Origin: Alphaproteobacteria bacterium
GTDB lineage: Bacteria; Pseudomonadota; Alphaproteobacteria; UBA828
Assembly (NCBI GenBank): GCA_963667785.2
Contig: CAXXMU010000001.1
Location: 896,001 to 960,000, forward strand
Length of the DNA: 64,000 bases
Direction: 5' to 3'
Shown here: piece after piece, positions 1 through 64,000 of the stretch
How positions within the stretch are numbered: the stretch's first letter is position 1
Layout: every line of letters starts with the position of its first letter
Position numbers and translations under genes: made by a program
The notes under the pieces: generated by a model
Told to the model about the DNA's origin: nothing
Database searches by the model: none
Seen by the model: the letters and a program-made list of their open reading frames with translations, nothing else

Positions 1-366
1 CGCGCCTACGGCGCCAACCCCTATGGCGGCTACGATTCCAGCTCCCGCCCGTTCCTCTACGACGGCGCCCTGCCGGAAGGGATCGCGCCGCTCGCCCGCG
101 TGGTGGTGGTGGACGGCGAGGCCTGGAGCCTCGCGCTGATCCGCGAGGCGGGCCGCTACGAGCAGGACGACCTGGTCATCACCTGGGAGGCCGGCCAGAA
201 CTCCGCGCTCGACAGCCGCTCGATCGCCGACGGCACGGACATCGGCAACGTGGTGGTCCAACGCGCCGGCGACGAAGGTCTGGAAGACGTGCCCTACGAC
301 GTCAGCTTCGCCTTCGCCTTCCACGCCTTCCACCCGGAGGCGCCGATCCACACGGCCGCCGAGTAG
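1..366 (+). CDS. DUF3179-family protein, 3' end (truncated by window start)
   Basis: Frame open from base 1 (RAYGANPYGGYDSSSRPFLY...) and ends FAFAFHAFHP, a typical DUF3179 C-terminus. Confidence 0.7.
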   Translation, partial: RAYGANPYGGYDSSSRPFLYDGALPEGIAPLARVVVVDGEAWSLALIREAGRYEQDDLVITWEAGQNSALDSRSIADGTDIGNVVVQRAGDEGLEDVPYDVSFAFAFHAFHPEAPIHTAAE

Positions 367-495
367 GCGGCGACCTATTCATATCCCTCAGGCGCCGGGC
401 GCTCGCTCCGCGAGCTTGGCTACGCGCCTATCGGCGCGCGGCGCAGTCGCGCCTTCCGGTCCTGCGGACCGGCTCATCCGATGCCCGCACGGCCT

Positions 496-1281
496 TCAGT
501 GCGCCGCGAGGAACTCCTTCACGGCGGCCGTGAACGCCGGCGCCTGCTCGATGTTCGAGAGATGCGCGGTGTCCAGCTCGAGATAGCGGGAGCCGGCGAT
601 GCGCTCGTGCATCATCCGCATGCCGGCCGGCGGCGTGCCGGCGTCCTGCGTGCCGGCGATCAGCAGCACCGGGTGGTCGAGCGTTTCCAGCCGGTCGAGA
701 TAGGCCAGTTGCTGGATCGCGCGCGCGCATCCCGTGTACCCGGCGACCGAGGTGGTGAGGATCATTCTCCGCACGTCGTCGATTCGCGCAGCGCCGCTTG
801 CCCGGTAGCTCGCGGTGAACCAGCGCTCGATGGTGGATTCGACCACCGCCGCCATGCCGCCGTCGGCGACCGCCGCCACGCGCGCATCGAAGGCAGCGAA
901 GAAGTCGTCGCTGCAGTGTGCCGTGGTGTTCGCGATGACGGAGGCCGCGACCCGGTCCGCATGGCGGAGCAGCAGCCCCTGCGCCGTCATCCCGCCGATC
1001 GAGAGGCCGACGAAATGGCTCTTTCCGATACCCAGATGGTCCCACAGGCCGACGATGTCGCCGATGAGGTCGTCGAACGAGTACGGGCCCTCGACGGGTG
1101 CCGACCTGCCGTGCCCGCGCTTGTCGTAGCGGAGGATGCGGAAGTCTCCGGCAAGCGCCGCTTCCTGCTCGTCCCACATGTGCAGGTTCGTGGCCAGCGA
1201 GTTGGAAAAGGTGAGCCACGGGCCGTTCTCGTTGCCCGAAATCTCGTAGTTGATCGTCACTCCCCGGATATCGGCACGCAT
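496..1281 (-). CDS. pcaD: Alpha/beta hydrolase, 3-oxoadipate enol-lactonase-like
   Basis: FSNSLAT, RYDKRGHGRS, GLSIGG nucleophile elbow, HLSNIEQ; SD-like AGGGAGA upstream of ATG at 1281. Confidence 0.75.
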   Translation of the reverse strand: MRADIRGVTINYEISGNENGPWLTFSNSLATNLHMWDEQEAALAGDFRILRYDKRGHGRSAPVEGPYSFDDLIGDIVGLWDHLGIGKSHFVGLSIGGMTAQGLLLRHADRVAASVIANTTAHCSDDFFAAFDARVAAVADGGMAAVVESTIERWFTASYRASGAARIDDVRRMILTTSVAGYTGCARAIQQLAYLDRLETLDHPVLLIAGTQDAGTPPAGMRMMHERIAGSRYLELDTAHLSNIEQAPAFTAAVKEFLAAH

Positions 1282-1500
1282 ATGCAGTCTCCCTGTCGTC
1301 ACGCCGTGCTCCCGGCGCAGGGCGGGTCATAACCCAGAATTCTCGTCGGCGTCACGGCCTGCGTCGGCCGCGCTCGAGGGCCGCGTCCGGCGGCGGGAGG
1401 GCCACGCTTGACCGCCCCGGCAATCGCTGCGAAAACCGCCGCATGGCGCGGCCGGACGCCGCCCGTCTCCGCAACATCTGCACTGATATCGGGGGGAGCT

Positions 1501-2670
1501 GTGGGGCGAGGGGACTACCTGTTCACGAGCGAATCGGTGTCTGAAGGGCACCCGGACAAGGTGTGCGACCGAATCTCGGATGCCGTGGTGGATGCCTATC
1601 TGGCGCTCGATACGAACTCTCGCGTGGCCTGCGAGACTCTGGTCACGACCAATCGGGTGGTGCTCGCCGGCGAGGTGCGCGGGCCGGAGTCGATCACGGC
1701 CGAGACCCTCGAATCGCTGGCCCGCACCTGCATCCGCGAGATCGGCTACGAGCAGGAGGGCTTCCACTGGGCCAAGGCCGATGTCGAGGTCCACGTGCAC
1801 GCCCAGTCGGCCGACATCGCCATGGGGGTGGACCAGGCCGGCAACAAGGACCAGGGCGCGGGCGATCAGGGCATCATGTTCGGCTACGCCTGCCGCGAGA
1901 CCGAGGCCCTCATGCCGGCGCCGCTCCACTACGCCCATGCAATCCTGGCCGAGCTCGCCAGGGCCAGGCACGCCGGCGACGCTCCCGGCCTCGGGCCCGA
2001 TTCCAAGAGCCAGGTCACGCTCCGCTACGAGGACGGCGTGCCTGTCGGCGCCACCTCCGTCGTGGTCTCGACCCAGCATGCGGCCGAGCTCTCCCAGGAC
2101 GACGTGCGTGCCGTCGTGCGGCCCTACGTGGTGAACGCGCTGCCCGACGGCTGGATGTGCGAGGAGGACAAGTTCTACGTGAACCCGACCGGCCGTTTCG
2201 TGATCGGCGGGCCGGACGGCGATGCCGGGGTGACCGGGCGCAAGATCATCGTCGACACCTATGGCGGGGCGGCGCCCCACGGCGGCGGCGCCTTCTCGGG
2301 CAAGGACCCGACCAAGGTCGACCGCTCCGCCGCCTACGCGGCCCGCTACCTGGCGAAGAACGTGGTCGCCGCCAACCTGGCGTCGCGCTGCACGATCCAG
2401 CTCGCCTATGCGATCGGCGTCGCCGAGCCGCTCGCGGTCTATGTCGATACCCACGGCACGGGCGAGATCGACGAGGCCCGGCTCGCCGGCGCGCTCAGGG
2501 CGGTGATGGACCTCACGCCGCGCGGGATCGGCGCCCATCTCGGCCTCGCCCGACCAATCTTCGAGCGCACCGCGGCCTACGGCCATTTCGGCCGGGAGCC
2601 CGAGGCCGACGGCGGCTTCTCGTGGGAGCGGACCGATCTCGTGGAGCCGCTCCTCTCGGCGGTCGGGTGA
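1501..2670 (+). CDS. metK: S-adenosylmethionine synthetase
   Basis: [35 protein letters not shown]; GTG start after GGGGAG. Confidence 0.97.
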
Positions 2671-2703
2671 GGCCCCGGCCCGGCGCCCCCCTCCCGCACC
2701 GCG

Positions 2704-3402
2704 ATGGAGCACCCCAGGCGCCGCGTCTACGGGCGCCGGCTGGGCTACCGGCTCCGTCCCGCCCGCCAGGCGCTGCTCGAGCGGGCATTGCCCCGGCTGC
2801 GCATCGACCTGCCCGAGGACGAGCGGGCACGGCTGGACACCGCGCGCCTGTTCACCGCGCCGCCCGCTGACCTCTGGCTCGAGATCGGCTTCGGCGCCGG
2901 CGAGCATCTGGCGTACCAGTTGCGCGCCAATCCGGACGTCGGGATCATCGGCTGCGAGCCCTTCGTCCAGGGCGTCGCCGCTCTCCTCAGCCGCCTGGAG
3001 GCGGACGGCACCGGCGACCGGGCGCGACTCTTTCCCGACGACGGAAGGCTCCTGCTGGAGCGGCTGCCGGACGCCAGCGTCGGACGCCTCTTCGTGCTGT
3101 TTCCCGACCCCTGGCCCAAGAAGCGCCATCACAAGCGGCGCCTGATCGATGCCGAGACGCTGGCCGGCTTCGCCCGCGTGCTCAAGGACGGCGCCGAGTT
3201 CCGCTGGGCCTCCGACGACCGCGACTATGTGGCGTGGACGCTGGAGCGGGTCGCGGCGAGCGGTGCGTTCGCTCGCCGGGAGGCAGCGGGCGGCGATGCG
3301 GGCCCGCGGCCGGTCGACTGGCCCGAGACGCGCTACGAGCAGAAGGCCCGCGCCGCCGGCCGTGCGCCCGTCTTCCTCAGCTTCCTCCGCATCCCCCGAT
3401 AG
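2704..3402 (+). CDS. trmB: tRNA (guanine-N7)-methyltransferase
   Basis: LEIGFGAGEH, FPDPWPKKRHHKRR, TRYEQKA motifs; metK-trmB-rimP synteny. Confidence 0.95.
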   Translation: MEHPRRRVYGRRLGYRLRPARQALLERALPRLRIDLPEDERARLDTARLFTAPPADLWLEIGFGAGEHLAYQLRANPDVGIIGCEPFVQGVAALLSRLEADGTGDRARLFPDDGRLLLERLPDASVGRLFVLFPDPWPKKRHHKRRLIDAETLAGFARVLKDGAEFRWASDDRDYVAWTLERVAASGAFARREAAGGDAGPRPVDWPETRYEQKARAAGRAPVFLSFLRIPR

Positions 3403-3571
3403 GCGACGTGCGACGATGGCACTCAAACGCGGCCGCAGGGCAGAAACGCCTTGAAGCAAGGGAGAATCGCCTTGAAGAATGCATGCGAGGCGGGATAGGG
3501 TAGCGGCGCGGTGCTCGTCGAGGGCGCGGGGAGCACGGCAAGACGTGTGCCCAGGGTTTGAGCAAGGTTGT

Positions 3572-3598
3572 GGTGGGCAGGGATGGCCCGCCTTTTTT
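3572..3598 (+). terminator. Hairpin plus T-tract in rimP leader (probable attenuator)
   Basis: ggtgggc-agggatg-gcccgcc followed by tttttt, about 30 nt upstream of the rimP start. Confidence 0.6.
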
Positions 3599-3628
3599 CT
3601 GTCCTGTGGGTTGACGAAGATTCGAGAC

Positions 3629-4120
3629 GTGGACACGGAACGGCAGATCGAACAGACGATCGCACCGGCGCTTGCGTCGATGGGCTACGAGGTCGTCCGA
3701 GTCCGCTTCGGCGGCGGCAGGCAGCCCGTGCTCCAGGTGATGATCGAGCGGGCCGACCGGGCGCCGCTCACCGTCGACGACTGCGCGGCCGCGAGTCGCG
3801 CGCTCTCCCTGCGTCTCGAGGAGGAGTCCCTTCCCGCAAGCGACTACGCGCTGGAGGTGAGTTCGCCGGGCATCGACCGGCCGCTGGTGCGGTTGGGCGA
3901 TTTCGTCCGCTTCGCCGGCTTCGAGGCCAAGGTGGAGATGAGCGAGCCGCTGGAGGGCCGGCGCCGCTTCCGCGGCCGGCTGCTGGGTGCCGGCGAGGGC
4001 TGCGTGCGCATGACCGTGGACGATAGCGACGTGTCGCTCCCCTTCGACGGGATCCGCAATGCGAAGCTCGTGCTGACCGACGAGCTGTTGGCTGCAACCG
4101 AGGCGGCGGAGCAGGCGTGA
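3629..4120 (+). CDS. rimP: Ribosome maturation factor RimP
   Basis: TVDDCA, YALEVSSPGIDRPL, AKLVLTDELL; directly upstream of nusA. GTG start at 3629 is inferred. Confidence 0.95.
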   Translation: MDTERQIEQTIAPALASMGYEVVRVRFGGGRQPVLQVMIERADRAPLTVDDCAAASRALSLRLEEESLPASDYALEVSSPGIDRPLVRLGDFVRFAGFEAKVEMSEPLEGRRRFRGRLLGAGEGCVRMTVDDSDVSLPFDGIRNAKLVLTDELLAATEAAEQA

Positions 4121-5721
4121 TGGCGGAGAGCGACACCACGGGCCTCGCCCGCCTCGAGCTTCTCCAGGTCGCGGATGCCGTCGCCAGGGAGAAGGGGATC
4201 GAGCGCGAGCTCGTGCTCGAGGCCATGGAGCAGGCGATCACCCACGCCGGCAAGCGCAAGTACGGCCAGGAGCACGACATCCGCACCGACATCGACCGCG
4301 AGACCGGCGAGATCAAGCTGATGCGCTATCTCGAGGTGGCCGACGAGATCGAGAACGAGGCCACCCAGATCCCCCTGAGCGAGGCGCAGGAGCGCAATCC
4401 GGCCGCGCAGGTGGGCGACTACCTGGCGGATCCGCTGCCGCCCATCGACTTCGGTCGCATCGCGGCGCAGACGGCGAAGCAGGTGATCGTCCAGAAGGTG
4501 CGCGAGGCCGAGCGGGCGCGTCAGTACGAGGAATACAAGGACCGCGTGCAGGAGATCGCGAACGGCCTGGTGAAGCGCACGGAATATGGCGGGCTGACGG
4601 TCGACCTCGGGCGGGCCGAGGCGGTGATCCGGCGGGAGGACCTGCTGCCGCGCGAATCCTTCCGCAACGGCGACCGCGTGCGCGCCTACATCTACGACGT
4701 CCGCCGCGAGCCGCGCGGGCCGCAGATCTTCATGTCGCGCACCCACCCCAACTTCATGGCCAAGCTCTTCGCCCAGGAGGTGCCCGAGATCTATGACGGC
4801 ATCATCGAGATCGATGCCGTCGCCCGCGACCCCGGCAGCCGCGCGAAGATCGCCGTGCATTCCAACGACAGCAGCATCGATCCGGTCGGCGCCTGCGTCG
4901 GCATGCGGGGCTCCCGCGTCCAGGCGGTGGTCGGCGAGCTGCAGGGCGAGAAGATCGACATCATCCAGTGGTCGCCCGATCCCGCGGCCTTCATCGTCAA
5001 CGCGCTGGCGCCGGCCGAGGTCACCAAGGTCGTGCTCGACGAGGAGGCGAGGCGGATCGAGGTGGTGGTGCCGGACGAGCAGCTCTCGCTCGCCATCGGC
5101 CGGCGCGGGCAGAACGTGCGACTCGCCTCCAACCTCACGGGCTGGGACATCGACATCCTGACCGAGGCCGAGGAATCCGAGCGCCGCCAGGAGGAATTCC
5201 GCTCGCGCTCCGAGATGTTCATGGAGGCGCTGGACGTCGACGAAGTGATCGCCCACCTGCTGGTGACGGAGGGCTTCTCCACCGTCGACGAGGTGGCCTA
5301 CGTGCCGATCGAGGAGCTGGTGGCGATCGAGGGCTTCGAGGAGGAGCTGGCGATCGAGCTCGGCCAGCGCGCCGCGACCTATGTCGAGGCGGTGAACAAG
5401 GAGCTGAACGAGCGCCGGATCGAGCTCGGCGTCAGCGACGAGGTGGCCGCCATCGACGGACTGGATGCGGCGATGGTCGTCGCCCTCGGCGAGAACGAGG
5501 TCAAGACGCTGGACGATCTCGGCGATCTCGCCGGCGACGAGCTCGTCGAGATGCTGGGCGATATGGCGCCGTCGCTCGAAGACGCCAACGCCATCATCAT
5601 GGCGGCACGGGCCCACTGGTTCGACGACGACGAGCCGGGCGACGACGAGCCGGGCGGCGAGGAGGCTGCCGACGAGGCTGCCGAGAGCGCCGTCGAGGAG
5701 CACGAGAGAGCGAACGTTTGA
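4120..5721 (+). CDS. nusA: Transcription termination factor NusA
   Basis: [49 protein letters not shown]. Confidence 0.98.
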
Positions 5722-6350
5722 CCGCACGGGCACACAAGGAGGGCCGCCCGGCCGGGCCGGGCGACGGCAGCCGGCGCTGCATCGCGAGCGGCGCCAGCAA
5801 GCCTCGCGATGCGCTGCTGCGCTTCGTGATCGACCCGGGCGGCACCGTGGTGCCGGATCTCGGCGAGGCTCTGCCCGGACGGGGGCACTGGGTCTCGGCC
5901 GAGCGCGCGGCGCTGGTGACGGCCTGCGAGCGCGGCCTCTTCGCGCGCGCGGCGCGGCGGCCGGTTGCCGTGGCTCCCGATCTGGTCGACGAGGTCGAGC
6001 GTCAGCTCGAGGCCCGGGCGCTGGATCTGCTCGGGCTGGCGCGGCGGGCGGGCGCCCTGGTCACGGGTTTCGACCAGGTCCGCGCGGCGCTCGCCGAGCG
6101 GCGGGTTGCGGTGCTGGTCGAGGCGAGCGACGGCGCGCGGCACGGGCGCGCACGCCTCGGTGCCCTGGCGCGGGACATTCCGGTGATCGCGGAATTCGAC
6201 GGCGCCGCATTGAGCCGCAGCGTCGGCCGTGACAATGTGGTGCATGCCGCATTGTCGCCGGGCCGGCTGGCCGATCGTTTCGTACAGGAGTCCGCGCGAT
6301 TTGCCCGCGTGAGGCAGGAACCCGGCGACCGGGGCAGGCACGATGAGTGA
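5718..6350 (+). CDS. YlxR/DUF448 plus L7Ae-like RNA-binding protein
   Basis: RRCIASG...LLRFV...PGRGHWV then LLGLARRAG; sits between nusA and infB; TTG start overlapping nusA stop is inferred. Confidence 0.85.
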
Positions 6351-8979
6351 CGAAACCGAAGCCGGCGATCAGAGTCGGCGGAAGCCCCTCTCGCTGAAAC
6401 GCCCGGGGCGGCTCGAGCTCAAGAAGACGGTCGATGCCGGCCACGTCCGGCAAAGCTTCTCCCACGGCCGCAGTCGCGCCGTCGCCGTCGAGGTGCGCAA
6501 GAAGCGGACGCTCAAGCGTGGCGCCGCCGCCGACGCCGCGCCGGCCGCACCCAAGGCCAAGGCACCGCCGCCACCGCCGCCGCCGGAGCTTGTGGAGGAG
6601 GTGGCGCCGCCGCCGGTTGACGACGTGCACCAGACCTCGTCGGCGCCCCGCACCCGGGTGGTGCTGCGCACGCTGACGAGCGACGAGAAGGCCGCGCGCG
6701 CACGCGCCGTCGAGGATGCGATGCGCGCCGAGCGCGAGGAGCGGGCGCGGGCCGAGGAAGCGGCGCGTCTCCGTGCCGAAGAGGCGGAGCGGCTGGCGGC
6801 CGAGCACGCGGAGGCCGAGCGGCGGAAGACCGAGGAGGACGCCCGCCGCAAGGCCGAGGAGGACGCCCGCAAGCGGGCGGAGGAGGACGCGGCGCGCCGG
6901 CTTCCCCAGCCGGAGGAACCGAAGCCCGAAGCCGCTGCCGCCGAGACGCCCGGCACGGCGCGGCCGCGGCCGGGCGCCGCCCCGACCGAGGAGGAGCGCG
7001 GGCGGCTGCGCCGTCGTGGCGACCAGCGCCGCCCCGCCAGCCCGTCGCGGCGCGACCAGCCGCGCCGGCGCGGCGGCAAGATCACGCTGTCGCAAGCGCT
7101 CGACGGCACCGTCGGCGAGGAGCGCGGGCGCAGCCTCGCCTCGCTCCGCCGGCAGCGCGAGCGCGAGAAGCGCCTGGCCCAGCAGGCACTGCGCGCGGAC
7201 GAGCTCAAGCCCGTGGTGCGCGAGGTCGTGGTGCCCGAGATCATCACGGTCCAGGATCTGGCGAGCCGCATGGCCGTGCGCGGCGCCGAGGTGGTGAAGC
7301 GCCTGATGGAGATGGGTAACGTCGTGACCATCACCCAGTCGATCGATGCCGACACGGCGCAGCTCGTGGTCGAGGAGTTCGGACACCGGGTCAGGCGGGT
7401 CAGCGAGGCCGACGTCGAGATCGGGCTCAAGGGCGACGTGGACACCGCCGACGCTCTGACCGCCCGCCCGCCCGTGGTCACCGTCATGGGCCATGTCGAC
7501 CACGGTAAGACGTCGCTGCTCGACGCCATCCGCTCCGCCGACGTCGTCTCCGGCGAGGCGGGCGGGATCACGCAGCATATCGGCGCCTATCAGGTGGAGA
7601 CGCCGAAAGGCGCCCGCATCACCTTCATCGACACCCCCGGCCATGCCGCCTTCACCGAGATGCGCGCGCGGGGCGCGAGCGTGACAGACATCGTCGTGCT
7701 CGTCGTCGCCGCGGACGACGGCGTCATGCCCCAGACCGCGGAAGCGATCAATCACGCCCGCGCGGCCGAGGTGCCGATCCTCGTCGCCATCAACAAGATC
7801 GACCGGCCGGATGCCGACCCCGGCCGCGTGCGCCAGGCCCTGCTGCAGCACGAGATCGTGACCGAGGAGATGGGCGGCGACGTGCTCGCGGTCGAGATAT
7901 CGGCGACCCAGAAGCAGAACCTCGACCGGCTGGAGGAGGCGATCCTGCTGCAGGCCGAGCTTCTGGAGCTTTCCGCCAACCCCGACCGGGCGGCCGAGGG
8001 AGTCGTGATCGAGGCCAAGGTCGATCGCGGGCGCGGCGCCGTGGCCACGGTGCTGGTCCAGCGTGGCACGCTCAGGGTGGGCGATATCGTTGTCGCCGGC
8101 GCCCAGTGGGGGCGGGTCCGCGCCATGTACGATGATCGCGGCGCCGCCGCCAAGGAGGCCGGGCCGTCGGTACCGGTCGAGGTTCTCGGCCTGAGCGGCG
8201 CGCCCCAGGCGGGCGACGAGGTCGTGGTGGTCGCGAACGAGCGCCGGGCGCGGGAGGTTTCCGAGTTCCGTCAGGCGCAGGCCAGGGAGAAGGAGGTCGC
8301 GCGCGGCGCGCCGCTCAACCTCGAGCAGCTCTTCTCCGAGATCAAGGAGAAGGAGGGCAAGAGCGAGCTTCCGATCCTGATCAAGGCGGATGTCCAGGGA
8401 TCGGTGGAGGCGATCGTCGGCGCGCTGGGCAGGCTCGGCACCGACGAGGTGGCGGTGCGTGTGCTCCATGCAGGCGTCGGCGGGATTACGGAATCGGACG
8501 TGACCCTCGCGTCGGCGTCGGAGGCGACGATCGTCGGCTTCAACGTCCGGGCCAACGCGCAGGCGCGCGAGCTCGCCGCGCGCAGCGGGATCGAGATCCG
8601 CTATCACGCCGTCATCTACGACGTGGTCGACGAGGTCAGGGCCGCCCTCGAGGGTATGCTGCGCCCGGAGGCGCGCGAGCGGATGCTGGGCAACGCCCAG
8701 ATCCTCCAGGTGTTCGAGGTGGGGCGCGTGGGCAGGATCGCGGGCTGCCGCGTGACCAACGGCCTCGTGCGCCGGGGCGCGAAGGTCCGGCTGCTGCGCG
8801 ACGATGTCGTCATCCACGATGGCGCGCTGAAGACGCTGAGACGGTTCAAGGACGACGTGCGCGAGGTGAAGGAAGGCTACGAGTGCGGCATGTCGTTCGA
8901 GAACTACTCCGATGTGCGCGAGGGCGACACCATCGAGTTCTATGAGATCGAGGAGGTGGCACGCACCCTCGACGCATAG
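6343..8979 (+). CDS. infB: Translation initiation factor IF-2
   Basis: [35 protein letters not shown]. Confidence 0.98.
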
Positions 8980-9000
8980 GGCGCGGCGGCCTGGCGGTCC

Positions 9001-9384
9001 ATGAGCAGGGGTGGCGGCCGCGCCGGCGAGCCGAGCCAGCGGCAGCGGCGAGTCGGCGAAATCATCAGGGAAGCGCTCTCCGATACGCTCGCCCGCGGCC
9101 GCTTCCGCGATCCTGTGCTGAACGAGGTGCGGCTGACCGTGACCGAGGTCCGGCCGGCGCCTGATCTGCGCTCCGCCAGGGTCTACGTGATGCCGCTCGG
9201 CGGCGAGCGGGCGGAGGAGGCGATCGACGCCCTGCAGCGCGCCGCCGCGCACCTGCGGGGCGAGGTGAACCGCCGGGTCAGGCTCAAGTTCTCGCCGGCT
9301 CTCGCCTTCGAGCTCGACCGCAGCTTCGAGCAGGTGGAGCGAATCGACAGCCTGCTGGGCGGCGGCGGTTCTGCCGATGGCTGA
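9001..9384 (+). CDS. rbfA: Ribosome-binding factor A
   Basis: RQRRVGE, VTEVRPAPDLRSARVY, LKFSPALAFELD; operon position. Confidence 0.95.
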   Translation: MSRGGGRAGEPSQRQRRVGEIIREALSDTLARGRFRDPVLNEVRLTVTEVRPAPDLRSARVYVMPLGGERAEEAIDALQRAAAHLRGEVNRRVRLKFSPALAFELDRSFEQVERIDSLLGGGGSADG

Positions 9385-10270
9385 GCGCTCATCCGCGCCC
9401 GGCCCCCACGGCTGGCTGGTGGTCGACAAGCCGCGCGGGCTCTCCTCGGCCGCCGTCGTCGCCCGCATCAAGGCGCTCGCCTGCGGCGCCAAGGTGGGGC
9501 ATGCCGGCACGCTCGACCCGATGGCGACGGGCGTCCTGCCGGTCGCCGTCGGCGAGGCCACCAAGACGGTCTCGTTCATGATGGATGCGCCCAAGCGCTA
9601 CCGCTTCGGCGTGCGCTTCGGCGAGCAGCGCGATACCGACGATGCCGAAGGAACCGTGATCGAGACCAGCGCCATGCGCCCCGATACCGCAGCGGTGGCC
9701 GCGGTGCTGCCCGCCTTCATCGGCCGTATCGAGCAGGTGCCGCCCGCATACTCCGCGCTCAAGGTCGGCGGCGAGCGGGCGTACGCGCTCGCGCGCAAGG
9801 GGCGGCCCGTCCGCCTCGCGGCCCGCACCGTGGTCGTGAAGAGCCTGACGCTGACGGCGAGCGAGGGTGACGAGGCGTCCTTCACGGTGGAGTGCGGCAA
9901 GGGCACCTATGTCAGGGCGCTGGCCCGCGACATCGCCCGCGCCGCGGGCACGGTCGGCCATGTGAGCTGGCTGCACCGCGCGGCGGTCGGGCCCTTCACC
10001 GACGACGATGCGAATCCACTGGATAAACTGGGCGCGCTCGGGCATAGTCTGGCGCTCGCCGAAAGCCTCCTACCGGTCGACGCGGCGCTGGCCGACATCC
10101 CGGCGCTGCCCTTGACCGCACGCGAGGCGGATCGTCTGCGCCACGGGCAGCCGGTTCCCGCGCCCGGTGCGGCACCCGGAAGGGTCCGCGCCGTTGCGGG
10201 GACCCGTCTCGTGGCGCTTGCCGAGGTCGGCGCGGGCCGGGCCCGCCCGTTGCGGGTTTTCAACATGTGA
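9377..10270 (+). CDS. truB: tRNA pseudouridine(55) synthase
   Basis: [40 protein letters not shown]. Confidence 0.97.
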
Positions 10271-10286
10271 CATGCGGAGTAGCGAG

Positions 10287-10556
10287 ATGTCGATTACCGC
10301 TGCGCGGAAGACCGAGTTGATCTCGGAGTATGCAACCAAGACCGACGATACCGGCTCGCCGGAAGTCCAGGTCGCGATCCTGACAGAGCGGATCAACAAC
10401 CTGACCGAGCATTTTCGGGCCCACAAGAAGGATCTCCATTCCAGGCAGGGCCTGCTGAAGATGGTCAGCCGCAGACGCCGTCTGCTCGACTATCTCAAGC
10501 GCAACGATCAGGAGCGCTACGCCGCCGTGATTCAGCGGCTGGGCTTGCGGAAATAG
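10287..10556 (+). CDS. rpsO: 30S ribosomal protein S15
   Basis: [16 protein letters not shown]...[11 protein letters not shown]...LGLRK. Confidence 0.97.
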
Positions 10557-10702
10557 AATTGGCGTTCGCGTGGACCGCGAGGATGCGGCGCGCGGGTCAA
10601 GAGGGCACGCCGGGAGGCGCGGCATGGGCCGCAGCCACCGGCGTTGCGCCTGCATAGGGGCGGGCCGAATGAGCGGCTCGCCACCGGAGTGAAGGAAACA
10701 AC

Positions 10703-12829
<2,127 letters not shown>

Positions 12830-12971
12830 GAGCCACCGCCCGGAGACGCGACACCTTGCAGCCGGCGCCCATGCTGCCCACATCAGGGAAAGGCGGCAGC
12901 GCCGGCGAGCCCTCGCATCGCCCTGCCGCGGCATGCGATTCGAGCCGGACGCAACGGCGGATGGACTGACA

Positions 12972-14369
12972 GTGAAAGCGTTGAACGCGATCAGGCTGTC
13001 GGGACGCGAGGTTCTGCCCTTGATCGAGGGCGGCAAGGGCATCGGCGTGACCAACGGCCTGAGCTCGGGCGCCTGGGCCGCCGCCGGCGGAGTCGGCACC
13101 TTCTCCGGCGTCAACGCCGACTACTACGACGAGCAGGGCCGGGCGGTGCCGCAGGTCTATCGCGGCCGCACCCGCAAGGAGCGCCACGAGGAGCTCGTCG
13201 ACTACGCGATCAGGGGCGGCATCGCACAGGCGCGGATCGCCCACGACGTCTCCGGCGGCGTGGGGCGGCTCCACATGAACGTGCTGTGGGAGATGGCCGC
13301 CGCCGAGCGCATCCTGCACGGCATTCTCGAGGCCACGCGCGGCCTGATCCACGGCGTCACCTGCGGCGCCGGCATGCCCTATCGACTCGCCGAGGTGGCC
13401 GCGGGCTACGACGTCCACTACTACCCCATCGTCTCCTCGGCACGCGCCTTCCGTGCGCTCTGGAAGCGTGCCTACCACAGCTTCTCCGACTGGATGGGCG
13501 GGGTCGTCTACGAGGACCCCTGGCGCGCCGGCGGCCACAACGGCCTCTCCAACAGCGAGGACCCCGAACAGCCCGAGCCCGCCTACCCGCGGGTCGCCGC
13601 GCTGCGCCGGCAGATGCGCGAATACGGCCTCGACGACGTGCCCATCGTGATGGCGGGCGGGGTCTGGTACCTGCGCGACTGGGAGGACTGGCTCGACAAT
13701 CCCGAGCTCGGCCCCATCGTCTTCCAGTTCGGCACCCGCCCGCTGGTGACCGAGGAGAGCCCGATCTCCGAGCGCTGGAAGCGCAAGCTGCTGACCATGA
13801 AGGACGGTGACGTGAAGCTCAATCGCTTCAGCCCCACCGGCTTCTACTCGTCGGCGGTGCGCAACGACTTCATCAGGGAGCTGGCCCAGCGCGAGCAGCG
13901 CCAGGTCGCCTACACCGCCGAGCCCATCGGCGACCACGACCAGTTGTTCACGCCGGGACCGCGCGGGCGCTCCTTCTATCTGACCAAGGGCGATCTGGAG
14001 CGGGCCGAGGAGTGGATGGACCAGGGCTTCACCTCGGTGATGAAGACCCCCGATACCACGATCATCTTCGTCACCGACGAGAAGGCGCGCGAGATCAGGG
14101 CCGATCAGGCTGCCTGCATGGGCTGCCTCAGCGCCTGCCGCTTCAGCAACTGGGCGACGAACGAGCAGGGCTCGACCGGCAAGAAGACCGATCCCCGCAG
14201 CTACTGCATCCAGAAGACGCTGCAGGAGATCATCCACAGCGAGGACATCGACAACCAGTTGATGTTCGCGGGCCACGCGGCCTTCCGCTTCGCCGACGAT
14301 CCCTTCTACAGCAATCGCTTCATCCCCACCGTGCGCCAACTCGTCGAGCGCCTGCTCACCGGCGACTGA
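12972..14369 (+). CDS. Nitronate monooxygenase / 2-nitropropane dioxygenase-family flavoprotein
   Basis: LIEGGKGIG, GAGMPY, AGGHNG, MAGG, QFGTR, C-terminal CxxCxxxC. Confidence 0.8.
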   Translation: MKALNAIRLSGREVLPLIEGGKGIGVTNGLSSGAWAAAGGVGTFSGVNADYYDEQGRAVPQVYRGRTRKERHEELVDYAIRGGIAQARIAHDVSGGVGRLHMNVLWEMAAAERILHGILEATRGLIHGVTCGAGMPYRLAEVAAGYDVHYYPIVSSARAFRALWKRAYHSFSDWMGGVVYEDPWRAGGHNGLSNSEDPEQPEPAYPRVAALRRQMREYGLDDVPIVMAGGVWYLRDWEDWLDNPELGPIVFQFGTRPLVTEESPISERWKRKLLTMKDGDVKLNRFSPTGFYSSAVRNDFIRELAQREQRQVAYTAEPIGDHDQLFTPGPRGRSFYLTKGDLERAEEWMDQGFTSVMKTPDTTIIFVTDEKAREIRADQAACMGCLSACRFSNWATNEQGSTGKKTDPRSYCIQKTLQEIIHSEDIDNQLMFAGHAAFRFADDPFYSNRFIPTVRQLVERLLTGD

Positions 14370-14411
14370 CCGGGCGCCGGCGCCCTCCGCCGTGCTCCCT
14401 TCACCGCTTCC

Positions 14412-15383
14412 TCACCGCTCCTTCACGTAGGGAACGCCGCTCGCCTTCGGCGGCACCGCCTTGCCGACGAAGCCCGCGAGCAGCAGCACCGTGAGAAGGT
14501 AGGGGAGTGCCTGGATCGCCTGCACCGGGATGATCCCGACGCCGGGAACGTCGACCCCCTGGAGCCTGGCCTGAACGGCGTCGGCGAAGGCGAAGAGGAA
14601 GCAGGCGAAGAGCGTCGGCACCGGGCGCCACTTGCCGAAGATCAGCGCGGCCAGGGCGAGGTAGCCCATGCCGGCGGTCATGTCGCGCACGAAGAGCGCG
14701 TTCTGGGCGATGGAGAGGGAGGTGCCTGCGACGCCGCAGAGGATGCCGCAGACGATCATCGCCCGGTAGCGCATGCCGGCCACCGAGATGCCGGCGGTGT
14801 CCACCGCCTCCGGCGCCTCGCCCACCGCGCGGAGCCGCAGCCCGAAGCGGGTCTTGTAGATGAACCACGCCGCCAGCGGGACCATGCCGAGCGCGAGATA
14901 GACGATCAGATTGTGGCCGCTCGCGATCTCCGAATAGATCTGCGCGAGGAAGGGCACGTCGCTCAGCCGGTCGGCGAAGGGGAAGTGAATCGGGCGGAAG
15001 CGCGCGTCGTCGGCGACCAGGGGCGTGTGCCCGCCCTGGCCGAACCAGGCGAGCGACAGCACCGGCCCGAGCCCCGCCACCAGGATGTTCAGCGCCATGC
15101 CGGAGACCACGTGATCGCCCCTGTGGGTGACGCAGGCGAAGGCGTGGACCATGGCCAGCGCCACCGAGGTGCCGATCCCGGCGAGCAGCCCCACCCAGGC
15201 GGAGCCGGTGACGTAGGCCGCCGCCGCGGCGGCGAACGCCGCCCCCAGCATCTTGCCTTCGAGGCCGATATCGACGACGCCCGAGCGCTCGGCGAACATG
15301 CCGGCGAAGGCGGCGAGGATGAGCGGGGTCGAGACGCGGAGCGTCGCGTCGACGACGAGAACGATCCAGGTCACCGCTTCCAT
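14412..15383 (-). CDS. ABC transporter permease (nucleoside/BMP family)
   Basis: ERSGVVDIGLEG, GLRLRAVGE, GYLALAALIFG; hydrophobic. Confidence 0.9.
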   Translation of the reverse strand: MEAVTWIVLVVDATLRVSTPLILAAFAGMFAERSGVVDIGLEGKMLGAAFAAAAAAYVTGSAWVGLLAGIGTSVALAMVHAFACVTHRGDHVVSGMALNILVAGLGPVLSLAWFGQGGHTPLVADDARFRPIHFPFADRLSDVPFLAQIYSEIASGHNLIVYLALGMVPLAAWFIYKTRFGLRLRAVGEAPEAVDTAGISVAGMRYRAMIVCGILCGVAGTSLSIAQNALFVRDMTAGMGYLALAALIFGKWRPVPTLFACFLFAFADAVQARLQGVDVPGVGIIPVQAIQALPYLLTVLLLAGFVGKAVPPKASGVPYVKER

Positions 15384-15385
15384 GT

Positions 15386-16513
15386 TTAGGCCGCTGCCAT
15401 GCTGCCGCCGTGGCGCGCGCGGCGTGTGAACAGCTTCTCGATCCGCCCGCGGAACATGTGCTCGAGCGCGCCGGAGAAGAGAATCACCAGGCCCTGCAGC
15501 ACCACCACCATGTCGCGCGTCACGTTGGGCATGTCGAAGGCGAGCTCGGAGCCGCCCTGGTAGAGCACGCCGAAGAGCAGCGCGGCCAGCAGGATGCCCA
15601 CCGGGTGGTTGCGACCCATCAGCGCCACGGCGATGCCGACGAAGCCGTAGCCCGCCGTGAATTCGAGCAGCAGGCGGTGGTGCACGCCGATGATCTCGTT
15701 GACGCCCACGAGACCCGCGAGCCCGCCCGAGATCGCCATCGCCAGCATGATCGAGCGCGCCGGCGAGATGCCGCCATAGACCGCGGCCGATTCGTTGTGG
15801 CCGACGGCGCGGATCTCGTAGCCCCAGCGCGTCCGCCAGACGAAGAACCAGAAGAGCACGAGGCAGAGCGCGGCGACCACGATGCTCAGGTTGAGCGACG
15901 AGCGGCCGATGTCCGAGCCGAAGGCGGCGAAGACGTCGTGGACGAAGGGGAGCCACGCATTGGCCTCGAAGGTGCGGCTCTCGGCCGCCTGCTGGCCCGG
16001 CTTGATGAAGACCTCGACCAGGAGGTAGGTCATCAGGGCCGCGGCCAGGAAGTTGAACATGATCGTCGTGATGACGATATGGCTGCCGCGCTTCGCCTGC
16101 AGCCAGCCGGGAATGAAGGCCCAGAAGGCGCCGAAGGCCATGGCGCCGGCGATGGCGAGCGGGATCACCACGGGCGCCGGCCAGTGGCCCAGGAAGAGCG
16201 CGATCAGTCCGGCGCCGAGCCCGCCGAGATAGGCCTGGCCCTCGCCGCCGATATTGAACAGGCCGCAATGGAAGGCGATGGCGACGGCGAGGCCGGTGAA
16301 GACGAAGTTGGTGGTGTAGTAGAGGGTGTAGCCGATCGCCTCGGGATAGCCGACCGCGCCGAGCACGAGCAGCCGCAGCGCCTCGAACGGGTTCTCGCCG
16401 ATCAGCGCGATGATGATCCCGGCGATGAGGAGCGCGAGTGCGAGGTTGATGAGCGGGACCAGCCCGTGGGTGACCCAGGCCGGTGCCTGGGTCGGCCCGC
16501 CGAAGCCGCTCAC
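15386..16513 (-). CDS. ABC transporter permease (nucleoside/BMP family)
   Basis: GLFNIGGEGQ, GYEIRAVG, GYGFVGIAVALMGRNHP; GTG start overlaps the ATPase stop. Confidence 0.9.
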   Translation of the reverse strand: MSGFGGPTQAPAWVTHGLVPLINLALALLIAGIIIALIGENPFEALRLLVLGAVGYPEAIGYTLYYTTNFVFTGLAVAIAFHCGLFNIGGEGQAYLGGLGAGLIALFLGHWPAPVVIPLAIAGAMAFGAFWAFIPGWLQAKRGSHIVITTIMFNFLAAALMTYLLVEVFIKPGQQAAESRTFEANAWLPFVHDVFAAFGSDIGRSSLNLSIVVAALCLVLFWFFVWRTRWGYEIRAVGHNESAAVYGGISPARSIMLAMAISGGLAGLVGVNEIIGVHHRLLLEFTAGYGFVGIAVALMGRNHPVGILLAALLFGVLYQGGSELAFDMPNVTRDMVVVLQGLVILFSGALEHMFRGRIEKLFTRRARHGGSMAAA

Positions 16514-18111
16514 CCGCCCCTGGCCTCCGCGTCCGCCGGGCGCTCGCCGGCCATCATCAGCCCGAGCGTCCGCTCGTCCGCCTCGGCCTGCGCGACCTCG
16601 CCGACGATCCTGCCGCCGAACATCACGAGGATGCGATCCGCCAGCGACATGATCTCGTCGAGCTCGACCGAGACCAGCAGGATCGCCTTGCCCGCATCCC
16701 GCATGGCCACGAGCTTGCTGTGGATGAACTCGATGGCGCCGATATCGACGCCGCGGGTCGGCTGGCCCACCAGCAGCACGTCCGGGCTGCGGCCCATCTC
16801 GCGCCCGACCACGATCTTCTGCTGGTTGCCGCCGGAGAAGTTGGCGGTGCGGAGCTGTGGCAGGGGCGGGCGCACGTCGAAGTCCTCCATGGTGCGCCTG
16901 ACGCCGCCGACCACCGCGCCCCGGCTCATCAGGGCGCCCGTGTTGTAGCGCCGCTCGCGGTGGTAGCCGAGGACGCCGCTCTCGGAGGCGTCGAAGGCGG
17001 TGACCAGGCCCATGCGCTGGCGGTCCTCCGGCACATGGCCGAGCCCTGCACGGCGCATGGTCCGTGCCGCCTCGGCATGACCGCCGGCAGGCGCCGGCGT
17101 GCCGCCCATGGCGATCGTGCCTCCTTCGCGGGCGAGCGTGCCGGCGAGCGCCTCCAGCAGCTCCGACTGGCCGTTGCCCGCGACGCCGGCGATGCCGACG
17201 ATCTCGCCGGCGTGAACGGCGAAGCTCACGTCGTGGACGCGGAGCACGCCGCTGCGGTCGCGCACCGCGAGGTTCTCGACCTGCAGCATCGCCTCGCCCG
17301 GCTCGGCCGCGCCCTTCTCCACGCGCAGCAGCACGCTGCGGCCCACCATCATCGCGGCGAGCTGCGCGCGGTCGGTCTCGGCTGTGTCCACGTGGTCGAC
17401 CACGCGGCCCGCGCGCATCACCGTCACCCGGTCGGTCAGCGCCATGATCTCGCGCAGCTTGTGGGTGATCAGGACGATGGTGCGGCCCTGCTCCCTGAGG
17501 GCGCGGAGGATGCGGAAGAGGTCGTCGACCTCCTGCGGCGTCAGCACGCCGGTGGGCTCGTCCAGGATCAGGATGTCGGCGCCGCGATAGAGCGCCTTGA
17601 GGATCTCCACCCGCTGCTGCAGGCCGACGGGCAGGTCGCCGACGATGGCGTCGGGGTCGACGTCGAGTCCGTACTCGCGCTCCAGCCGCTCCAGCTCCTG
17701 CCGGGCCTCGCTGAGCGTGGAGCGCAGCAGGTAGCCCTTCTCCACGCCGAGCACCACGTTCTCGAGCACGGTGAAGGTGTCCACGAGCATGAAGTGCTGG
17801 TGGACCATGCCGATGCCGTGGGCGATGGCATCCTCGGGCCCCCTGATCGAGACCGGTTCGCCGCCCACCCTGATCTCGCCGCTGTCGGCCTGGTAGTAGC
17901 CGTAGACGATGCTCATCAGGGTGGACTTGCCGGCGCCGTTCTCGCCGATGATGCCGTGGATCGTGCCGGGGGCGACGGCGACCGACACGTCCTCGTTGGC
18001 GTGCACCGGGCCGAACCACTTCTCGACGCCGACGGTCTCGAGCGCGGGCACGCCCTCCCCGCCGGAGGAGCCGCCCCCTCCGGCGGCCCCCCGGTGCTCC
18101 TCCTCCGGCAT
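16510..18111 (-). CDS. ABC transporter ATP-binding protein (tandem ABC)
   Basis: GENGAGKST, LDEPT, GVAGNGQ, FSGGNQQK, QPTRGVD. Confidence 0.95.
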   Translation of the reverse strand: MPEEEHRGAAGGGGSSGGEGVPALETVGVEKWFGPVHANEDVSVAVAPGTIHGIIGENGAGKSTLMSIVYGYYQADSGEIRVGGEPVSIRGPEDAIAHGIGMVHQHFMLVDTFTVLENVVLGVEKGYLLRSTLSEARQELERLEREYGLDVDPDAIVGDLPVGLQQRVEILKALYRGADILILDEPTGVLTPQEVDDLFRILRALREQGRTIVLITHKLREIMALTDRVTVMRAGRVVDHVDTAETDRAQLAAMMVGRSVLLRVEKGAAEPGEAMLQVENLAVRDRSGVLRVHDVSFAVHAGEIVGIAGVAGNGQSELLEALAGTLAREGGTIAMGGTPAPAGGHAEAARTMRRAGLGHVPEDRQRMGLVTAFDASESGVLGYHRERRYNTGALMSRGAVVGGVRRTMEDFDVRPPLPQLRTANFSGGNQQKIVVGREMGRSPDVLLVGQPTRGVDIGAIEFIHSKLVAMRDAGKAILLVSVELDEIMSLADRILVMFGGRIVGEVAQAEADERTLGLMMAGERPADAEARGG

Positions 18112-18160
18112 GGGGCTTGCGCCTCGGTAGCCGGCCGGCGCCGGCGCCCGCGCCCGCGCG

Positions 18161-19150
18161 CTACTGCGCCATGTAGTCGGTCACCTGGATCGTGCCGGCG
18201 ATGATGTCCTGGCGCGCCTGCTCGATCGCCCCCTCCATCTCGTCCGAGACGAGGCTGCGATTGTGCTCGTCGAGCGCCCAGCCGACGCCGTCCTCCGCGA
18301 GGCCGAGGACCTGGATGCCGCCCTGCCAGGTGCCGTCCTGGGCGGCCGTGAAGGACTCGTAGACCGCCACGTCGACGCGCTTGATCATCGAGGTCAGCAT
18401 GGTGCCGGGGTGGATGTAGTTCTGGTTGCTGTCCACGCCGATCGCGAGCTTGCCAGCGTCCTTCGCGGCCTGGTAGACGCCGATGCCGGTGCCGCCGGCG
18501 GCGGCGTAGACCACGTCCGCGCCCCGGTCGAACTGGCTGCGGGCGAGCTCGCCGCCCTTGGTCGGGTCGTTCCAGGCGGACGGCGTCGTGCCGGTCATGT
18601 TCTGGAAGATCTCGATGTCCGGATTGACGTGCTGCGCGCCCTCCACGTAGCCGAGCGCGAACTTGCGGATGAGCGGAATGTCCATCCCGCCGACGAAGCC
18701 GACCTTGCCGGTCTCGGACGCCATCGCCGCCGCCATGCCGACCAGGAACGAGCCCTCATGCTCCTTGAAGATCACCGACTGCACGTTGGGCAGGTCGACC
18801 ACCATGTCGATCAGGGTGAACTTGGTGTCGGGGAACTCCTGCGCCACCGTCTCGACGGCGGCCGCCTGGGCGAAGCCCATCGCCACCACTACCTGCGCGC
18901 CGCGCCGCGCCATGTTGCGGAGCGCCTGCTCGCGCATGGAGGGGTTCGTGACCTCGAAGTCGCGGTACTGGACGCCGGTGTCCGCCTTGAACCGCTCGGC
19001 GCCGTTGAAGGCGGCCTCGTTGAACGACTTGTCGAACTTGCCGCCCATGTCGAAGACGACGGCCGGCGTGAAGTCTTCGGCCTGGACCTGTGTCATGCCG
19101 GCCACGGCGATGCCGACCGCCGCAAGCGCGGCGACGATGATTCGTTTCAT
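18161..19150 (-). CDS. BMP-family ABC substrate-binding protein
   Basis: Signal peptide; GGKFDKSFN, GFVGGM, AAAGGTG, IGVDSNQ. Confidence 0.92.
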   Translation of the reverse strand: MKRIIVAALAAVGIAVAGMTQVQAEDFTPAVVFDMGGKFDKSFNEAAFNGAERFKADTGVQYRDFEVTNPSMREQALRNMARRGAQVVVAMGFAQAAAVETVAQEFPDTKFTLIDMVVDLPNVQSVIFKEHEGSFLVGMAAAMASETGKVGFVGGMDIPLIRKFALGYVEGAQHVNPDIEIFQNMTGTTPSAWNDPTKGGELARSQFDRGADVVYAAAGGTGIGVYQAAKDAGKLAIGVDSNQNYIHPGTMLTSMIKRVDVAVYESFTAAQDGTWQGGIQVLGLAEDGVGWALDEHNRSLVSDEMEGAIEQARQDIIAGTIQVTDYMAQ

Positions 19151-19282
19151 CAGGAAGTCTCCCTTGGGTACGCAGCGAGGGTGGGTCGAGCTTAGCCTGC
19201 ATTACTCACCAGGGTCACGGCCTGCGTCGCGTTCAGCAAAATGCCCGAATCATCCAGCGCCAATCCCCGATTCATACGACGA

Positions 19283-19295
19283 TAAGGCATTGATT
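19283..19295 (-). promoter_or_regulatory. IHF consensus site at the island left boundary
   Basis: Reverse strand AATCAA-TGCC-TTA matches WATCAANNNNTTR exactly, in an AT-rich patch. Confidence 0.45.
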
Positions 19296-19568
19296 TAACG
19301 ATATTTGTTTCCTCCCATGCAGGCCGCCGGAGTCCACTCCGAAAAACGCGGCAGCAAACCGCAACCGGACTTGCCTCTTTCACTGTCTCGTCATGTCCAG
19401 CCGTGCCGCCCGGACATCCAGCACCCTTCCATTGTAAGTCTCCTGCACCTCCGGCCTGTCCGGGGCGCTACCCAGCGCGCCGTCGACCGGTGTCCTTCGG
19501 TGACCGCCGGGGTTCCATCGGCTTGTCGTCTCCATCGTGCGTGACCAATGCCGGTTATGCGAGAACCC

Positions 19569-20162
19569 CTACCCGTTCGATGCAGGCCGCTTCCGCAGCT
19601 TCATGATTGCGGCAAGATTCTGCACCCGGGGCAATACCTTCGACGGATGCCCATCGAACGGAATCTGCAATTCGAGACCGGTCCGTTCCATGTCGAACGA
19701 ATCTCCCTCCAATACCCGGATTTGCTCCACCCGCCGCCCTCGATGCACCTTTAGTACCAGCGAACCGTCGAGAAGACGCAGTCCCGAGACGTTCATTCCT
19801 GTCGCGCGCGTAATCACCCCTACAGTGACTATCGAGTCTCCCGGCTCCACGACCGCGGCCTCGATCATCCTTTCGTCGACCCAGAACGCCTTGAACTTGC
19901 TTCTCTCCCTCGGGTCCTCCCAGGCCAGCAGGTTCCATCGGACCGCCTCGAGATCGGCTTCGGACTGAGCGCGCAGCGCGAACCCCGCCGACTCCGCGAC
20001 CGACGGCGCGCCGCCGTGCCCCCGCCAGTCCGCCTTGTAGTCCGGGTTGGCCCTCAGAGCGTGCCAGTCGCCTATCGGACCCCGGATTTCCGTGTCTTGC
20101 GCCGTTGCCGAGTCCGCCAATCCAATCGTCTCCATCGAAAATCGTCCGTCCGGAATATTCAT
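19569..20162 (-). CDS. DUF6499-like transcriptional-regulator domain protein
   Basis: WHALRANPDYKADW ... RWNLLAWEDP resembles the WEFLRRNPxY motif of ICE activators; start uncertain (20162 or 20135). Confidence 0.5.
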   Translation of the reverse strand: MNIPDGRFSMETIGLADSATAQDTEIRGPIGDWHALRANPDYKADWRGHGGAPSVAESAGFALRAQSEADLEAVRWNLLAWEDPRERSKFKAFWVDERMIEAAVVEPGDSIVTVGVITRATGMNVSGLRLLDGSLVLKVHRGRRVEQIRVLEGDSFDMERTGLELQIPFDGHPSKVLPRVQNLAAIMKLRKRPASNG

Positions 20163-20387
20163 CCTCGCCGACACGGGACGCAACCGGCGCCTGGTCTGCC
20201 AGCCCTTCGCACCCTGCCTACGCCAAGCCCGCACCGTGCCATACCCCGCCGGTCCACGATGCCGTCCGCGCCCGTGCGGGTGCGCCACCGAGAGGGGAGT
20301 GCCGGCCGTGAGCGGGGCGGCGGTCGGGCGTCCGGGAGAGGGCGTCCGGCTGCCGCTTTCCCTCATCGGCACGAAGGAGACGGCACC

Positions 20388-20714
20388 ATGACGGCAGCCA
20401 TGGCGATGTCCGCCAACACGGCGGAGCCGTTCCAGGTTCATTTCTTCGGCACCGGCCTCGCCGACGACCGCTATGTGGTCGAGCGGTTCAAGGCCCGGGC
20501 GGACGGCGACATCGTTCTCGCCCCCGCCGAGGCGCTCGCGGCGAAGGGCCGGCGCAAGGTCAAGCGCACCACGGTCACGCTGAAGGCGGTGAAGGAGCTG
20601 CGGCCCGCCACCACCGAGATCATCATCTGCACCGGCCTCAAGACCCGCGGCGGCATCCAGGTCTGGGGTTCGATCGCGGCCGGCCTTCTGTGCGACCGCA
20701 AGCAGAAGGGCTGA
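20388..20714 (+). CDS. Hypothetical protein
   Basis: AAGGAG SD before ATG; GC3-biased codon usage. Confidence 0.6.
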   Translation: MTAAMAMSANTAEPFQVHFFGTGLADDRYVVERFKARADGDIVLAPAEALAAKGRRKVKRTTVTLKAVKELRPATTEIIICTGLKTRGGIQVWGSIAAGLLCDRKQKG

Positions 20715-20823
20715 CGGCCTTCTTCCAGGACGTCCTGCCGGCCCTGCGTCCCCGGCTCGGGGGCCGGGGCAGGCGCCGGGGCGTCCTTCCGTCCCTTTCC
20801 GGATCGGCAGCAAGGAGGCCGCC

Positions 20824-21123
20824 ATGGCTAGCCGCGACTTCGCGAAGAAACGGCGGCGCAATCTCGAACGCTTCCACCAGCGCACCGAGGAGCGCCGCGC
20901 CGCCGACCGCGCCCGCACCGTCCACCTGCCGCCGATGGCGGTGGAGCTGTTGGAAGCGTTGCCGCGCGAGGGCAGTACCTGGGTGTTCCCGGGCAACAAC
21001 CGGGACGGGCGCTACACCGGCGGCGGCCTCGACCATGTCTGGCAGACCGTCCGCGCCAGGGCCGGACTGGAAGACGTCCGGCTGCACGACCTCCGCCACT
21101 CTTTGTGCGGCGTAATCTCCTAG
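20824..21123 (+). pseudogene. Tyrosine integrase fragment ending at HDLRHS
   Basis: RTVHLPPMAVELL...WVFPG...WQTVRARAGLEDVRLHDLRHS, then unrelated residues and a stop; N-terminal domains missing. Confidence 0.8.
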
Positions 21124-21320
21124 CACACCGTAATCATTGATTTTATTTTTCTCATACAAGATCCGTAATCGAATAGTCACCGGATTCGATCATGTTCCAG
21201 GTGTCGCATGCCGCATGTCACGCCTGCTGCCCCCATCCGCCGCGATCCCTAAACGGTTACCGCATGCCCGCGCCCCACGATCCGTGAGGGGCATCGGAGA
21301 GGTCGCGGCCGCAAGCTCCA

Positions 21321-21610
21321 TCAGGCCGCGCCAGCAGGTCCGTGTTCGAGAGCTGGCCCCGGAACCGGTGCTTCATCACCGCCAGCCCCCCGGTCACCAT
21401 CGGCGCCGCGAACGAGGTCCCGCCCGCCACCCAGGTGCCGCGCTCCCCCGCCGCGCCGGTCTCCTCGTCCGGCCCGAAATAGCCAGGGCGACGCCGTCGC
21501 CCGGGGCCGCGATGCACCACGCGGCCGCAAGACCGCAGCGGTTCGAGTACGCCGCGATCTCCCCGTCCTCTCCCACCGCGACCACCGCCACCGTGTTCTC
21601 GCGTAGCTCC
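21321..21610 (-). pseudogene. Frameshifted S8 (subtilisin-like) peptidase remnant
   Basis: AYSNRCGLAAAWCIAAPG in one frame and GTSFAAPMVTGGLA (catalytic Ser motif) in another; boundaries approximate. Confidence 0.7.
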
Positions 21611-22203
21611 GCGCGTGATCCCCGCCTCCAGGCTCGGAGACGCCGCGACAATCCCGTTCCGCAGGCAGTAGGGCTGGTTCGGCGCGCAACGCGTGTCCTC
21701 CCTGAGCTTCCCGGCGCTAAAGCCGCTTCGCGCCGAACGCTCCGGCCCAGGCCCCGGTGTCGAACACGCCCGAGGCCTCCTCGTGGCCGCCGCCGTGGAG
21801 CTTTCCGACCGGATGAGCGTTGCCAGCCGTGCCGGAGATGAAACGCCCGTCGGTCGGCTCCGTGCCGGTCCACCTGAGCAACCCGTCCCCGCGCCCCCCA
21901 CTGGCGTCGCCGCCGCCCCGCTGGAACCGGAATTCGAACTCTCCCGCTTCCCGCCGGATTCCCAATCCACCGAAGCGCCATGGCTGGACCGTCCGCCGAA
22001 AAAGCCCGGGGCCCGCTACGCCCCCGGCGCCATGCGCCAAGACGTTCAGCCGAGCCCGGCCTCGGGATCCGCAAAGGCAGGGCCTGAGGGTTTGCCATTC
22101 AACAGGCCAGCCGACGCTCAGCATCGGCGATTATCGGAACAAACGCCGAGGAAACACCAAGACGCGACCACATCGCGCATTCTGTCCCCCTTTGAAAAGA
22201 CAC

Positions 22204-23634
22204 CTACTCGTCAGACTCATTGAGAGCCAGCCGATCACGAAGTACCCGATTCTCCATTGCCATGGATCTAATTCGACCAACATCCATTCCTGTAAGTCGC
22301 AGGAAATGGAGATGAAACAGGGCGTCCAGTCTAAGACAAATACCATACATCTTACTGTCACCAATGCCCCTTGCCCTGCGCTCTACTCTCTTGTCATAGT
22401 GTGTCAAATAGTTCCTCATGTCAACTATGTCTTGCACCAGAGACTTTATTTCATTTGTCGTTCCAAACAGATCCTCAAAGGGCTCAATCAGTCGCTTTAT
22501 TCTCTTTCGCAAAGAAATCTCGTTCGCGTACTTCAGTCTGGACTCCATGAAATTTCTTCTCTCGGGCGGCACTAATTCGATAGTGGTTGCACGCAACCAC
22601 TCAAAGTCGTTCAAATTCATTTCAGTTTCGTCAGAGGTTCTTCTATGAAGAGTTTCTAGAGCCTGTACAAGTGACAGGAAGACGCCATTCAAATTCCTGT
22701 GGGCACCAATTTTAGAAGATAGGTACAAATCAAACGCTGGATATATAGTTTCGTAGTCGGCCAACCATCTCACGATCGTTTTTCCGATATCACCAGAGAT
22801 ATCATTGTATCCAAAAGTCTTGGAGATGCGTGTATCCGGTTGTTGATCTTGCAGTTGACTGTGATAGAAAATACTCGTCACAACCTCCCGATCCCATTTA
22901 TCCAGCTTGTTACTTGAATAACCCTTTACCCATTCTATCGCCACAATCTTGTTCATCACCAAGCAAAGGAAAGTGTGTATCCGGTGTAACATCACGAAAC
23001 AGCGTTCAACGGGGAGCAGCCCCTTCGACGTTAGAGAAACATGCATACGCTGAGAAATCGTGGATGACAGATGAGATACCTTGTAGTCGGGAAGAGAAAA
23101 TGAAGGCGAGAATACGAACTGGAGTCGAATTCCCTCTGGCAAGGCTATAGAAATGTCATCCGGCTGCGTGTAATGAATCGCCCACTCTGCCTTTTCGGAA
23201 TCCGAGTTTAACTTTGGACGAAATCCGGAGATTGAAAACCATTCGTTGAGATTCTCCAACGAAAACTCTATCCGTGAGAACGCAATTGGTTCGTCTTCGA
23301 CAAATGAAGCTCCAACGAACGCCGCGCCAACATGAAATCTCGATTCAGACACATACCCTTCGATAATTCGCACGAAATAGAAGGGATCGTCTACAGCTAC
23401 GCATTTCTCCAAAGTTACCGGGTCATTATCGACTATACCCAAAATACGTTGGGTTTCTTTGCCAAAGGGACTGTTACTTTGAAGCTGTTGGGGATCAACG
23501 GCGGTAGGTCGATGGACTAGTCTCAGCGTTATTTCGCCTGATGTCGAGATACGTAGAGTTCCGGGATAGTGCTGGCCCGGATGGCTTGGAAGCCAAAAGA
23601 ATCCGGGTTTGTCGATGGGATCGGACAGTCGCAT
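22204..23634 (-). CDS. ApeA-like protein (ApeA N-terminal domain plus HEPN)
   Basis: N-terminal GFFWLP...GTL, FLSLVQALE, HEPN motif RNYLTH; low GC. Confidence 0.8.
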   Translation of the reverse strand: MRLSDPIDKPGFFWLPSHPGQHYPGTLRISTSGEITLRLVHRPTAVDPQQLQSNSPFGKETQRILGIVDNDPVTLEKCVAVDDPFYFVRIIEGYVSESRFHVGAAFVGASFVEDEPIAFSRIEFSLENLNEWFSISGFRPKLNSDSEKAEWAIHYTQPDDISIALPEGIRLQFVFSPSFSLPDYKVSHLSSTISQRMHVSLTSKGLLPVERCFVMLHRIHTFLCLVMNKIVAIEWVKGYSSNKLDKWDREVVTSIFYHSQLQDQQPDTRISKTFGYNDISGDIGKTIVRWLADYETIYPAFDLYLSSKIGAHRNLNGVFLSLVQALETLHRRTSDETEMNLNDFEWLRATTIELVPPERRNFMESRLKYANEISLRKRIKRLIEPFEDLFGTTNEIKSLVQDIVDMRNYLTHYDKRVERRARGIGDSKMYGICLRLDALFHLHFLRLTGMDVGRIRSMAMENRVLRDRLALNESDE

Positions 23635-24000
23635 TGTCAGCCCTTGCTATGGCGTCATTTTTTGGAATGATGTGAGCGAGCCCGGTTCAGCCGTTCGATC
23701 CGAGGATCTGTTTTGATTTCGAAACAGCTGTCCCCGGTTTGGTAGCACCCAAGGGATAGCCGTGTGTAAGCCCTGTCAAGCGGAGCTGAGGTGTTACCAC
23801 TCCAACCGGAGCGCTTCGGCGGGTACTTCGGTCTCTGGGATGCATCACGCTTTATCGGCACTGCCCGAGGACCGATGCTCACCGCAATCGTGACGGACCA
23901 TTCCGGTGCCCTGTCCCCAGCCACTCTGAGGCGCTTCGGTGCCGGCCACCTCACTCATAGAAATCGCTACATCGTACCCGGGGACACCGACATGGCTACC

Positions 24001-24324
24001 TCAAATCGCCGCCGCGGCTTGGCTGTCGGGTCTCACGTCAACGTGTACCGTGACCCGCAGATTGCTGTCGAGCGCCGCAAGCATTTTCATCAGCCGGTCG
24101 AGCGTGAAGCGCCCGAGGTCCGCGTTCCGAATCCGCGAGAAATCCGCAGCGGCGAAACGGGTCAGCGCGGCGGCCTTGCGGACCGACAGACCGCGGTCGT
24201 CGAGCACCCTGATGATGCGGGCCGCCACCACCGCCTTGGCTTGCTTTAGGTCCGCGTCGGAATCGCCGATGTCGCGGAAAACGTTGCCGCTGCCCCCAAC
24301 CAACTCGAATTTGCTCTCGCTCAT
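24001..24324 (-). CDS. HigA-like XRE/HTH antitoxin
   Basis: GSGNVFRDIG...LKQAKA...AADFSRIRNADLGRFTLDRL; start overlaps toxin stop. Confidence 0.85.
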   Translation of the reverse strand: MSESKFELVGGSGNVFRDIGDSDADLKQAKAVVAARIIRVLDDRGLSVRKAAALTRFAAADFSRIRNADLGRFTLDRLMKMLAALDSNLRVTVHVDVRPDSQAAAAI

Positions 24325-24671
24325 GGCATCGTCTCCCTCCTCAGCCGCGCCAGCCGGCCCCGGACCAGATCGATCTCGGCCTTCGGCGTCCCGATTCCCG
24401 TCTTCGACTTCTTCCGGAACGCATGGATCACCCAGAGCCGGCCCGCCAGCTCCGTCACGTAGACCACCCGCCAAGCGTCCGTACGATAGGGGACGGCATT
24501 CTGCATGACGCCCGGCCCGAGACCCTTCAGCGGTTTCGCGATGTCCGCCTTGCCGCCCTCCGCCCCGATCGTGAGCGCCGTGCCGATCCGATCCCGCACC
24601 GTTGTGGGGAACGACTCGAACGTCTTCCGCGCTGCCTTGACCCAACCGACAGGCCTTGTGTCAAGGTTCAT
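24321..24671 (-). CDS. RelE/HigB (Gp49-like) toxin
   Basis: KPLKGLGPGV...RVVY...VIHAFRKKSKTGIGTP; toxin-first order. Confidence 0.85.
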   Translation of the reverse strand: MNLDTRPVGWVKAARKTFESFPTTVRDRIGTALTIGAEGGKADIAKPLKGLGPGVMQNAVPYRTDAWRVVYVTELAGRLWVIHAFRKKSKTGIGTPKAEIDLVRGRLARLRRETMP

Positions 24672-24677
24672 GGAGTA

Positions 24678-24707
24678 TGTTGTCAGTGGTGACTACACCT
24701 GTCAACA
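24678..24707 (-). promoter_or_regulatory. Imperfect palindrome (probable TA operator) overlapping a TTGACA -35 box
   Basis: tgttgtcag...ctgtcaaca; minus strand reads TTGACA-17nt-CAACAT-5nt-ATG with no SD. Confidence 0.5.
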
Positions 24708-24721
24708 GGCCGGACGATGGA

Positions 24722-24901
24722 TTGCGGCATTCGTATGCTTCGATGGCGCTGGCCCTCGGCGAGAGGCTCACGATGATCGGGAAGTTGCTCGGTCACACGC
24801 AGGTGCAGACGACCGCCCGGTATGCCGATCTGGCGCGGGACTCGATCCAAAACGCGGCTGCCCGGATCACCGGGAGCATCGGTGGGGACCTCACCCCTTA
24901 G
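24722..24901 (+). pseudogene. Tyrosine integrase C-terminal fragment starting at LRHS
   Basis: LRHSYASMALALGERLTMIGKLLGHTQVQTTARYA (box II His and catalytic Tyr). Confidence 0.85.
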
Positions 24902-25384
24902 CATGGTTGATGATCGTCGCGCGCATCACGCTACGGCCTTGCTCGGACGGCGCACGCCCGGCGGTCTCGACCACCAGCTCTCTGAACTCACCGCCTCCCA
25001 TGCCGGTACCGCAAAAGTACGAGTTCTCATGTCTGACCGACATCGATTGCATTTCCAGATCAACATTTTCTATGCTGCGACATCCTAAATCGCACGCTAT
25101 CCTCCAACATGGCGACAATATTTGTAGACATTACCGAAGATACGAAGAACATTGAGAGAAACAACGACACAATTAGTAGGACTAGTCAAATATATCTCAA
25201 CTATACTCTTGTCTACGATGGGGTATTCTATCTTTTTTATTTTGAATTGTTACATAAATACTGAAATATGTGATTCTATTTTTGTATTTCGGCAATCTAT
25301 GCGTGATATTCTCAAATAATATTGGCGCTTGCTCATCCTCTGCTTTCTGCTATGGTAGGCCTACGATACAGCAGGAGATCTCTC

Positions 25385-25567
25385 ATGACCATCCAAGTGC
25401 AGGACCAGCCGGTCGAGCATTCAGAGGACATTCGCTCTGCCATCCTACAGGATCAGCCGGATAATCCGGCACTCCAGCGTCTGAAGGGGCGCCTGTTGGC
25501 CGACTCCGAGGCGAGCGAAGTCATCACCAGCTATGACCGCATGCACCACCGGCACAGCCGCTCGTGA
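25385..25567 (+). CDS. yhhA: YhhA-type cyclophane (triceptide) RiPP precursor, 60 aa
   Basis: CAGGAG SD; leader DNPALQRL; C-terminal core SYDRMHHRHSRS (Y-D-R, H-H-R, H-S-R); abuts a radical SAM gene. Confidence 0.8.
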   Translation: MTIQVQDQPVEHSEDIRSAILQDQPDNPALQRLKGRLLADSEASEVITSYDRMHHRHSRS

Positions 25568-25577
25568 GTTTCCTCGC

Positions 25578-27713
25578 GTGGCCGCCCCCAGGATCACCTC
25601 ATACCTGGTAAAGGTGGCCTCGCGATGCAACTTGGACTGTGATTACTGTTACGTCTATCATCATGCAGACCAGAGTTGGCGCTCTATGCCGCGACTCTTG
25701 TCTTCGGAGTACCGTGACGCCTTTGTCGCGCGCCTCGCAGAGTATGTTGGAGAAACAGGCCTGTCTCGTGTGTCGGTGGTATTCCACGGAGGCGAGCCGC
25801 TCCTAGCCGGACCACAATGTCTGGCTGATTTTTCAGAAGCAATTCGCGCATGTGTCGAAGCAAAAGTCGACATCGGCGTACAAACCAATGGCCTTCTTCT
25901 AAGCGACTCGGCACTCGACGTCTTCGAGCATGCGGACATTGCCGTATCGCTTAGTTTGGACGGCCCTCGCGCGGCTAATGACAAGCATCGGAACACTCGT
26001 AAGGGCCGATCGAGCTTCAACAGAGTTCTGGCTGCCCTCCAACGTCTAAAGAAACGTCCGGGTATATTTGCTGGCATTATAGCCGTTATAGATGTTTCTA
26101 CTCCTCCGCGAGACTTGTTTGAGTTTTTTGACGAGCACAAACCTCCCAAGCTCGATTTTCTGCTGCCCGATGCACACAATTTGTGTCCTCCTCCGGGTCG
26201 CGATTCTGAACCAGCCACATACGAACAATGGCTAGTCAGTGCATTCGACCTGTGGCTCGATCAGTACTCCCACATTCCCGTACGAACATTTGAATCTCTT
26301 CTGGATTCGGTGTCCGGCCTGGCATCTCACACTGACGCTTTCGGACTTGGAGATGTCAGCCTCATTTCAGTTGAGACGGATGGGAGCTATCACGATCTCG
26401 ACGTCCTGAAGGTCACCCGGGAGGGAGCTACTAAACTTGCCGGTACGGTGCTCGATACTTCAATCGCGACAGTCGCTGCCTCGGACGCTGTCGCGGCTCA
26501 TCGGAAAAGACTTCAAAAGGAAGGCCTTTGCCGCCAGTGTCAAGAGTGTCCGGTGATGCAAGTCTGTGGCGGTGGCTCTCTTCCACATCGGTTTGGTCCG
26601 AACGGATTCGATCACCCCACTGTCTACTGTCGGGAAATGCTTGCACTCATCACACATGTGCGCGCCCGGCTAGATGGAATGTTGCGGAAGTCGTATCCCT
26701 CACCTGTTCTCCGCGCTCCTAGTGTTGACTTAGCCGAATTCGAGCTTGCTGAAACCGCAGCTGGGATCATACAGGAGCTATACAAAAGTGCTCAAGACCA
26801 GGCGCATTTGTCATTCATCAACACGCTTCGAACGCTCGACTCCCAAGATCAAGCGATACACGCCTCGGTAAAGTCCGTTCTGGATTCGCCACCCGATTTC
26901 ATCACCAGATTGGCAACACACCCCGGCGCTATAGCCTGGCAACGGACCATGGCAGCGCAAATGGCCGGGAAAACCGCCCATACGGTGGATGGGTCACCGG
27001 TGCAGGCCGACTGCTCCTATATCCGCTTCCTTCTTAAGCACCCACCCTCCGATCACAATCTCAGTATCGCTGAGGACGACCCATGGCTTCGCGCTCCCTT
27101 TGGCGATGCCATCTACTTCGAAACGGAGGAAGTCGCCGCCAACGGACGAGCAGTCGTCGAACAGGCATTCCAAATAATTGACCGCTGGCGTCCCGCTCTT
27201 GGACAGGAGATGCGCATTGCCTCTAAGGCTGTCCAATTCGTTCGTGACCCGCTCGCCAATCCAAAGAAGATCGTGTCATTCAGCGACAATTCAGTTCCCG
27301 GTGCGCTCTATGTTTCGATTATGCAGGACGGAAGCTTGATTGACTCATATGATCTAGCCGATTCATTACTCCACGAGCATCGACACCAAAAGCTCTACCT
27401 TCTCGAACGGCAAAACCCTACAGTTGAGCCGACTTCCTTATTGGTTCCGTCGCCTTGGCGGGAAGACCCACGGCCGCCCTCGGGTCTACTGCATGCGATG
27501 TTCGTCTTCGTGGAGCTGCGGCGCTTTTGGAGTTTCGTTCACGATCAAGGTCCAGCCCGGCTCCACAACCGCGCTGCCAATCAGCTTCGTGATACCAATG
27601 CGCACCTTGCGCAAGCTTTTGCCACGCTTGAAAATTGTCCACTCACTCAGACTGGAGGCCAACTCGTGGAAGTTCTCAAATCGGCGTTCGCCGCCAACAA
27701 TCTAGCGGCCTGA
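25578..27713 (+). CDS. yhhB: Radical SAM/SPASM cyclophane-forming maturase fused to an aKG-HExxH domain
   Basis: CNLDCDYC, FHGGEPLL, QTNG, SLDG; SPASM CRQCQECP...CGGG...YC; C-terminal LLHEHRHQKL and SPWREDPRP..GLLH. GTG start at 25578 is inferred. Confidence 0.85.
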   Translation: MAAPRITSYLVKVASRCNLDCDYCYVYHHADQSWRSMPRLLSSEYRDAFVARLAEYVGETGLSRVSVVFHGGEPLLAGPQCLADFSEAIRACVEAKVDIGVQTNGLLLSDSALDVFEHADIAVSLSLDGPRAANDKHRNTRKGRSSFNRVLAALQRLKKRPGIFAGIIAVIDVSTPPRDLFEFFDEHKPPKLDFLLPDAHNLCPPPGRDSEPATYEQWLVSAFDLWLDQYSHIPVRTFESLLDSVSGLASHTDAFGLGDVSLISVETDGSYHDLDVLKVTREGATKLAGTVLDTSIATVAASDAVAAHRKRLQKEGLCRQCQECPVMQVCGGGSLPHRFGPNGFDHPTVYCREMLALITHVRARLDGMLRKSYPSPVLRAPSVDLAEFELAETAAGIIQELYKSAQDQAHLSFINTLRTLDSQDQAIHASVKSVLDSPPDFITRLATHPGAIAWQRTMAAQMAGKTAHTVDGSPVQADCSYIRFLLKHPPSDHNLSIAEDDPWLRAPFGDAIYFETEEVAANGRAVVEQAFQIIDRWRPALGQEMRIASKAVQFVRDPLANPKKIVSFSDNSVPGALYVSIMQDGSLIDSYDLADSLLHEHRHQKLYLLERQNPTVEPTSLLVPSPWREDPRPPSGLLHAMFVFVELRRFWSFVHDQGPARLHNRAANQLRDTNAHLAQAFATLENCPLTQTGGQLVEVLKSAFAANNLAA

Positions 27714-27717
27714 ACAC

Positions 27718-28716
27718 TTGATCGTACTCCCCGTCGACTCCCTCCCATCCGCACCTGCCGACCAGCACGGGGCTTTGAGGAACTACTTTTGCGACAAGGA
27801 CGCACGAGCAAAGCGAACAAAGGACGGCTGGGAACTGACCCTAGCTTGGTCCGATGATCTTGATCGTCATGTCGATCCGAAGCTCCCAATTGGCCTCAGC
27901 TGGTGGAGCAATGGCATCACGCCCGCGGATATGGTACTAGCCATCCGCCCTTCTGGACGACTACTCACTTCCCTTTACGATACTTGGGCACTGTATGGCT
28001 GGAGTGAATGGCTTGCAGGCCAGACCACTCCAGACGCTTCCACGGTAGTCATTCTTCACGTCGATGATCATAGAGATCTCGACCCTCCGAGATTGTTCAT
28101 TGAAAACTCTCACCTTCGGGATCCTTTGACAGGCCGCAGTGTAGAACTTGACAACCCCGACAGCATTCGAAGTGCAATCCTGAGCGGCGCTGTAGGAATG
28201 GGAAGCTTCATGACACCATTTCTCCACGCAGTACCAAACGCTGAGGTGCGGCACCTTTGCCAACCTCCGAAAGCTTCGAGAACTCGCACCTACCAAATTC
28301 AAACACACGATATAGCCGATTCTCTTATCGATAAAGACGCACGCAGACCGGCAGTCTATCTCCATGAGAAAGTCGACGTTGTTGGACCCGGTACATATAG
28401 AGTAACACCCGATGTTGAAGAATGGTTGAGCGACATTGGGTCGGCCCCAATCCTACTTCACATTGACATGGACTTTTTCAACAACCGATATGATGGTGAC
28501 AGTGATTGGCGAGAGCGGGACAGTAATCTTGATCCACCTCTACAGGAAATTCTAGCCAAGATTGACAAATTGACCACCGCTTTGGAGGATAATGAGATTG
28601 CGTCGCGCATTGAACATATAGCAGTTGCATTCTCACCAGGCTTCTTTCCGGCCGAGCACTGGAGTACAGCTGCGGATCGCCTATTGCCGGCCTTAGAGCG
28701 ATTACATGGCAGCTAA
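27718..28716 (+). CDS. Arginase/ureohydrolase-fold (UPF0489-like) metallohydrolase
   Basis: HVDDHRDL (DxHxD) and HIDMDFF (DxD) metal motifs, SPGF near the C-terminus; 4 nt after yhhB. Confidence 0.6.
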   Translation: MIVLPVDSLPSAPADQHGALRNYFCDKDARAKRTKDGWELTLAWSDDLDRHVDPKLPIGLSWWSNGITPADMVLAIRPSGRLLTSLYDTWALYGWSEWLAGQTTPDASTVVILHVDDHRDLDPPRLFIENSHLRDPLTGRSVELDNPDSIRSAILSGAVGMGSFMTPFLHAVPNAEVRHLCQPPKASRTRTYQIQTHDIADSLIDKDARRPAVYLHEKVDVVGPGTYRVTPDVEEWLSDIGSAPILLHIDMDFFNNRYDGDSDWRERDSNLDPPLQEILAKIDKLTTALEDNEIASRIEHIAVAFSPGFFPAEHWSTAADRLLPALERLHGS

Positions 28717-29176
28717 GCGCTCTTCAAAGTCGAGCAGGCGCCGGAGGCCCGTACGGCCCACGCCGAAGCCGCCCCCCACAACTGCGAAGTCTAAGGAAGG
28801 CCCCATCTCTCCCGAAGATGTCCTCCTCAAGCGGACCCGGGGAACACCGGGCCGAGGAGACGGACCAGGTGGCGAGAAGTGGCGAGTCGAGGCTGCAGGC
28901 CAACGCGCCGGTCACGTCTACGTCAACGTCATAGACGAACCTCCAATTGGCACGCACGCTTCTATTCAAATTTTTCTGAACAAGAAGAGCCAAGGTCGCC
29001 AAATTGGTCGCGTCGCCTATCGGGCAGCCTGTGAAGAGAGTCAGCATGACACCATCTATGCCCACATGAGCAGGTCCAACCACGCCTCGCGTCGCGCCGC
29101 CGAGGAGGCTGGATTCGTGGACGTAACTCCAACGGGCCACGCACAGCTCATCATGCGCCGATCTCGCCAATTGTGA
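28706..29176 (+). CDS. GNAT-family acyltransferase
   Basis: QGRQIG acyl-CoA motif A and NHASRRAAEEAGF motif B; overlaps upstream gene. Confidence 0.75.
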   Translation: MAAKRSSKSSRRRRPVRPTPKPPPTTAKSKEGPISPEDVLLKRTRGTPGRGDGPGGEKWRVEAAGQRAGHVYVNVIDEPPIGTHASIQIFLNKKSQGRQIGRVAYRAACEESQHDTIYAHMSRSNHASRRAAEEAGFVDVTPTGHAQLIMRRSRQL

Positions 29177-29763
29177 ATCAGCACGCCACGCTGCCACCTT
29201 GGCTAAAGCCCTCGGCCCATACCGACATCCTTCATGTGGCTGCGAAGATACGCCCCGCACTTCGCACCGAGCTTACTATCCCAGTTTCACACAATGTTGT
29301 CCGTGCCTGGATGCGGCACTTAGGATGGTACACAGCTATCGACGGTGACGACTTCATCGTCGTATCACCCTCCCCCAGACTGGCTCGCATGATTCTTGCC
29401 ATAGATCGTGACGTCACTCCTCACACTTTTCGGCTGGGCCATGCACTTGGCTACCCAACTTGCTGCTGTCGTGCAGCCGCAGGCGTTGGAGAGCAAAATC
29501 TTGACACTTGGGCGCTTGAATTATCTCGACGACGCTTCATTGGGCGCTTCAAGCTCATTGATCCGACCCGCTATAGAGATGGAAACGCGCTAATCAGCCA
29601 TATCCCCTGCTCAACCTTCTGTCACGCTTCGCTTCAGATTGCCGAAGCCACACTCGCGGCTCTGCGTAGATCCAATTCACCATTGCCGGTCTTGCGTGCT
29701 CCGGCACTGAGAGCCTTCACTTCTAGCCTATTGCGACGAGACTTGACGCGTACCCATGCATGA
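29173..29763 (+). CDS. DUF483-like cysteine-motif protein
   Basis: LGHALGYPTCC and HIPCSTFC; GTGA coupling to the GNAT stop. Confidence 0.6.
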   Translation: MNQHATLPPWLKPSAHTDILHVAAKIRPALRTELTIPVSHNVVRAWMRHLGWYTAIDGDDFIVVSPSPRLARMILAIDRDVTPHTFRLGHALGYPTCCCRAAAGVGEQNLDTWALELSRRRFIGRFKLIDPTRYRDGNALISHIPCSTFCHASLQIAEATLAALRRSNSPLPVLRAPALRAFTSSLLRRDLTRTHA

Positions 29764-29788
29764 CGATGTGGACGCTGAGGCGCGCGAA

Positions 29789-31804
29789 TTAGAACCCGAG
29801 TTCCTTCTTTAGAACTTCAACTGTCTCCGTCACAGCGAGAACTTCATCCCTCGCAGCCCTTGCCGCCTCTACGAGCTCGGTAAGCTCCGCATCTGGCACA
29901 CCGCGTTGATATGCCTCTTCCACACGAAAAAATAATCGCTTCGCTTCCCCTAGATACTCCAAAGCCTCTTTCTTACGACCCTTATCAACTAACCAATTCC
30001 CAAAATCACGGCAGGCTTGGGCCAAATGATGATGACCGCCGATAGCCTCCGACGTTCCCAAGTCAGACCAGACACCACCTATTGCTCGACGACTTTCTTG
30101 AACCGCTTCCGAGAAAGCGGCCTCACCTTTCTCGGCATTGGCGCGCATCAACAAGAGCGCGCCTCGTAGGTCGAGTATTCTCGACCCATGAACGGATTGT
30201 GCGGTGAAATCGTGCGCAGCAAGGAGTTCATTAATAGCTTCTATGGCGGGTTCTCTATCCCCTTGTGAACCTGCCTCTATGGCGGCCGCCGCCAAATCGC
30301 GTGTACAATGTATCCAGGTATCACCATTGCGATCAAGTGTTGCCAACGCGCTCGAATACGCCTTGATTGCGCCATCCCACCGAACACTGCGCCCTTTCGC
30401 TTTCTCGGCCAGAGTAGCTAGGGTCTGCCCAAATCGCCAATATCCTTCACCGTCTGAACTAACCATTCGCAAATACCAATCCCACAGTCTCGCTGCCTCC
30501 TTCAATCGTGCTGAGGATTTCGCCTGAGCAGCCGCGCTCGGAGAGGACGCATCACGGTCACCCAGACGTTGAAGTGCTATAGCACGAATACGTGCGGCCT
30601 CCGCGAACCGCTTGGCCAATGCAGGCGACACTTGATCCAGAACCGCGACATCGTCGCCTGCCAGGATCAGACCCGCAGCGTGTTCAATAAGTGCTTGCGA
30701 GCCCTTCTTGCCATGATCGCTATCCTTGAAGGCGTCTATTGCTCGGCGATAGCCCTTCATCGCAAGCTCAATTTCAGGGCTAGGTTTGTTATCAACGACG
30801 GCCGCGTGTCTGGCTTCCAGTGGAGACACCGGCTGCGCTATCCACGCGGGATGAAATTCAAGAGCTCGAGTTAATGTTGCAAAAAACACGTCTGCGTCTT
30901 GGCCAAGTATATAGAACTTGTTCGGTCCTGAAAGCAGCCGTCTGACCTCACTTCTTGTAATCGAATAATCGTTCTCGTGAAATATCCAATAAATTACCAA
31001 ATTCGGAAACTCTTCAGACGCATCAAACAGAAGCTCCATCACACCATCTTCGCCTCCGGCGTACCCGACTACGACTAAGAATCCTGTATCCTTTAGCATC
31101 CCGAACATTGCGCCTCTCATGGACAATGTCCGTCCTGCCGCTAGCATTGCTTGCCGGCTGTTGAGTGGGCTGTACGCATGTAACGAGCCATGCAGATGTA
31201 CTACTTGCGGCATCGCAGGGCGAGAAGATATCCGCTTTAGGGCTTCAAGACCATCCGCGATCACTGGAACATGACCGGCGAGAAGAATACCTTCCAGAAT
31301 GAGGCGATCGAAATTTGTGGTAAGTACGCTATGCACATAATGCTGTACAACAAGTTCTCCCAAACAAATATGGGCCCAATTGATCTTTCCAGACGCCTTT
31401 GCGACACTCCTTTGAATGATTTCACGTTGCTGCGGGTCCGAACGGATGTGCTTCTCAAATATTTCCGAGTAGTAGTCTGACCAAGTTGCTCCTTTCCTAT
31501 CAGTCAAGTGATTCTTTTCCTTAAGCCACTTGAGCGCACTCATTGCATCGACAGAGGTTGCTCTTGTGCCTGAATATTGTCGATACAGGGATATTGCACA
31601 TTCCTGAGCGATTTCACTGGCCAGAGGAACTCCGGCGCTTGCCGAGCACCCCGCACCGATCAGAAACACCGCGCCTCCACAATTCGGATCGTCTGGAATT
31701 TCCGAAACCTGTGGCCAGATCGACGTGCGTTTCAGCAACTTGAGTTGGTTAGCCAATTCGTCGATGTCGGCCTCTCTCGCCAATTTGCCGGTATAATCAG
31801 CCAT
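29789..31804 (-). CDS. SIR2-family (putative NADase) protein with helical/TPR-like C-terminus
   Basis: FLIGAGCS, LTTNFD, HLHGS, VVGYAG; Ala-rich helical repeats in the C-terminal half. Confidence 0.8.
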   Translation of the reverse strand: MADYTGKLAREADIDELANQLKLLKRTSIWPQVSEIPDDPNCGGAVFLIGAGCSASAGVPLASEIAQECAISLYRQYSGTRATSVDAMSALKWLKEKNHLTDRKGATWSDYYSEIFEKHIRSDPQQREIIQRSVAKASGKINWAHICLGELVVQHYVHSVLTTNFDRLILEGILLAGHVPVIADGLEALKRISSRPAMPQVVHLHGSLHAYSPLNSRQAMLAAGRTLSMRGAMFGMLKDTGFLVVVGYAGGEDGVMELLFDASEEFPNLVIYWIFHENDYSITRSEVRRLLSGPNKFYILGQDADVFFATLTRALEFHPAWIAQPVSPLEARHAAVVDNKPSPEIELAMKGYRRAIDAFKDSDHGKKGSQALIEHAAGLILAGDDVAVLDQVSPALAKRFAEAARIRAIALQRLGDRDASSPSAAAQAKSSARLKEAARLWDWYLRMVSSDGEGYWRFGQTLATLAEKAKGRSVRWDGAIKAYSSALATLDRNGDTWIHCTRDLAAAAIEAGSQGDREPAIEAINELLAAHDFTAQSVHGSRILDLRGALLLMRANAEKGEAAFSEAVQESRRAIGGVWSDLGTSEAIGGHHHLAQACRDFGNWLVDKGRKKEALEYLGEAKRLFFRVEEAYQRGVPDAELTELVEAARAARDEVLAVTETVEVLKKELGF

Positions 31805-32120
31805 TACTTCCTTTGATCTCCGCCAGAGTTACCCCACTTATCGACCTATCTCGCAATTAGGCAAGAAAATACTTCGGTCATTCCCAGCGTCCCCGTTCAT
31901 TGAAGCTATACCTTGAGACACCACACACGATCTCTTTGCCTCATAGGCTCTCCGGCATCCAGACCGGTAGCCGTGCGTCCGTCAACCCCGCAGATCTCTG
32001 CGCTCTTTCCCGCGCCGGTCCGGCAGCTGGCAGGGAGCCCGTCATCGCATAGGAATCGGCTGAATTCCACATCCAGGCGTTCTGAGTCGTCGCCAGTCGC
32101 GGCCGGCTGGCGTTGCGGGG

Positions 32121-32408
32121 TCATGACCCGGAACCTGCATTGATGGCATCCTTCAGCGTCTTCCCGGCCTTGAATGTCGGCGACGTCGACGTCGATATCG
32201 AGACCGCCTCTCCGGTGCTCGGGTTGCGTCCGGTACGGGCCGGCCTGTTTCTGGTGCCGAAGGTTCCGAATCCCGCAATCCGCACTTCCTCGCCATTGGC
32301 AAGTGCGTCGCTGATGGCCCCGAACACGCCGTCCACCGCCTCCTTCGCCACCGCCTTGCTCAGGCCGGTTCGGGCTGCCAGCCGATCGGCCATCTCCGCC
32401 TTGTTCAT
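32121..32408 (-). CDS. HU-family DNA-binding protein
   Basis: MNKAEM...GFGTF...RTGRNPSTGE...PTFKAGKTLKDAI. Confidence 0.93.
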   Translation of the reverse strand: MNKAEMADRLAARTGLSKAVAKEAVDGVFGAISDALANGEEVRIAGFGTFGTRNRPARTGRNPSTGEAVSISTSTSPTFKAGKTLKDAINAGSGS

Positions 32409-32489
32409 CGGTCCTCCTCCCCGGCCATCCTATCCTGTCCCCGTCCCCGATTACCGGTGCCGCAGCGGCCCATCATGGATCCCTCCTGC

Positions 32490-32921
32490 TCAGCAGGCGC
32501 CTCCGAGCGAGCCGCGCAAACGCTCGATGTCTTCGTAGAAGGGTTCCCGGCTTTCCCGGTCGAAGTGTTCCGGATGTGCATCCATCCAGGCAAGCGTGCG
32601 CTCGAAGTATTCGATCGCGCGTTCGGTTTCGCCGCGCGCTTCGCAGACCATCGCCTTTCGCATCAACCAATCGACCACCTCCGGATAGCGGGTCCTCAGC
32701 TCCTCGCAGGCGGCGCCGGCTTCGTCGAGGCGGCCTTCATCGACCAGCCTGACGACGCTGTTCGAGAGCCGGTCGAGATCGGTCTCGGCCCAGCGGTATC
32801 CCTCTGGCGCGTCCGCCGGCGTGGCAGGCACATGAGCGGCACGATCGCGCTGCCCGCAGCAGCGCTTGTACTTCCTGCCGCTACCACAAGGGCAGGGTTG
32901 GTTCCTGCCGATCTTCGCCAT
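32490..32921 (-). CDS. SEC-C motif plus TPR-like protein
   Basis: [20 protein letters not shown] followed by a helical repeat. Confidence 0.75.
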
Positions 32922-33101
32922 TACCGCCTCGTCACCGGCACTCCGGCTCCCGGACCCTCCGTCACATCTAGCCCGCTCGTCGGGCCCCCACAACATTCCC
33001 GCCGGCGTGCGGCGCGCCGGCAGGAGGAGGCGGCTGGCGTCCGGGGGGCGCAGTCCGGGGCCGGAGAGCGGCCCTCGCGCCACCGCCGGGGAGACCTACC
33101 C

Positions 33102-34010
33102 ATGTCCAGCCGCATCGCCGCCATTCCCGTGCCGCCCCGGTGCCGCGAGATGATCCGCGCCGGCGCTCTCGTTGCCATCAATACCAGCGGTGGCAAGGAC
33201 TCGCAGACGATGACGATCCTGCTGTCGCGGATCGTTCCTCCCAACCAGCTCGTGGCGGTTCACGCGCCCCTCGACGAGGTCGAGTGGCCAGGCACCGTTG
33301 AATTCATCCGGGCGACACTCCCGCCTAGCATGCCCCTGATCCTCGCGCCTGTCGCGTCCGGCAAGACGCTGCTCGACAGCATCGAGGAACGGGGCCGGTT
33401 TCCTTCACCGGCGGTCCGATGGTGTACCAGCTCGACGAAGCGGGGACCCATCGAGCGCGAGCTCCGTCGCTTTCTCAAGCTCAATCCGCACTTCGGCGGA
33501 CGCATCGTCAACGCAATGGGCATGCGCGCCGAAGAAAGCGTCGCGCGGGCTCGCAAGTCGCCCTGGCGGCTGAACGAGCGCAACTCCCGCGCCGGCCGCA
33601 CCTGGTTCGACTGGCTACCCATCTTCGACCTCTCGGAACAGCAGGTCTTCGACGTCATTCGGGAAGCCGGCCAGTCGCCGCATCCGGCCTACGCCATGGG
33701 CATAACCAGGCTCTCCTGCGTCTTCTGCATCATGGCCTCGCGCGCCGATCTCCGCACCGCCGCCCGGCTCCAGCCTGCCCTCTACGCACGCTATGCGGAG
33801 CTTGAACGCCGCATCGGCCACACCCTGTCGCCCTCCGGCATTCCCCTGCCGGAACTGACGGGCATTTCGCCGTTCGCGGCCAGCACCGAAGACGCGATCG
33901 ATCTCGACCATCCTCGACCCCGGCCTGTGCCGACGCGGCGGCCCCTCGCACGGCGCAGCCGCCTCCAGCCCTCATGCGCAAGGAGTGGAGCGTCGCGCGG
34001 GTCCGGGTGA
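33102..34010 (+). CDS. PAPS-reductase-family (PP-loop, Fe-S) protein
   Basis: SGGKDS, RWCTSSTK, GMRAEES..RA, RLSCVFC. Confidence 0.8.
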   Translation: MSSRIAAIPVPPRCREMIRAGALVAINTSGGKDSQTMTILLSRIVPPNQLVAVHAPLDEVEWPGTVEFIRATLPPSMPLILAPVASGKTLLDSIEERGRFPSPAVRWCTSSTKRGPIERELRRFLKLNPHFGGRIVNAMGMRAEESVARARKSPWRLNERNSRAGRTWFDWLPIFDLSEQQVFDVIREAGQSPHPAYAMGITRLSCVFCIMASRADLRTAARLQPALYARYAELERRIGHTLSPSGIPLPELTGISPFAASTEDAIDLDHPRPRPVPTRRPLARRSRLQPSCARSGASRGSG

Positions 34011-34068
34011 AGGCCGGGCGCCCGGAGGGGGCGGCCCGCGCCGCCTTCCCGCCATCCGGAGCTTGCAC

Positions 34069-35094
34069 ATGACGCTTCCCGAGAACATCTCCGCAGACTA
34101 CACGCTGCGCCCGAGCGAGCTTGCCGAGGTGCTCGCCACCCTGGTCAAGGCGCGCCAGCCCACGCTGGTCTGGGGGCCGCCCGGCGCGGCCAAATCGATG
34201 ATCGCCCGGCAGGTCGCCAGCGACCACGGCTACAACTACGTCGACATCCGCGCTTTGCTGCTCGACCCCGTCGATCTGAGGGGCATCCCCTGGCGCGACG
34301 AGGACGGCCGCACCCGCTGGGCGCCGCCCGTGTTCCTGCCGCCCACGGCCAGCACCGCCTTGTGGCTCCTCAACCTGGAGGAGCTGGCCTCCTGCGTGCC
34401 CATGGTCCAGGCCGCGCTCTACCAGCTCAGCCTGGAGCGCAAGTGCGGCGAATACGAGCTGCCTGAGGGCGCCTCGATCATCGCCTGCAGCAACCGGGAG
34501 AACGACCGCGGCGTCGTCCACCGCATGCCGACGCCGCTCGCCAACCGCTTCGTCCATCTGGAGATCAGGGTCGACGCGAAGGACTGGTGCGCCTGGGCGG
34601 CCGCGAACGGCATCGCTCCGGAAGTGCTGTTCTTCATCGAATACGAGCCGGAGCTGCTGCACCAGTTCGACCCGCAGTCGAAAGAGCACGCCTTCCCGAG
34701 CCCCAGGAGCTGGGAGTTCGCCAGCAACATCCTCAAGCACCGCAACGGTCTCGATCCGGCCACAGAACGGGCCCTGTTCCGGGGCACGGTGGGCGAGGCC
34801 GCGGCGGTCGAGTTCACGGCGTTCCTGAAGGTCTGCCGCGAGCTGCCCCACCCCAGGGCCGTCCTCAATGACCCCGAGAACGCCCACATCCCGGACAACG
34901 CGAGCGCGCTGATGGCCCTCTGCGGCTCGCTCTACCGTATGGCCACCGACGTCACCCTCGACGCCATCGTGACCTACGCCACCCGGCTGCGGCGCGAGGT
35001 GGGCGAGTCGCTGGTGAGCGCCTGCGTGCGCCGCGAGCCCGCGCTCCAGCGCTCCCCGGCCTTCATCCGCTGGGCGGCCGCCAAGACCCAGTGA
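34069..35094 (+). CDS. MoxR-like AAA+ ATPase
   Basis: WGPPGAAKS Walker A, LNLEEL Walker B, ACSN, PLANRF, PSPRSW. Confidence 0.85.
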   Translation: MTLPENISADYTLRPSELAEVLATLVKARQPTLVWGPPGAAKSMIARQVASDHGYNYVDIRALLLDPVDLRGIPWRDEDGRTRWAPPVFLPPTASTALWLLNLEELASCVPMVQAALYQLSLERKCGEYELPEGASIIACSNRENDRGVVHRMPTPLANRFVHLEIRVDAKDWCAWAAANGIAPEVLFFIEYEPELLHQFDPQSKEHAFPSPRSWEFASNILKHRNGLDPATERALFRGTVGEAAAVEFTAFLKVCRELPHPRAVLNDPENAHIPDNASALMALCGSLYRMATDVTLDAIVTYATRLRREVGESLVSACVRREPALQRSPAFIRWAAAKTQ

Positions 35095-35173
35095 CGGAGG
35101 CCGCGAAGCGCAAGCTCGCCGCCGCCCTCGACGTCCCCGTGTGGACGCTCCGCTAACCCGACAGGAGGATTTC

Positions 35174-36073
35174 ATGGACCTCAACCGCGACGCCATGCTG
35201 GTCGGCCTGCACATCGCCGCCTGGTCCGGCCGGCTCTACGACCGCCAGGCGAGCGACCATGTCGCCGCCCACCACGAGGCCAGCACCAGCGCCGGGCGCT
35301 ACAACAAGCGCCTGCTGCCCAAGGCCGCTTTCGCCGCGCTGACCGCCACCATGAGCGAGGCGAGAACGAAGCACTATTCGAACTCCCTTCCGTGGGACGA
35401 CAAGGGCGCCCGGCTGCTTACCGTCGCCAACTACGAGCACTACACCGAGCTGATGGACGGCCTGCGCGAGCGGGTGGTGCGCCAGCGCGCCCGCTTCATC
35501 GAGGACTACGACGACTACATCGACCAGGCCCGGCTCGACCTCGGCAAGCTCTTCCGCATCGAGGACTATCCGTCCAAGGAAGACCTCCAGGGCAAGTTCG
35601 CCATCCGCTACCGCATCACCCCGGTGCCGGACGCCGATCACTTCATCGCGCAGCTTGCCTCCGACGACACCGAGCGGGTGAAGCGCGACATCGAGAGCCA
35701 CATCGAGGAACAGCTCCACGGCGCCGTGGGCGACCTCTACCGGCGCCTGGGCGAGGCCGTCGAGCGCGTCTCGGAACGCTTGCAGGAAGATCCGGAAGGC
35801 AAGCCGCTGGTGTTCCGCAACTCGATGATCTCGAACATCCGCGACCTCGTGGACGTGGTGCCGCGGCTCAACATCTTCGGCGACGACGAGCTCGCAAGCC
35901 TTTGCCAACAGGTAAAGGACAGGATCGCGAACGTCCAGCCCGACGCGCTGCGCCCCTCCAAGACCTTCGATCCGGTGGCCCGCGCCCAGGTCAAGCGCGA
36001 CGCCGACGCGCTCGCGGAGAAGTTCGCGGGGTATTTCGGGGGACGCGCGGAGTCCGTGCGGGAGGCCGCCTGA
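35174..36073 (+). CDS. DUF3150-like helical protein
   Basis: AGGAGG SD; AGRYNKRLL, LPWDDKG, EDYP; lies between the AAA and vWA genes. Confidence 0.6.
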   Translation: MDLNRDAMLVGLHIAAWSGRLYDRQASDHVAAHHEASTSAGRYNKRLLPKAAFAALTATMSEARTKHYSNSLPWDDKGARLLTVANYEHYTELMDGLRERVVRQRARFIEDYDDYIDQARLDLGKLFRIEDYPSKEDLQGKFAIRYRITPVPDADHFIAQLASDDTERVKRDIESHIEEQLHGAVGDLYRRLGEAVERVSERLQEDPEGKPLVFRNSMISNIRDLVDVVPRLNIFGDDELASLCQQVKDRIANVQPDALRPSKTFDPVARAQVKRDADALAEKFAGYFGGRAESVREAA

Positions 36074-37479
36074 TGGCCGCCCGCGTGCTTCAGGAGTCCG
36101 CGCTCCGCGTCAGCGACTGCGTCACCGGGCTCCTGCGCAAGCAGCCGTTCTTCGGGAGCCTGGTGCTCAGGCTCCCGCTGCGACCCGATCCCACACGCGA
36201 GACGCTGGCGACGGACGGGCACGAGATCCGCTACTCGCCGCAATGGGTCGCCAACACCGACGCGCACCTGATCGAGACCGCGATGGCGCGGGTGGTGATG
36301 GCGTGCGCGCTCAAGCACCACACGCGCCGGGGCGAGCGCGATCCCGAGCGCTGGCAGATGGCCTCGCAGCTCGTCACCCACGCGCTCATTCGCGACGCCG
36401 GCTTCACGCTGCCTCCCGATGCCGAAGGCTGGGACGACCTCAGCGTCGAGCAGGCTTACGACCGTCTGCCGACGCCCGAGGACGGCGATACCGCCGACGA
36501 CGGCGACGCATCCTCCGGCGTCCACGCTGCCGGCGCGTCCACCGCCCCCCAATTCTCGCCGGACGGCGATAACGACGACACGGGCGACCCGTCCGATGCC
36601 ACCGATGACGGCGACGGCCAGGACTCAAGCGATGGCCAGGACGGCGACGCCGAAGGTAACGGCGGGGACGACCAGAACCCGCACGACGCCGGTGGTGACA
36701 GCAAGGACCAAGGCGAGCAGGCCGCATCCGGTGCCCCGCCCAGCCACGATCCCTCCGGCACCGGCGAGGTCATGGACGCCAGCACCCGCGCCGACGACGA
36801 CGGCGATGCTGCCGAGACGCCGGTGGACATCGCCGCCGAGGAGCAGGCCTGGGACGAGGCGATGCACCAGGCCCTCAACATCGCCCGCGCCGAGGGCAAG
36901 GTGCCGGGCCGGGTCGAGGAAACGGTCAAGTGCGCCCATGCCAGCATGCTGGACTGGCGCACGCTGCTGCGCCGCTACATGACCGACGCGGCGAAGAGCG
37001 ACTATTCCTGGAGCCTGCCCAACCGGCGCTTCATCGACTCCGGCCTCTATCTCCCCTCGATCCATTCGGAGGGGATGGAGACCATCGCCGTCATCGTCGA
37101 CACCTCGGGCTCGCTGCCTACGGCGACGCTGGCCGAGTTCTGGGCCGAGCTGCGCGAGGTCGCGGCGGAGATCCAGCCCGAGAGCGTCGTCGTGCTCCAG
37201 GTCGACGCCGCGGTGCAGCACGCGGCGGAGTACGCGCCCGACGATCTTCCCGACGAGATCGCGCTCAAGGGGCGCGGCGGCACCGATTTCCGGCCTGGCT
37301 TCGAATGGCTCGACGAGCAGGGCATACGGCCCGCCGTCTGCCTCTACTTCACCGACATGGAGTGCTCCAGCTACCCCGACGCTGAGCCCGGCTTCGATGT
37401 CGTCTGGGTCAACTGGAGCGACCCCCCGGAGGACTGGAACCGCGAGCCCTGGGGCGAGCGCATCGACATCGCCGCCTGA
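36073..37479 (+). CDS. DUF2201-like (degenerate metallopeptidase) plus vWA domain protein
   Basis: PFFGSL, LATDG, acidic linker, VDTSGS MIDAS, GGTDFRP, YFTD; TGATG coupling. Confidence 0.8.
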   Translation: MAARVLQESALRVSDCVTGLLRKQPFFGSLVLRLPLRPDPTRETLATDGHEIRYSPQWVANTDAHLIETAMARVVMACALKHHTRRGERDPERWQMASQLVTHALIRDAGFTLPPDAEGWDDLSVEQAYDRLPTPEDGDTADDGDASSGVHAAGASTAPQFSPDGDNDDTGDPSDATDDGDGQDSSDGQDGDAEGNGGDDQNPHDAGGDSKDQGEQAASGAPPSHDPSGTGEVMDASTRADDDGDAAETPVDIAAEEQAWDEAMHQALNIARAEGKVPGRVEETVKCAHASMLDWRTLLRRYMTDAAKSDYSWSLPNRRFIDSGLYLPSIHSEGMETIAVIVDTSGSLPTATLAEFWAELREVAAEIQPESVVVLQVDAAVQHAAEYAPDDLPDEIALKGRGGTDFRPGFEWLDEQGIRPAVCLYFTDMECSSYPDAEPGFDVVWVNWSDPPEDWNREPWGERIDIAA

Positions 37480-37543
37480 CATCCGGTGCGGCGGCCCGTC
37501 CGCCATTTTCGCCCCGCTTGAGACCATGAAAGGAGAAGTGCCG

Positions 37544-37942
37544 ATGACCGACAGCCGTCCCGTGACCTGTCAGAACTGTGGCTGGAAGGGGACCGTCGCC
37601 CACTGCGAGCCGATCGCGCCCCGCTATCTCCCCGAGCGCGTTTTCGCGGGCGACGTCATGCCCGCCGGCCAATGTCCGGAATGCGGTGCATCCGCCATGC
37701 TCGACCCGGACAAACCCGAGCCGTGCATCGAGATCGTCACCGTGCCGTTGCCCGAGCGCGCCACGCATTTCGGGGTCCGCTCCACCGCCCAAAGCCTCGC
37801 GAACGTGATGTGGCAATCCTCCAGCCCATGGAACTACCGCGTGCAGGACCTCGACCGCTCCGGCTTCCGCGTAGCCGTCTACCGCGACTCTCCAGGCGCC
37901 GGCTCGGATCCGCACGGCTACCTGCGGATCGTGCGGTCGTGA
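37544..37942 (+). CDS. Hypothetical Zn-ribbon protein
   Basis: CQNCGW...CPECG; AAGGAG SD. Confidence 0.6.
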   Translation: MTDSRPVTCQNCGWKGTVAHCEPIAPRYLPERVFAGDVMPAGQCPECGASAMLDPDKPEPCIEIVTVPLPERATHFGVRSTAQSLANVMWQSSSPWNYRVQDLDRSGFRVAVYRDSPGAGSDPHGYLRIVRS

Positions 37943-37958
37943 GGCCGGGGAGGGAACG

Positions 37959-38279
37959 ATGCATCTCACCGACATCCGCATCGACCAGATCGTGAAGGTC
38001 GACGGCCTGCCGTGCTACGCGCGGGGCCGGGCGACCTTCACCAATGGCCGCAGCTACGTCTTCGACGCCAACTTCGCGCACGGTTACGGCGACGCCGCCG
38101 TGGTCGTGTACAGCCCTGCCAACTGCAAAGAGCTGAAGTCCGGTACGCGGGCGCACAGGACTATCTACCACCGGCTCGGCTTCACCGAGATCGCCAGGCG
38201 CGAGCGCGAGGCCATCGCCGCCTTCGAGTACGAGCGCGTCACCGCCTGCCAGGAGCTCATGCGTCCCGGCGCGTCCTGA
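37959..38279 (+). CDS. Hypothetical protein
   Basis: GGAGGG SD; GC3-biased codons; co-oriented with neighbours. Confidence 0.6.
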   Translation: MHLTDIRIDQIVKVDGLPCYARGRATFTNGRSYVFDANFAHGYGDAAVVVYSPANCKELKSGTRAHRTIYHRLGFTEIARREREAIAAFEYERVTACQELMRPGAS

Positions 38280-38352
38280 GTTTCCCCGCGGGCGGCCCGT
38301 CCGCCCTTGCGCCGAACCCCATCGCAACCTTCTCCAACCGCGAGGCAATCCC

Positions 38353-38691
38353 ATGAAGATCACGCGTGACTTCAGGCCGCTCTCGGACCGCTACGCCTTC
38401 GACTGCGGCCCCTGCTCCTACGCCAACGGCTTCGCCCAGATCGACACGAAACAGGACGCCTCCTATTACGGCACGTGGTGCTCTCCGGCGGCCCGCACGA
38501 TCGTCAGCTTCTGCGAGGGCGACGTCACCACCACGGTCTGCGAGACCGACGCCGAGTTCGTCGGCCAGGTGCGCGAACTCGCCCGCTGGAACGACGAGGC
38601 CGGCTACGGCCCGACGAAGATCGACGCCCTGTCCCACGACCGATTGCGGGCGGCCTTCGAGACGCTCGGCCTCGCCGACCTGCTGCACTGA
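38353..38691 (+). CDS. Hypothetical protein
   Basis: GAGG SD; DRYAFD...FAQIDTKQDASYYGTW...FCEGD. Confidence 0.65.
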   Translation: MKITRDFRPLSDRYAFDCGPCSYANGFAQIDTKQDASYYGTWCSPAARTIVSFCEGDVTTTVCETDAEFVGQVRELARWNDEAGYGPTKIDALSHDRLRAAFETLGLADLLH

Positions 38692-38849
38692 GCCCGCCAC
38701 TCGCCGCCGCCGCGCCGCCGCTCCCCGGTCCCGTCCGCACACCTTGCGGAGCCGAGAGCGGAGCCCTGCTCGGGCGGGCGCGGGGCGGCCGGAGAGAGCC
38801 GCCATCCCGCCGCCCGTTCCATCCACTCCATACCCTGACGGAGACCCGC

Positions 38850-41258
38850 ATGAACCACATCGCCCCCAGGCCCGAGCCGCTGATCCGGGAGATCCCGCTC
38901 TCCCGGCTCGCGCTCGCCCCCGAGAACGTCCGCAAGACCCCGCCCGACGCCTGCGCCGATGCCGAGATCAAGGCGTCGATCGCCGCCCACGGGCTGCTGG
39001 AGAACCTGGTCGCCCGCCCCGAGGGCGACGATCCCGACGGCGCCTATGCCGTGGTCGCCGGCGGCCGCCGCCTCGCGGCCCTGAAGGCGCTGGCCGAGGA
39101 CGGCGCGATCGGCGCCAACTACCCGGTGCCCTGCCTGATCGCAACGAACGGCAACGCCGGCGAGCTGTCGCTGGCGGAGAACGTGGTGCGCATCGCGATG
39201 CACCCCGCCGACCAGGTGGTCGCCTTCGCCGGGCTTGCCGCCTCCGGCGCCACCGCCTCGGCCATCGCCGCGCGTTTCGGAGTCTCGGAACGCACCGTCG
39301 AGCAGCGGCTGCGCCTCGGCAACGCCGCGCCCGAGCTGCTGGAGGCCTACCGCGCCGGCGACATCGATCTTCAGATCCTGATGGCCTTCGCCGTCACCAC
39401 CGACCACGCCCGCCAGCGCGCGGTGTGGGAGCAGGTATCGGGCCAGCCCTACCGGGCCGCGGCCTGGCAGGTGAAGCGCATGCTCACCGAGGAGCGCGTG
39501 CCCGCCGGCACCGCCGTCGCCCGTTTCGTCGGCGTGGACGCCTACGAGGCGGCGGGCGGCCCGGTGCTGCGCGACCTCTTCGCCGACGAGCACGAGCACG
39601 GCGTCTGGCTGGAGGACGCGGTGCTGCTGGAGAAGCTCGCCATGGCCAAGCTCCAGGCCGCCGCCGACGAGCTCTCGACCCGCTGGAAGTGGGCCGAGGC
39701 CGTGGTGGAGGTCGACTGGAGCGCCACCGCGCGCTACGGCCGCATCCACCCCGAGCCCGGCGAGCCGACGGACGAGGAGAAGGCCGACATCGAGAAGCTC
39801 CGCACCCGCCACGACGAGCTGGTCAACCTCGACGAGGAGGACTGGACCGACGAGCTGGTCGAGGAGGCCGAAGCCATCGAGCCGCGCCTCCACGAGATCG
39901 AGGCCGAAGTCGCGTCCCGCGCCAGGTTCAAGCCCGAGGACTTCGCCATCGCGGGCTGCATCGCCACCGTCGGCCGCGACGGCTCGATCCAGGTGATCCA
40001 GGGGCTGGTGAAGCCCGAGGACATGCCGAAGCCGGCCGAGGGCTCCACGGACCAGCACGCCGGCGGCGGCCAGGACGACGCAGACACCGCCGCCGCGACC
40101 GGCACGGAGCGCATCGCCGGCCCGGCGCTCTCCACCTCCGTGCAGTCGCCCAGGGACCGCGAGGCCGAGGCGCGCAAGGAAGCGGGCGTCGGCATCGGAC
40201 TCGCCGACGACCTCCGCTCGATCAGGACCGCGCTGGTCAAGGCACATCTGGCCGGCGACTTCGAGGCCGCGTTCGACCTCATGCTGTTCCAGATGGGCCG
40301 CGCGGTGTTCACCCCGGCCCACCAGGACCACGCCCTCGACATCGCCGTCCGCGAGACCGCCGACCGGCCGAAGATGCGGATGAACGAGGCGGAGTTCGCG
40401 GACTGGTCGCCGGGCGAGGCCATGCTCGAAGACCGCTCGCACCTGTCGTTCGACTGGCTGGAGATCGAGGACCGCGCCGGGGCCTTCGCCGCGTTGCGGG
40501 CGCTGCCCCAGGCGGCGAAGCAGGCGCTGTTCGCCGCCTGCGTCGCGCGCACGGTCAACGGCCAGCTCGCCTTCGAGCACGGCGCCCGGCCCGAGCTGGA
40601 AGCCACGGTCGCGAGGCTCGACATCGACTTCGCCAGGCACGTGCGCCCCACGGCCGACCTGTACTGGTCGCGCATCGCCAAGGGCCGGATCATGGAGACC
40701 GCACGCTCGGTCTGCGGTCCGGCCTGGGCCTCCCCGCGGTCCAAGTACAAGAAGCCGGAGCTGGCGGAAGCCATGGAGCAGGCCTTCGCCGCCGGCGATC
40801 CGCCGCTCGGGCTCGGCGCCGACGCCCACGCGGCCGCGCTCGCCTGGACGATGCCGGGGTTCGCGGCCTTCGACACGAGCAGCGTGGACGAGGACGAGGC
40901 CGCCGCGCCGGACATCCCGGCCGCGGAACCGTCCGGCGCCACGGTCGACCCCCCGGCCGATCCGGAAGCGGATGCCGTGGACACCGCCGAAGCACCGGCC
41001 GACGCGGAACCGACCGCCGCCGACGCCACGAATGGCGGCAACGGCGACGGCCGCGCCGAGCCGTCGGCACCGCCGAACGGCGATGGTACCGGCGCCACGG
41101 ACGCCGCGCCGGATGGTGTTGCAACCGCACCGGCCGATGCGGCCCCGTCGGGCGACACCGCCGGAACGGAGGACGCCGAGCCCCCCGTGCCGGTGAACGG
41201 CCATGACGGCGCGCCGGACCCGATGGAGATCCCGGAGTTCCTCCGCCGCGTCCACTGA
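38850..41258 (+). CDS. ParB/RepB/Spo0J-family protein (long ICE/plasmid type)
   Basis: ENVRK, HGLLENL, VVAGGRRLAAL, ENVVR, HTH; acidic low-complexity tail. Confidence 0.88.
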   Translation: MNHIAPRPEPLIREIPLSRLALAPENVRKTPPDACADAEIKASIAAHGLLENLVARPEGDDPDGAYAVVAGGRRLAALKALAEDGAIGANYPVPCLIATNGNAGELSLAENVVRIAMHPADQVVAFAGLAASGATASAIAARFGVSERTVEQRLRLGNAAPELLEAYRAGDIDLQILMAFAVTTDHARQRAVWEQVSGQPYRAAAWQVKRMLTEERVPAGTAVARFVGVDAYEAAGGPVLRDLFADEHEHGVWLEDAVLLEKLAMAKLQAAADELSTRWKWAEAVVEVDWSATARYGRIHPEPGEPTDEEKADIEKLRTRHDELVNLDEEDWTDELVEEAEAIEPRLHEIEAEVASRARFKPEDFAIAGCIATVGRDGSIQVIQGLVKPEDMPKPAEGSTDQHAGGGQDDADTAAATGTERIAGPALSTSVQSPRDREAEARKEAGVGIGLADDLRSIRTALVKAHLAGDFEAAFDLMLFQMGRAVFTPAHQDHALDIAVRETADRPKMRMNEAEFADWSPGEAMLEDRSHLSFDWLEIEDRAGAFAALRALPQAAKQALFAACVARTVNGQLAFEHGARPELEATVARLDIDFARHVRPTADLYWSRIAKGRIMETARSVCGPAWASPRSKYKKPELAEAMEQAFAAGDPPLGLGADAHAAALAWTMPGFAAFDTSSVDEDEAAAPDIPAAEPSGATVDPPADPEADAVDTAEAPADAEPTAADATNGGNGDGRAEPSAPPNGDGTGATDAAPDGVATAPADAAPSGDTAGTEDAEPPVPVNGHDGAPDPMEIPEFLRRVH

Positions 41259-41340
41259 CCGCCCGCCCATCCCGAAGCGCCCCGCCGGCCCGCCGCCGCG
41301 CGGGGCGCTTCCGTTTCCGCAACGCCATGGAGTCGCAGCC

Positions 41341-43101
41341 ATGAACCAGACCATCCGCGCCCGGATCCACGACAGCGCCGTCCGGCGCGTCACCAGGATC
41401 TACGCATCGACCCTCTCCGACGTGTTCCTCGAAGCGCTCCAGAACAGCCGCCGCGCCGGCGCCACACGCGTGCGTATTTCGGTCGCCGCACCGACTGCGA
41501 ATGCAGCCGGCCCCGCCGCCGAAACCGGCGAGACGCCCCTCACCGTGACCGTCGCCGACGACGGCATGGGCATCCCCGATCCCGCCGTCCTGCTGAGCTT
41601 CGGCGAGAACGGCTGGTCGGATGACCTGGTCCGGCGCGAGGACGCCGCCGGCTTCGGCTTCGCCAGCCTGTCGCGCCGCGGCTGCACCGTCTCCTCGCGG
41701 CCCCGTTCCCCGGACGGCCAGACCATGCCCGGCTGGATCGTCGACCTGGAGCCGAGGCACTTTCTCGGCGAAGCCGAGGCCGAGGTCCGCACCGTCGACG
41801 TCGCCCCGTTCCCGCACGGGACGACGATTTCCTTCGTGGCGACCGAGCCCGCAGCCGCGGTGCGCAACGCGGCGGAGAGCGCCGCGCGGCACTATCCGCT
41901 TCGGGTGATCTTCGCCGACGGCACGGCGGACGCGCCGGAAGACGAGGAGCTGCCACGCCGCGCCTTCCTCGACGGCGCGGTCCACGCCGAGCAATGGCGG
42001 GGCCTCGCCTTCGGCGTCTTCAGGAACCGCCGCACCGGCTACAACGATCCCGATCTCAACTTCTTCGGCCTCACCCTGCCGGTGCGCCTGCCCACCGTCG
42101 AGACCGTCCACGGCCCGGCCTGGACCGTCCGCGCCGATGTCGGCGACTGCCCCGATCTGGAGCTGGTGCTGCCGGCCAGGAAGGAGGCTGTCGAGAACGC
42201 CTTCCTGAAGGAGACGCGCGAGGCCGCCCGGCTCGCGATCTACCGCGCCATGGCCGCCGATCCCGACCCGCGCCCTTCCTTCGAGGACCGCAAGCGGGCG
42301 CACGAGGCCGACATCGACATCGCCCCGCCCCCGCCCGTGCTGCGGCCCTGGCGTCCCGGCACGGCGGACGTCGAGGACTGGCGGGAGCCGCCGAAGCTCG
42401 TGCCGACGGGCCAGGACGCGCTCATCATGGACTGCGATCCCGAGCCGCCCCAGGCCCAGGCGCTCTGGCGCGCGGCCGAACGGGGCGGAATCGCTTCCCG
42501 CCTGTTCGAGGCCGACCGCCGCCTCGAAGGTTACGCCTGGTACGACACCATCGAGCGCGTGATCCGCGTCCACACGGAAGTCACCGCCGGCCGCCGGCCG
42601 TACCCGCTCGACAAGTATCCCGTGCCGGAGCGCACCGGCGGTCCCGTGGCGCCGCTGCCGCAGCGGCCCGACGCGATCCGCATCGGCCTCACCGTCCGGC
42701 CTCGCAAGGGGGTAGGGCGCATGGTCGACCTTGCCGCAGATCTCGCCTTCGCCGGCGAGGCCTGGTCCTGGGTGGCCGACGCCCTGCCGCTGGTGACGGC
42801 GAGCACCGATCTCGACCCCTGCGAACTCGCGCAGATCATGCGCGCGGCGTTCTTCAGCCCGAGCGACGACGCGGACGCGGATTCGTGGGAACGCCAGCGC
42901 GACGTCTTCGACCAGGAAGCGCTCCACATCGCGACCAAGCTGCTGGTCTCCGACGACGAGGCGCGGCGCACCTCCATCGCCGATGCCGTCGCGCGCGAGC
43001 TCTTCTGGCTCATCCCGCGCGATCGCAGCGTCGACATCGCGGTGCGCGGCCGCACGGTCACGGTGACGCTGGGAGCGCCCGCCGTGGAGGCCGCGCCGTG
43101 A
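41341..43101 (+). CDS. GHKL (HATPase) domain protein with uncharacterised C-terminus
   Basis: EALQNSRRAGA N-box, DDGMGI, AGFG. Confidence 0.75.
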   Translation: MNQTIRARIHDSAVRRVTRIYASTLSDVFLEALQNSRRAGATRVRISVAAPTANAAGPAAETGETPLTVTVADDGMGIPDPAVLLSFGENGWSDDLVRREDAAGFGFASLSRRGCTVSSRPRSPDGQTMPGWIVDLEPRHFLGEAEAEVRTVDVAPFPHGTTISFVATEPAAAVRNAAESAARHYPLRVIFADGTADAPEDEELPRRAFLDGAVHAEQWRGLAFGVFRNRRTGYNDPDLNFFGLTLPVRLPTVETVHGPAWTVRADVGDCPDLELVLPARKEAVENAFLKETREAARLAIYRAMAADPDPRPSFEDRKRAHEADIDIAPPPPVLRPWRPGTADVEDWREPPKLVPTGQDALIMDCDPEPPQAQALWRAAERGGIASRLFEADRRLEGYAWYDTIERVIRVHTEVTAGRRPYPLDKYPVPERTGGPVAPLPQRPDAIRIGLTVRPRKGVGRMVDLAADLAFAGEAWSWVADALPLVTASTDLDPCELAQIMRAAFFSPSDDADADSWERQRDVFDQEALHIATKLLVSDDEARRTSIADAVARELFWLIPRDRSVDIAVRGRTVTVTLGAPAVEAAP

Positions 43102-43467
43102 CGAAGGCCTGGACCCTTCAGCTCGCTTATGCGGCGAATTACGGGGTCCACGGTCACCGTCGAGGCCGAGACCCTGGAAGACGCGATCCCGGCCGCCATC
43201 CGGTATGCCGACGACAACGAGCGCTGGAAGAGCACCGACCACGTCACCGACCCCTTCTGCGTCGCCGCGTGCGAGGGCGCCGACGCCGATCCGTGGAACG
43301 GCGAGACGTCGCTGCCCATCCCCGACCGCTTTACCGAGCGCGGCGAGCCGCCCGTGGTCATGGTGACGGACCCGGCGAAGCCCGGCGGCGGCATCGAGGT
43401 CGTGCGCGGCCGGGTGCTGCTGCGCTTCAGGGACCATGCCGGAACCGTCACCTCCAGGATGAAGTGA
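43098..43467 (+). pseudogene. Hypothetical gene with apparent frameshift at a GGGG run (~43143-43146)
   Basis: GTG coupled to the upstream stop reads MTKAWTLQLAYAANYG; the plausible continuation STVTVEAETLEDAI is in another frame. Confidence 0.55.
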
Positions 43468-43499
43468 GCAGAAGAGGCCCACGGGTCCGAGTCCCCCAC

Positions 43500-46400
43500 C
43501 TAACTGCTGGGCCTCCTCAACACATCGCGCATGAGCTCCCTGGCCGGTCGAATGCGATTGGTGAGAATGTCCAGCGCGAACCGCGGTGGCCCCGTTCGCC
43601 GGCACTCGGCGGACAGCAACTCTTCTGCCAAGTCCTGGCTTTGCTTTGTCGACATCGACCCCAACAGCCGGACAGTCGATGCCCGAACACTTGGCTCATC
43701 ATTGTCCCTGGCGAACTGTGCAAGAATCTCTTCAACCTCGGGATCTCGCTCTAGTCGCGCGCGCAATGCCTCCAACACATCCTCGGGGAAATCCCATGGA
43801 CTCGACTCGGGCCTCGTGACGAACCAAGCAAAGGCCCTGGCGATCTGTTCCCGTGTTCCTTGTGCACTCAGGAGCCAGAGTTGGGTGCAGACAAGCAGGC
43901 CGGACCTCCCCTGTCTCTCCACAAGATTTCGGTATTCGCGCACTACTATCTCATGATCCGGCCAGCGGGATACCAATCCGACCAATGCGCCTCCCTCCGA
44001 CTGCAGCCTCTCGCTGGACGCCACAATCGCTGCGACGGCGGACGAATCTTCCGAGAAGTGCGCTGCCAAGCATTTCGACGCGACAACTTTGGTTTGGGCA
44101 GCATCGAAGGGACTCTGTTTCTGTGCATCAAACTCCGTGGCCAATGCCCGTTTGCAACAATCCAGCAACAGCGAGCTGCGGGGTCCCAGCCGTGACAGCG
44201 CTACCAGCCCGCGCACCCCGAGCACCACGGAATCGTCTTCGCAGTATTCGAGGAATCTTGTCTTCAACCGGGTAGAGCGACTTAGGTAGGGCGCAAACGC
44301 TGACCAGAAGCCAGCTGGGTCGTCCTTCCATCGGCTAAGACGACTAAGCGGAGAGCCTGCCGTCTCCGTTTCCACTTCTTCCCATCGTTCCGCCGCCAGT
44401 TCGAGAACCGGTGCGTAGTCCTTGAACCGCTCCACGAGGTCGATTCTGAGAGCCTGATCGTCACGTTCCTCCTTCGCACCTGCGAATACGTCGATGCGCC
44501 CCAGGGCCAGCAGGCCGCCGAAAGCCGCTGCGCGCCGGTCGTCGTAGTTGGGCCCGACCGCGTGGAGTTGTGCGCGCAGGGCTTCGGTTCTCTCCTGGGC
44601 CTCGCCGGGCGTTGCGAGCGCCGAATAGGAAAGCCCGATCGTCGCTTGGATCATTGCATGTTCGTCCGTCTCCAGTTCGCACTGTTGCAACGCCTTCCGC
44701 AACGCCTCGTCATCGAAGCGTTCGCTCGCCCTCCTCGCAATGTAACGGCGAAACACCGTCGGCAGCGGAGCCGCACGTTGCAGTATCAACGGTACGATCT
44801 CCGCGTCGGTGGCGTACACGCCGGCCATTGCCACCAGAGGCGGCGATGGCTCCTGCAATCGCTCCAACGCGAAAGCCCTCACTCTGGGATCAGCGTGGAA
44901 CCGGGCGATTAGCCCGCCTTCGCCCCGGTACGCGGCTGGAGACTTCCTGATGTGAGGCAGGATCGCGGAGACCGCCGCCCCGTCGTCAATCTCGTCCCCG
45001 AGGGCGGCGAAACCACCTATCACGAAGTCCGTACGCAAAACCTCCTGGAGGTTGCAGATCTCCATTAGCAGCCGAAAACTTTCGTCGACCGAACCGACGA
45101 TAGCCGGAACGTGATGCGCAATGTGCTGCCTTTCTTCGGGAGGCATCCGCGGGAGCGGGTCCAAAGCAGTGGCAACTTCGGGGTCGTCGATGCCCCAGCC
45201 ATGCAAGAGGCTCCAGACAGGCCAGAACCGGTAGTGCTCCGTGTCGGCCAATCGGCTTAGCATCGTCCGCTTAGCCGCGTCGCTCCTGAGCATCACCGCC
45301 AACCGCGCCGCCTCGAAGTCGTGCTTTGAGAATTTTTCCTCCTCGAACCAAGCCTCGGCAGCCGAGCGCACGTTCGCATGTTCAGACAGGATCGGCTCCA
45401 GCAGCGCGTCCCCGGGCAGCGTTCCCCTGAACGGGAAGTGGTCACGCGTTTCAATTTCCTGCTGCACCCAGCGGGGCACGCGGGAATCTTCCCGATGGAG
45501 CCTCATGAGCATAGATCGGGCATTTTCGTAATGGATGTCGTATTTCTGCGGACCATGCCTGCCAACGCTGGCCCAACACGCGTCTTGGAATTCGCCATCG
45601 TCCGCCCAGTCCCTGACGAGCGCGTCCATGATCTCCGCGTGGAGACCGCCCTCGTACCTGCTCCAACGGGTGCCCAAAGTGCCCAGCAGCGTGTCCCTCC
45701 CCTCATCACCTCGGCGACCACGCTTGTACAACGCCAGGGCCGCTACCGTTCGCATTTGAATGCTCGGCGAACGCTCAGCTTCATGCAGCCAGTCTTCCAG
45801 ACCATCGACAGACGGCCAGCCTCGGCTCAGCGCATCAAGCGCCGCCGCGGTCACCCAAGGATTCATCGACTCCTGAGCCAGCGCCTTCAGTCTGTTACTG
45901 ATTTTGCGGCTACCTTCGAAAACCTTGGCGAGACTCGCTGCTGCGGCCAGCTGGTTCCTGTCTCCCGCGAGTGCGAGTTGCAGCGTCTGCGCAAGTTCCT
46001 CCGTCGGCTGCCACCGTCCGAGCTGCGCGTAAAGGTCCGGTTGCCACTCGGTGACTCCGGGCCACCATCTCGCGAGTCGTGCAACGACCGCCTCGCCGAT
46101 GGGACCAGCGCGCGGACCATCCAACGCCAACCCCAGCAACTCGATCCCTTCAGCGTCATCCGTTCCGGTTTCGATCCGACTCAGGCTGTCAAGAGCCGCC
46201 TGCCGACCGACCGAGCCCGAGACAGACGCCGTCGCGAAAGCACCGTCCGCGAGCAGTAGCCGCCGATCCGTCGAACCCGGCTCCCCGTCCTGTTCGTCCC
46301 GAATCGCTTCAAGTATCCGCTCCACGTCGACCCTGCGCTTCAGCGATTGGAGCAGCGCAAGGATGGTGCCTCGCCAGCGCGGTTCGCCCGCATGACCGGA

Positions 46401-48437
46401 TACAAACTCAACTTGGTTTTCCAGCGGCCGGGTGGCCAGTTCCAGACCTGCGAGGTGTTCGCGAAACGCGGCATGGCAGAACGCGAGCTCCTCCGGCCCA
46501 CGCTCGACGAGGAGGCCCGACGTGTCCGCATCGACGTCCGTCAGTTCCCGCGCCCCAACACGGGCTTTCTCCTTCGCCCACCCGGGTCCAGTTTCCGAAT
46601 CAGCCAAGAAGCCCTCGATCACCCGCCGAGCTTCGTCGCGGTCGATCCCGGCGTCCGCGCCCCGTACGTGTACGTGGAACGCCAGCTTGGCTAAAGCGTC
46701 GATCCGAACGTCGTCGGCAGAGAAAATGGGCATTCGTGACTTCATTTCGGCGGCCGCCGTCGCACGCCGGTTGGGATGAACCTCCAGGAGAATCTCGATG
46801 AGTTTCTGGAGCAATTGGAATCGCGTGTTCGGCAGGATGATCTGGCGGGCCGCCACCGAGAGCATCCCGTGCAGAAGCAAGGGATTGCCTGCGAGCGACT
46901 GCAGCCGACCGCTATGCTCGAGCTGCTGGAAGAACTGCCGGACCCGAAGCGCCACGGGAGTCGCCGCGTTGTTATCCTCGCTCAGGAGCTTGGTCGCGAG
47001 GTCGCGCTGTTGGCGCCGCTGCAACTCCACCAGTCGCGCCGCCTTCCAGTACCCGCTTGTCGGCCCCAGACGCCGCAGCCCGGCAGGGCGCGCGGTCGCG
47101 ATGGTGAACACGTCGTGGGTGCGAACGAACGTCTCGATTGTGGCGAGTGTCGTCCTCGCGGCCTGCTCGTCGCTGTACTCGTCCAGACCGTCAATCAGAA
47201 GCACCAGTCTCTCGTCGGCCAGTGCTTCGATGAAGGAATCTTCCAGTTCTCTTTCGGGAACGAACGCCCGGAACGCTTCTCGGATCACCTCCGCCAACGC
47301 CACTTCGCGTTGCTCCTTCGCCGCGAGACGGCTCCAAAGTGCAAACGGGATGAGCAACGGTATGCGCACACCGAGCCGATCATGGACCGCAGGGAACAGT
47401 TCAGGGTTACGCACCAGATCAAGCGCGAGACACCGCAGAACCGTGCTCTTGCCGGAGCCGGGAGCGCCCGAAAGCAATAGCGCGCGCTCGCCCTGCAACA
47501 GCCAGTCGTCGAACGCAATTGGCGGTATCTCGGGCGGCTCGCTCGGGGTTCTGTCGAAGTGGGAGGGTTCCCTAGGATCGCTGTACTCGTCGAAATTCCA
47601 GGCATCGTCATCCTGTCCGCGCGCCTCGCCCGGCCAGTCCTCCGGCTCCAGCGACGGCACGAAGAACGGATTTGCCGGATCGACATCGGGGACCACGAAG
47701 CGCTTGCGAATGTCGCGTGTATCCCGCCGCGCCGGGTCAACATTCAACCCGGGGTCGAGTTGCTGGATCCGTGCCTCGAAGATCTCCGCCAGACGTCTCC
47801 GCAGTGCAATCACGCGTTGCACCTTTAGCGGCCGTTTTAGGCCCGCCGCGACATCCTCGCCGGCAAAGGCAACGAGCCAGCTTCGGCCGAAGAAGTCGTC
47901 GACGATCTCCGGATGGGACCTTAGCTTCTCGCTGAGTTGATTACCGTCGACACCTTCGAAGACGATACCTTTTTCAAGTAGCCGCGCGGCCTGTGTCTCG
48001 ATCGTGTCCTGCAGCGCGGTGTCCGCAAGGCTTGCTCGGACGCAAAACACGAAGCGCTCCGCCGACGCGATCCATTTGCCCTTGAGAAAGTCGTCGACAG
48101 CCTTCTCTATGTCGGACGCGGCCACGTCCTTCCAGTTCCTGGCCTGCCAACAGATATGTCCGCCGCCAGCCAGACGCGCATAAACGTCGATACCATGTTG
48201 AGCTTGACCGGATCGCCCATACCGCGCGCAGTAGACCACGTCGGAATTCTTGCGTGCCAAGCGGAACACAAGCCTTTCGAAGTCCTGCCACGAGAGTAGG
48301 TCGCAGGGCAATTCTGGGACCCGGGTCTCTACCGGGTGGGCTTCGACGACTGATTCCGGAAGCTCCGGGAAACAGACGGGGACCGTCGGGTCCCCTGAAG
48401 GCGCGATCGAATCCTGCAACCCTTGACTACCTTCCAA
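43500..48437 (-). CDS. NACHT (STAND) NTPase with N-terminal Mrr/REase-like domain and C-terminal helical repeats (NLR-like defence)
   Basis: FERLV...GIDV...WQAR; GAPGSGKST; LLIDGLDE; GNPLLL; FCHAAFREHLA; lower GC and opposite to the backbone. TTG start uncertain. Confidence 0.85.
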   Translation of the reverse strand: MEGSQGLQDSIAPSGDPTVPVCFPELPESVVEAHPVETRVPELPCDLLSWQDFERLVFRLARKNSDVVYCARYGRSGQAQHGIDVYARLAGGGHICWQARNWKDVAASDIEKAVDDFLKGKWIASAERFVFCVRASLADTALQDTIETQAARLLEKGIVFEGVDGNQLSEKLRSHPEIVDDFFGRSWLVAFAGEDVAAGLKRPLKVQRVIALRRRLAEIFEARIQQLDPGLNVDPARRDTRDIRKRFVVPDVDPANPFFVPSLEPEDWPGEARGQDDDAWNFDEYSDPREPSHFDRTPSEPPEIPPIAFDDWLLQGERALLLSGAPGSGKSTVLRCLALDLVRNPELFPAVHDRLGVRIPLLIPFALWSRLAAKEQREVALAEVIREAFRAFVPERELEDSFIEALADERLVLLIDGLDEYSDEQAARTTLATIETFVRTHDVFTIATARPAGLRRLGPTSGYWKAARLVELQRRQQRDLATKLLSEDNNAATPVALRVRQFFQQLEHSGRLQSLAGNPLLLHGMLSVAARQIILPNTRFQLLQKLIEILLEVHPNRRATAAAEMKSRMPIFSADDVRIDALAKLAFHVHVRGADAGIDRDEARRVIEGFLADSETGPGWAKEKARVGARELTDVDADTSGLLVERGPEELAFCHAAFREHLAGLELATRPLENQVEFVSGHAGEPRWRGTILALLQSLKRRVDVERILEAIRDEQDGEPGSTDRRLLLADGAFATASVSGSVGRQAALDSLSRIETGTDDAEGIELLGLALDGPRAGPIGEAVVARLARWWPGVTEWQPDLYAQLGRWQPTEELAQTLQLALAGDRNQLAAAASLAKVFEGSRKISNRLKALAQESMNPWVTAAALDALSRGWPSVDGLEDWLHEAERSPSIQMRTVAALALYKRGRRGDEGRDTLLGTLGTRWSRYEGGLHAEIMDALVRDWADDGEFQDACWASVGRHGPQKYDIHYENARSMLMRLHREDSRVPRWVQQEIETRDHFPFRGTLPGDALLEPILSEHANVRSAAEAWFEEEKFSKHDFEAARLAVMLRSDAAKRTMLSRLADTEHYRFWPVWSLLHGWGIDDPEVATALDPLPRMPPEERQHIAHHVPAIVGSVDESFRLLMEICNLQEVLRTDFVIGGFAALGDEIDDGAAVSAILPHIRKSPAAYRGEGGLIARFHADPRVRAFALERLQEPSPPLVAMAGVYATDAEIVPLILQRAAPLPTVFRRYIARRASERFDDEALRKALQQCELETDEHAMIQATIGLSYSALATPGEAQERTEALRAQLHAVGPNYDDRRAAAFGGLLALGRIDVFAGAKEERDDQALRIDLVERFKDYAPVLELAAERWEEVETETAGSPLSRLSRWKDDPAGFWSAFAPYLSRSTRLKTRFLEYCEDDSVVLGVRGLVALSRLGPRSSLLLDCCKRALATEFDAQKQSPFDAAQTKVVASKCLAAHFSEDSSAVAAIVASSERLQSEGGALVGLVSRWPDHEIVVREYRNLVERQGRSGLLVCTQLWLLSAQGTREQIARAFAWFVTRPESSPWDFPEDVLEALRARLERDPEVEEILAQFARDNDEPSVRASTVRLLGSMSTKQSQDLAEELLSAECRRTGPPRFALDILTNRIRPARELMRDVLRRPSS

Positions 48438-49203
48438 TCACGGCTCAGGCGCAACTCCCGCACCGGGCGCTGCACGTACACGACCGCCGCGCGGGTCGCA
48501 ATCCCTCCCGAAGACACTTCATCGCAGCACCGCGCCCTTTGCTGGCAGGATCATCCCTCTTGTGTACCGAACCGCCGCCGTTGGCGGCCCGCGGTGGATC
48601 TTCCGCCCCGCTTCGATTTCACCGACCATAGGTGGCCTAGTCTCCCTGCGGCGCAACAGACTGGACTATATGGAAACCCATCGACATCGGTCCACGCCAA
48701 CGCTTGTAACGAGGGCGGTCAAAGCATCGGGACACCGCGCACGACCCGGTTGCCCCTCTGAGTGAGCCGACACGCATCTTCTGTACCTCTGACAACGCTT
48801 TGCTTCGTGTATCCAAAGGCGCCACACGAAGCCGCTCGGGTCCGCCCGCTGAACTACCGGGACAACCTCCACCCGCTTTCCCAGGCGCTCAACCACGCAT
48901 GCCGATATGCAGGCTGACTATCGAAAGCCAATGGACAAGCTGACGGACGCGCCGGCCAACTGTCCGCACGTCACGGTGTCACTCAACGCCCGCGGCAAAC
49001 CCCACCCCGAGGTCCTCCACGGCAGGGCCGTGGTGTGCATTCTCGACCCGTAGCTCTCCCCGCTCCGCCTCCCGCCCTTTTCACCGCCCACGCCGGACCG
49101 CACCGCCCGGAGGCGGGGCCGGCTTCCTCTCGATCGACGGAGGCCCGGGGCGCGGGAGCGTCCCGGGTCTTCGGCGTCCCGCAACCCGTAACTGGAGGCC
49201 GTC

Positions 49204-49422
49204 ATGACACCCCAAGCCGCCCACATCCCGCGGACCGCCGCCGCGCCCGCGCCGGCCGAGCCCGCCGACGAGGCGCAGAAGCGCGCCATCGCCCACGCCG
49301 TCTGGACCGACCTCCTCTGGCTGATGCCGCAGGGCCGCACCGTCACCGTCACCGTGCGCGACGGCAGGGTCGCGGTCGACCTCGGCCCCGTCGCTCCGGC
49401 GCCGCCGCCCGCATCCCACTAA
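49204..49422 (+). CDS. Small hypothetical protein
   Basis: GGAGG SD; resembles the C-terminal end of the GHKL protein (41341-43101). Confidence 0.5.
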   Translation: MTPQAAHIPRTAAAPAPAEPADEAQKRAIAHAVWTDLLWLMPQGRTVTVTVRDGRVAVDLGPVAPAPPPASH

Positions 49423-49434
49423 CCGGGGGCCGCC

Positions 49435-49818
49435 ATGAAGCTCCTCACCAAGGAACAGCGCGAACGGCTGCTCAGAAACGGCGCGCGCCGGGGCGATCAC
49501 CCTCCTCACGTCAAGTGGTTCTACCCCGCCGGGGCGGGCACCTGGCTCGTGTCGGAGCTCGACCCCGAGGACCCCGACATCGCCCACTGCCTGGCCGATC
49601 TTGGCATGGGCTGCCCCGAGGTCGGCAGCGTGCGGGTGTCCGAGCTCGAATCGTTCCGCGGCCGTTTCGGACTCGGCATCGAGCGGGACCTCTACTTCAA
49701 CGCCAAGGGGCGCCCGCTATCGGTCTACGCCGAGGCCGCGCGCGCCGCCGGCCGCATCGTCGAGTCCGGACCCGAGCTGGACGAGGCCGCCGGGAGCCGC
49801 ACCGGCGCCGGCGCCTGA
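49435..49818 (+). CDS. DUF2958-family protein
   Basis: VKWFYPAGAGTWLVSELDP...LADLGMGCPEVGSV...IERDLYF. Confidence 0.8.
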   Translation: MKLLTKEQRERLLRNGARRGDHPPHVKWFYPAGAGTWLVSELDPEDPDIAHCLADLGMGCPEVGSVRVSELESFRGRFGLGIERDLYFNAKGRPLSVYAEAARAAGRIVESGPELDEAAGSRTGAGA

Positions 49819-49885
49819 CCATTCCTCGCGCCCCGTCCCGGCCCCTCCGGGGCGGGGCGCCTTCCTTCCGATCATGGAGGCCGCC

Positions 49886-50530
49886 ATGCCCCGCACCGTG
49901 GAAACCGTCGTCTACGCGATCGAGGAATTGTCCGAAGCCGCGAAGGACCGCGCCCGCGGCTGGTACCGCGAGACCTGTCTCGAACACGAATGGTACGACG
50001 CCGTGTTCGAGGATTTCGAGGCGATCTGCGGGATCCTCGGCGTGACGCTCGGCACCACTTCTGTCCGCCTCTACGGCGGCGGGACGCGGGACAAGGCGCA
50101 ACTCTACTTTCGCGGATTCGCCAACCAAGGTGACGGGGCGTGTTTCGAGGGCTCGCTCCGCCATGCCAGGGGCGGGACCAGCGCCATCCGTGACTACGCG
50201 CCCAAGGACACCGAGCTGCACCGGATCGCGGACGACCTGCAATCCGTCCAGCGGAAGAACTTCTATCAGCTCACCGCGAACGTCCGCCACCGCGGCCGCT
50301 ACTACCACGAGCACAGCATGGCGATCGCGGTGGAGCGCGACAGCCCGACCTGGCAGCCCATGACGGACGGCGCCGAGGACACGGTTTCGGAAACGCTGCG
50401 CGACCTCGCGCGCTGGCTCTACCGCCAGCTCGAACGCGAGTACGACTACCTCACCTCCGACGACGCCGTCGATGAGACCATCGCGCTCAACGAATACACC
50501 TTCACGGCGGAAGGCCGGCGCTTCGGCTGA
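49886..50530 (+). CDS. Conserved ICE/plasmid protein (often labelled 'antitoxin of toxin-antitoxin stability system')
   Basis: VYAIEELSEAAKDRARGWY...FANQGDGACF...WLYRQLEREYDYLTSD; GGAGG SD. Confidence 0.7.
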   Translation: MPRTVETVVYAIEELSEAAKDRARGWYRETCLEHEWYDAVFEDFEAICGILGVTLGTTSVRLYGGGTRDKAQLYFRGFANQGDGACFEGSLRHARGGTSAIRDYAPKDTELHRIADDLQSVQRKNFYQLTANVRHRGRYYHEHSMAIAVERDSPTWQPMTDGAEDTVSETLRDLARWLYRQLEREYDYLTSDDAVDETIALNEYTFTAEGRRFG

Positions 50531-50776
50531 GCGAATGCGGCCCGCCCCCGATGCCGGGCCGCCCGTCCCGGTTTCCTGACCGGGCCGTCTCCCGCTCCTC
50601 TCTCCCGAACCGCCCGCAGCGCCTCCCGGAGCACTTCCGCACGGCGTCTACGCCGCCGCGCGGTCCGCCGCCCGGAGTCGGGCGAGCCGGCCGGGGGCAG
50701 TCCGGCGGGACGGCGCGGGAGGACCGGTGCCGCGCCGCCGGCCCGCTTCCCGCCCTTCCAGCACGGAGATCCCCCC

Positions 50777-53700
50777 ATGCTCGACGCCCCTCCGGCGCCG
50801 CTCGCGACTGCGCGTCCATCCCTTCCCGCCACCGCCATCGAGCCGTCCGCCGGACCCGAGCCGGCGCGCCCCGACGGAGGCGATGCCCTGTTCGCCGCGG
50901 CCGGCACCCTGCTGCCGGTCCTGGAGGCCGGCAAGCCCCTCGATGCCGCGACCCTCCGCGATGCCATGACCCGCCCGTTCGGGGCCAGCGATGCCGAGGG
51001 CGCCTGGGTGTGGAAGGACGCCTACGAGGCCGCCGAGGCGGCGGTGGTGATGTTCGTCCAACGCTACGGCCGCGCCATGCGGCGCAACGCCGGGGCCGGT
51101 CCGGACGGGCCGCGCCGGATGCTGGCGATGCTGGAGGCCGTCGCCGCGCTGGAGCCGTCGCACACGAAGCGCTCGGAAGAGCAGGTCCGCCTCCAGCAGT
51201 TCTCGACGCCGCTGCCGCTCGCCTATACCGTGCTCCAGGCCGCCGCCATCCGGCCGGGCGATGTCGTGCTGGAGCCGTCGGCAGGCACCGGGATGCTGGC
51301 CGTGATGGCGGCGTGCGCGCTCGCCGACCGCGCGGAGGGCGCGCTTCACCTGAACGAGATCGCGGCCGTACGCGCCCGCCTTCTCACCCGGCTCTTTCCG
51401 CACGCCGCCGTCACCGCCTTCAACGCGGAATCCATCGCCGACCGGCTGTACGACGTCCGCCCCACGGTGGTGTTGATGAACCCGCCGTTTTCGGCGACGC
51501 CCGGGATCGACCGCATCCGCCACGACGCCGATCTGCGCCACCTCCGCTCGGCCTTCTCGATGCTGCCGCCGGGCGGACGGCTGGTAACGATCACCTCTGC
51601 CCACTGCATTCCGGGCGATGCCGCCTGGACCGACGCCTTCGCCTCCCGCGGCGACGCCCGCGCGGTCTTCACCATGGCTATCGACGGGCGCGCCTACGCC
51701 CGGCGCGGCACCGGGTTCGACACCCGCCTCACCGTCCTCGACAGGAGCGATGCGCCCGCCGCTGCGCTGGACGGCCGGGCCAAGGCCGCCCACGCCGCCG
51801 CCCTGCTCGATGCGGTCATCGCGACGGTGCCGCCGCGCAGGGCGATCGCGCCCGCGCCGGTCCCGGCCGGCCCCGCGCGCGACCTCTTCGGCAAGCCCGT
51901 CGCGCCCAGGCCTCCGAAGCGACGGACCTCCGCAAGCCCGTCCACCGCCGGGACGCGGCAGGTCCACGACTGGAGCGACGTCTCCGAGCTCCAAGTCGAG
52001 ACCGACGCTCCGCATACCGGCACGGACACAACTGCCGCCTCGACCGCCGGCCCCTACGAGCCGTGGCGCCCGAGCGTGGTGCGCGTGCCCGGCGCCATCG
52101 AGCACCCCACCCCGCTGGTGCAGTCCGCCGCCATGGCCGCCGTGCCCCATCCGGCGCCGGCCTGGCGCCCGATGCTGCCCGCGCGCGTGGTGAGCGACGG
52201 CCTGCTCTCCGACGCCCAGCTCGAGAGCATCGCATTGGCGGGCGAAGCCCACGCCCGCCACCTCGCCGCCGACTACCGCATCGGCTCGGGCTGGGAGACG
52301 GTGCAGCGCTGCGGTACCGAAGAGGACGACGCGGTACGTACCGCCGTCCGGACGGACGAAGGCGAAGTGCTGTCCGCGCCGGTCCGGTTCCGCCGCGGAT
52401 GGATGCTCGGCGACGGCACCGGGGCGGGGAAGGGCCGGCAGGTCGCCGCCATCGTGCTCGACCACTGGCTGCGCGGCCGCAAGCGAGCGCTGTGGCTCTC
52501 ACAGTCCGACAAGCTGGTCGAGGACGCGCGCCGCGACTGGACCGCGCTCGGGGGCCGGGACGACGACGTGATCCCGCTCGGCAAGTTCCGCCAGGGCGCG
52601 GAGATCCCGCTCTCCGAGGGCATCCTGTTCGCGACCTACGCGACGCTGCGCTCGCCGGCCCGCCAGGGCAGGCTCTCGCGCCTCGACCAGATCGTGGAAT
52701 GGCTCGCGGGCTCGCTCGACGAGGACGACCGCCACGCCTTCGACGGGGTGGTGATCTTCGACGAGGCGCACGCGATGGCGAACGCGGCGGGCGCGAAGAG
52801 CAGCCGCGGCGAGACCAGGCCATCGCAGCAGGGCCGCGCCGGCCTGCGCCTCCAGCACGCGCTCCCGGACGCGCGCATCGCCTACGTCTCGGCGACCGGC
52901 GCCACCACCGTCCCCGGCCTCGCCTACGCCGGACGTCTGGGATTGTGGGCCGCCGGCGAGACGCCGTTCGTGACCCGCGTGGAGTTCGTTTCCGCGATGG
53001 AGGCGGGCGGCGTCGCGGCACTGGAGGTCGTCGCCCGCGACCTGAAGGCCCTCGGCCTCTACCAGGCCCGCGCGCTCTCCTATGACGGGGTCGAGGTCGA
53101 CATCCTCGAACACCCGCTGACCGAAGCCCAGCGGCGCATCTACGACACCTATGCCGGCGCCTTCAAGGTGATCCACCACAACATCCAGGAAGCGCTCAAG
53201 GCCACCGGCATCACCGACGGCGACAAGACCCTCAACAAGAACGCCAAGTCCGCCGCCATGAGCGCCTTCGAGGGCGCGAAGCAGAGGTTCTTCGGGCACC
53301 TGCTCACCAGCATGAAGTGCCCGAGCCTGATGCGCGCGATCGAGGCGGACCTCGATGCCGGCCGCTCCGCCGTCGTCCAGCTCGTCTCCACCGGCGAGGC
53401 GCTGATGGAGCGGCGCATCGCCGAGATCCCCGCGTCGGAATGGGACGACATCAACGTCGACCTCACGCCCCGCGAGACCGTCATCGAGTTCCTGGCCCAC
53501 GCCTTCCCGGTGCAGCTCCAGGAGCCCTTCACCGACGACAACGACAACGTCCTGTCGCGGCCGGTGTTCGACGGGGACGGGAATCCGGTGCTCTGCCAGG
53601 AGGCCATCGCACGTCGCGATGCCCTGATCGAGAAGCTGGCCTCGCTGCCGCCCGTGCCGTCCGCGCTGGACCAGATCGTGCAGCATTTCGGGCACGACGC

Positions 53701-55282
53701 CGTGGCGGAGGTGACAGGCCGGTCGCGCCGGGTGCTGAAGATCACCGATGCGCGCGGCGAGCGCCTCGCGCTCCGCAGCCGGCCCGCCTCGGCCAACCTC
53801 GCCGAAACCGCGTCCTTCATGGACGGCGAGAAGCGCATCCTCGTGTTCAGCATGGCGGGCGGCACCGGGCGCAGCTACCACGCGGACCTGTCCTGCGGGA
53901 ACACCGAGCGCCGCGTCCACTACCTGCTGGAGCCCGGCTGGCGGGCCGACCAGGCGATCCAGGGGCTGGGCCGCACCCACCGCACGCACCAGGCGTCCGC
54001 GCCGCTGTTCCGCCCCGTCGCCACCGACGTGAAGGGCGAGCGGCGGTTCATCGCCACCATCGCGCGGCGCCTCGACTCGCTCGGGGCGATCACGCGCGGC
54101 CAGCGCGACTCCCAGACCGCGATGGGAGGCGGCGACGCCACCCTCTTCCGGGCGAGCGACAACCTGGAGAGCCTCTACGCGAAGACGGCGCTTCGCCAGT
54201 TCTACATGGCGCTCCACCGGGGCGCCATCGACGGCTGGTCGCTCGCGGAATTCGAGGACGCCACCGGCCTCAAGCTCCTCTACGAGGGCAACCTCAAGGA
54301 AGACCTGCCGCCGATGTCGCAGTTCCTCAACCGCCTGCTGGCGCTCCCCATCACCGAGCAGAACCAGCTCTTCGCTGCGCTGGAGGCCCGCATCGAGGCC
54401 AACATCGAGCAGGCGATCGAGGCCGGCACCTTCGAGGTCGGCGTCGAGACGGTGCGCGCGGAATCGCTCGTCCTGGCCGGCCGGGAAACGCTCTACGAGC
54501 ATCCCCGCACCGGCGCCGTCACCGACCTGGTCGAGATCGTTCGCCGCGACCGGCTGGTCCCCACCACCGCCGACACCGCGCTCGCGCTGGGCGCGAACGA
54601 GCCCGGCCCCGACGGGAGGCCGAGACTGATCGTCAACGCGCGCTCGAAGCGCGCCGCCGTCCTGCTGCCGGCGCCGTCGCGCATGTTCGAGAGCGGCGGC
54701 GTGCAGGAGCGGGTGCGCCTCGTCCGTCCCGCCACGCGCGAGACCATGGCGCGCGCCGAGCTCGACGCCTCCAACTGGCGCCGGGCCGACGAGGCCTCCT
54801 GGCGCGCCCACTGGGAGCACGAGGTCACCGAGCTGCCGTCGCACCGGAATTCGCGCTTCTGGCTCGCGGCCGGGCTTCTCCTTCCCGTCTGGGACCGGCT
54901 GCCGAGCGAGAACATGCGCGTGCGCCGGCTCACCACCGACGAAGGCGAAGCCCTCATCGGCCGCGTGCTCGACACCGAGCAGGTGCGCGCCGTGCGCCAG
55001 AGCTTCGGCCTCGACAGCGAGTTCGCCATGACCGGCGAGGAGGCCTTCGAGGCGGTGATGGGCCGCGGCACCGCGCTCCCCCTCGCCAACGGCTGGCGCC
55101 TTGCGCGCCGCCGCATCATGGGCGCCGACCGCGTCGAGATCGAGGGACCCGCCGACGGCGACACCGACGCGCTCAAGCGCATGGGCTGCACGGTCGAGAT
55201 CGTCTCGTACCGCGCCCGCGCCTTCGCGCCCAATGCTGAGACCGTCGAACGCGTCCTCGAACGCTGGCCGCTCGCCGCGTGA
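50777..55282 (+). CDS. Strawberry-notch-like methyltransferase/SF2 helicase fusion
   Basis: QQFSTP, LEPSAGTG, NPPF; LGDGTGAGKG, FDEAH, SATGA, QGLGRTHR. Confidence 0.9.
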   Translation: MLDAPPAPLATARPSLPATAIEPSAGPEPARPDGGDALFAAAGTLLPVLEAGKPLDAATLRDAMTRPFGASDAEGAWVWKDAYEAAEAAVVMFVQRYGRAMRRNAGAGPDGPRRMLAMLEAVAALEPSHTKRSEEQVRLQQFSTPLPLAYTVLQAAAIRPGDVVLEPSAGTGMLAVMAACALADRAEGALHLNEIAAVRARLLTRLFPHAAVTAFNAESIADRLYDVRPTVVLMNPPFSATPGIDRIRHDADLRHLRSAFSMLPPGGRLVTITSAHCIPGDAAWTDAFASRGDARAVFTMAIDGRAYARRGTGFDTRLTVLDRSDAPAAALDGRAKAAHAAALLDAVIATVPPRRAIAPAPVPAGPARDLFGKPVAPRPPKRRTSASPSTAGTRQVHDWSDVSELQVETDAPHTGTDTTAASTAGPYEPWRPSVVRVPGAIEHPTPLVQSAAMAAVPHPAPAWRPMLPARVVSDGLLSDAQLESIALAGEAHARHLAADYRIGSGWETVQRCGTEEDDAVRTAVRTDEGEVLSAPVRFRRGWMLGDGTGAGKGRQVAAIVLDHWLRGRKRALWLSQSDKLVEDARRDWTALGGRDDDVIPLGKFRQGAEIPLSEGILFATYATLRSPARQGRLSRLDQIVEWLAGSLDEDDRHAFDGVVIFDEAHAMANAAGAKSSRGETRPSQQGRAGLRLQHALPDARIAYVSATGATTVPGLAYAGRLGLWAAGETPFVTRVEFVSAMEAGGVAALEVVARDLKALGLYQARALSYDGVEVDILEHPLTEAQRRIYDTYAGAFKVIHHNIQEALKATGITDGDKTLNKNAKSAAMSAFEGAKQRFFGHLLTSMKCPSLMRAIEADLDAGRSAVVQLVSTGEALMERRIAEIPASEWDDINVDLTPRETVIEFLAHAFPVQLQEPFTDDNDNVLSRPVFDGDGNPVLCQEAIARRDALIEKLASLPPVPSALDQIVQHFGHDAVAEVTGRSRRVLKITDARGERLALRSRPASANLAETASFMDGEKRILVFSMAGGTGRSYHADLSCGNTERRVHYLLEPGWRADQAIQGLGRTHRTHQASAPLFRPVATDVKGERRFIATIARRLDSLGAITRGQRDSQTAMGGGDATLFRASDNLESLYAKTALRQFYMALHRGAIDGWSLAEFEDATGLKLLYEGNLKEDLPPMSQFLNRLLALPITEQNQLFAALEARIEANIEQAIEAGTFEVGVETVRAESLVLAGRETLYEHPRTGAVTDLVEIVRRDRLVPTTADTALALGANEPGPDGRPRLIVNARSKRAAVLLPAPSRMFESGGVQERVRLVRPATRETMARAELDASNWRRADEASWRAHWEHEVTELPSHRNSRFWLAAGLLLPVWDRLPSENMRVRRLTTDEGEALIGRVLDTEQVRAVRQSFGLDSEFAMTGEEAFEAVMGRGTALPLANGWRLARRRIMGADRVEIEGPADGDTDALKRMGCTVEIVSYRARAFAPNAETVERVLERWPLAA

Positions 55283-55373
55283 CTCCCGGAGAATTCAGCC
55301 GTTCAATGCCCGGCCGGGATACATATTGCCGGCCGGGCGGCGGCCGCAGCCGCCGCAACCGAAGGAGACCGCT

Positions 55374-55643
55374 ATGACCGCGCAGACCCTCCCGGACGAG
55401 CCGAACTTCTGCTTCTGCCCCGCCTACGACGTCGAGACCGAGATGCAACAGATCAGAATCGTGATCGAGGGCCTCTCCGGCCACGTGCCGACCGCGCTCT
55501 TGTCCCTCCACCTCGACGATGCTCTCAGCATTTGCGACAAGTTGAACCGAAGGCTCGGGCTCGACCGCGAGGCATGGCAGGCCATGGTTGCCGCCTCCAT
55601 GCGCGCCGAGGACGACGATCCCGAGAGCGACCCCTGGCACTGA
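55374..55643 (+). CDS. Hypothetical protein
   Basis: AAGGAG SD; ends LNRRLGL...VAASM. Confidence 0.6.
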   Translation: MTAQTLPDEPNFCFCPAYDVETEMQQIRIVIEGLSGHVPTALLSLHLDDALSICDKLNRRLGLDREAWQAMVAASMRAEDDDPESDPWH

Positions 55644-55740
55644 CGCCCGGCCCCTGCTGCGCAGCCGGCCCGCCGCCGGTTGCCGCTTCGCCGGCTCGCG
55701 GGCGAGGGCTCGCCGCCCCGTCACCGGACCTCGATACGCC

Positions 55741-56136
55741 TCAGTCTTCTTTCTCCAGCTCCCGCTTCCGTCTCCGTTCGAGGCTCTTCAGCATTTCCTC
55801 GTCGTGTTGCGGCTCGTCCCACGGCCCCGCCTCCGCGGCCGCCCAGGTCAGCATCCCGAAGAAGTCGGGATCGCCCGCATGCAGCTGGCAGGTGTACATC
55901 ATGTTGACCACCTTGCGCGTCAGGTCGCGCATCTCCTCCTGCCCGATACGCGCCACCTCATTCCAGGGAATTCGCTCCCCGTTCGCGTCGACCACCACGA
56001 CGTCCGAGAAATCCCCGGTATGGCTGACCGGCGCCGGCCCGCCGTGGATATCCTCGATCACCGTGTTGCGGAAGCACATCACCGCCATGCCCTTCGCCAC
56101 GACCGCCGCCATGTGCTCTTCCAATTCGCTCGCCAT
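55741..56136 (-). CDS. Hypothetical protein
   Basis: GGAGG SD on the minus strand; protein-like composition (CFRNTVIEDIHGG). Confidence 0.6.
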   Translation of the reverse strand: MASELEEHMAAVVAKGMAVMCFRNTVIEDIHGGPAPVSHTGDFSDVVVVDANGERIPWNEVARIGQEEMRDLTRKVVNMMYTCQLHAGDPDFFGMLTWAAAEAGPWDEPQHDEEMLKSLERRRKRELEKED

Positions 56137-56712
56137 ACGCCTCCCTCTCTCTCATTCGCAATTCCGTCCCGCATCGCCGGAACGCCGCCCCGCGCATGCC
56201 CCAGCAATTTTCGCCATGACCGCCCGTCCGGCTGCGCAGCCGGCCCGCCGTCCGCCGTCGTTCACGCCGCCGGTCCGCCGCCGGCTCCCGATCCGCACGC
56301 GGATCCTCGCTGCCGCCGCATCGACCCACATTGCCACGGGGCCGCGCGGCCGGCCAACCGCCAAGATCGCCGCGCCGGGCGCAATCCCGGCCTCCTCCGC
56401 ATCCCCACCGCAGTCCGGGAGCCGGGGCCGCCGGACGCTATGCGATCCCCCACCGAAGTCAGCGCGGGACATTGATGCGAAGCCAGCGGCCCGCGAACCC
56501 GAGAGGGCAACTGCGCTTCCGGCCGGGGCCGGCCCCAACCGCGCGATCGGGTCTCTCTCGCCGGCACCGCTGTCCGCCCCGGACTCCGAACGGGGGGCGG
56601 TTGTTCGAGCTGGATCCGATGCGCCCGCCGCAGGGGAGTTCGAGGAGAGCCCTCCGGGAGCGAAGCCGCTGTAGGACAGGGAGCGGCGCAATCGCAACCG
56701 GGAGAGTGGATC

Positions 56713-57246
56713 ATGGCGACATTGCGATATGCGGGGATCGGGGCGCGGGCGACGCCGGCGGAAGTGCTGGCGGACATGGAAACGATGGCGGCATGGCTGG
56801 CGCGGACCGGCTGGCATCTGTCTAGCGGCGGGGCGGACGGAGCCGATGCTGCGCTCGCGGCGGGGGCGCCGGCCGGCCAGCGGACGGTGTGGCTGCCGTG
56901 GCGCGGGTACAACGGGCATCGCGGGCCGGACTGCCGGGTGCTGTCCGCGGCTGAGCTCTCGGCCTGTATCGAGATCGCCGCGCCCCTGCATCCGGCGTGG
57001 GAGCGGTGTTCGCCGGTCGTCCGCAAGCTGCATGCCCGGAACGCGGCGGTGCTCGGATTGACGCTGGACCGGCCGGTCGACGCGTGCGTGGCGTGGTCTC
57101 CGGACGGGCGCATCGAGGGCGGCACGGGCATGGCCATCCGCATCGCCGAGGCCCGTGGCATACCCGTGTTCAACCTGGGGACGATGACGCCGCGGGCCGT
57201 GTGCACGCGCCTGGCCGCGATCCGCCGCGCCGTATCGGGGTCCTAG
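56713..57246 (+). CDS. SLOG-superfamily (DprA/Smf-like) protein
   Basis: YAGIGAR, SSGGADGAD, HARN, GGTG, IPVFNL. Confidence 0.75.
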   Translation: MATLRYAGIGARATPAEVLADMETMAAWLARTGWHLSSGGADGADAALAAGAPAGQRTVWLPWRGYNGHRGPDCRVLSAAELSACIEIAAPLHPAWERCSPVVRKLHARNAAVLGLTLDRPVDACVAWSPDGRIEGGTGMAIRIAEARGIPVFNLGTMTPRAVCTRLAAIRRAVSGS

Positions 57247-57346
57247 AGCAGGAGAAGAGCGCCTGTCGGGCCAGTGTCCGGCAGGCCGGAGGGAGCGGTC
57301 CCCCGCGCCGATGCCGGGCAGGGCAACGGCACGAGGAGACCCGCCC

Positions 57347-57565
57347 ATGTTGAATCCCCACTTCCGCCTGAGCGTCCCGCGCGGCGGCGACCTGCTCACC
57401 GAGCTGGGCATCGACCCGTCGACCGTCAGCCAGCTCGCCGAGGACGACCGTGCGATCCGCTGTCCCGACCGGGGCGCGGTGTATCCCGAGCGCAGCTTCG
57501 CGAGCCTCTTCCCGGAACCGCCGCCGGACCGCGGTCTGCATGCGGCCGGACCCGACGAGCCCTAG
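57347..57565 (+). CDS. Small hypothetical protein
   Basis: GAGGAG SD before ATG. Confidence 0.45.
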   Translation: MLNPHFRLSVPRGGDLLTELGIDPSTVSQLAEDDRAIRCPDRGAVYPERSFASLFPEPPPDRGLHAAGPDEP

Positions 57566-57706
57566 GACCCGGCTCCGGCGCGCCGTCCGGCAGGCAGGAG
57601 GTGGAGGAGGGCTTGAAGAGATTGAACGGAAGGGGGCCGGGGAGGAAGACCCGGCCTCCGGCCGTTCGGAACCATCGTCATCAACCAGGAACCACAGGAG
57701 ACCGTC

Positions 57707-58156
57707 ATGGCCTTCGGAAAGAACTTCGCGGAACTGATCGGCCGGCTCGGCGCCGACGCCAGCATCAACCATCTCCCCAACGGCGGGCGGGTCGCGAACC
57801 TGAACGTCGCGACCGACGAGAGCTACATCGACCGCCAGACCGGCGAGCGGAAGGACCGCACCGAGTGGCACCGGGTCGTCACCTTCCAGGACGGGCTGGT
57901 CGGCATGCTCGAGAAGAACGCCAAGAAGGGCCGGCTCATCCACGTCCAGGGCAAGCTCCAGACCCGCAAGTGGCGCAAGCCGGGCGAGGATTTCGACCGC
58001 TTCTCGACCGAGATCATCGTCGTCCCCGGCCACAGGGTGCAGTTCTACGACAAGCCCAAGGGCAACGACGCCACGGCCGCGGACGCCCAGCCGCCGATGG
58101 ACGAGACCGCCGCGCCGGCGACCGGCGCCGCGGACATCGAGGATCCGCCCTTCTAG
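57707..58156 (+). CDS. ssb: Single-stranded DNA-binding protein
   Basis: LIGRLGAD, TEWHRVV, VQGKLQTRKW, acidic C-terminus ending DPPF. Confidence 0.95.
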   Translation: MAFGKNFAELIGRLGADASINHLPNGGRVANLNVATDESYIDRQTGERKDRTEWHRVVTFQDGLVGMLEKNAKKGRLIHVQGKLQTRKWRKPGEDFDRFSTEIIVVPGHRVQFYDKPKGNDATAADAQPPMDETAAPATGAADIEDPPF

Positions 58157-58186
58157 GCCGCCTCTCATCGCTTCCTCCCTCCCTCG

Positions 58187-58219
58187 GGGGCCGGCGCTCC
58201 GCGCCGGTCCCCATTTTTT
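58187..58219 (+). terminator. Intrinsic terminator after ssb
   Basis: ggggccggcgc-tcc-gcgccggtcccc followed by atttttt. Confidence 0.7.
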
Positions 58220-58327
58220 CTGTAGCCGGGCCGGAGTCCTTCCTCCCCATCCCGGCGCCATCCGTCTCCGCCGCCGGAGGTAAAGCGGAGCTTTTACGGG
58301 GCGTTCGCATTTGCGAGGAGAGAGAGC

Positions 58328-58897
58328 ATGTCCCGCGACACCGAGAGCGTCTTCGCCCAGGGGGCGGTCATCGTCCCCGATTTCGTCACCCCGGCCGAGG
58401 AGGAGCGCATCCTGCTGCGCATCGCCCAGGCGCCCTGGATGACCGAGCTCCGCCGCCGCGTGCAGCACTACGGCTACCGCTACAGCTACACCGGCACGAG
58501 CCGCCCGGAACCCGCCGCGCCGTTCCCGCGCTGGGCCGCCGTCATGGCGGATCGGCTGCGGCCGCACTTCGACGGCGCGCTGCCGGTGCAGTGCATCGTC
58601 AACGAGTACCGCCCCGGCCAGGGGATCGGCATGCACGCCGACCATGCGGATTTCGGGCCCGTCGTCGCCTCGCTGTCGCTCGCCGCCGACTGGCCAATGC
58701 GCTTCCGCCCGCGCTCCGTCCGCCCCTACGCCCGCGACGGACTGCCGGGCGACGAGGTCGCGGTGCTCCCGCGCCGCTCGGTCCTCGTCCTCGCGGGCCG
58801 CGCACGCTCGGCGTGGATGCACGGCATCGACTGCGCCGACACCGCCGGGGAGACCGCGACGCGCCTCTCCGCCACCTTCCGCACCCTCGCGCGGTAG
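58328..58897 (+). CDS. AlkB-family 2OG-Fe(II) dioxygenase
   Basis: RRVQHYG, NEYRPGQGIGMHAD (HxD), WMHGI, RLSATFR. Confidence 0.85.
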   Translation: MSRDTESVFAQGAVIVPDFVTPAEEERILLRIAQAPWMTELRRRVQHYGYRYSYTGTSRPEPAAPFPRWAAVMADRLRPHFDGALPVQCIVNEYRPGQGIGMHADHADFGPVVASLSLAADWPMRFRPRSVRPYARDGLPGDEVAVLPRRSVLVLAGRARSAWMHGIDCADTAGETATRLSATFRTLAR

Positions 58898-58953
58898 CGC
58901 TCGGGCGTCCGCCGCCGGCCCTTCTTCGATCTTCCCGCCACAGGAGCTGCGCC

Positions 58954-59409
58954 ATGATCCGTTTCGTCCAGGGCGACCTCTTCGCCTCCGGCTGCGAGGC
59001 CCTCGTCAATCCCGTCAACTGCATCGGCGTCATGGGCAAGGGCCTCGCCCTCCAGTTCCGCCGCCGCTTCCCGGCCAACTATGAGGCCTACCGCAACGCC
59101 TGCGCGCGCCGCGAGCTCCGCCCCGGGCGCTGCTTCGTCTTCGACGCCGGCGCCGGGAGCCCGCGCTTCGTCGTCAACTTCCCGACCAAGCGCCACTGGC
59201 GCGACCGCAGCCGCATCGCGGATATCGCCGCCGGCCTCGACGACCTCGCCGGCATCCTCGATCGCCACGCCATCCCCTCCGTCGCGGTCCCGCCGCTCGG
59301 CTGCGGCCTGGGCGGTTTGCCCTGGCCTGCCGTGCGCTCCCTGTTGCTCGACCGCCTTGCGCCCTGCGAGGCCGTCTCGATCGTCATCCACGAGCCTTGC
59401 CGCCGGTAG
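58954..59409 (+). CDS. DarG/TARG1-like macrodomain (stand-alone)
   Basis: GDLF, LVNPVNCIGVMGKGLA, NFPTK, PPLGCGLGGL; CAGGAG SD. Confidence 0.88.
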   Translation: MIRFVQGDLFASGCEALVNPVNCIGVMGKGLALQFRRRFPANYEAYRNACARRELRPGRCFVFDAGAGSPRFVVNFPTKRHWRDRSRIADIAAGLDDLAGILDRHAIPSVAVPPLGCGLGGLPWPAVRSLLLDRLAPCEAVSIVIHEPCRR

Positions 59410-59577
59410 CGCCGGGCGGCTTCCCGCCGTCCCGGCCTCGCGCCCGCGCTCCGCTCGGGGCGCTCGGTTGTCGGCTCCGCCAGGAGGCGGAGGCCGGCCG
59501 GTATCGGGGCGTCCCGTCGGACCCCGGAGGAATCCCGCCATGCCGAGACCGTTCCACCCTTCCGCAGGAGACGCACC

Positions 59578-60576
59578 GTGAACGCGGCCGCTATCGCCGC
59601 CGCCCTCAGCGAACGCGCCGAGGCCGTCTGCCGGCAGTACCTGCCGCACGGCCGGCGCCAGGGCCGCTACTGGGTCGCGGGCGACCTCGACGGCGCCCGC
59701 GGCCGCTCGCTCTACGTCCGCCTCTCCGGCCCCGGCACGCCGGGGAAATGGACCGATGCCGCCGAGGGGACGCATGGCGACCTCCTCGACATCATCCGCC
59801 ATCGCACCCGCGCGCGGACGCTGCGCGCCGCGCTCGACGAGGCGCGCGCGTTCCTCGCCTTGCCCGCTGCGCGGGCGACGGCATCGGACGCACCCTACGA
59901 CGCCACCGAAGCGGCACGCCGCCTGTGGCGGCGCTGCCGCGCCATCGACGGCACCCATGCGGAAGCCTATCTGCGCGCACGGGGTCTCGCGCGCTGCCGC
60001 TTCGCGGCGCTGCGTTTCCACCCCGAGCTTCGCTACCGCGAAGGCTCGACCGTCATCCGCCTGCCGGCGCTGGTCGCCGCCGTGACCGGCAGCGACGGCG
60101 CCATCACCGGCGTGCAGCGCACCTGGCTCGATCCCCGCTCGCCCGCCAAGGCGGGCATCGCGAGCCCTCGCAAGGCGCTCGGCCGCGTCTACGGGCACGC
60201 CGTCAGGTTCGGACGCCCCGCCGACGGAGCTTCGCTCCTCGTCGGCGAGGGCATCGAGACGGTGCTCTCGCTCGTCACCGCCGTACCCGCGATCGACGCC
60301 GCCGCGGCGCTCTCCGCCGGCAGCCTCGGCGCCTTCGCGCCTCCGCCCGGCGTCGCGCGCCTCGTGATCGCGCGCGACAACGACGTCGAGGGCGAGCGGG
60401 CGGCCGAACGCCTCGCCCGGCGCTGCGCGCGGGCTCGCCTTGCCGCACTCGTCATCGTGCCCAAGGGCGAGGACTTCAACGACGACCTCGTTGCACTTGG
60501 CCGCGACGCGCTCGCCGCGCGCCTCGCGCCGCTCTTCGGCGCCGGCACGCGCGAGAGTGAGAGAGCTTCCGCATGA
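59578..60576 (+). CDS. DUF7146/Toprim primase-like protein
   Basis: GKWTD..GDLLD, AEAYLRARG, VQRTWL, GEGIETVLS, ARDND, DFNDDL. Confidence 0.82.
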   Translation: MNAAAIAAALSERAEAVCRQYLPHGRRQGRYWVAGDLDGARGRSLYVRLSGPGTPGKWTDAAEGTHGDLLDIIRHRTRARTLRAALDEARAFLALPAARATASDAPYDATEAARRLWRRCRAIDGTHAEAYLRARGLARCRFAALRFHPELRYREGSTVIRLPALVAAVTGSDGAITGVQRTWLDPRSPAKAGIASPRKALGRVYGHAVRFGRPADGASLLVGEGIETVLSLVTAVPAIDAAAALSAGSLGAFAPPPGVARLVIARDNDVEGERAAERLARRCARARLAALVIVPKGEDFNDDLVALGRDALAARLAPLFGAGTRESERASA

Positions 60577-60604
60577 GGGCAGGATCAGCCCGGGGAGAGA
60601 GAGC

Positions 60605-61462
60605 ATGGCCCGCATCGTGAACCTGAAGCACGAGCCCGATGCCGTCGCACGCGGCGCGGTACGCATCGACCGCCGCACGAGGTGGGGCAATCCCTATCGG
60701 ATAGGCGCCCATGGATCGCGCGACCAGGTGATCGCGCGCTACCGCGCGCACCTCTGGCGGCGCATCCGCGCGGGCGAAATCGCCCTTGCGGATCTCGCCG
60801 CCTTGGAATCCCGCCCCCTGGCGTGTCATTGCTGGCCCGCCCGGTGCCATGGCGAAGTGCTCGCCCGCGCGGCGGCCTGGGCCGCCGCCGAGCTTCGCCG
60901 CCGTGCCGCATGCGACCAGCCCATTCTGTTCTGGTCGCGCTGCCCGGAGTGGGGGTGGCTGTCGAACTTCGCCGCCGCCGGCTTCGCCGGTCCCGGCGGC
61001 GCGATCTGGCCGACCGTCGAGCACTGGTACCAGGCCGGCAAGGCCGCCGACCCGGCAACGGCCGAGCGCATCCGCCGCGCGGCGACGGCGCGCGAGGCGC
61101 AACGCCTCGGACGCGCCGTCCGCTGCCGCGACGGCTGGGAGGACGCGAAGCTCGCGCGCATGGCCTCGGGCCTGCTGCTCCGCTTCGCTCCGCAGCGCCC
61201 CGACACCGCGCGGCTGCTCGCCACCGGCGAGCGCGCGCTCCGCCATGCGACGCCCTGGGGCGCGCACGGCGACCCCTTCTGGGGCATCGGCCGCGACGGC
61301 TCCGGCGCCAACCGGCTCGGCCGGATGATGGAGGGCATCCGCGCCGCGCGCCGCAACGGCGCGCCGCTCGATGCCGCCGCGCTCGCCGGGCGGGTCCGCT
61401 CATGGCGCCCTTCCGCTTCGCGGGAGGAAGAGGAGAGCAGGGGAGTGGGCAGGCCCGCATGA
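60605..61462 (+). CDS. DUF4326-NADAR fusion protein
   Basis: IDRRTRWGNPY...LACHCWPARCHGEVL (DUF4326), then LSNF, PTVEHWYQAGK, LLATG, DPFWG, GANRLG (NADAR). Confidence 0.8.
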   Translation: MARIVNLKHEPDAVARGAVRIDRRTRWGNPYRIGAHGSRDQVIARYRAHLWRRIRAGEIALADLAALESRPLACHCWPARCHGEVLARAAAWAAAELRRRAACDQPILFWSRCPEWGWLSNFAAAGFAGPGGAIWPTVEHWYQAGKAADPATAERIRRAATAREAQRLGRAVRCRDGWEDAKLARMASGLLLRFAPQRPDTARLLATGERALRHATPWGAHGDPFWGIGRDGSGANRLGRMMEGIRAARRNGAPLDAAALAGRVRSWRPSASREEEESRGVGRPA

Positions 61463-61480
61463 AGAGAGGAGGGAGCGCCC

Positions 61481-61945
61481 ATGAACGCCGCCGCGAACCC
61501 GAGCACGATCCGGATGGCGCCCCGCTATGTCATCCGCACCATCGACGAGGACTGGATCGACCTCTTCGATCCGCCGTCGCGCATCGGCGAGAAACGCGCC
61601 GCGTGGGACGAAGCCCGGCGCCGCGTCCGCGAGCACCCCGAGCTCAAGACCGTCGTGCTCGCCCGCCACACCGGCGCCACGCTCTGGCAGAGCGACCCCG
61701 ACATCCCGGCGCGCTACGAGGTCCTCGCGGTCGACGAGACCGTGTTCCACGTCCTCGACACGGACCTGTCCGTCGCAGGCGACCTGATCTCCTCCCACAA
61801 GGAGAAGGACGACGCCTGGACCGCGTTCTACGAGGCCGTCAAGGAACCGGTGGGCAACGACATCATCGTGCTGCGCGACACCATCCCCGCCGAGACCGTC
61901 CTCGCGTCCTCCGACGAGGACCTCTACAGCACCGATGCGGCGTGA
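61481..61945 (+). CDS. Hypothetical protein
   Basis: Purine-rich SD; GC3-biased codons. Confidence 0.6.
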   Translation: MNAAANPSTIRMAPRYVIRTIDEDWIDLFDPPSRIGEKRAAWDEARRRVREHPELKTVVLARHTGATLWQSDPDIPARYEVLAVDETVFHVLDTDLSVAGDLISSHKEKDDAWTAFYEAVKEPVGNDIIVLRDTIPAETVLASSDEDLYSTDAA

Positions 61946-61971
61946 GGGCGGTGCCGCTTCCAAAGGAAGGG

Positions 61972-62087
61972 TTGGGCGCGTCGCTTCGCGACCGGGCTAC
62001 CCTGTCGAGCCCGCTGCGCGGTCTCGCCCCTGCGGGCGGGTATCCCTCGCGCCTCCGCTCGCAAGCTCGCTGCGCGCTCCGCTTGCC
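61972..62087. repeat. ~116 nt structured direct repeat, copy 1
   Basis: Near-identical to 63854-63970; several short perfect stems. Confidence 0.9.
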
Positions 62088-62568
62088 AAGGGGGCATACA
62101 AAGCTGCCTCCCGCCGTGACTGCCCATTGTTCCACACGTGCTCGCTGCAGCAACCCTGCGGGTCCTCCGGTCGCTCCGCTCCCTGCGGCCTGGCCCAAGA
62201 ACCTCTAGGGCGGGCCGTGAAAGTCGCCGACCGTGAAGTTGGGCTTGCGAGAACTCCCCACCGCCTCGCGTGTGGCGCACCGGCCCCTGAAGCGCGGGGC
62301 CGGTGCGTCGGCCCGGCGCTCCCAGTCCTTGAGCAGGCCAACTCGAAACGCGGCCAACGCCTGCGACCCCGCGCCGGGCCTCCCTGAGCCGCACGACGCC
62401 CAACTTCCGCACCACTCGGCGACTTTCCGCACCAACCCCGCCCAAGAGGTTCTATGGCCAGGTGCTTCCGCTGCGCGCGCGTGAATCAACAGGCAGTCAC
62501 CACGGGGAGAGGCCCCGAGGACGAGCCGCAGACGGTTCGAGACACTCACTTCCTATCAGGAGAACGTC

Positions 62569-63585
62569 ATGCATGACATCGAACGCGCCGACACTTCCGA
62601 CACCACGATGGCCGACGCCTTCGCACGGGCCGGCTTCGACACCGACACCGTCATCGAGACCGCCGACGGCGGCGAGGACGACGGGCCGCGCGCGCAGTCC
62701 CAGACCGCCATCGCCTGTGAGCAGGCTGCCCTCTTCGGCACGACCCCGGAGCGCGACGAGCTCGACCCGCGCGACGTCTGGGACCAGGACGACGCCACCG
62801 ACGCGGTGAGCGAGGCGTTCCGCATCCTGGCCGAGGGTGTCGCACCGGACGGCTTCCAGCTCGCCGACGAGCGCGAGAGCCTGCTGTGGGGCTTCGTCAA
62901 CTGCCTCGACGCCCAGGTGCGCCGCCTCGACCGCGCCACCGACCGGCTGCTGCCCGAGATGCGCGACCTCGAGCGCGCCCAGGACGGCACCGAGGTGAAG
63001 TCGCGCGAGCTGGAGCTCATCACCGACCGGGCGCGGAACTTCGGCGACCGCCGCGACGCCTTCGAGACCATGCGCGACCTGGCCGCCGACGGCTACCGCG
63101 TCGAGACCGGCGAGGTCTGGCGCCCGCGTCACGGGTCCCACATTAGCCAGACCGGGCACCTCACCTCCGCCGCCATCGACGCCCGCGACTTCCAGCGCGC
63201 ACGCAAGGACCGCGAGACCAGGGCGCACCTGCCGCAGGGAACCCTCATCGCCATCGCGGGCGGGAAGGACGTCGCGGACCCCGCCGCCGTCATCGCCCGG
63301 CTTGACAAGGCCCGCGAGAAGTACGCCGACATGATCCTGGTGCACGGCGGCGGCCCCGGCGTCGAGCGGATCGCCGCGCAGTGGGCCGAGCGGAACGGGG
63401 TGCACCAGGTGGTGTGCAAGCCCGACTGGAACAAGCACAAGCGGGCCGCCCCCTTCCGCAGGAACGACGACCTGCTGAACCTCCTGCCGAAGGGCGTCAT
63501 CGCCTTCCCCGGTTCGGGCATCACCGACAACCTCGTCGACAAGGCGATCTCGATGGGCATTCCGGTCCAGCGCGTCGCGGCCTGA
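62569..63585 (+). CDS. DUF2493 (YspA-type SLOG) protein
   Basis: LLWGFVN, WRPRHGS, IAGG, LVHGG, AAPFRRND, FPGSGIT; CAGGAG SD. Confidence 0.82.
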   Translation: MHDIERADTSDTTMADAFARAGFDTDTVIETADGGEDDGPRAQSQTAIACEQAALFGTTPERDELDPRDVWDQDDATDAVSEAFRILAEGVAPDGFQLADERESLLWGFVNCLDAQVRRLDRATDRLLPEMRDLERAQDGTEVKSRELELITDRARNFGDRRDAFETMRDLAADGYRVETGEVWRPRHGSHISQTGHLTSAAIDARDFQRARKDRETRAHLPQGTLIAIAGGKDVADPAAVIARLDKAREKYADMILVHGGGPGVERIAAQWAERNGVHQVVCKPDWNKHKRAAPFRRNDDLLNLLPKGVIAFPGSGITDNLVDKAISMGIPVQRVAA

Positions 63586-63623
63586 CCCGCAGCGCCTCCA
63601 CGGGTCGCGCCCTCATCCCCGGC

Positions 63624-63656
63624 AACGGGCGGTGGCGGCGCGGCCCGTTTCTTTTT
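63624..63656 (+). terminator. Intrinsic terminator after the DUF2493 gene
   Basis: aacgggc...gcccgtt followed by tcttttt. Confidence 0.6.
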
Positions 63657-63853
63657 GGTCGGCACTGCCCGCGACACCACCAACGCGGCTCGCCTTCGCG
63701 TCGCGCGACGCCTGCGGCGCCGCGCTCCGCGCCGGCTCCGCCGCTCTTCTTCCGTAACATGTCAGGCACCCGACGATGCAGACGGTGCTGCCGATGACGC
63801 CACTCTTGATGGTGCCGAACATGGATACGCTCGCGCTTGTCCGTATGGTGTGT

Positions 63854-63970
63854 TTGGGCGCGTCGCTTCGCGACCGGGCTACCCTGTCGAGCCCGCTTCG
63901 CGGTCTCGCCCCTTCGGGCGGGTATCCCTCGCGCCTCCGCTCCCTTCGGTCGCTGCGCGCTCCGCTTGCC
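63854..63970. repeat. ~117 nt structured direct repeat, copy 2
   Basis: Near-identical to 61972-62087. Confidence 0.9.
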
Positions 63971-64000
63971 CGGCGGCTCGCTGCGCTCGCCGCCGCTGCC

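Follow-up and report, generated by a model that had tools for sequence, protein, structure and literature searches.

A RiPP operon of the yhh family and a convergent gene for a SIR2 protein with a helical-repeat tail (hereafter Sir2-TPR) both lie inside one low-GC block of the window, i.e. the whole stretch of 64,000 nucleotides that was analysed. In our preferred reading, to which we give a probability of about one half, this block is a horizontally acquired cargo cassette of two functionally coupled units, in which Sir2-TPR would read the Yhh pathway. Functional coupling as such is likely, and the narrower proposal that the peptide acts as an intracellular ligand of Sir2-TPR is only partly supported by the sequences. 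The linkage is asymmetric: Sir2-TPR is found largely beside yhh, whereas yhh mostly occurs without Sir2-TPR. We read Sir2-TPR, from its sequence and a structure model, as an NAD+-depleting effector that is optional to yhh; its NADase activity, sensing by its tail and any role in immunity are predictions of the same kind.

Results

A six-gene cassette in a low-GC block

The cassette comprises six genes in 6.5 kb (Table 1). Its GC content (0.50-0.555 between 25 and 32 kb) is lower than that of the adjoining DNA (0.65-0.71) and of the genome (70%). The Sir2-TPR gene is flanked by an HU gene and by ORF5, the last gene of the operon, and the stop codons of the two convergent genes are separated by 25 nt. 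The preliminary description had placed a RiPP operon and a convergent Sir2 gene here, 25 nt apart, in a block of lower GC content among defence-type genes; the ORF coordinates and family matches, the stop positions, the base composition and the presence of ApeA-HEPN, the Gp49/HTH_37 pair and a NACHT protein bear this out. A promoter and terminator scan of 24.8-32.2 kb returned 4 terminator-like sites against 6.4 expected. YhhB is rare in the class, being above cut-off in 1 of the 400 other genomes sampled, and a search of 80 relatives, including 20 from its own genus, found no Sir2-TPR.

Table 1. Features of the cassette and its surroundings (positions in the window).
Feature	Position	Strand	Basis
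ApeA-HEPN	22204-23634	-	Pfam and PADLOC PDC-S58
Gp49/HTH_37 pair (classical toxin-antitoxin)	24001-24671	-	Pfam-type family match
Low-GC block, putative cargo, holding both units	24950..32000	.	GC 0.50-0.555 vs ~0.70
yhhA, triceptide precursor	25385..25567	+	NF041705; ~60 aa from M22
yhhB fused to HExxH beta-hydroxylase domain (YhhC-like)	25533..27713	+	NF041707, TIGR04269, TIGR04267
ORF3, probable arginase/deacetylase-fold protein (UPF0489-like)	27718..28716	+	NF052474 weak; UPF0489 lead
ORF4, GNAT N-acetyltransferase	28706..29176	+	PF00583, PF13302
ORF5, conserved protein, function unassigned by family	29173..29763	+	Atlas lead DUF483, 0.93
Sir2-TPR, SIR2_2 NADase-type domain and helical-repeat tail	29789..31804	-	PF13289, motifs, model
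NACHT protein	43500-48437	-	Defence-type neighbour

The yhh operon

The yhhA ORF as listed spans 25322-25567 on the plus strand; the probable start is M22, and the homologue in locus L080 starts at the equivalent Met. The precursor scores 58.3 bits with the YhhA model NF041705 (cut-off 36), and its core ends in ...VITSYDRMHHRHSRS, with three aromatic-x-Arg motifs (YDR, HHR and HSR). YhhB (726 aa) is assigned by family models to the radical SAM/SPASM three-residue cyclophane synthases (NF041707, 489.4 bits, cut-off 445; TIGR04269, 514.7 bits, cut-off 370), and the aKG-HExxH hydroxylase model TIGR04267 covers its residues 542-714 with 133 bits (cut-off 40). The motifs CNLDCDYC (32-39) and HEHRH (614-618) are present; the alignment of homologues shows C32, C36 and C39 of the CxxxCxxC motif to be almost fully conserved, and the SPASM cysteines C336, C339, C345 and C366 as well as H614, E615 and H618 to be invariant. 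The fusion to the hydroxylase is the form of most homologues, which measure 700-729 aa at full length.

Three more co-directional genes, ORF3, GNAT and ORF5, follow yhhB. ORF3 is probably a tailoring enzyme of the arginase/deacetylase fold (Atlas lead UPF0489, 0.93) and may be a peptide arginase, the match to NF052474 (pept_arginase, E 2.8e-5) being far under the cut-off of that model. On a Rhizobium tumorigenes plasmid, ORF3 and GNAT are annotated as a single gene. ORF5 has no curated family match in NCBIfam-type and Pfam profile scans and carries the invariant features GYPxCC, H84, C146 and C150. Its structure model (pLDDT 88.8) gave no Foldseek match at E<=0.001, and its best VIA matches were a protein of unknown function (Z 7.2) and NleE (Z 4.9), with no peptidase fold among them. 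Profile scans matched no operon gene of the window to a transporter or peptidase family.

The operon is kept in 74 distinct loci in Proteobacteria and beyond. YhhA is present in 58 of 59 loci, GNAT in 55 of 59, ORF5 in 30 of 59 and ORF3 in 64 of the 66 loci long enough to hold it. A GT2 gene is found in 29 of 51 loci; a scan of the window showed no yhh-type GT2, nor did a single-query search of the genome. Across the 58 loci listed the core peptide hardly varies, and it is the same in loci with and without Sir2-TPR. No exporter or peptidase is conserved across the yhh loci examined, so that the earlier description of an operon lacking both stands for the window and for the family. No YhhB relatives were found in viral contigs.

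The YhhA/YhhB/YhhC pathway was reportedly first described by the Morinaka group (JACS, 2022). The operon studied here shares with it a precursor and a radical SAM enzyme above curated cut-offs, an HExxH domain and three aromatic-x-Arg motifs, and differs in the fusion of the hydroxylase to YhhB (the common form), in the three extra conserved genes, in the attached Sir2-TPR and in the missing GT2. As far as the consulted parts of the published accounts go, YhhB forms a three-residue cyclophane that contains His, and erythro-beta-hydroxy-Asp is the product of YhhC (PMC11499958, PMC12186529).

A SIR2 protein with a variable helical tail

Sir2-TPR (671 aa) consists of a SIR2_2 domain at about residues 45-317 (PF13289, 29.2 bits, cut-off 24.5) and a tail at about 318-671. 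The GAGxS, TTNFD and HG motifs, described as intact from the first reading, are present as GAGCS (50-54), TTNFD (162-166) and HLHGS (203-207), and 24 homologues all share N164, D166, H205 and G206; we take N164 and H205 to be the catalytic Asn/His pair. In the AF2 model (pLDDT 79.9) the protein is all helical repeats from about residue 320 to 671. The tail is TPR-like, as had been proposed, in that Foldseek also matched TPR proteins and homologues carry TPR families; no Pfam TPR was called in the protein of the window itself.

The tail family is tiny, with 24 representatives at E<=0.001 among 1.84 billion, and its mean pairwise identity is 33% (minimum 17%). The SIR2 domain always precedes the tail, and tail-only searches found none joined to another effector. 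Only remote SIR2 relatives were found in viral contigs (21-28% identity) and on plasmids (25-27% identity), and a sample of 401 genomes from the family to which a Mesorhizobium genome belongs held no Sir2-TPR.

With the defence SIR2 NADases of the ThsA, DSR and SPARSA type, the protein shares the SIR2_2 domain, the retained Asn and His and, as modelled, a similar fold. The best matches of the SIR2 domain in both sequence and fold are to SPARSA: PADLOC models for pAgo-associated SIR2 match the SIR2 part only (PDLC02419, 2.1e-28, model positions 9-254 of 558), and the top Foldseek hit is 8y80_E (1.6e-7), followed by DSR2 and Avs5. Unlike SPARSA, Sir2-TPR has no APAZ part, and its neighbours in the window include no Piwi gene. 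Other yhh loci (L081-L083, plasmid pLA4) do adjoin a Piwi and SMEK pair. With DSR2 (many chains matched by Foldseek, E 2e-5 to 2.5e-4) it shares an alpha-solenoid sensor-type region behind an N-terminal SIR2 domain of the NADase type, with the Asn/His pair kept; it is about 300 residues shorter, and DSR2 stands alone, whereas the Sir2-TPR family is tied to a RiPP operon. No DSR model was among the nine PADLOC families matching at E<=0.01, no Thoeris model was among the PADLOC hits, and no TIR match was found among the scanned proteins of the block or window.

This architecture, together with the Foldseek matches to DSR2 and Avs5 and a match to the PADLOC single-gene candidate PDC-S65 (4.7e-9), fits an alternative in which Sir2-TPR acts on its own as a single-gene defence: it would be a small sensor-effector resembling DSR2, with a tail that binds a phage protein, and mere island co-cargo with yhh. 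DSR2 itself senses the phage tail tube protein, according to the part of the source consulted (PMC11850899). The fast-evolving tail and the position on the opposite strand are also in line with such independence.

Linkage of Sir2-TPR and yhh

An argument against independence comes from the Sir2 side: of the 34 closest Sir2-TPR homologues, 13 are encoded on a contig that also holds a YhhB homologue, rare as YhhB is, as compared with none of 82 more distant SIR2 hits. Two of these 13 calls were seen in the DNA (P0123 in L080 and P0137 in L109), and the other 11 are indirect, the longest contig being exactly as long as that of the listed YhhB homologue; six of the 11 contigs measure <=14.3 kb, and the two genes must therefore be close together on them. 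The DNA context was read for three Sir2-TPR genes, those of the window, L080 and L109, which show two arrangements: convergent downstream of the operon (window, L080) and divergent upstream (L109). In all three the gene lies on the opposite strand and is never co-directional or in an operon with yhh. Adjacency persists down to 34-36% Sir2 identity, and at least four of the seven full-length tail clusters at 50% identity are yhh-linked. On a quickly built YhhB tree, 6 gains or losses are required to account for the linked rows, and supported branches enforce at least 5 of these; one YhhB clade bears two different Sir2-TPR lineages, and at least one lineage was replaced. Closely related operons with and without Sir2-TPR also exist, e.g. 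P0101 and L100. The shared contigs support the view that Sir2-TPR is not a random neighbour of yhh.

From the yhh side the picture is different. Where flanks of 2.5 kb or more were available, Sir2-TPR occurred in only 2 of 53 loci, and it was found nowhere in the five yhh-bearing genomes searched; serving Sir2-TPR can therefore not be the main role of the peptide. Defence-type genes neighbour yhh in 17 of 65 loci and mobile-element genes in 20 of 65, both by our own labelling of Pfam hits, and the adjoining defence genes are often unrelated ones (Shedu, type I RM, OLD, RT, pAgo, AbiE). Other NADase-type proteins occur as immediate neighbours: L132 has an unrelated SIR2_2 protein, and L158 is flanked by TIR_2 on each side. 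Since yhh operons usually lie in islands of the mobile or defence type anyway, chance alone would place a SIR2 or TIR gene next to some of them. The frequent unrelated neighbours and the many loci without Sir2-TPR are what independent defence would predict; weighed against the contig linkage, its persistence over divergent Sir2 and tail sequences and the lineage replacement, we consider that alternative unlikely.

The preliminary description had treated operon and Sir2 gene as one possible system and had suggested counting their co-occurrence across genomes. The contig linkage and the two arrangements speak for a joint system, and the low count from the yhh side speaks against it; defence-type surroundings were recovered, with mobile-element genes besides, and regular co-occurrence with Sir2-TPR was not. 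A replacement of GT2 by Sir2-TPR was considered and dropped, because L109 has both genes and 22 of 51 loci have neither. A search of the published literature found no link between yhh and Sir2-TPR.

Comparison with Fxs and minviopeptin

The Fxs systems of Actinomycetota had been named earlier as relatives linked to TIR-like and TPR proteins, and this link was recovered: among 70 FxsB loci, the FxsT cluster (AAA and FxSxx_TPR) is found in 66, the TIR-like FxsC cluster in 51 and SLATT in 42. As here, the maturase is a radical SAM/SPASM enzyme of the FxsB family (TIGR04269) that frequently carries an HExxH extension, and it adjoins an NAD+-consuming-type domain and a TPR protein. A preprint, as far as its consulted part goes, proposes that in Fxs the modified peptide is coupled to a TIR cell-death system (10.64898/2026.10.19.760177). 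The differences are several: the domain is TIR there and SIR2 here, the cassette has no ParA/AAA (KGGVGR/ParA-like) module, effector and repeats are joined here in one 671-aa protein, the precursor ends in HSRS and not in FxSxx, and the partner is near-obligate there and facultative from the yhh side here (2/53). NCBIfam scans at E<=0.01 gave no match of Sir2-TPR to FxsT (NF040586) or FxsC (NF040588, TIGR04276), and comparison of the tail with FxsT by hhalign indicated no similarity (probability 0.33). The parallel between Sir2-TPR and the TIR/TPR partners of Fxs would thus hold by analogy only.

Minviopeptin (MicA, B, C, D) offers a second comparison, and with it the alternative that Sir2-TPR is a RiPP tailoring enzyme whose tail would recruit the peptide and whose SIR2 domain would ADP-ribosylate it or remove an acyl group added by GNAT. 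In the part of that report consulted, the triceptide cluster encodes a dedicated NAD+-using enzyme, MicD, which ADP-ribosylates the peptide only after cyclophane formation (PMC12912966). The GNAT gene in the same operon and the specific yhh linkage fit such a role, and one NCBIfam model, which scores weakly on FxsT, bears the name 'cyclophane-containing RiPP biosynthesis TPR protein HaaT'. However, MicD has, by the same source, the fold of an ADP-ribosyltransferase and is not a sirtuin, whereas the SIR2 domain here is of the defence type, with defence NADases as its closest sequence and fold matches, and is joined to a sensor-like tail. No NCBIfam model, HaaT included, matched Sir2-TPR at E<=0.01, the gene is not co-directional with the operon in any context seen, and it is missing from most yhh loci though the core peptide is unchanged, which makes a tailoring role quite improbable.

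Discussion

In the coupled reading that we prefer, YhhB would form cyclophanes at the three aromatic-x-Arg motifs of YhhA, and the HExxH domain fused to it would hydroxylate Asp, a chemistry that is established for the family; the arginase-fold protein, GNAT and ORF5 would probably tailor the peptide further. Since no peptidase or exporter is conserved, the product may remain intracellular and keep its leader. The tail of Sir2-TPR would then read the state of the pathway by sensing the YhhA peptide or its leader, or else a complex of Yhh enzyme and peptide, and an infection that disturbs or induces the pathway would turn on NAD+ hydrolysis and be aborted. We lean slightly towards a pathway that holds the NADase off in an antitoxin- or guard-like manner, which would explain why Sir2-TPR depends on yhh and not vice versa. 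Co-folding of Sir2-TPR with YhhA gave a score of 0.01, which counts neither for nor against binding. The tail is variable and the core peptide nearly invariant, so that a conserved ligand pocket fits less easily; sensors that face varying foreign proteins, such as DSR2, more typically vary in this way.

The same asymmetric dependence would be expected if the pair were an addiction module, with Sir2-TPR as a toxin that stabilises the mobile cassette, the Yhh product as its neutraliser and no anti-phage role, and the cassette does lie in a mobile island and adjoins a classical toxin-antitoxin pair. Yet closely related operons with and without Sir2-TPR (P0101, L100) indicate that the gene is easily lost, and NADase-based toxin-antitoxin modules of this kind usually double as abortive-infection systems; we hold pure addiction to be very improbable. 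A wider generalisation, that the FxsB-family cyclophane RiPP operons (Fxs and Yhh) form the peptide arm of NAD+-depleting immunity, with a cytoplasmic, leader-bearing Yhh peptide (ligand, guard substrate or antitoxin) setting the activity of Sir2-TPR and elsewhere of TIR, is speculative, and we regard it as unlikely in this full form; if true, a ribosomal, post-translationally cross-linked peptide would serve as an intracellular immune signal.

RiPPs are commonly taken for secreted antibiotics or signals, and here is a product that is near-invariant and without a conserved exporter or peptidase, accompanied by a small SIR2 family that seems to exist largely as a companion of its operon. The sequences suggest, rather than prove, that a peptide pathway and an immune enzyme of the cell-suicide type work together, and Yhh and Fxs jointly point to a general tie of cyclophane peptides to cell-suicide immunity by NAD+ depletion. 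At its size the cassette lends itself to direct testing. The coupling could give the yhh family a function, none having been found reported in the literature.

The cassette and its mobile island

The PNPase and ABC transporter housekeeping genes stop near 19.2 kb. The gene order past this point is integrase fragments, ApeA-HEPN (PADLOC PDC-S58), a Gp49/HTH pair and the cassette, followed by HU, SEC-C/TPR, PAPS-reductase-like, DUF2201, a NACHT protein and a Strawberry-notch-like helicase. These surroundings are a mobile island with defence cargo. Sir2-TPR was not found in a search of 80 relatives that included 20 congeners, and of 400 further genomes sampled from the class one had a YhhB above the cut-off.

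The 25-32 kb block has a GC content of 50-55% (window: ~70%). As the preliminary description had it, a RiPP operon and a convergent Sir2 gene lie together in this block; all genes were found there, the five plus-strand genes closely packed and the Sir2 gene following after a 25-nt gap. The YhhB fusion also matched TIGR04269 (514.7 bits), and its beta-hydroxylase domain covers residues 542-714 (TIGR04267, 133 bits). ORF5 has a confident predicted fold (pLDDT 88.8) with invariant GYPxCC, His and Cys residues; its model gave no clear match to solved structures, the top hit (Z 7.2) being a protein of unknown function. No block gene matched a transporter or peptidase family, in agreement with the earlier view of an operon without exporter or leader peptidase, and no family-2 glycosyltransferase gene (GT2) was found in the window.

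Features of the cassette, its island and comparison loci (L-numbers, yhh or FxsB loci collected from other DNA; other positions refer to the window)
Feature	Position	Strand	Length	Annotation
Integrase fragment	20824-21123	+
ApeA-HEPN + Gp49/HTH cassette	21137-24650			low GC
Integrase fragment	24656-24901	+
yhhA	25385-25567	+		NF041705, 58.3 bits (cut-off 36)
yhhB + aKG-HExxH beta-hydroxylase fusion	25533-27713	+	726 aa	YhhB part: cyclophane synthase, NF041707, 489.4 bits (cut-off 445)
ORF3	27718-28716	+		weak peptide-arginase match (E 2.8e-5); Atlas lead UPF0489
GNAT (ORF4)	28706-29176	+
ORF5	29173-29763	+		without family match; Atlas lead DUF483
Sir2-TPR	29789-31804	-	671 aa	SIR2_2 (PF13289)
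NACHT/AAA_16 STAND protein	43500-48437	-	1645 aa	GC 62%
TIR_2 protein	L158:5213-5959	+
TIR-KAP NTPase	L158:11922-15764	-	1280 aa
pAgo/SMEK genes	L177:4214-7122
ORF3 + GNAT, single gene	L178:10319-11662		447 aa
His-Xaa-Ser (HxsBCA) radical SAM peptide system	L178:13891-17017
FxsB-like rSAM	L179:9391-10632	-		GC 56%; YhhB model 280.8 bits, under cut-off
Small ORF	L179:10942-11214	-	90 aa	three HPGSGGNFVSAPS repeats

The two integrase fragments belong to one tyrosine integrase gene, with the ApeA-HEPN cassette between them. In metagenome contigs, positions 21099 and 24746 are connected through 15 other letters, so relatives appear to carry the integrase without the 3.6-kb insert. The metagenome runs in which the window occurs also contain a second yhhB allele (window 25542-26357; 113 differences in 816 bases), deeper than the window's own, and backbone beside the cassette is 5-40 times as deep as the low-GC cargo, which suggests that this cargo is missing from many of the related elements there. 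In three runs, contigs that leave the HU/SEC-C region re-enter the integrase region (32225 to 20285 and 32731 to 20175); related elements with a different gene order, or a circular form, could produce this pattern. The NACHT/AAA_16 gene, lower in GC than its surroundings, is a probable further defence cargo gene of the island. Contig C2 of the same genome (G000) carries a second FxsB-like rSAM gene; the small ORF just upstream of it probably encodes another cyclophane-type precursor.

Sir2-TPR and its tail

The motifs previously called intact are present as GAGCS, TTNFD and HLHGS, all of 24 homologues keep N164 and H205, and the remainder of the protein after the SIR2_2 domain consists of helical repeats, in line with the proposed TPR-like tail. 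The top PADLOC matches were pAgo-associated SIR2 models (2e-28, SIR2 part only), along with PDC-S65. The AF2 model (pLDDT 79.9) resembles SPARSA SIR2-APAZ chains (1.6e-7) as well as many DSR2 chains, Avs5 SIR2-STAND and TPR scaffolds. By analogy with MicD of minviopeptin (PMC12912966), Sir2-TPR could be an NAD+-using tailoring enzyme, which we regard as improbable. Mean pairwise identity is 55% in the SIR2 domain and 33% in the tail (minimum 17%). The peptide might be a direct ligand within the cell, one of the roles proposed in the preliminary description; a tail this variable, beside an invariant YhhA core, speaks mildly against a simple conserved pocket.

The yhh operon in other genomes

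A genome scan yielded six yhh loci from Proteobacteria, plus 70 FxsB loci of the same pattern from Actinobacteria, and searching metagenomes with the HExxH domain gave 80 loci; combined, the scans gave 74 distinct yhh loci. Counted by tblastn at loci long enough for the gene in question, yhhA was present in 58/59, ORF3 in 64/66, GNAT in 55/59 and ORF5 in 30/59, while GT2 was the final gene in 29/51 and lay upstream in two more. On a Rhizobium tumorigenes plasmid (L178) ORF3 and GNAT are annotated as a single gene; an HxsBCA system lies just downstream of that operon. The YhhA core (...SYDRMHHRH[N/S]RS) is almost invariant over contigs of 36-68% GC, and the leader is variable apart from an NPALQRL motif.

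Flanking genes were compared with Pfam (384 ORFs, 65 loci; nine ORFs of L145, a near-duplicate of L144, omitted), and no recurrent exporter or peptidase appeared among them. By our own labelling of the matches, defence-type genes (pAgo+SMEK, Shedu, type I RM, OLD, RT, HEPN/RES, AbiE, AAA_21, dCTP deaminase, SIR2, TIR) are among the neighbours at 17/65 loci, and genes for an integrase, transposase, Tn7, relaxase or replication at 20/65. Beside two integrase genes, short pAgo (Piwi) and SMEK-domain genes lie divergently, directly upstream of yhhA, at three loci (L081-L083) and on the Novosphingobium pentaromativorans plasmid pLA4 (L177).

Linkage of Sir2-TPR to yhh

The co-occurrence of Sir2 with yhh, which the preliminary description asked to have counted, was rare seen from yhh but strong seen from Sir2. 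Among the 53 yhh loci whose flanks span 2.5 kb or more, only L080 (81% identity, same convergent site, GT2 absent) and L109 (41%, divergent, directly upstream of yhhA, GT2 present) carry Sir2-TPR homologues, and none of five yhh-bearing genomes encodes one anywhere. Conversely, for 11 of the 34 best Sir2-TPR homologues (E<=1.7e-88, every one spanning the tail) the longest contig is identical in size to that of a YhhB homologue among the 120 listed. Shared sizes include 4,200,769, 1,575,905, 64,202 and 57,377, the last with both proteins named Allomesorhizobium camelthorni; 82 weaker SIR2 matches with other tails gave no size match to the listed YhhB contigs. With the two pairs seen in DNA itself (L080 and L109), at least 13/34 close homologues are yhh-linked. 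Run against 1.84 billion representatives, a tail profile matched 24 at E<=0.001, the strong matches all being 600-675-aa proteins with the tail after a SIR2 domain, or fragments.

Sir2-TPR might be an independent defence gene hitch-hiking with yhh. On a quick-search YhhB tree the 14 linked rows, interleaved with 37 unlinked loci, need six changes (at least five forced), and two distant Sir2-TPR lineages fall within one YhhB clade. The association has thus been kept, lost and re-made, for which hitch-hiking alone is no easy explanation, and we consider the hitch-hiking reading unlikely. For the paired proteins the two distance matrices are correlated (Mantel r = 0.77, 0/2000 permutations as high), a descriptive value only since kin are non-independent. 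That Sir2-TPR and yhh form an addiction module is the least probable reading, and very doubtful.

Relation to the Fxs system

The claimed tie of Fxs systems to TIR-like and TPR proteins, which is already known, was borne out. A ~1,323-aa cluster whose representative combines KGGVGR-AAA and FxSxx_TPR (FxsT; NF040586, 1040 bits) occurs in 66/70 FxsB loci and the TIR-like FxsC in 51/70. In 42/70 (L007-L076), a two-domain SLATT cluster is located upstream of fxsB in divergent orientation, and an alpha/beta hydrolase cluster was seen in 55/70 of these actinobacterial loci. According to a 2026 preprint (10.64898/2026.10.19.760177), FxsC is an active TIR and FxsT a ParA with an inactive TIR, and cell death is suggested to be coupled to modified-peptide release. 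FxsT shows no homology to the Sir2-TPR tail. Other NADase-type genes also adjoin yhh: L132 has a 435-aa SIR2_2 protein, unrelated to Sir2-TPR, as immediate neighbour. The L158 operon is immediately preceded by a co-directional TIR_2 gene, and a convergent TIR-KAP NTPase gene comes directly after its ORF5, the position of Sir2-TPR in the window.

YhhAB chemistry is already known (PMC11499958, PMC12186529); in the open-access main texts searched, no publication was found connecting triceptides or YhhB with SIR2. The best-supported explanation, to which we give a probability of about one half, is that a DSR-like predicted NADase is functionally coupled to the Yhh peptide pathway.
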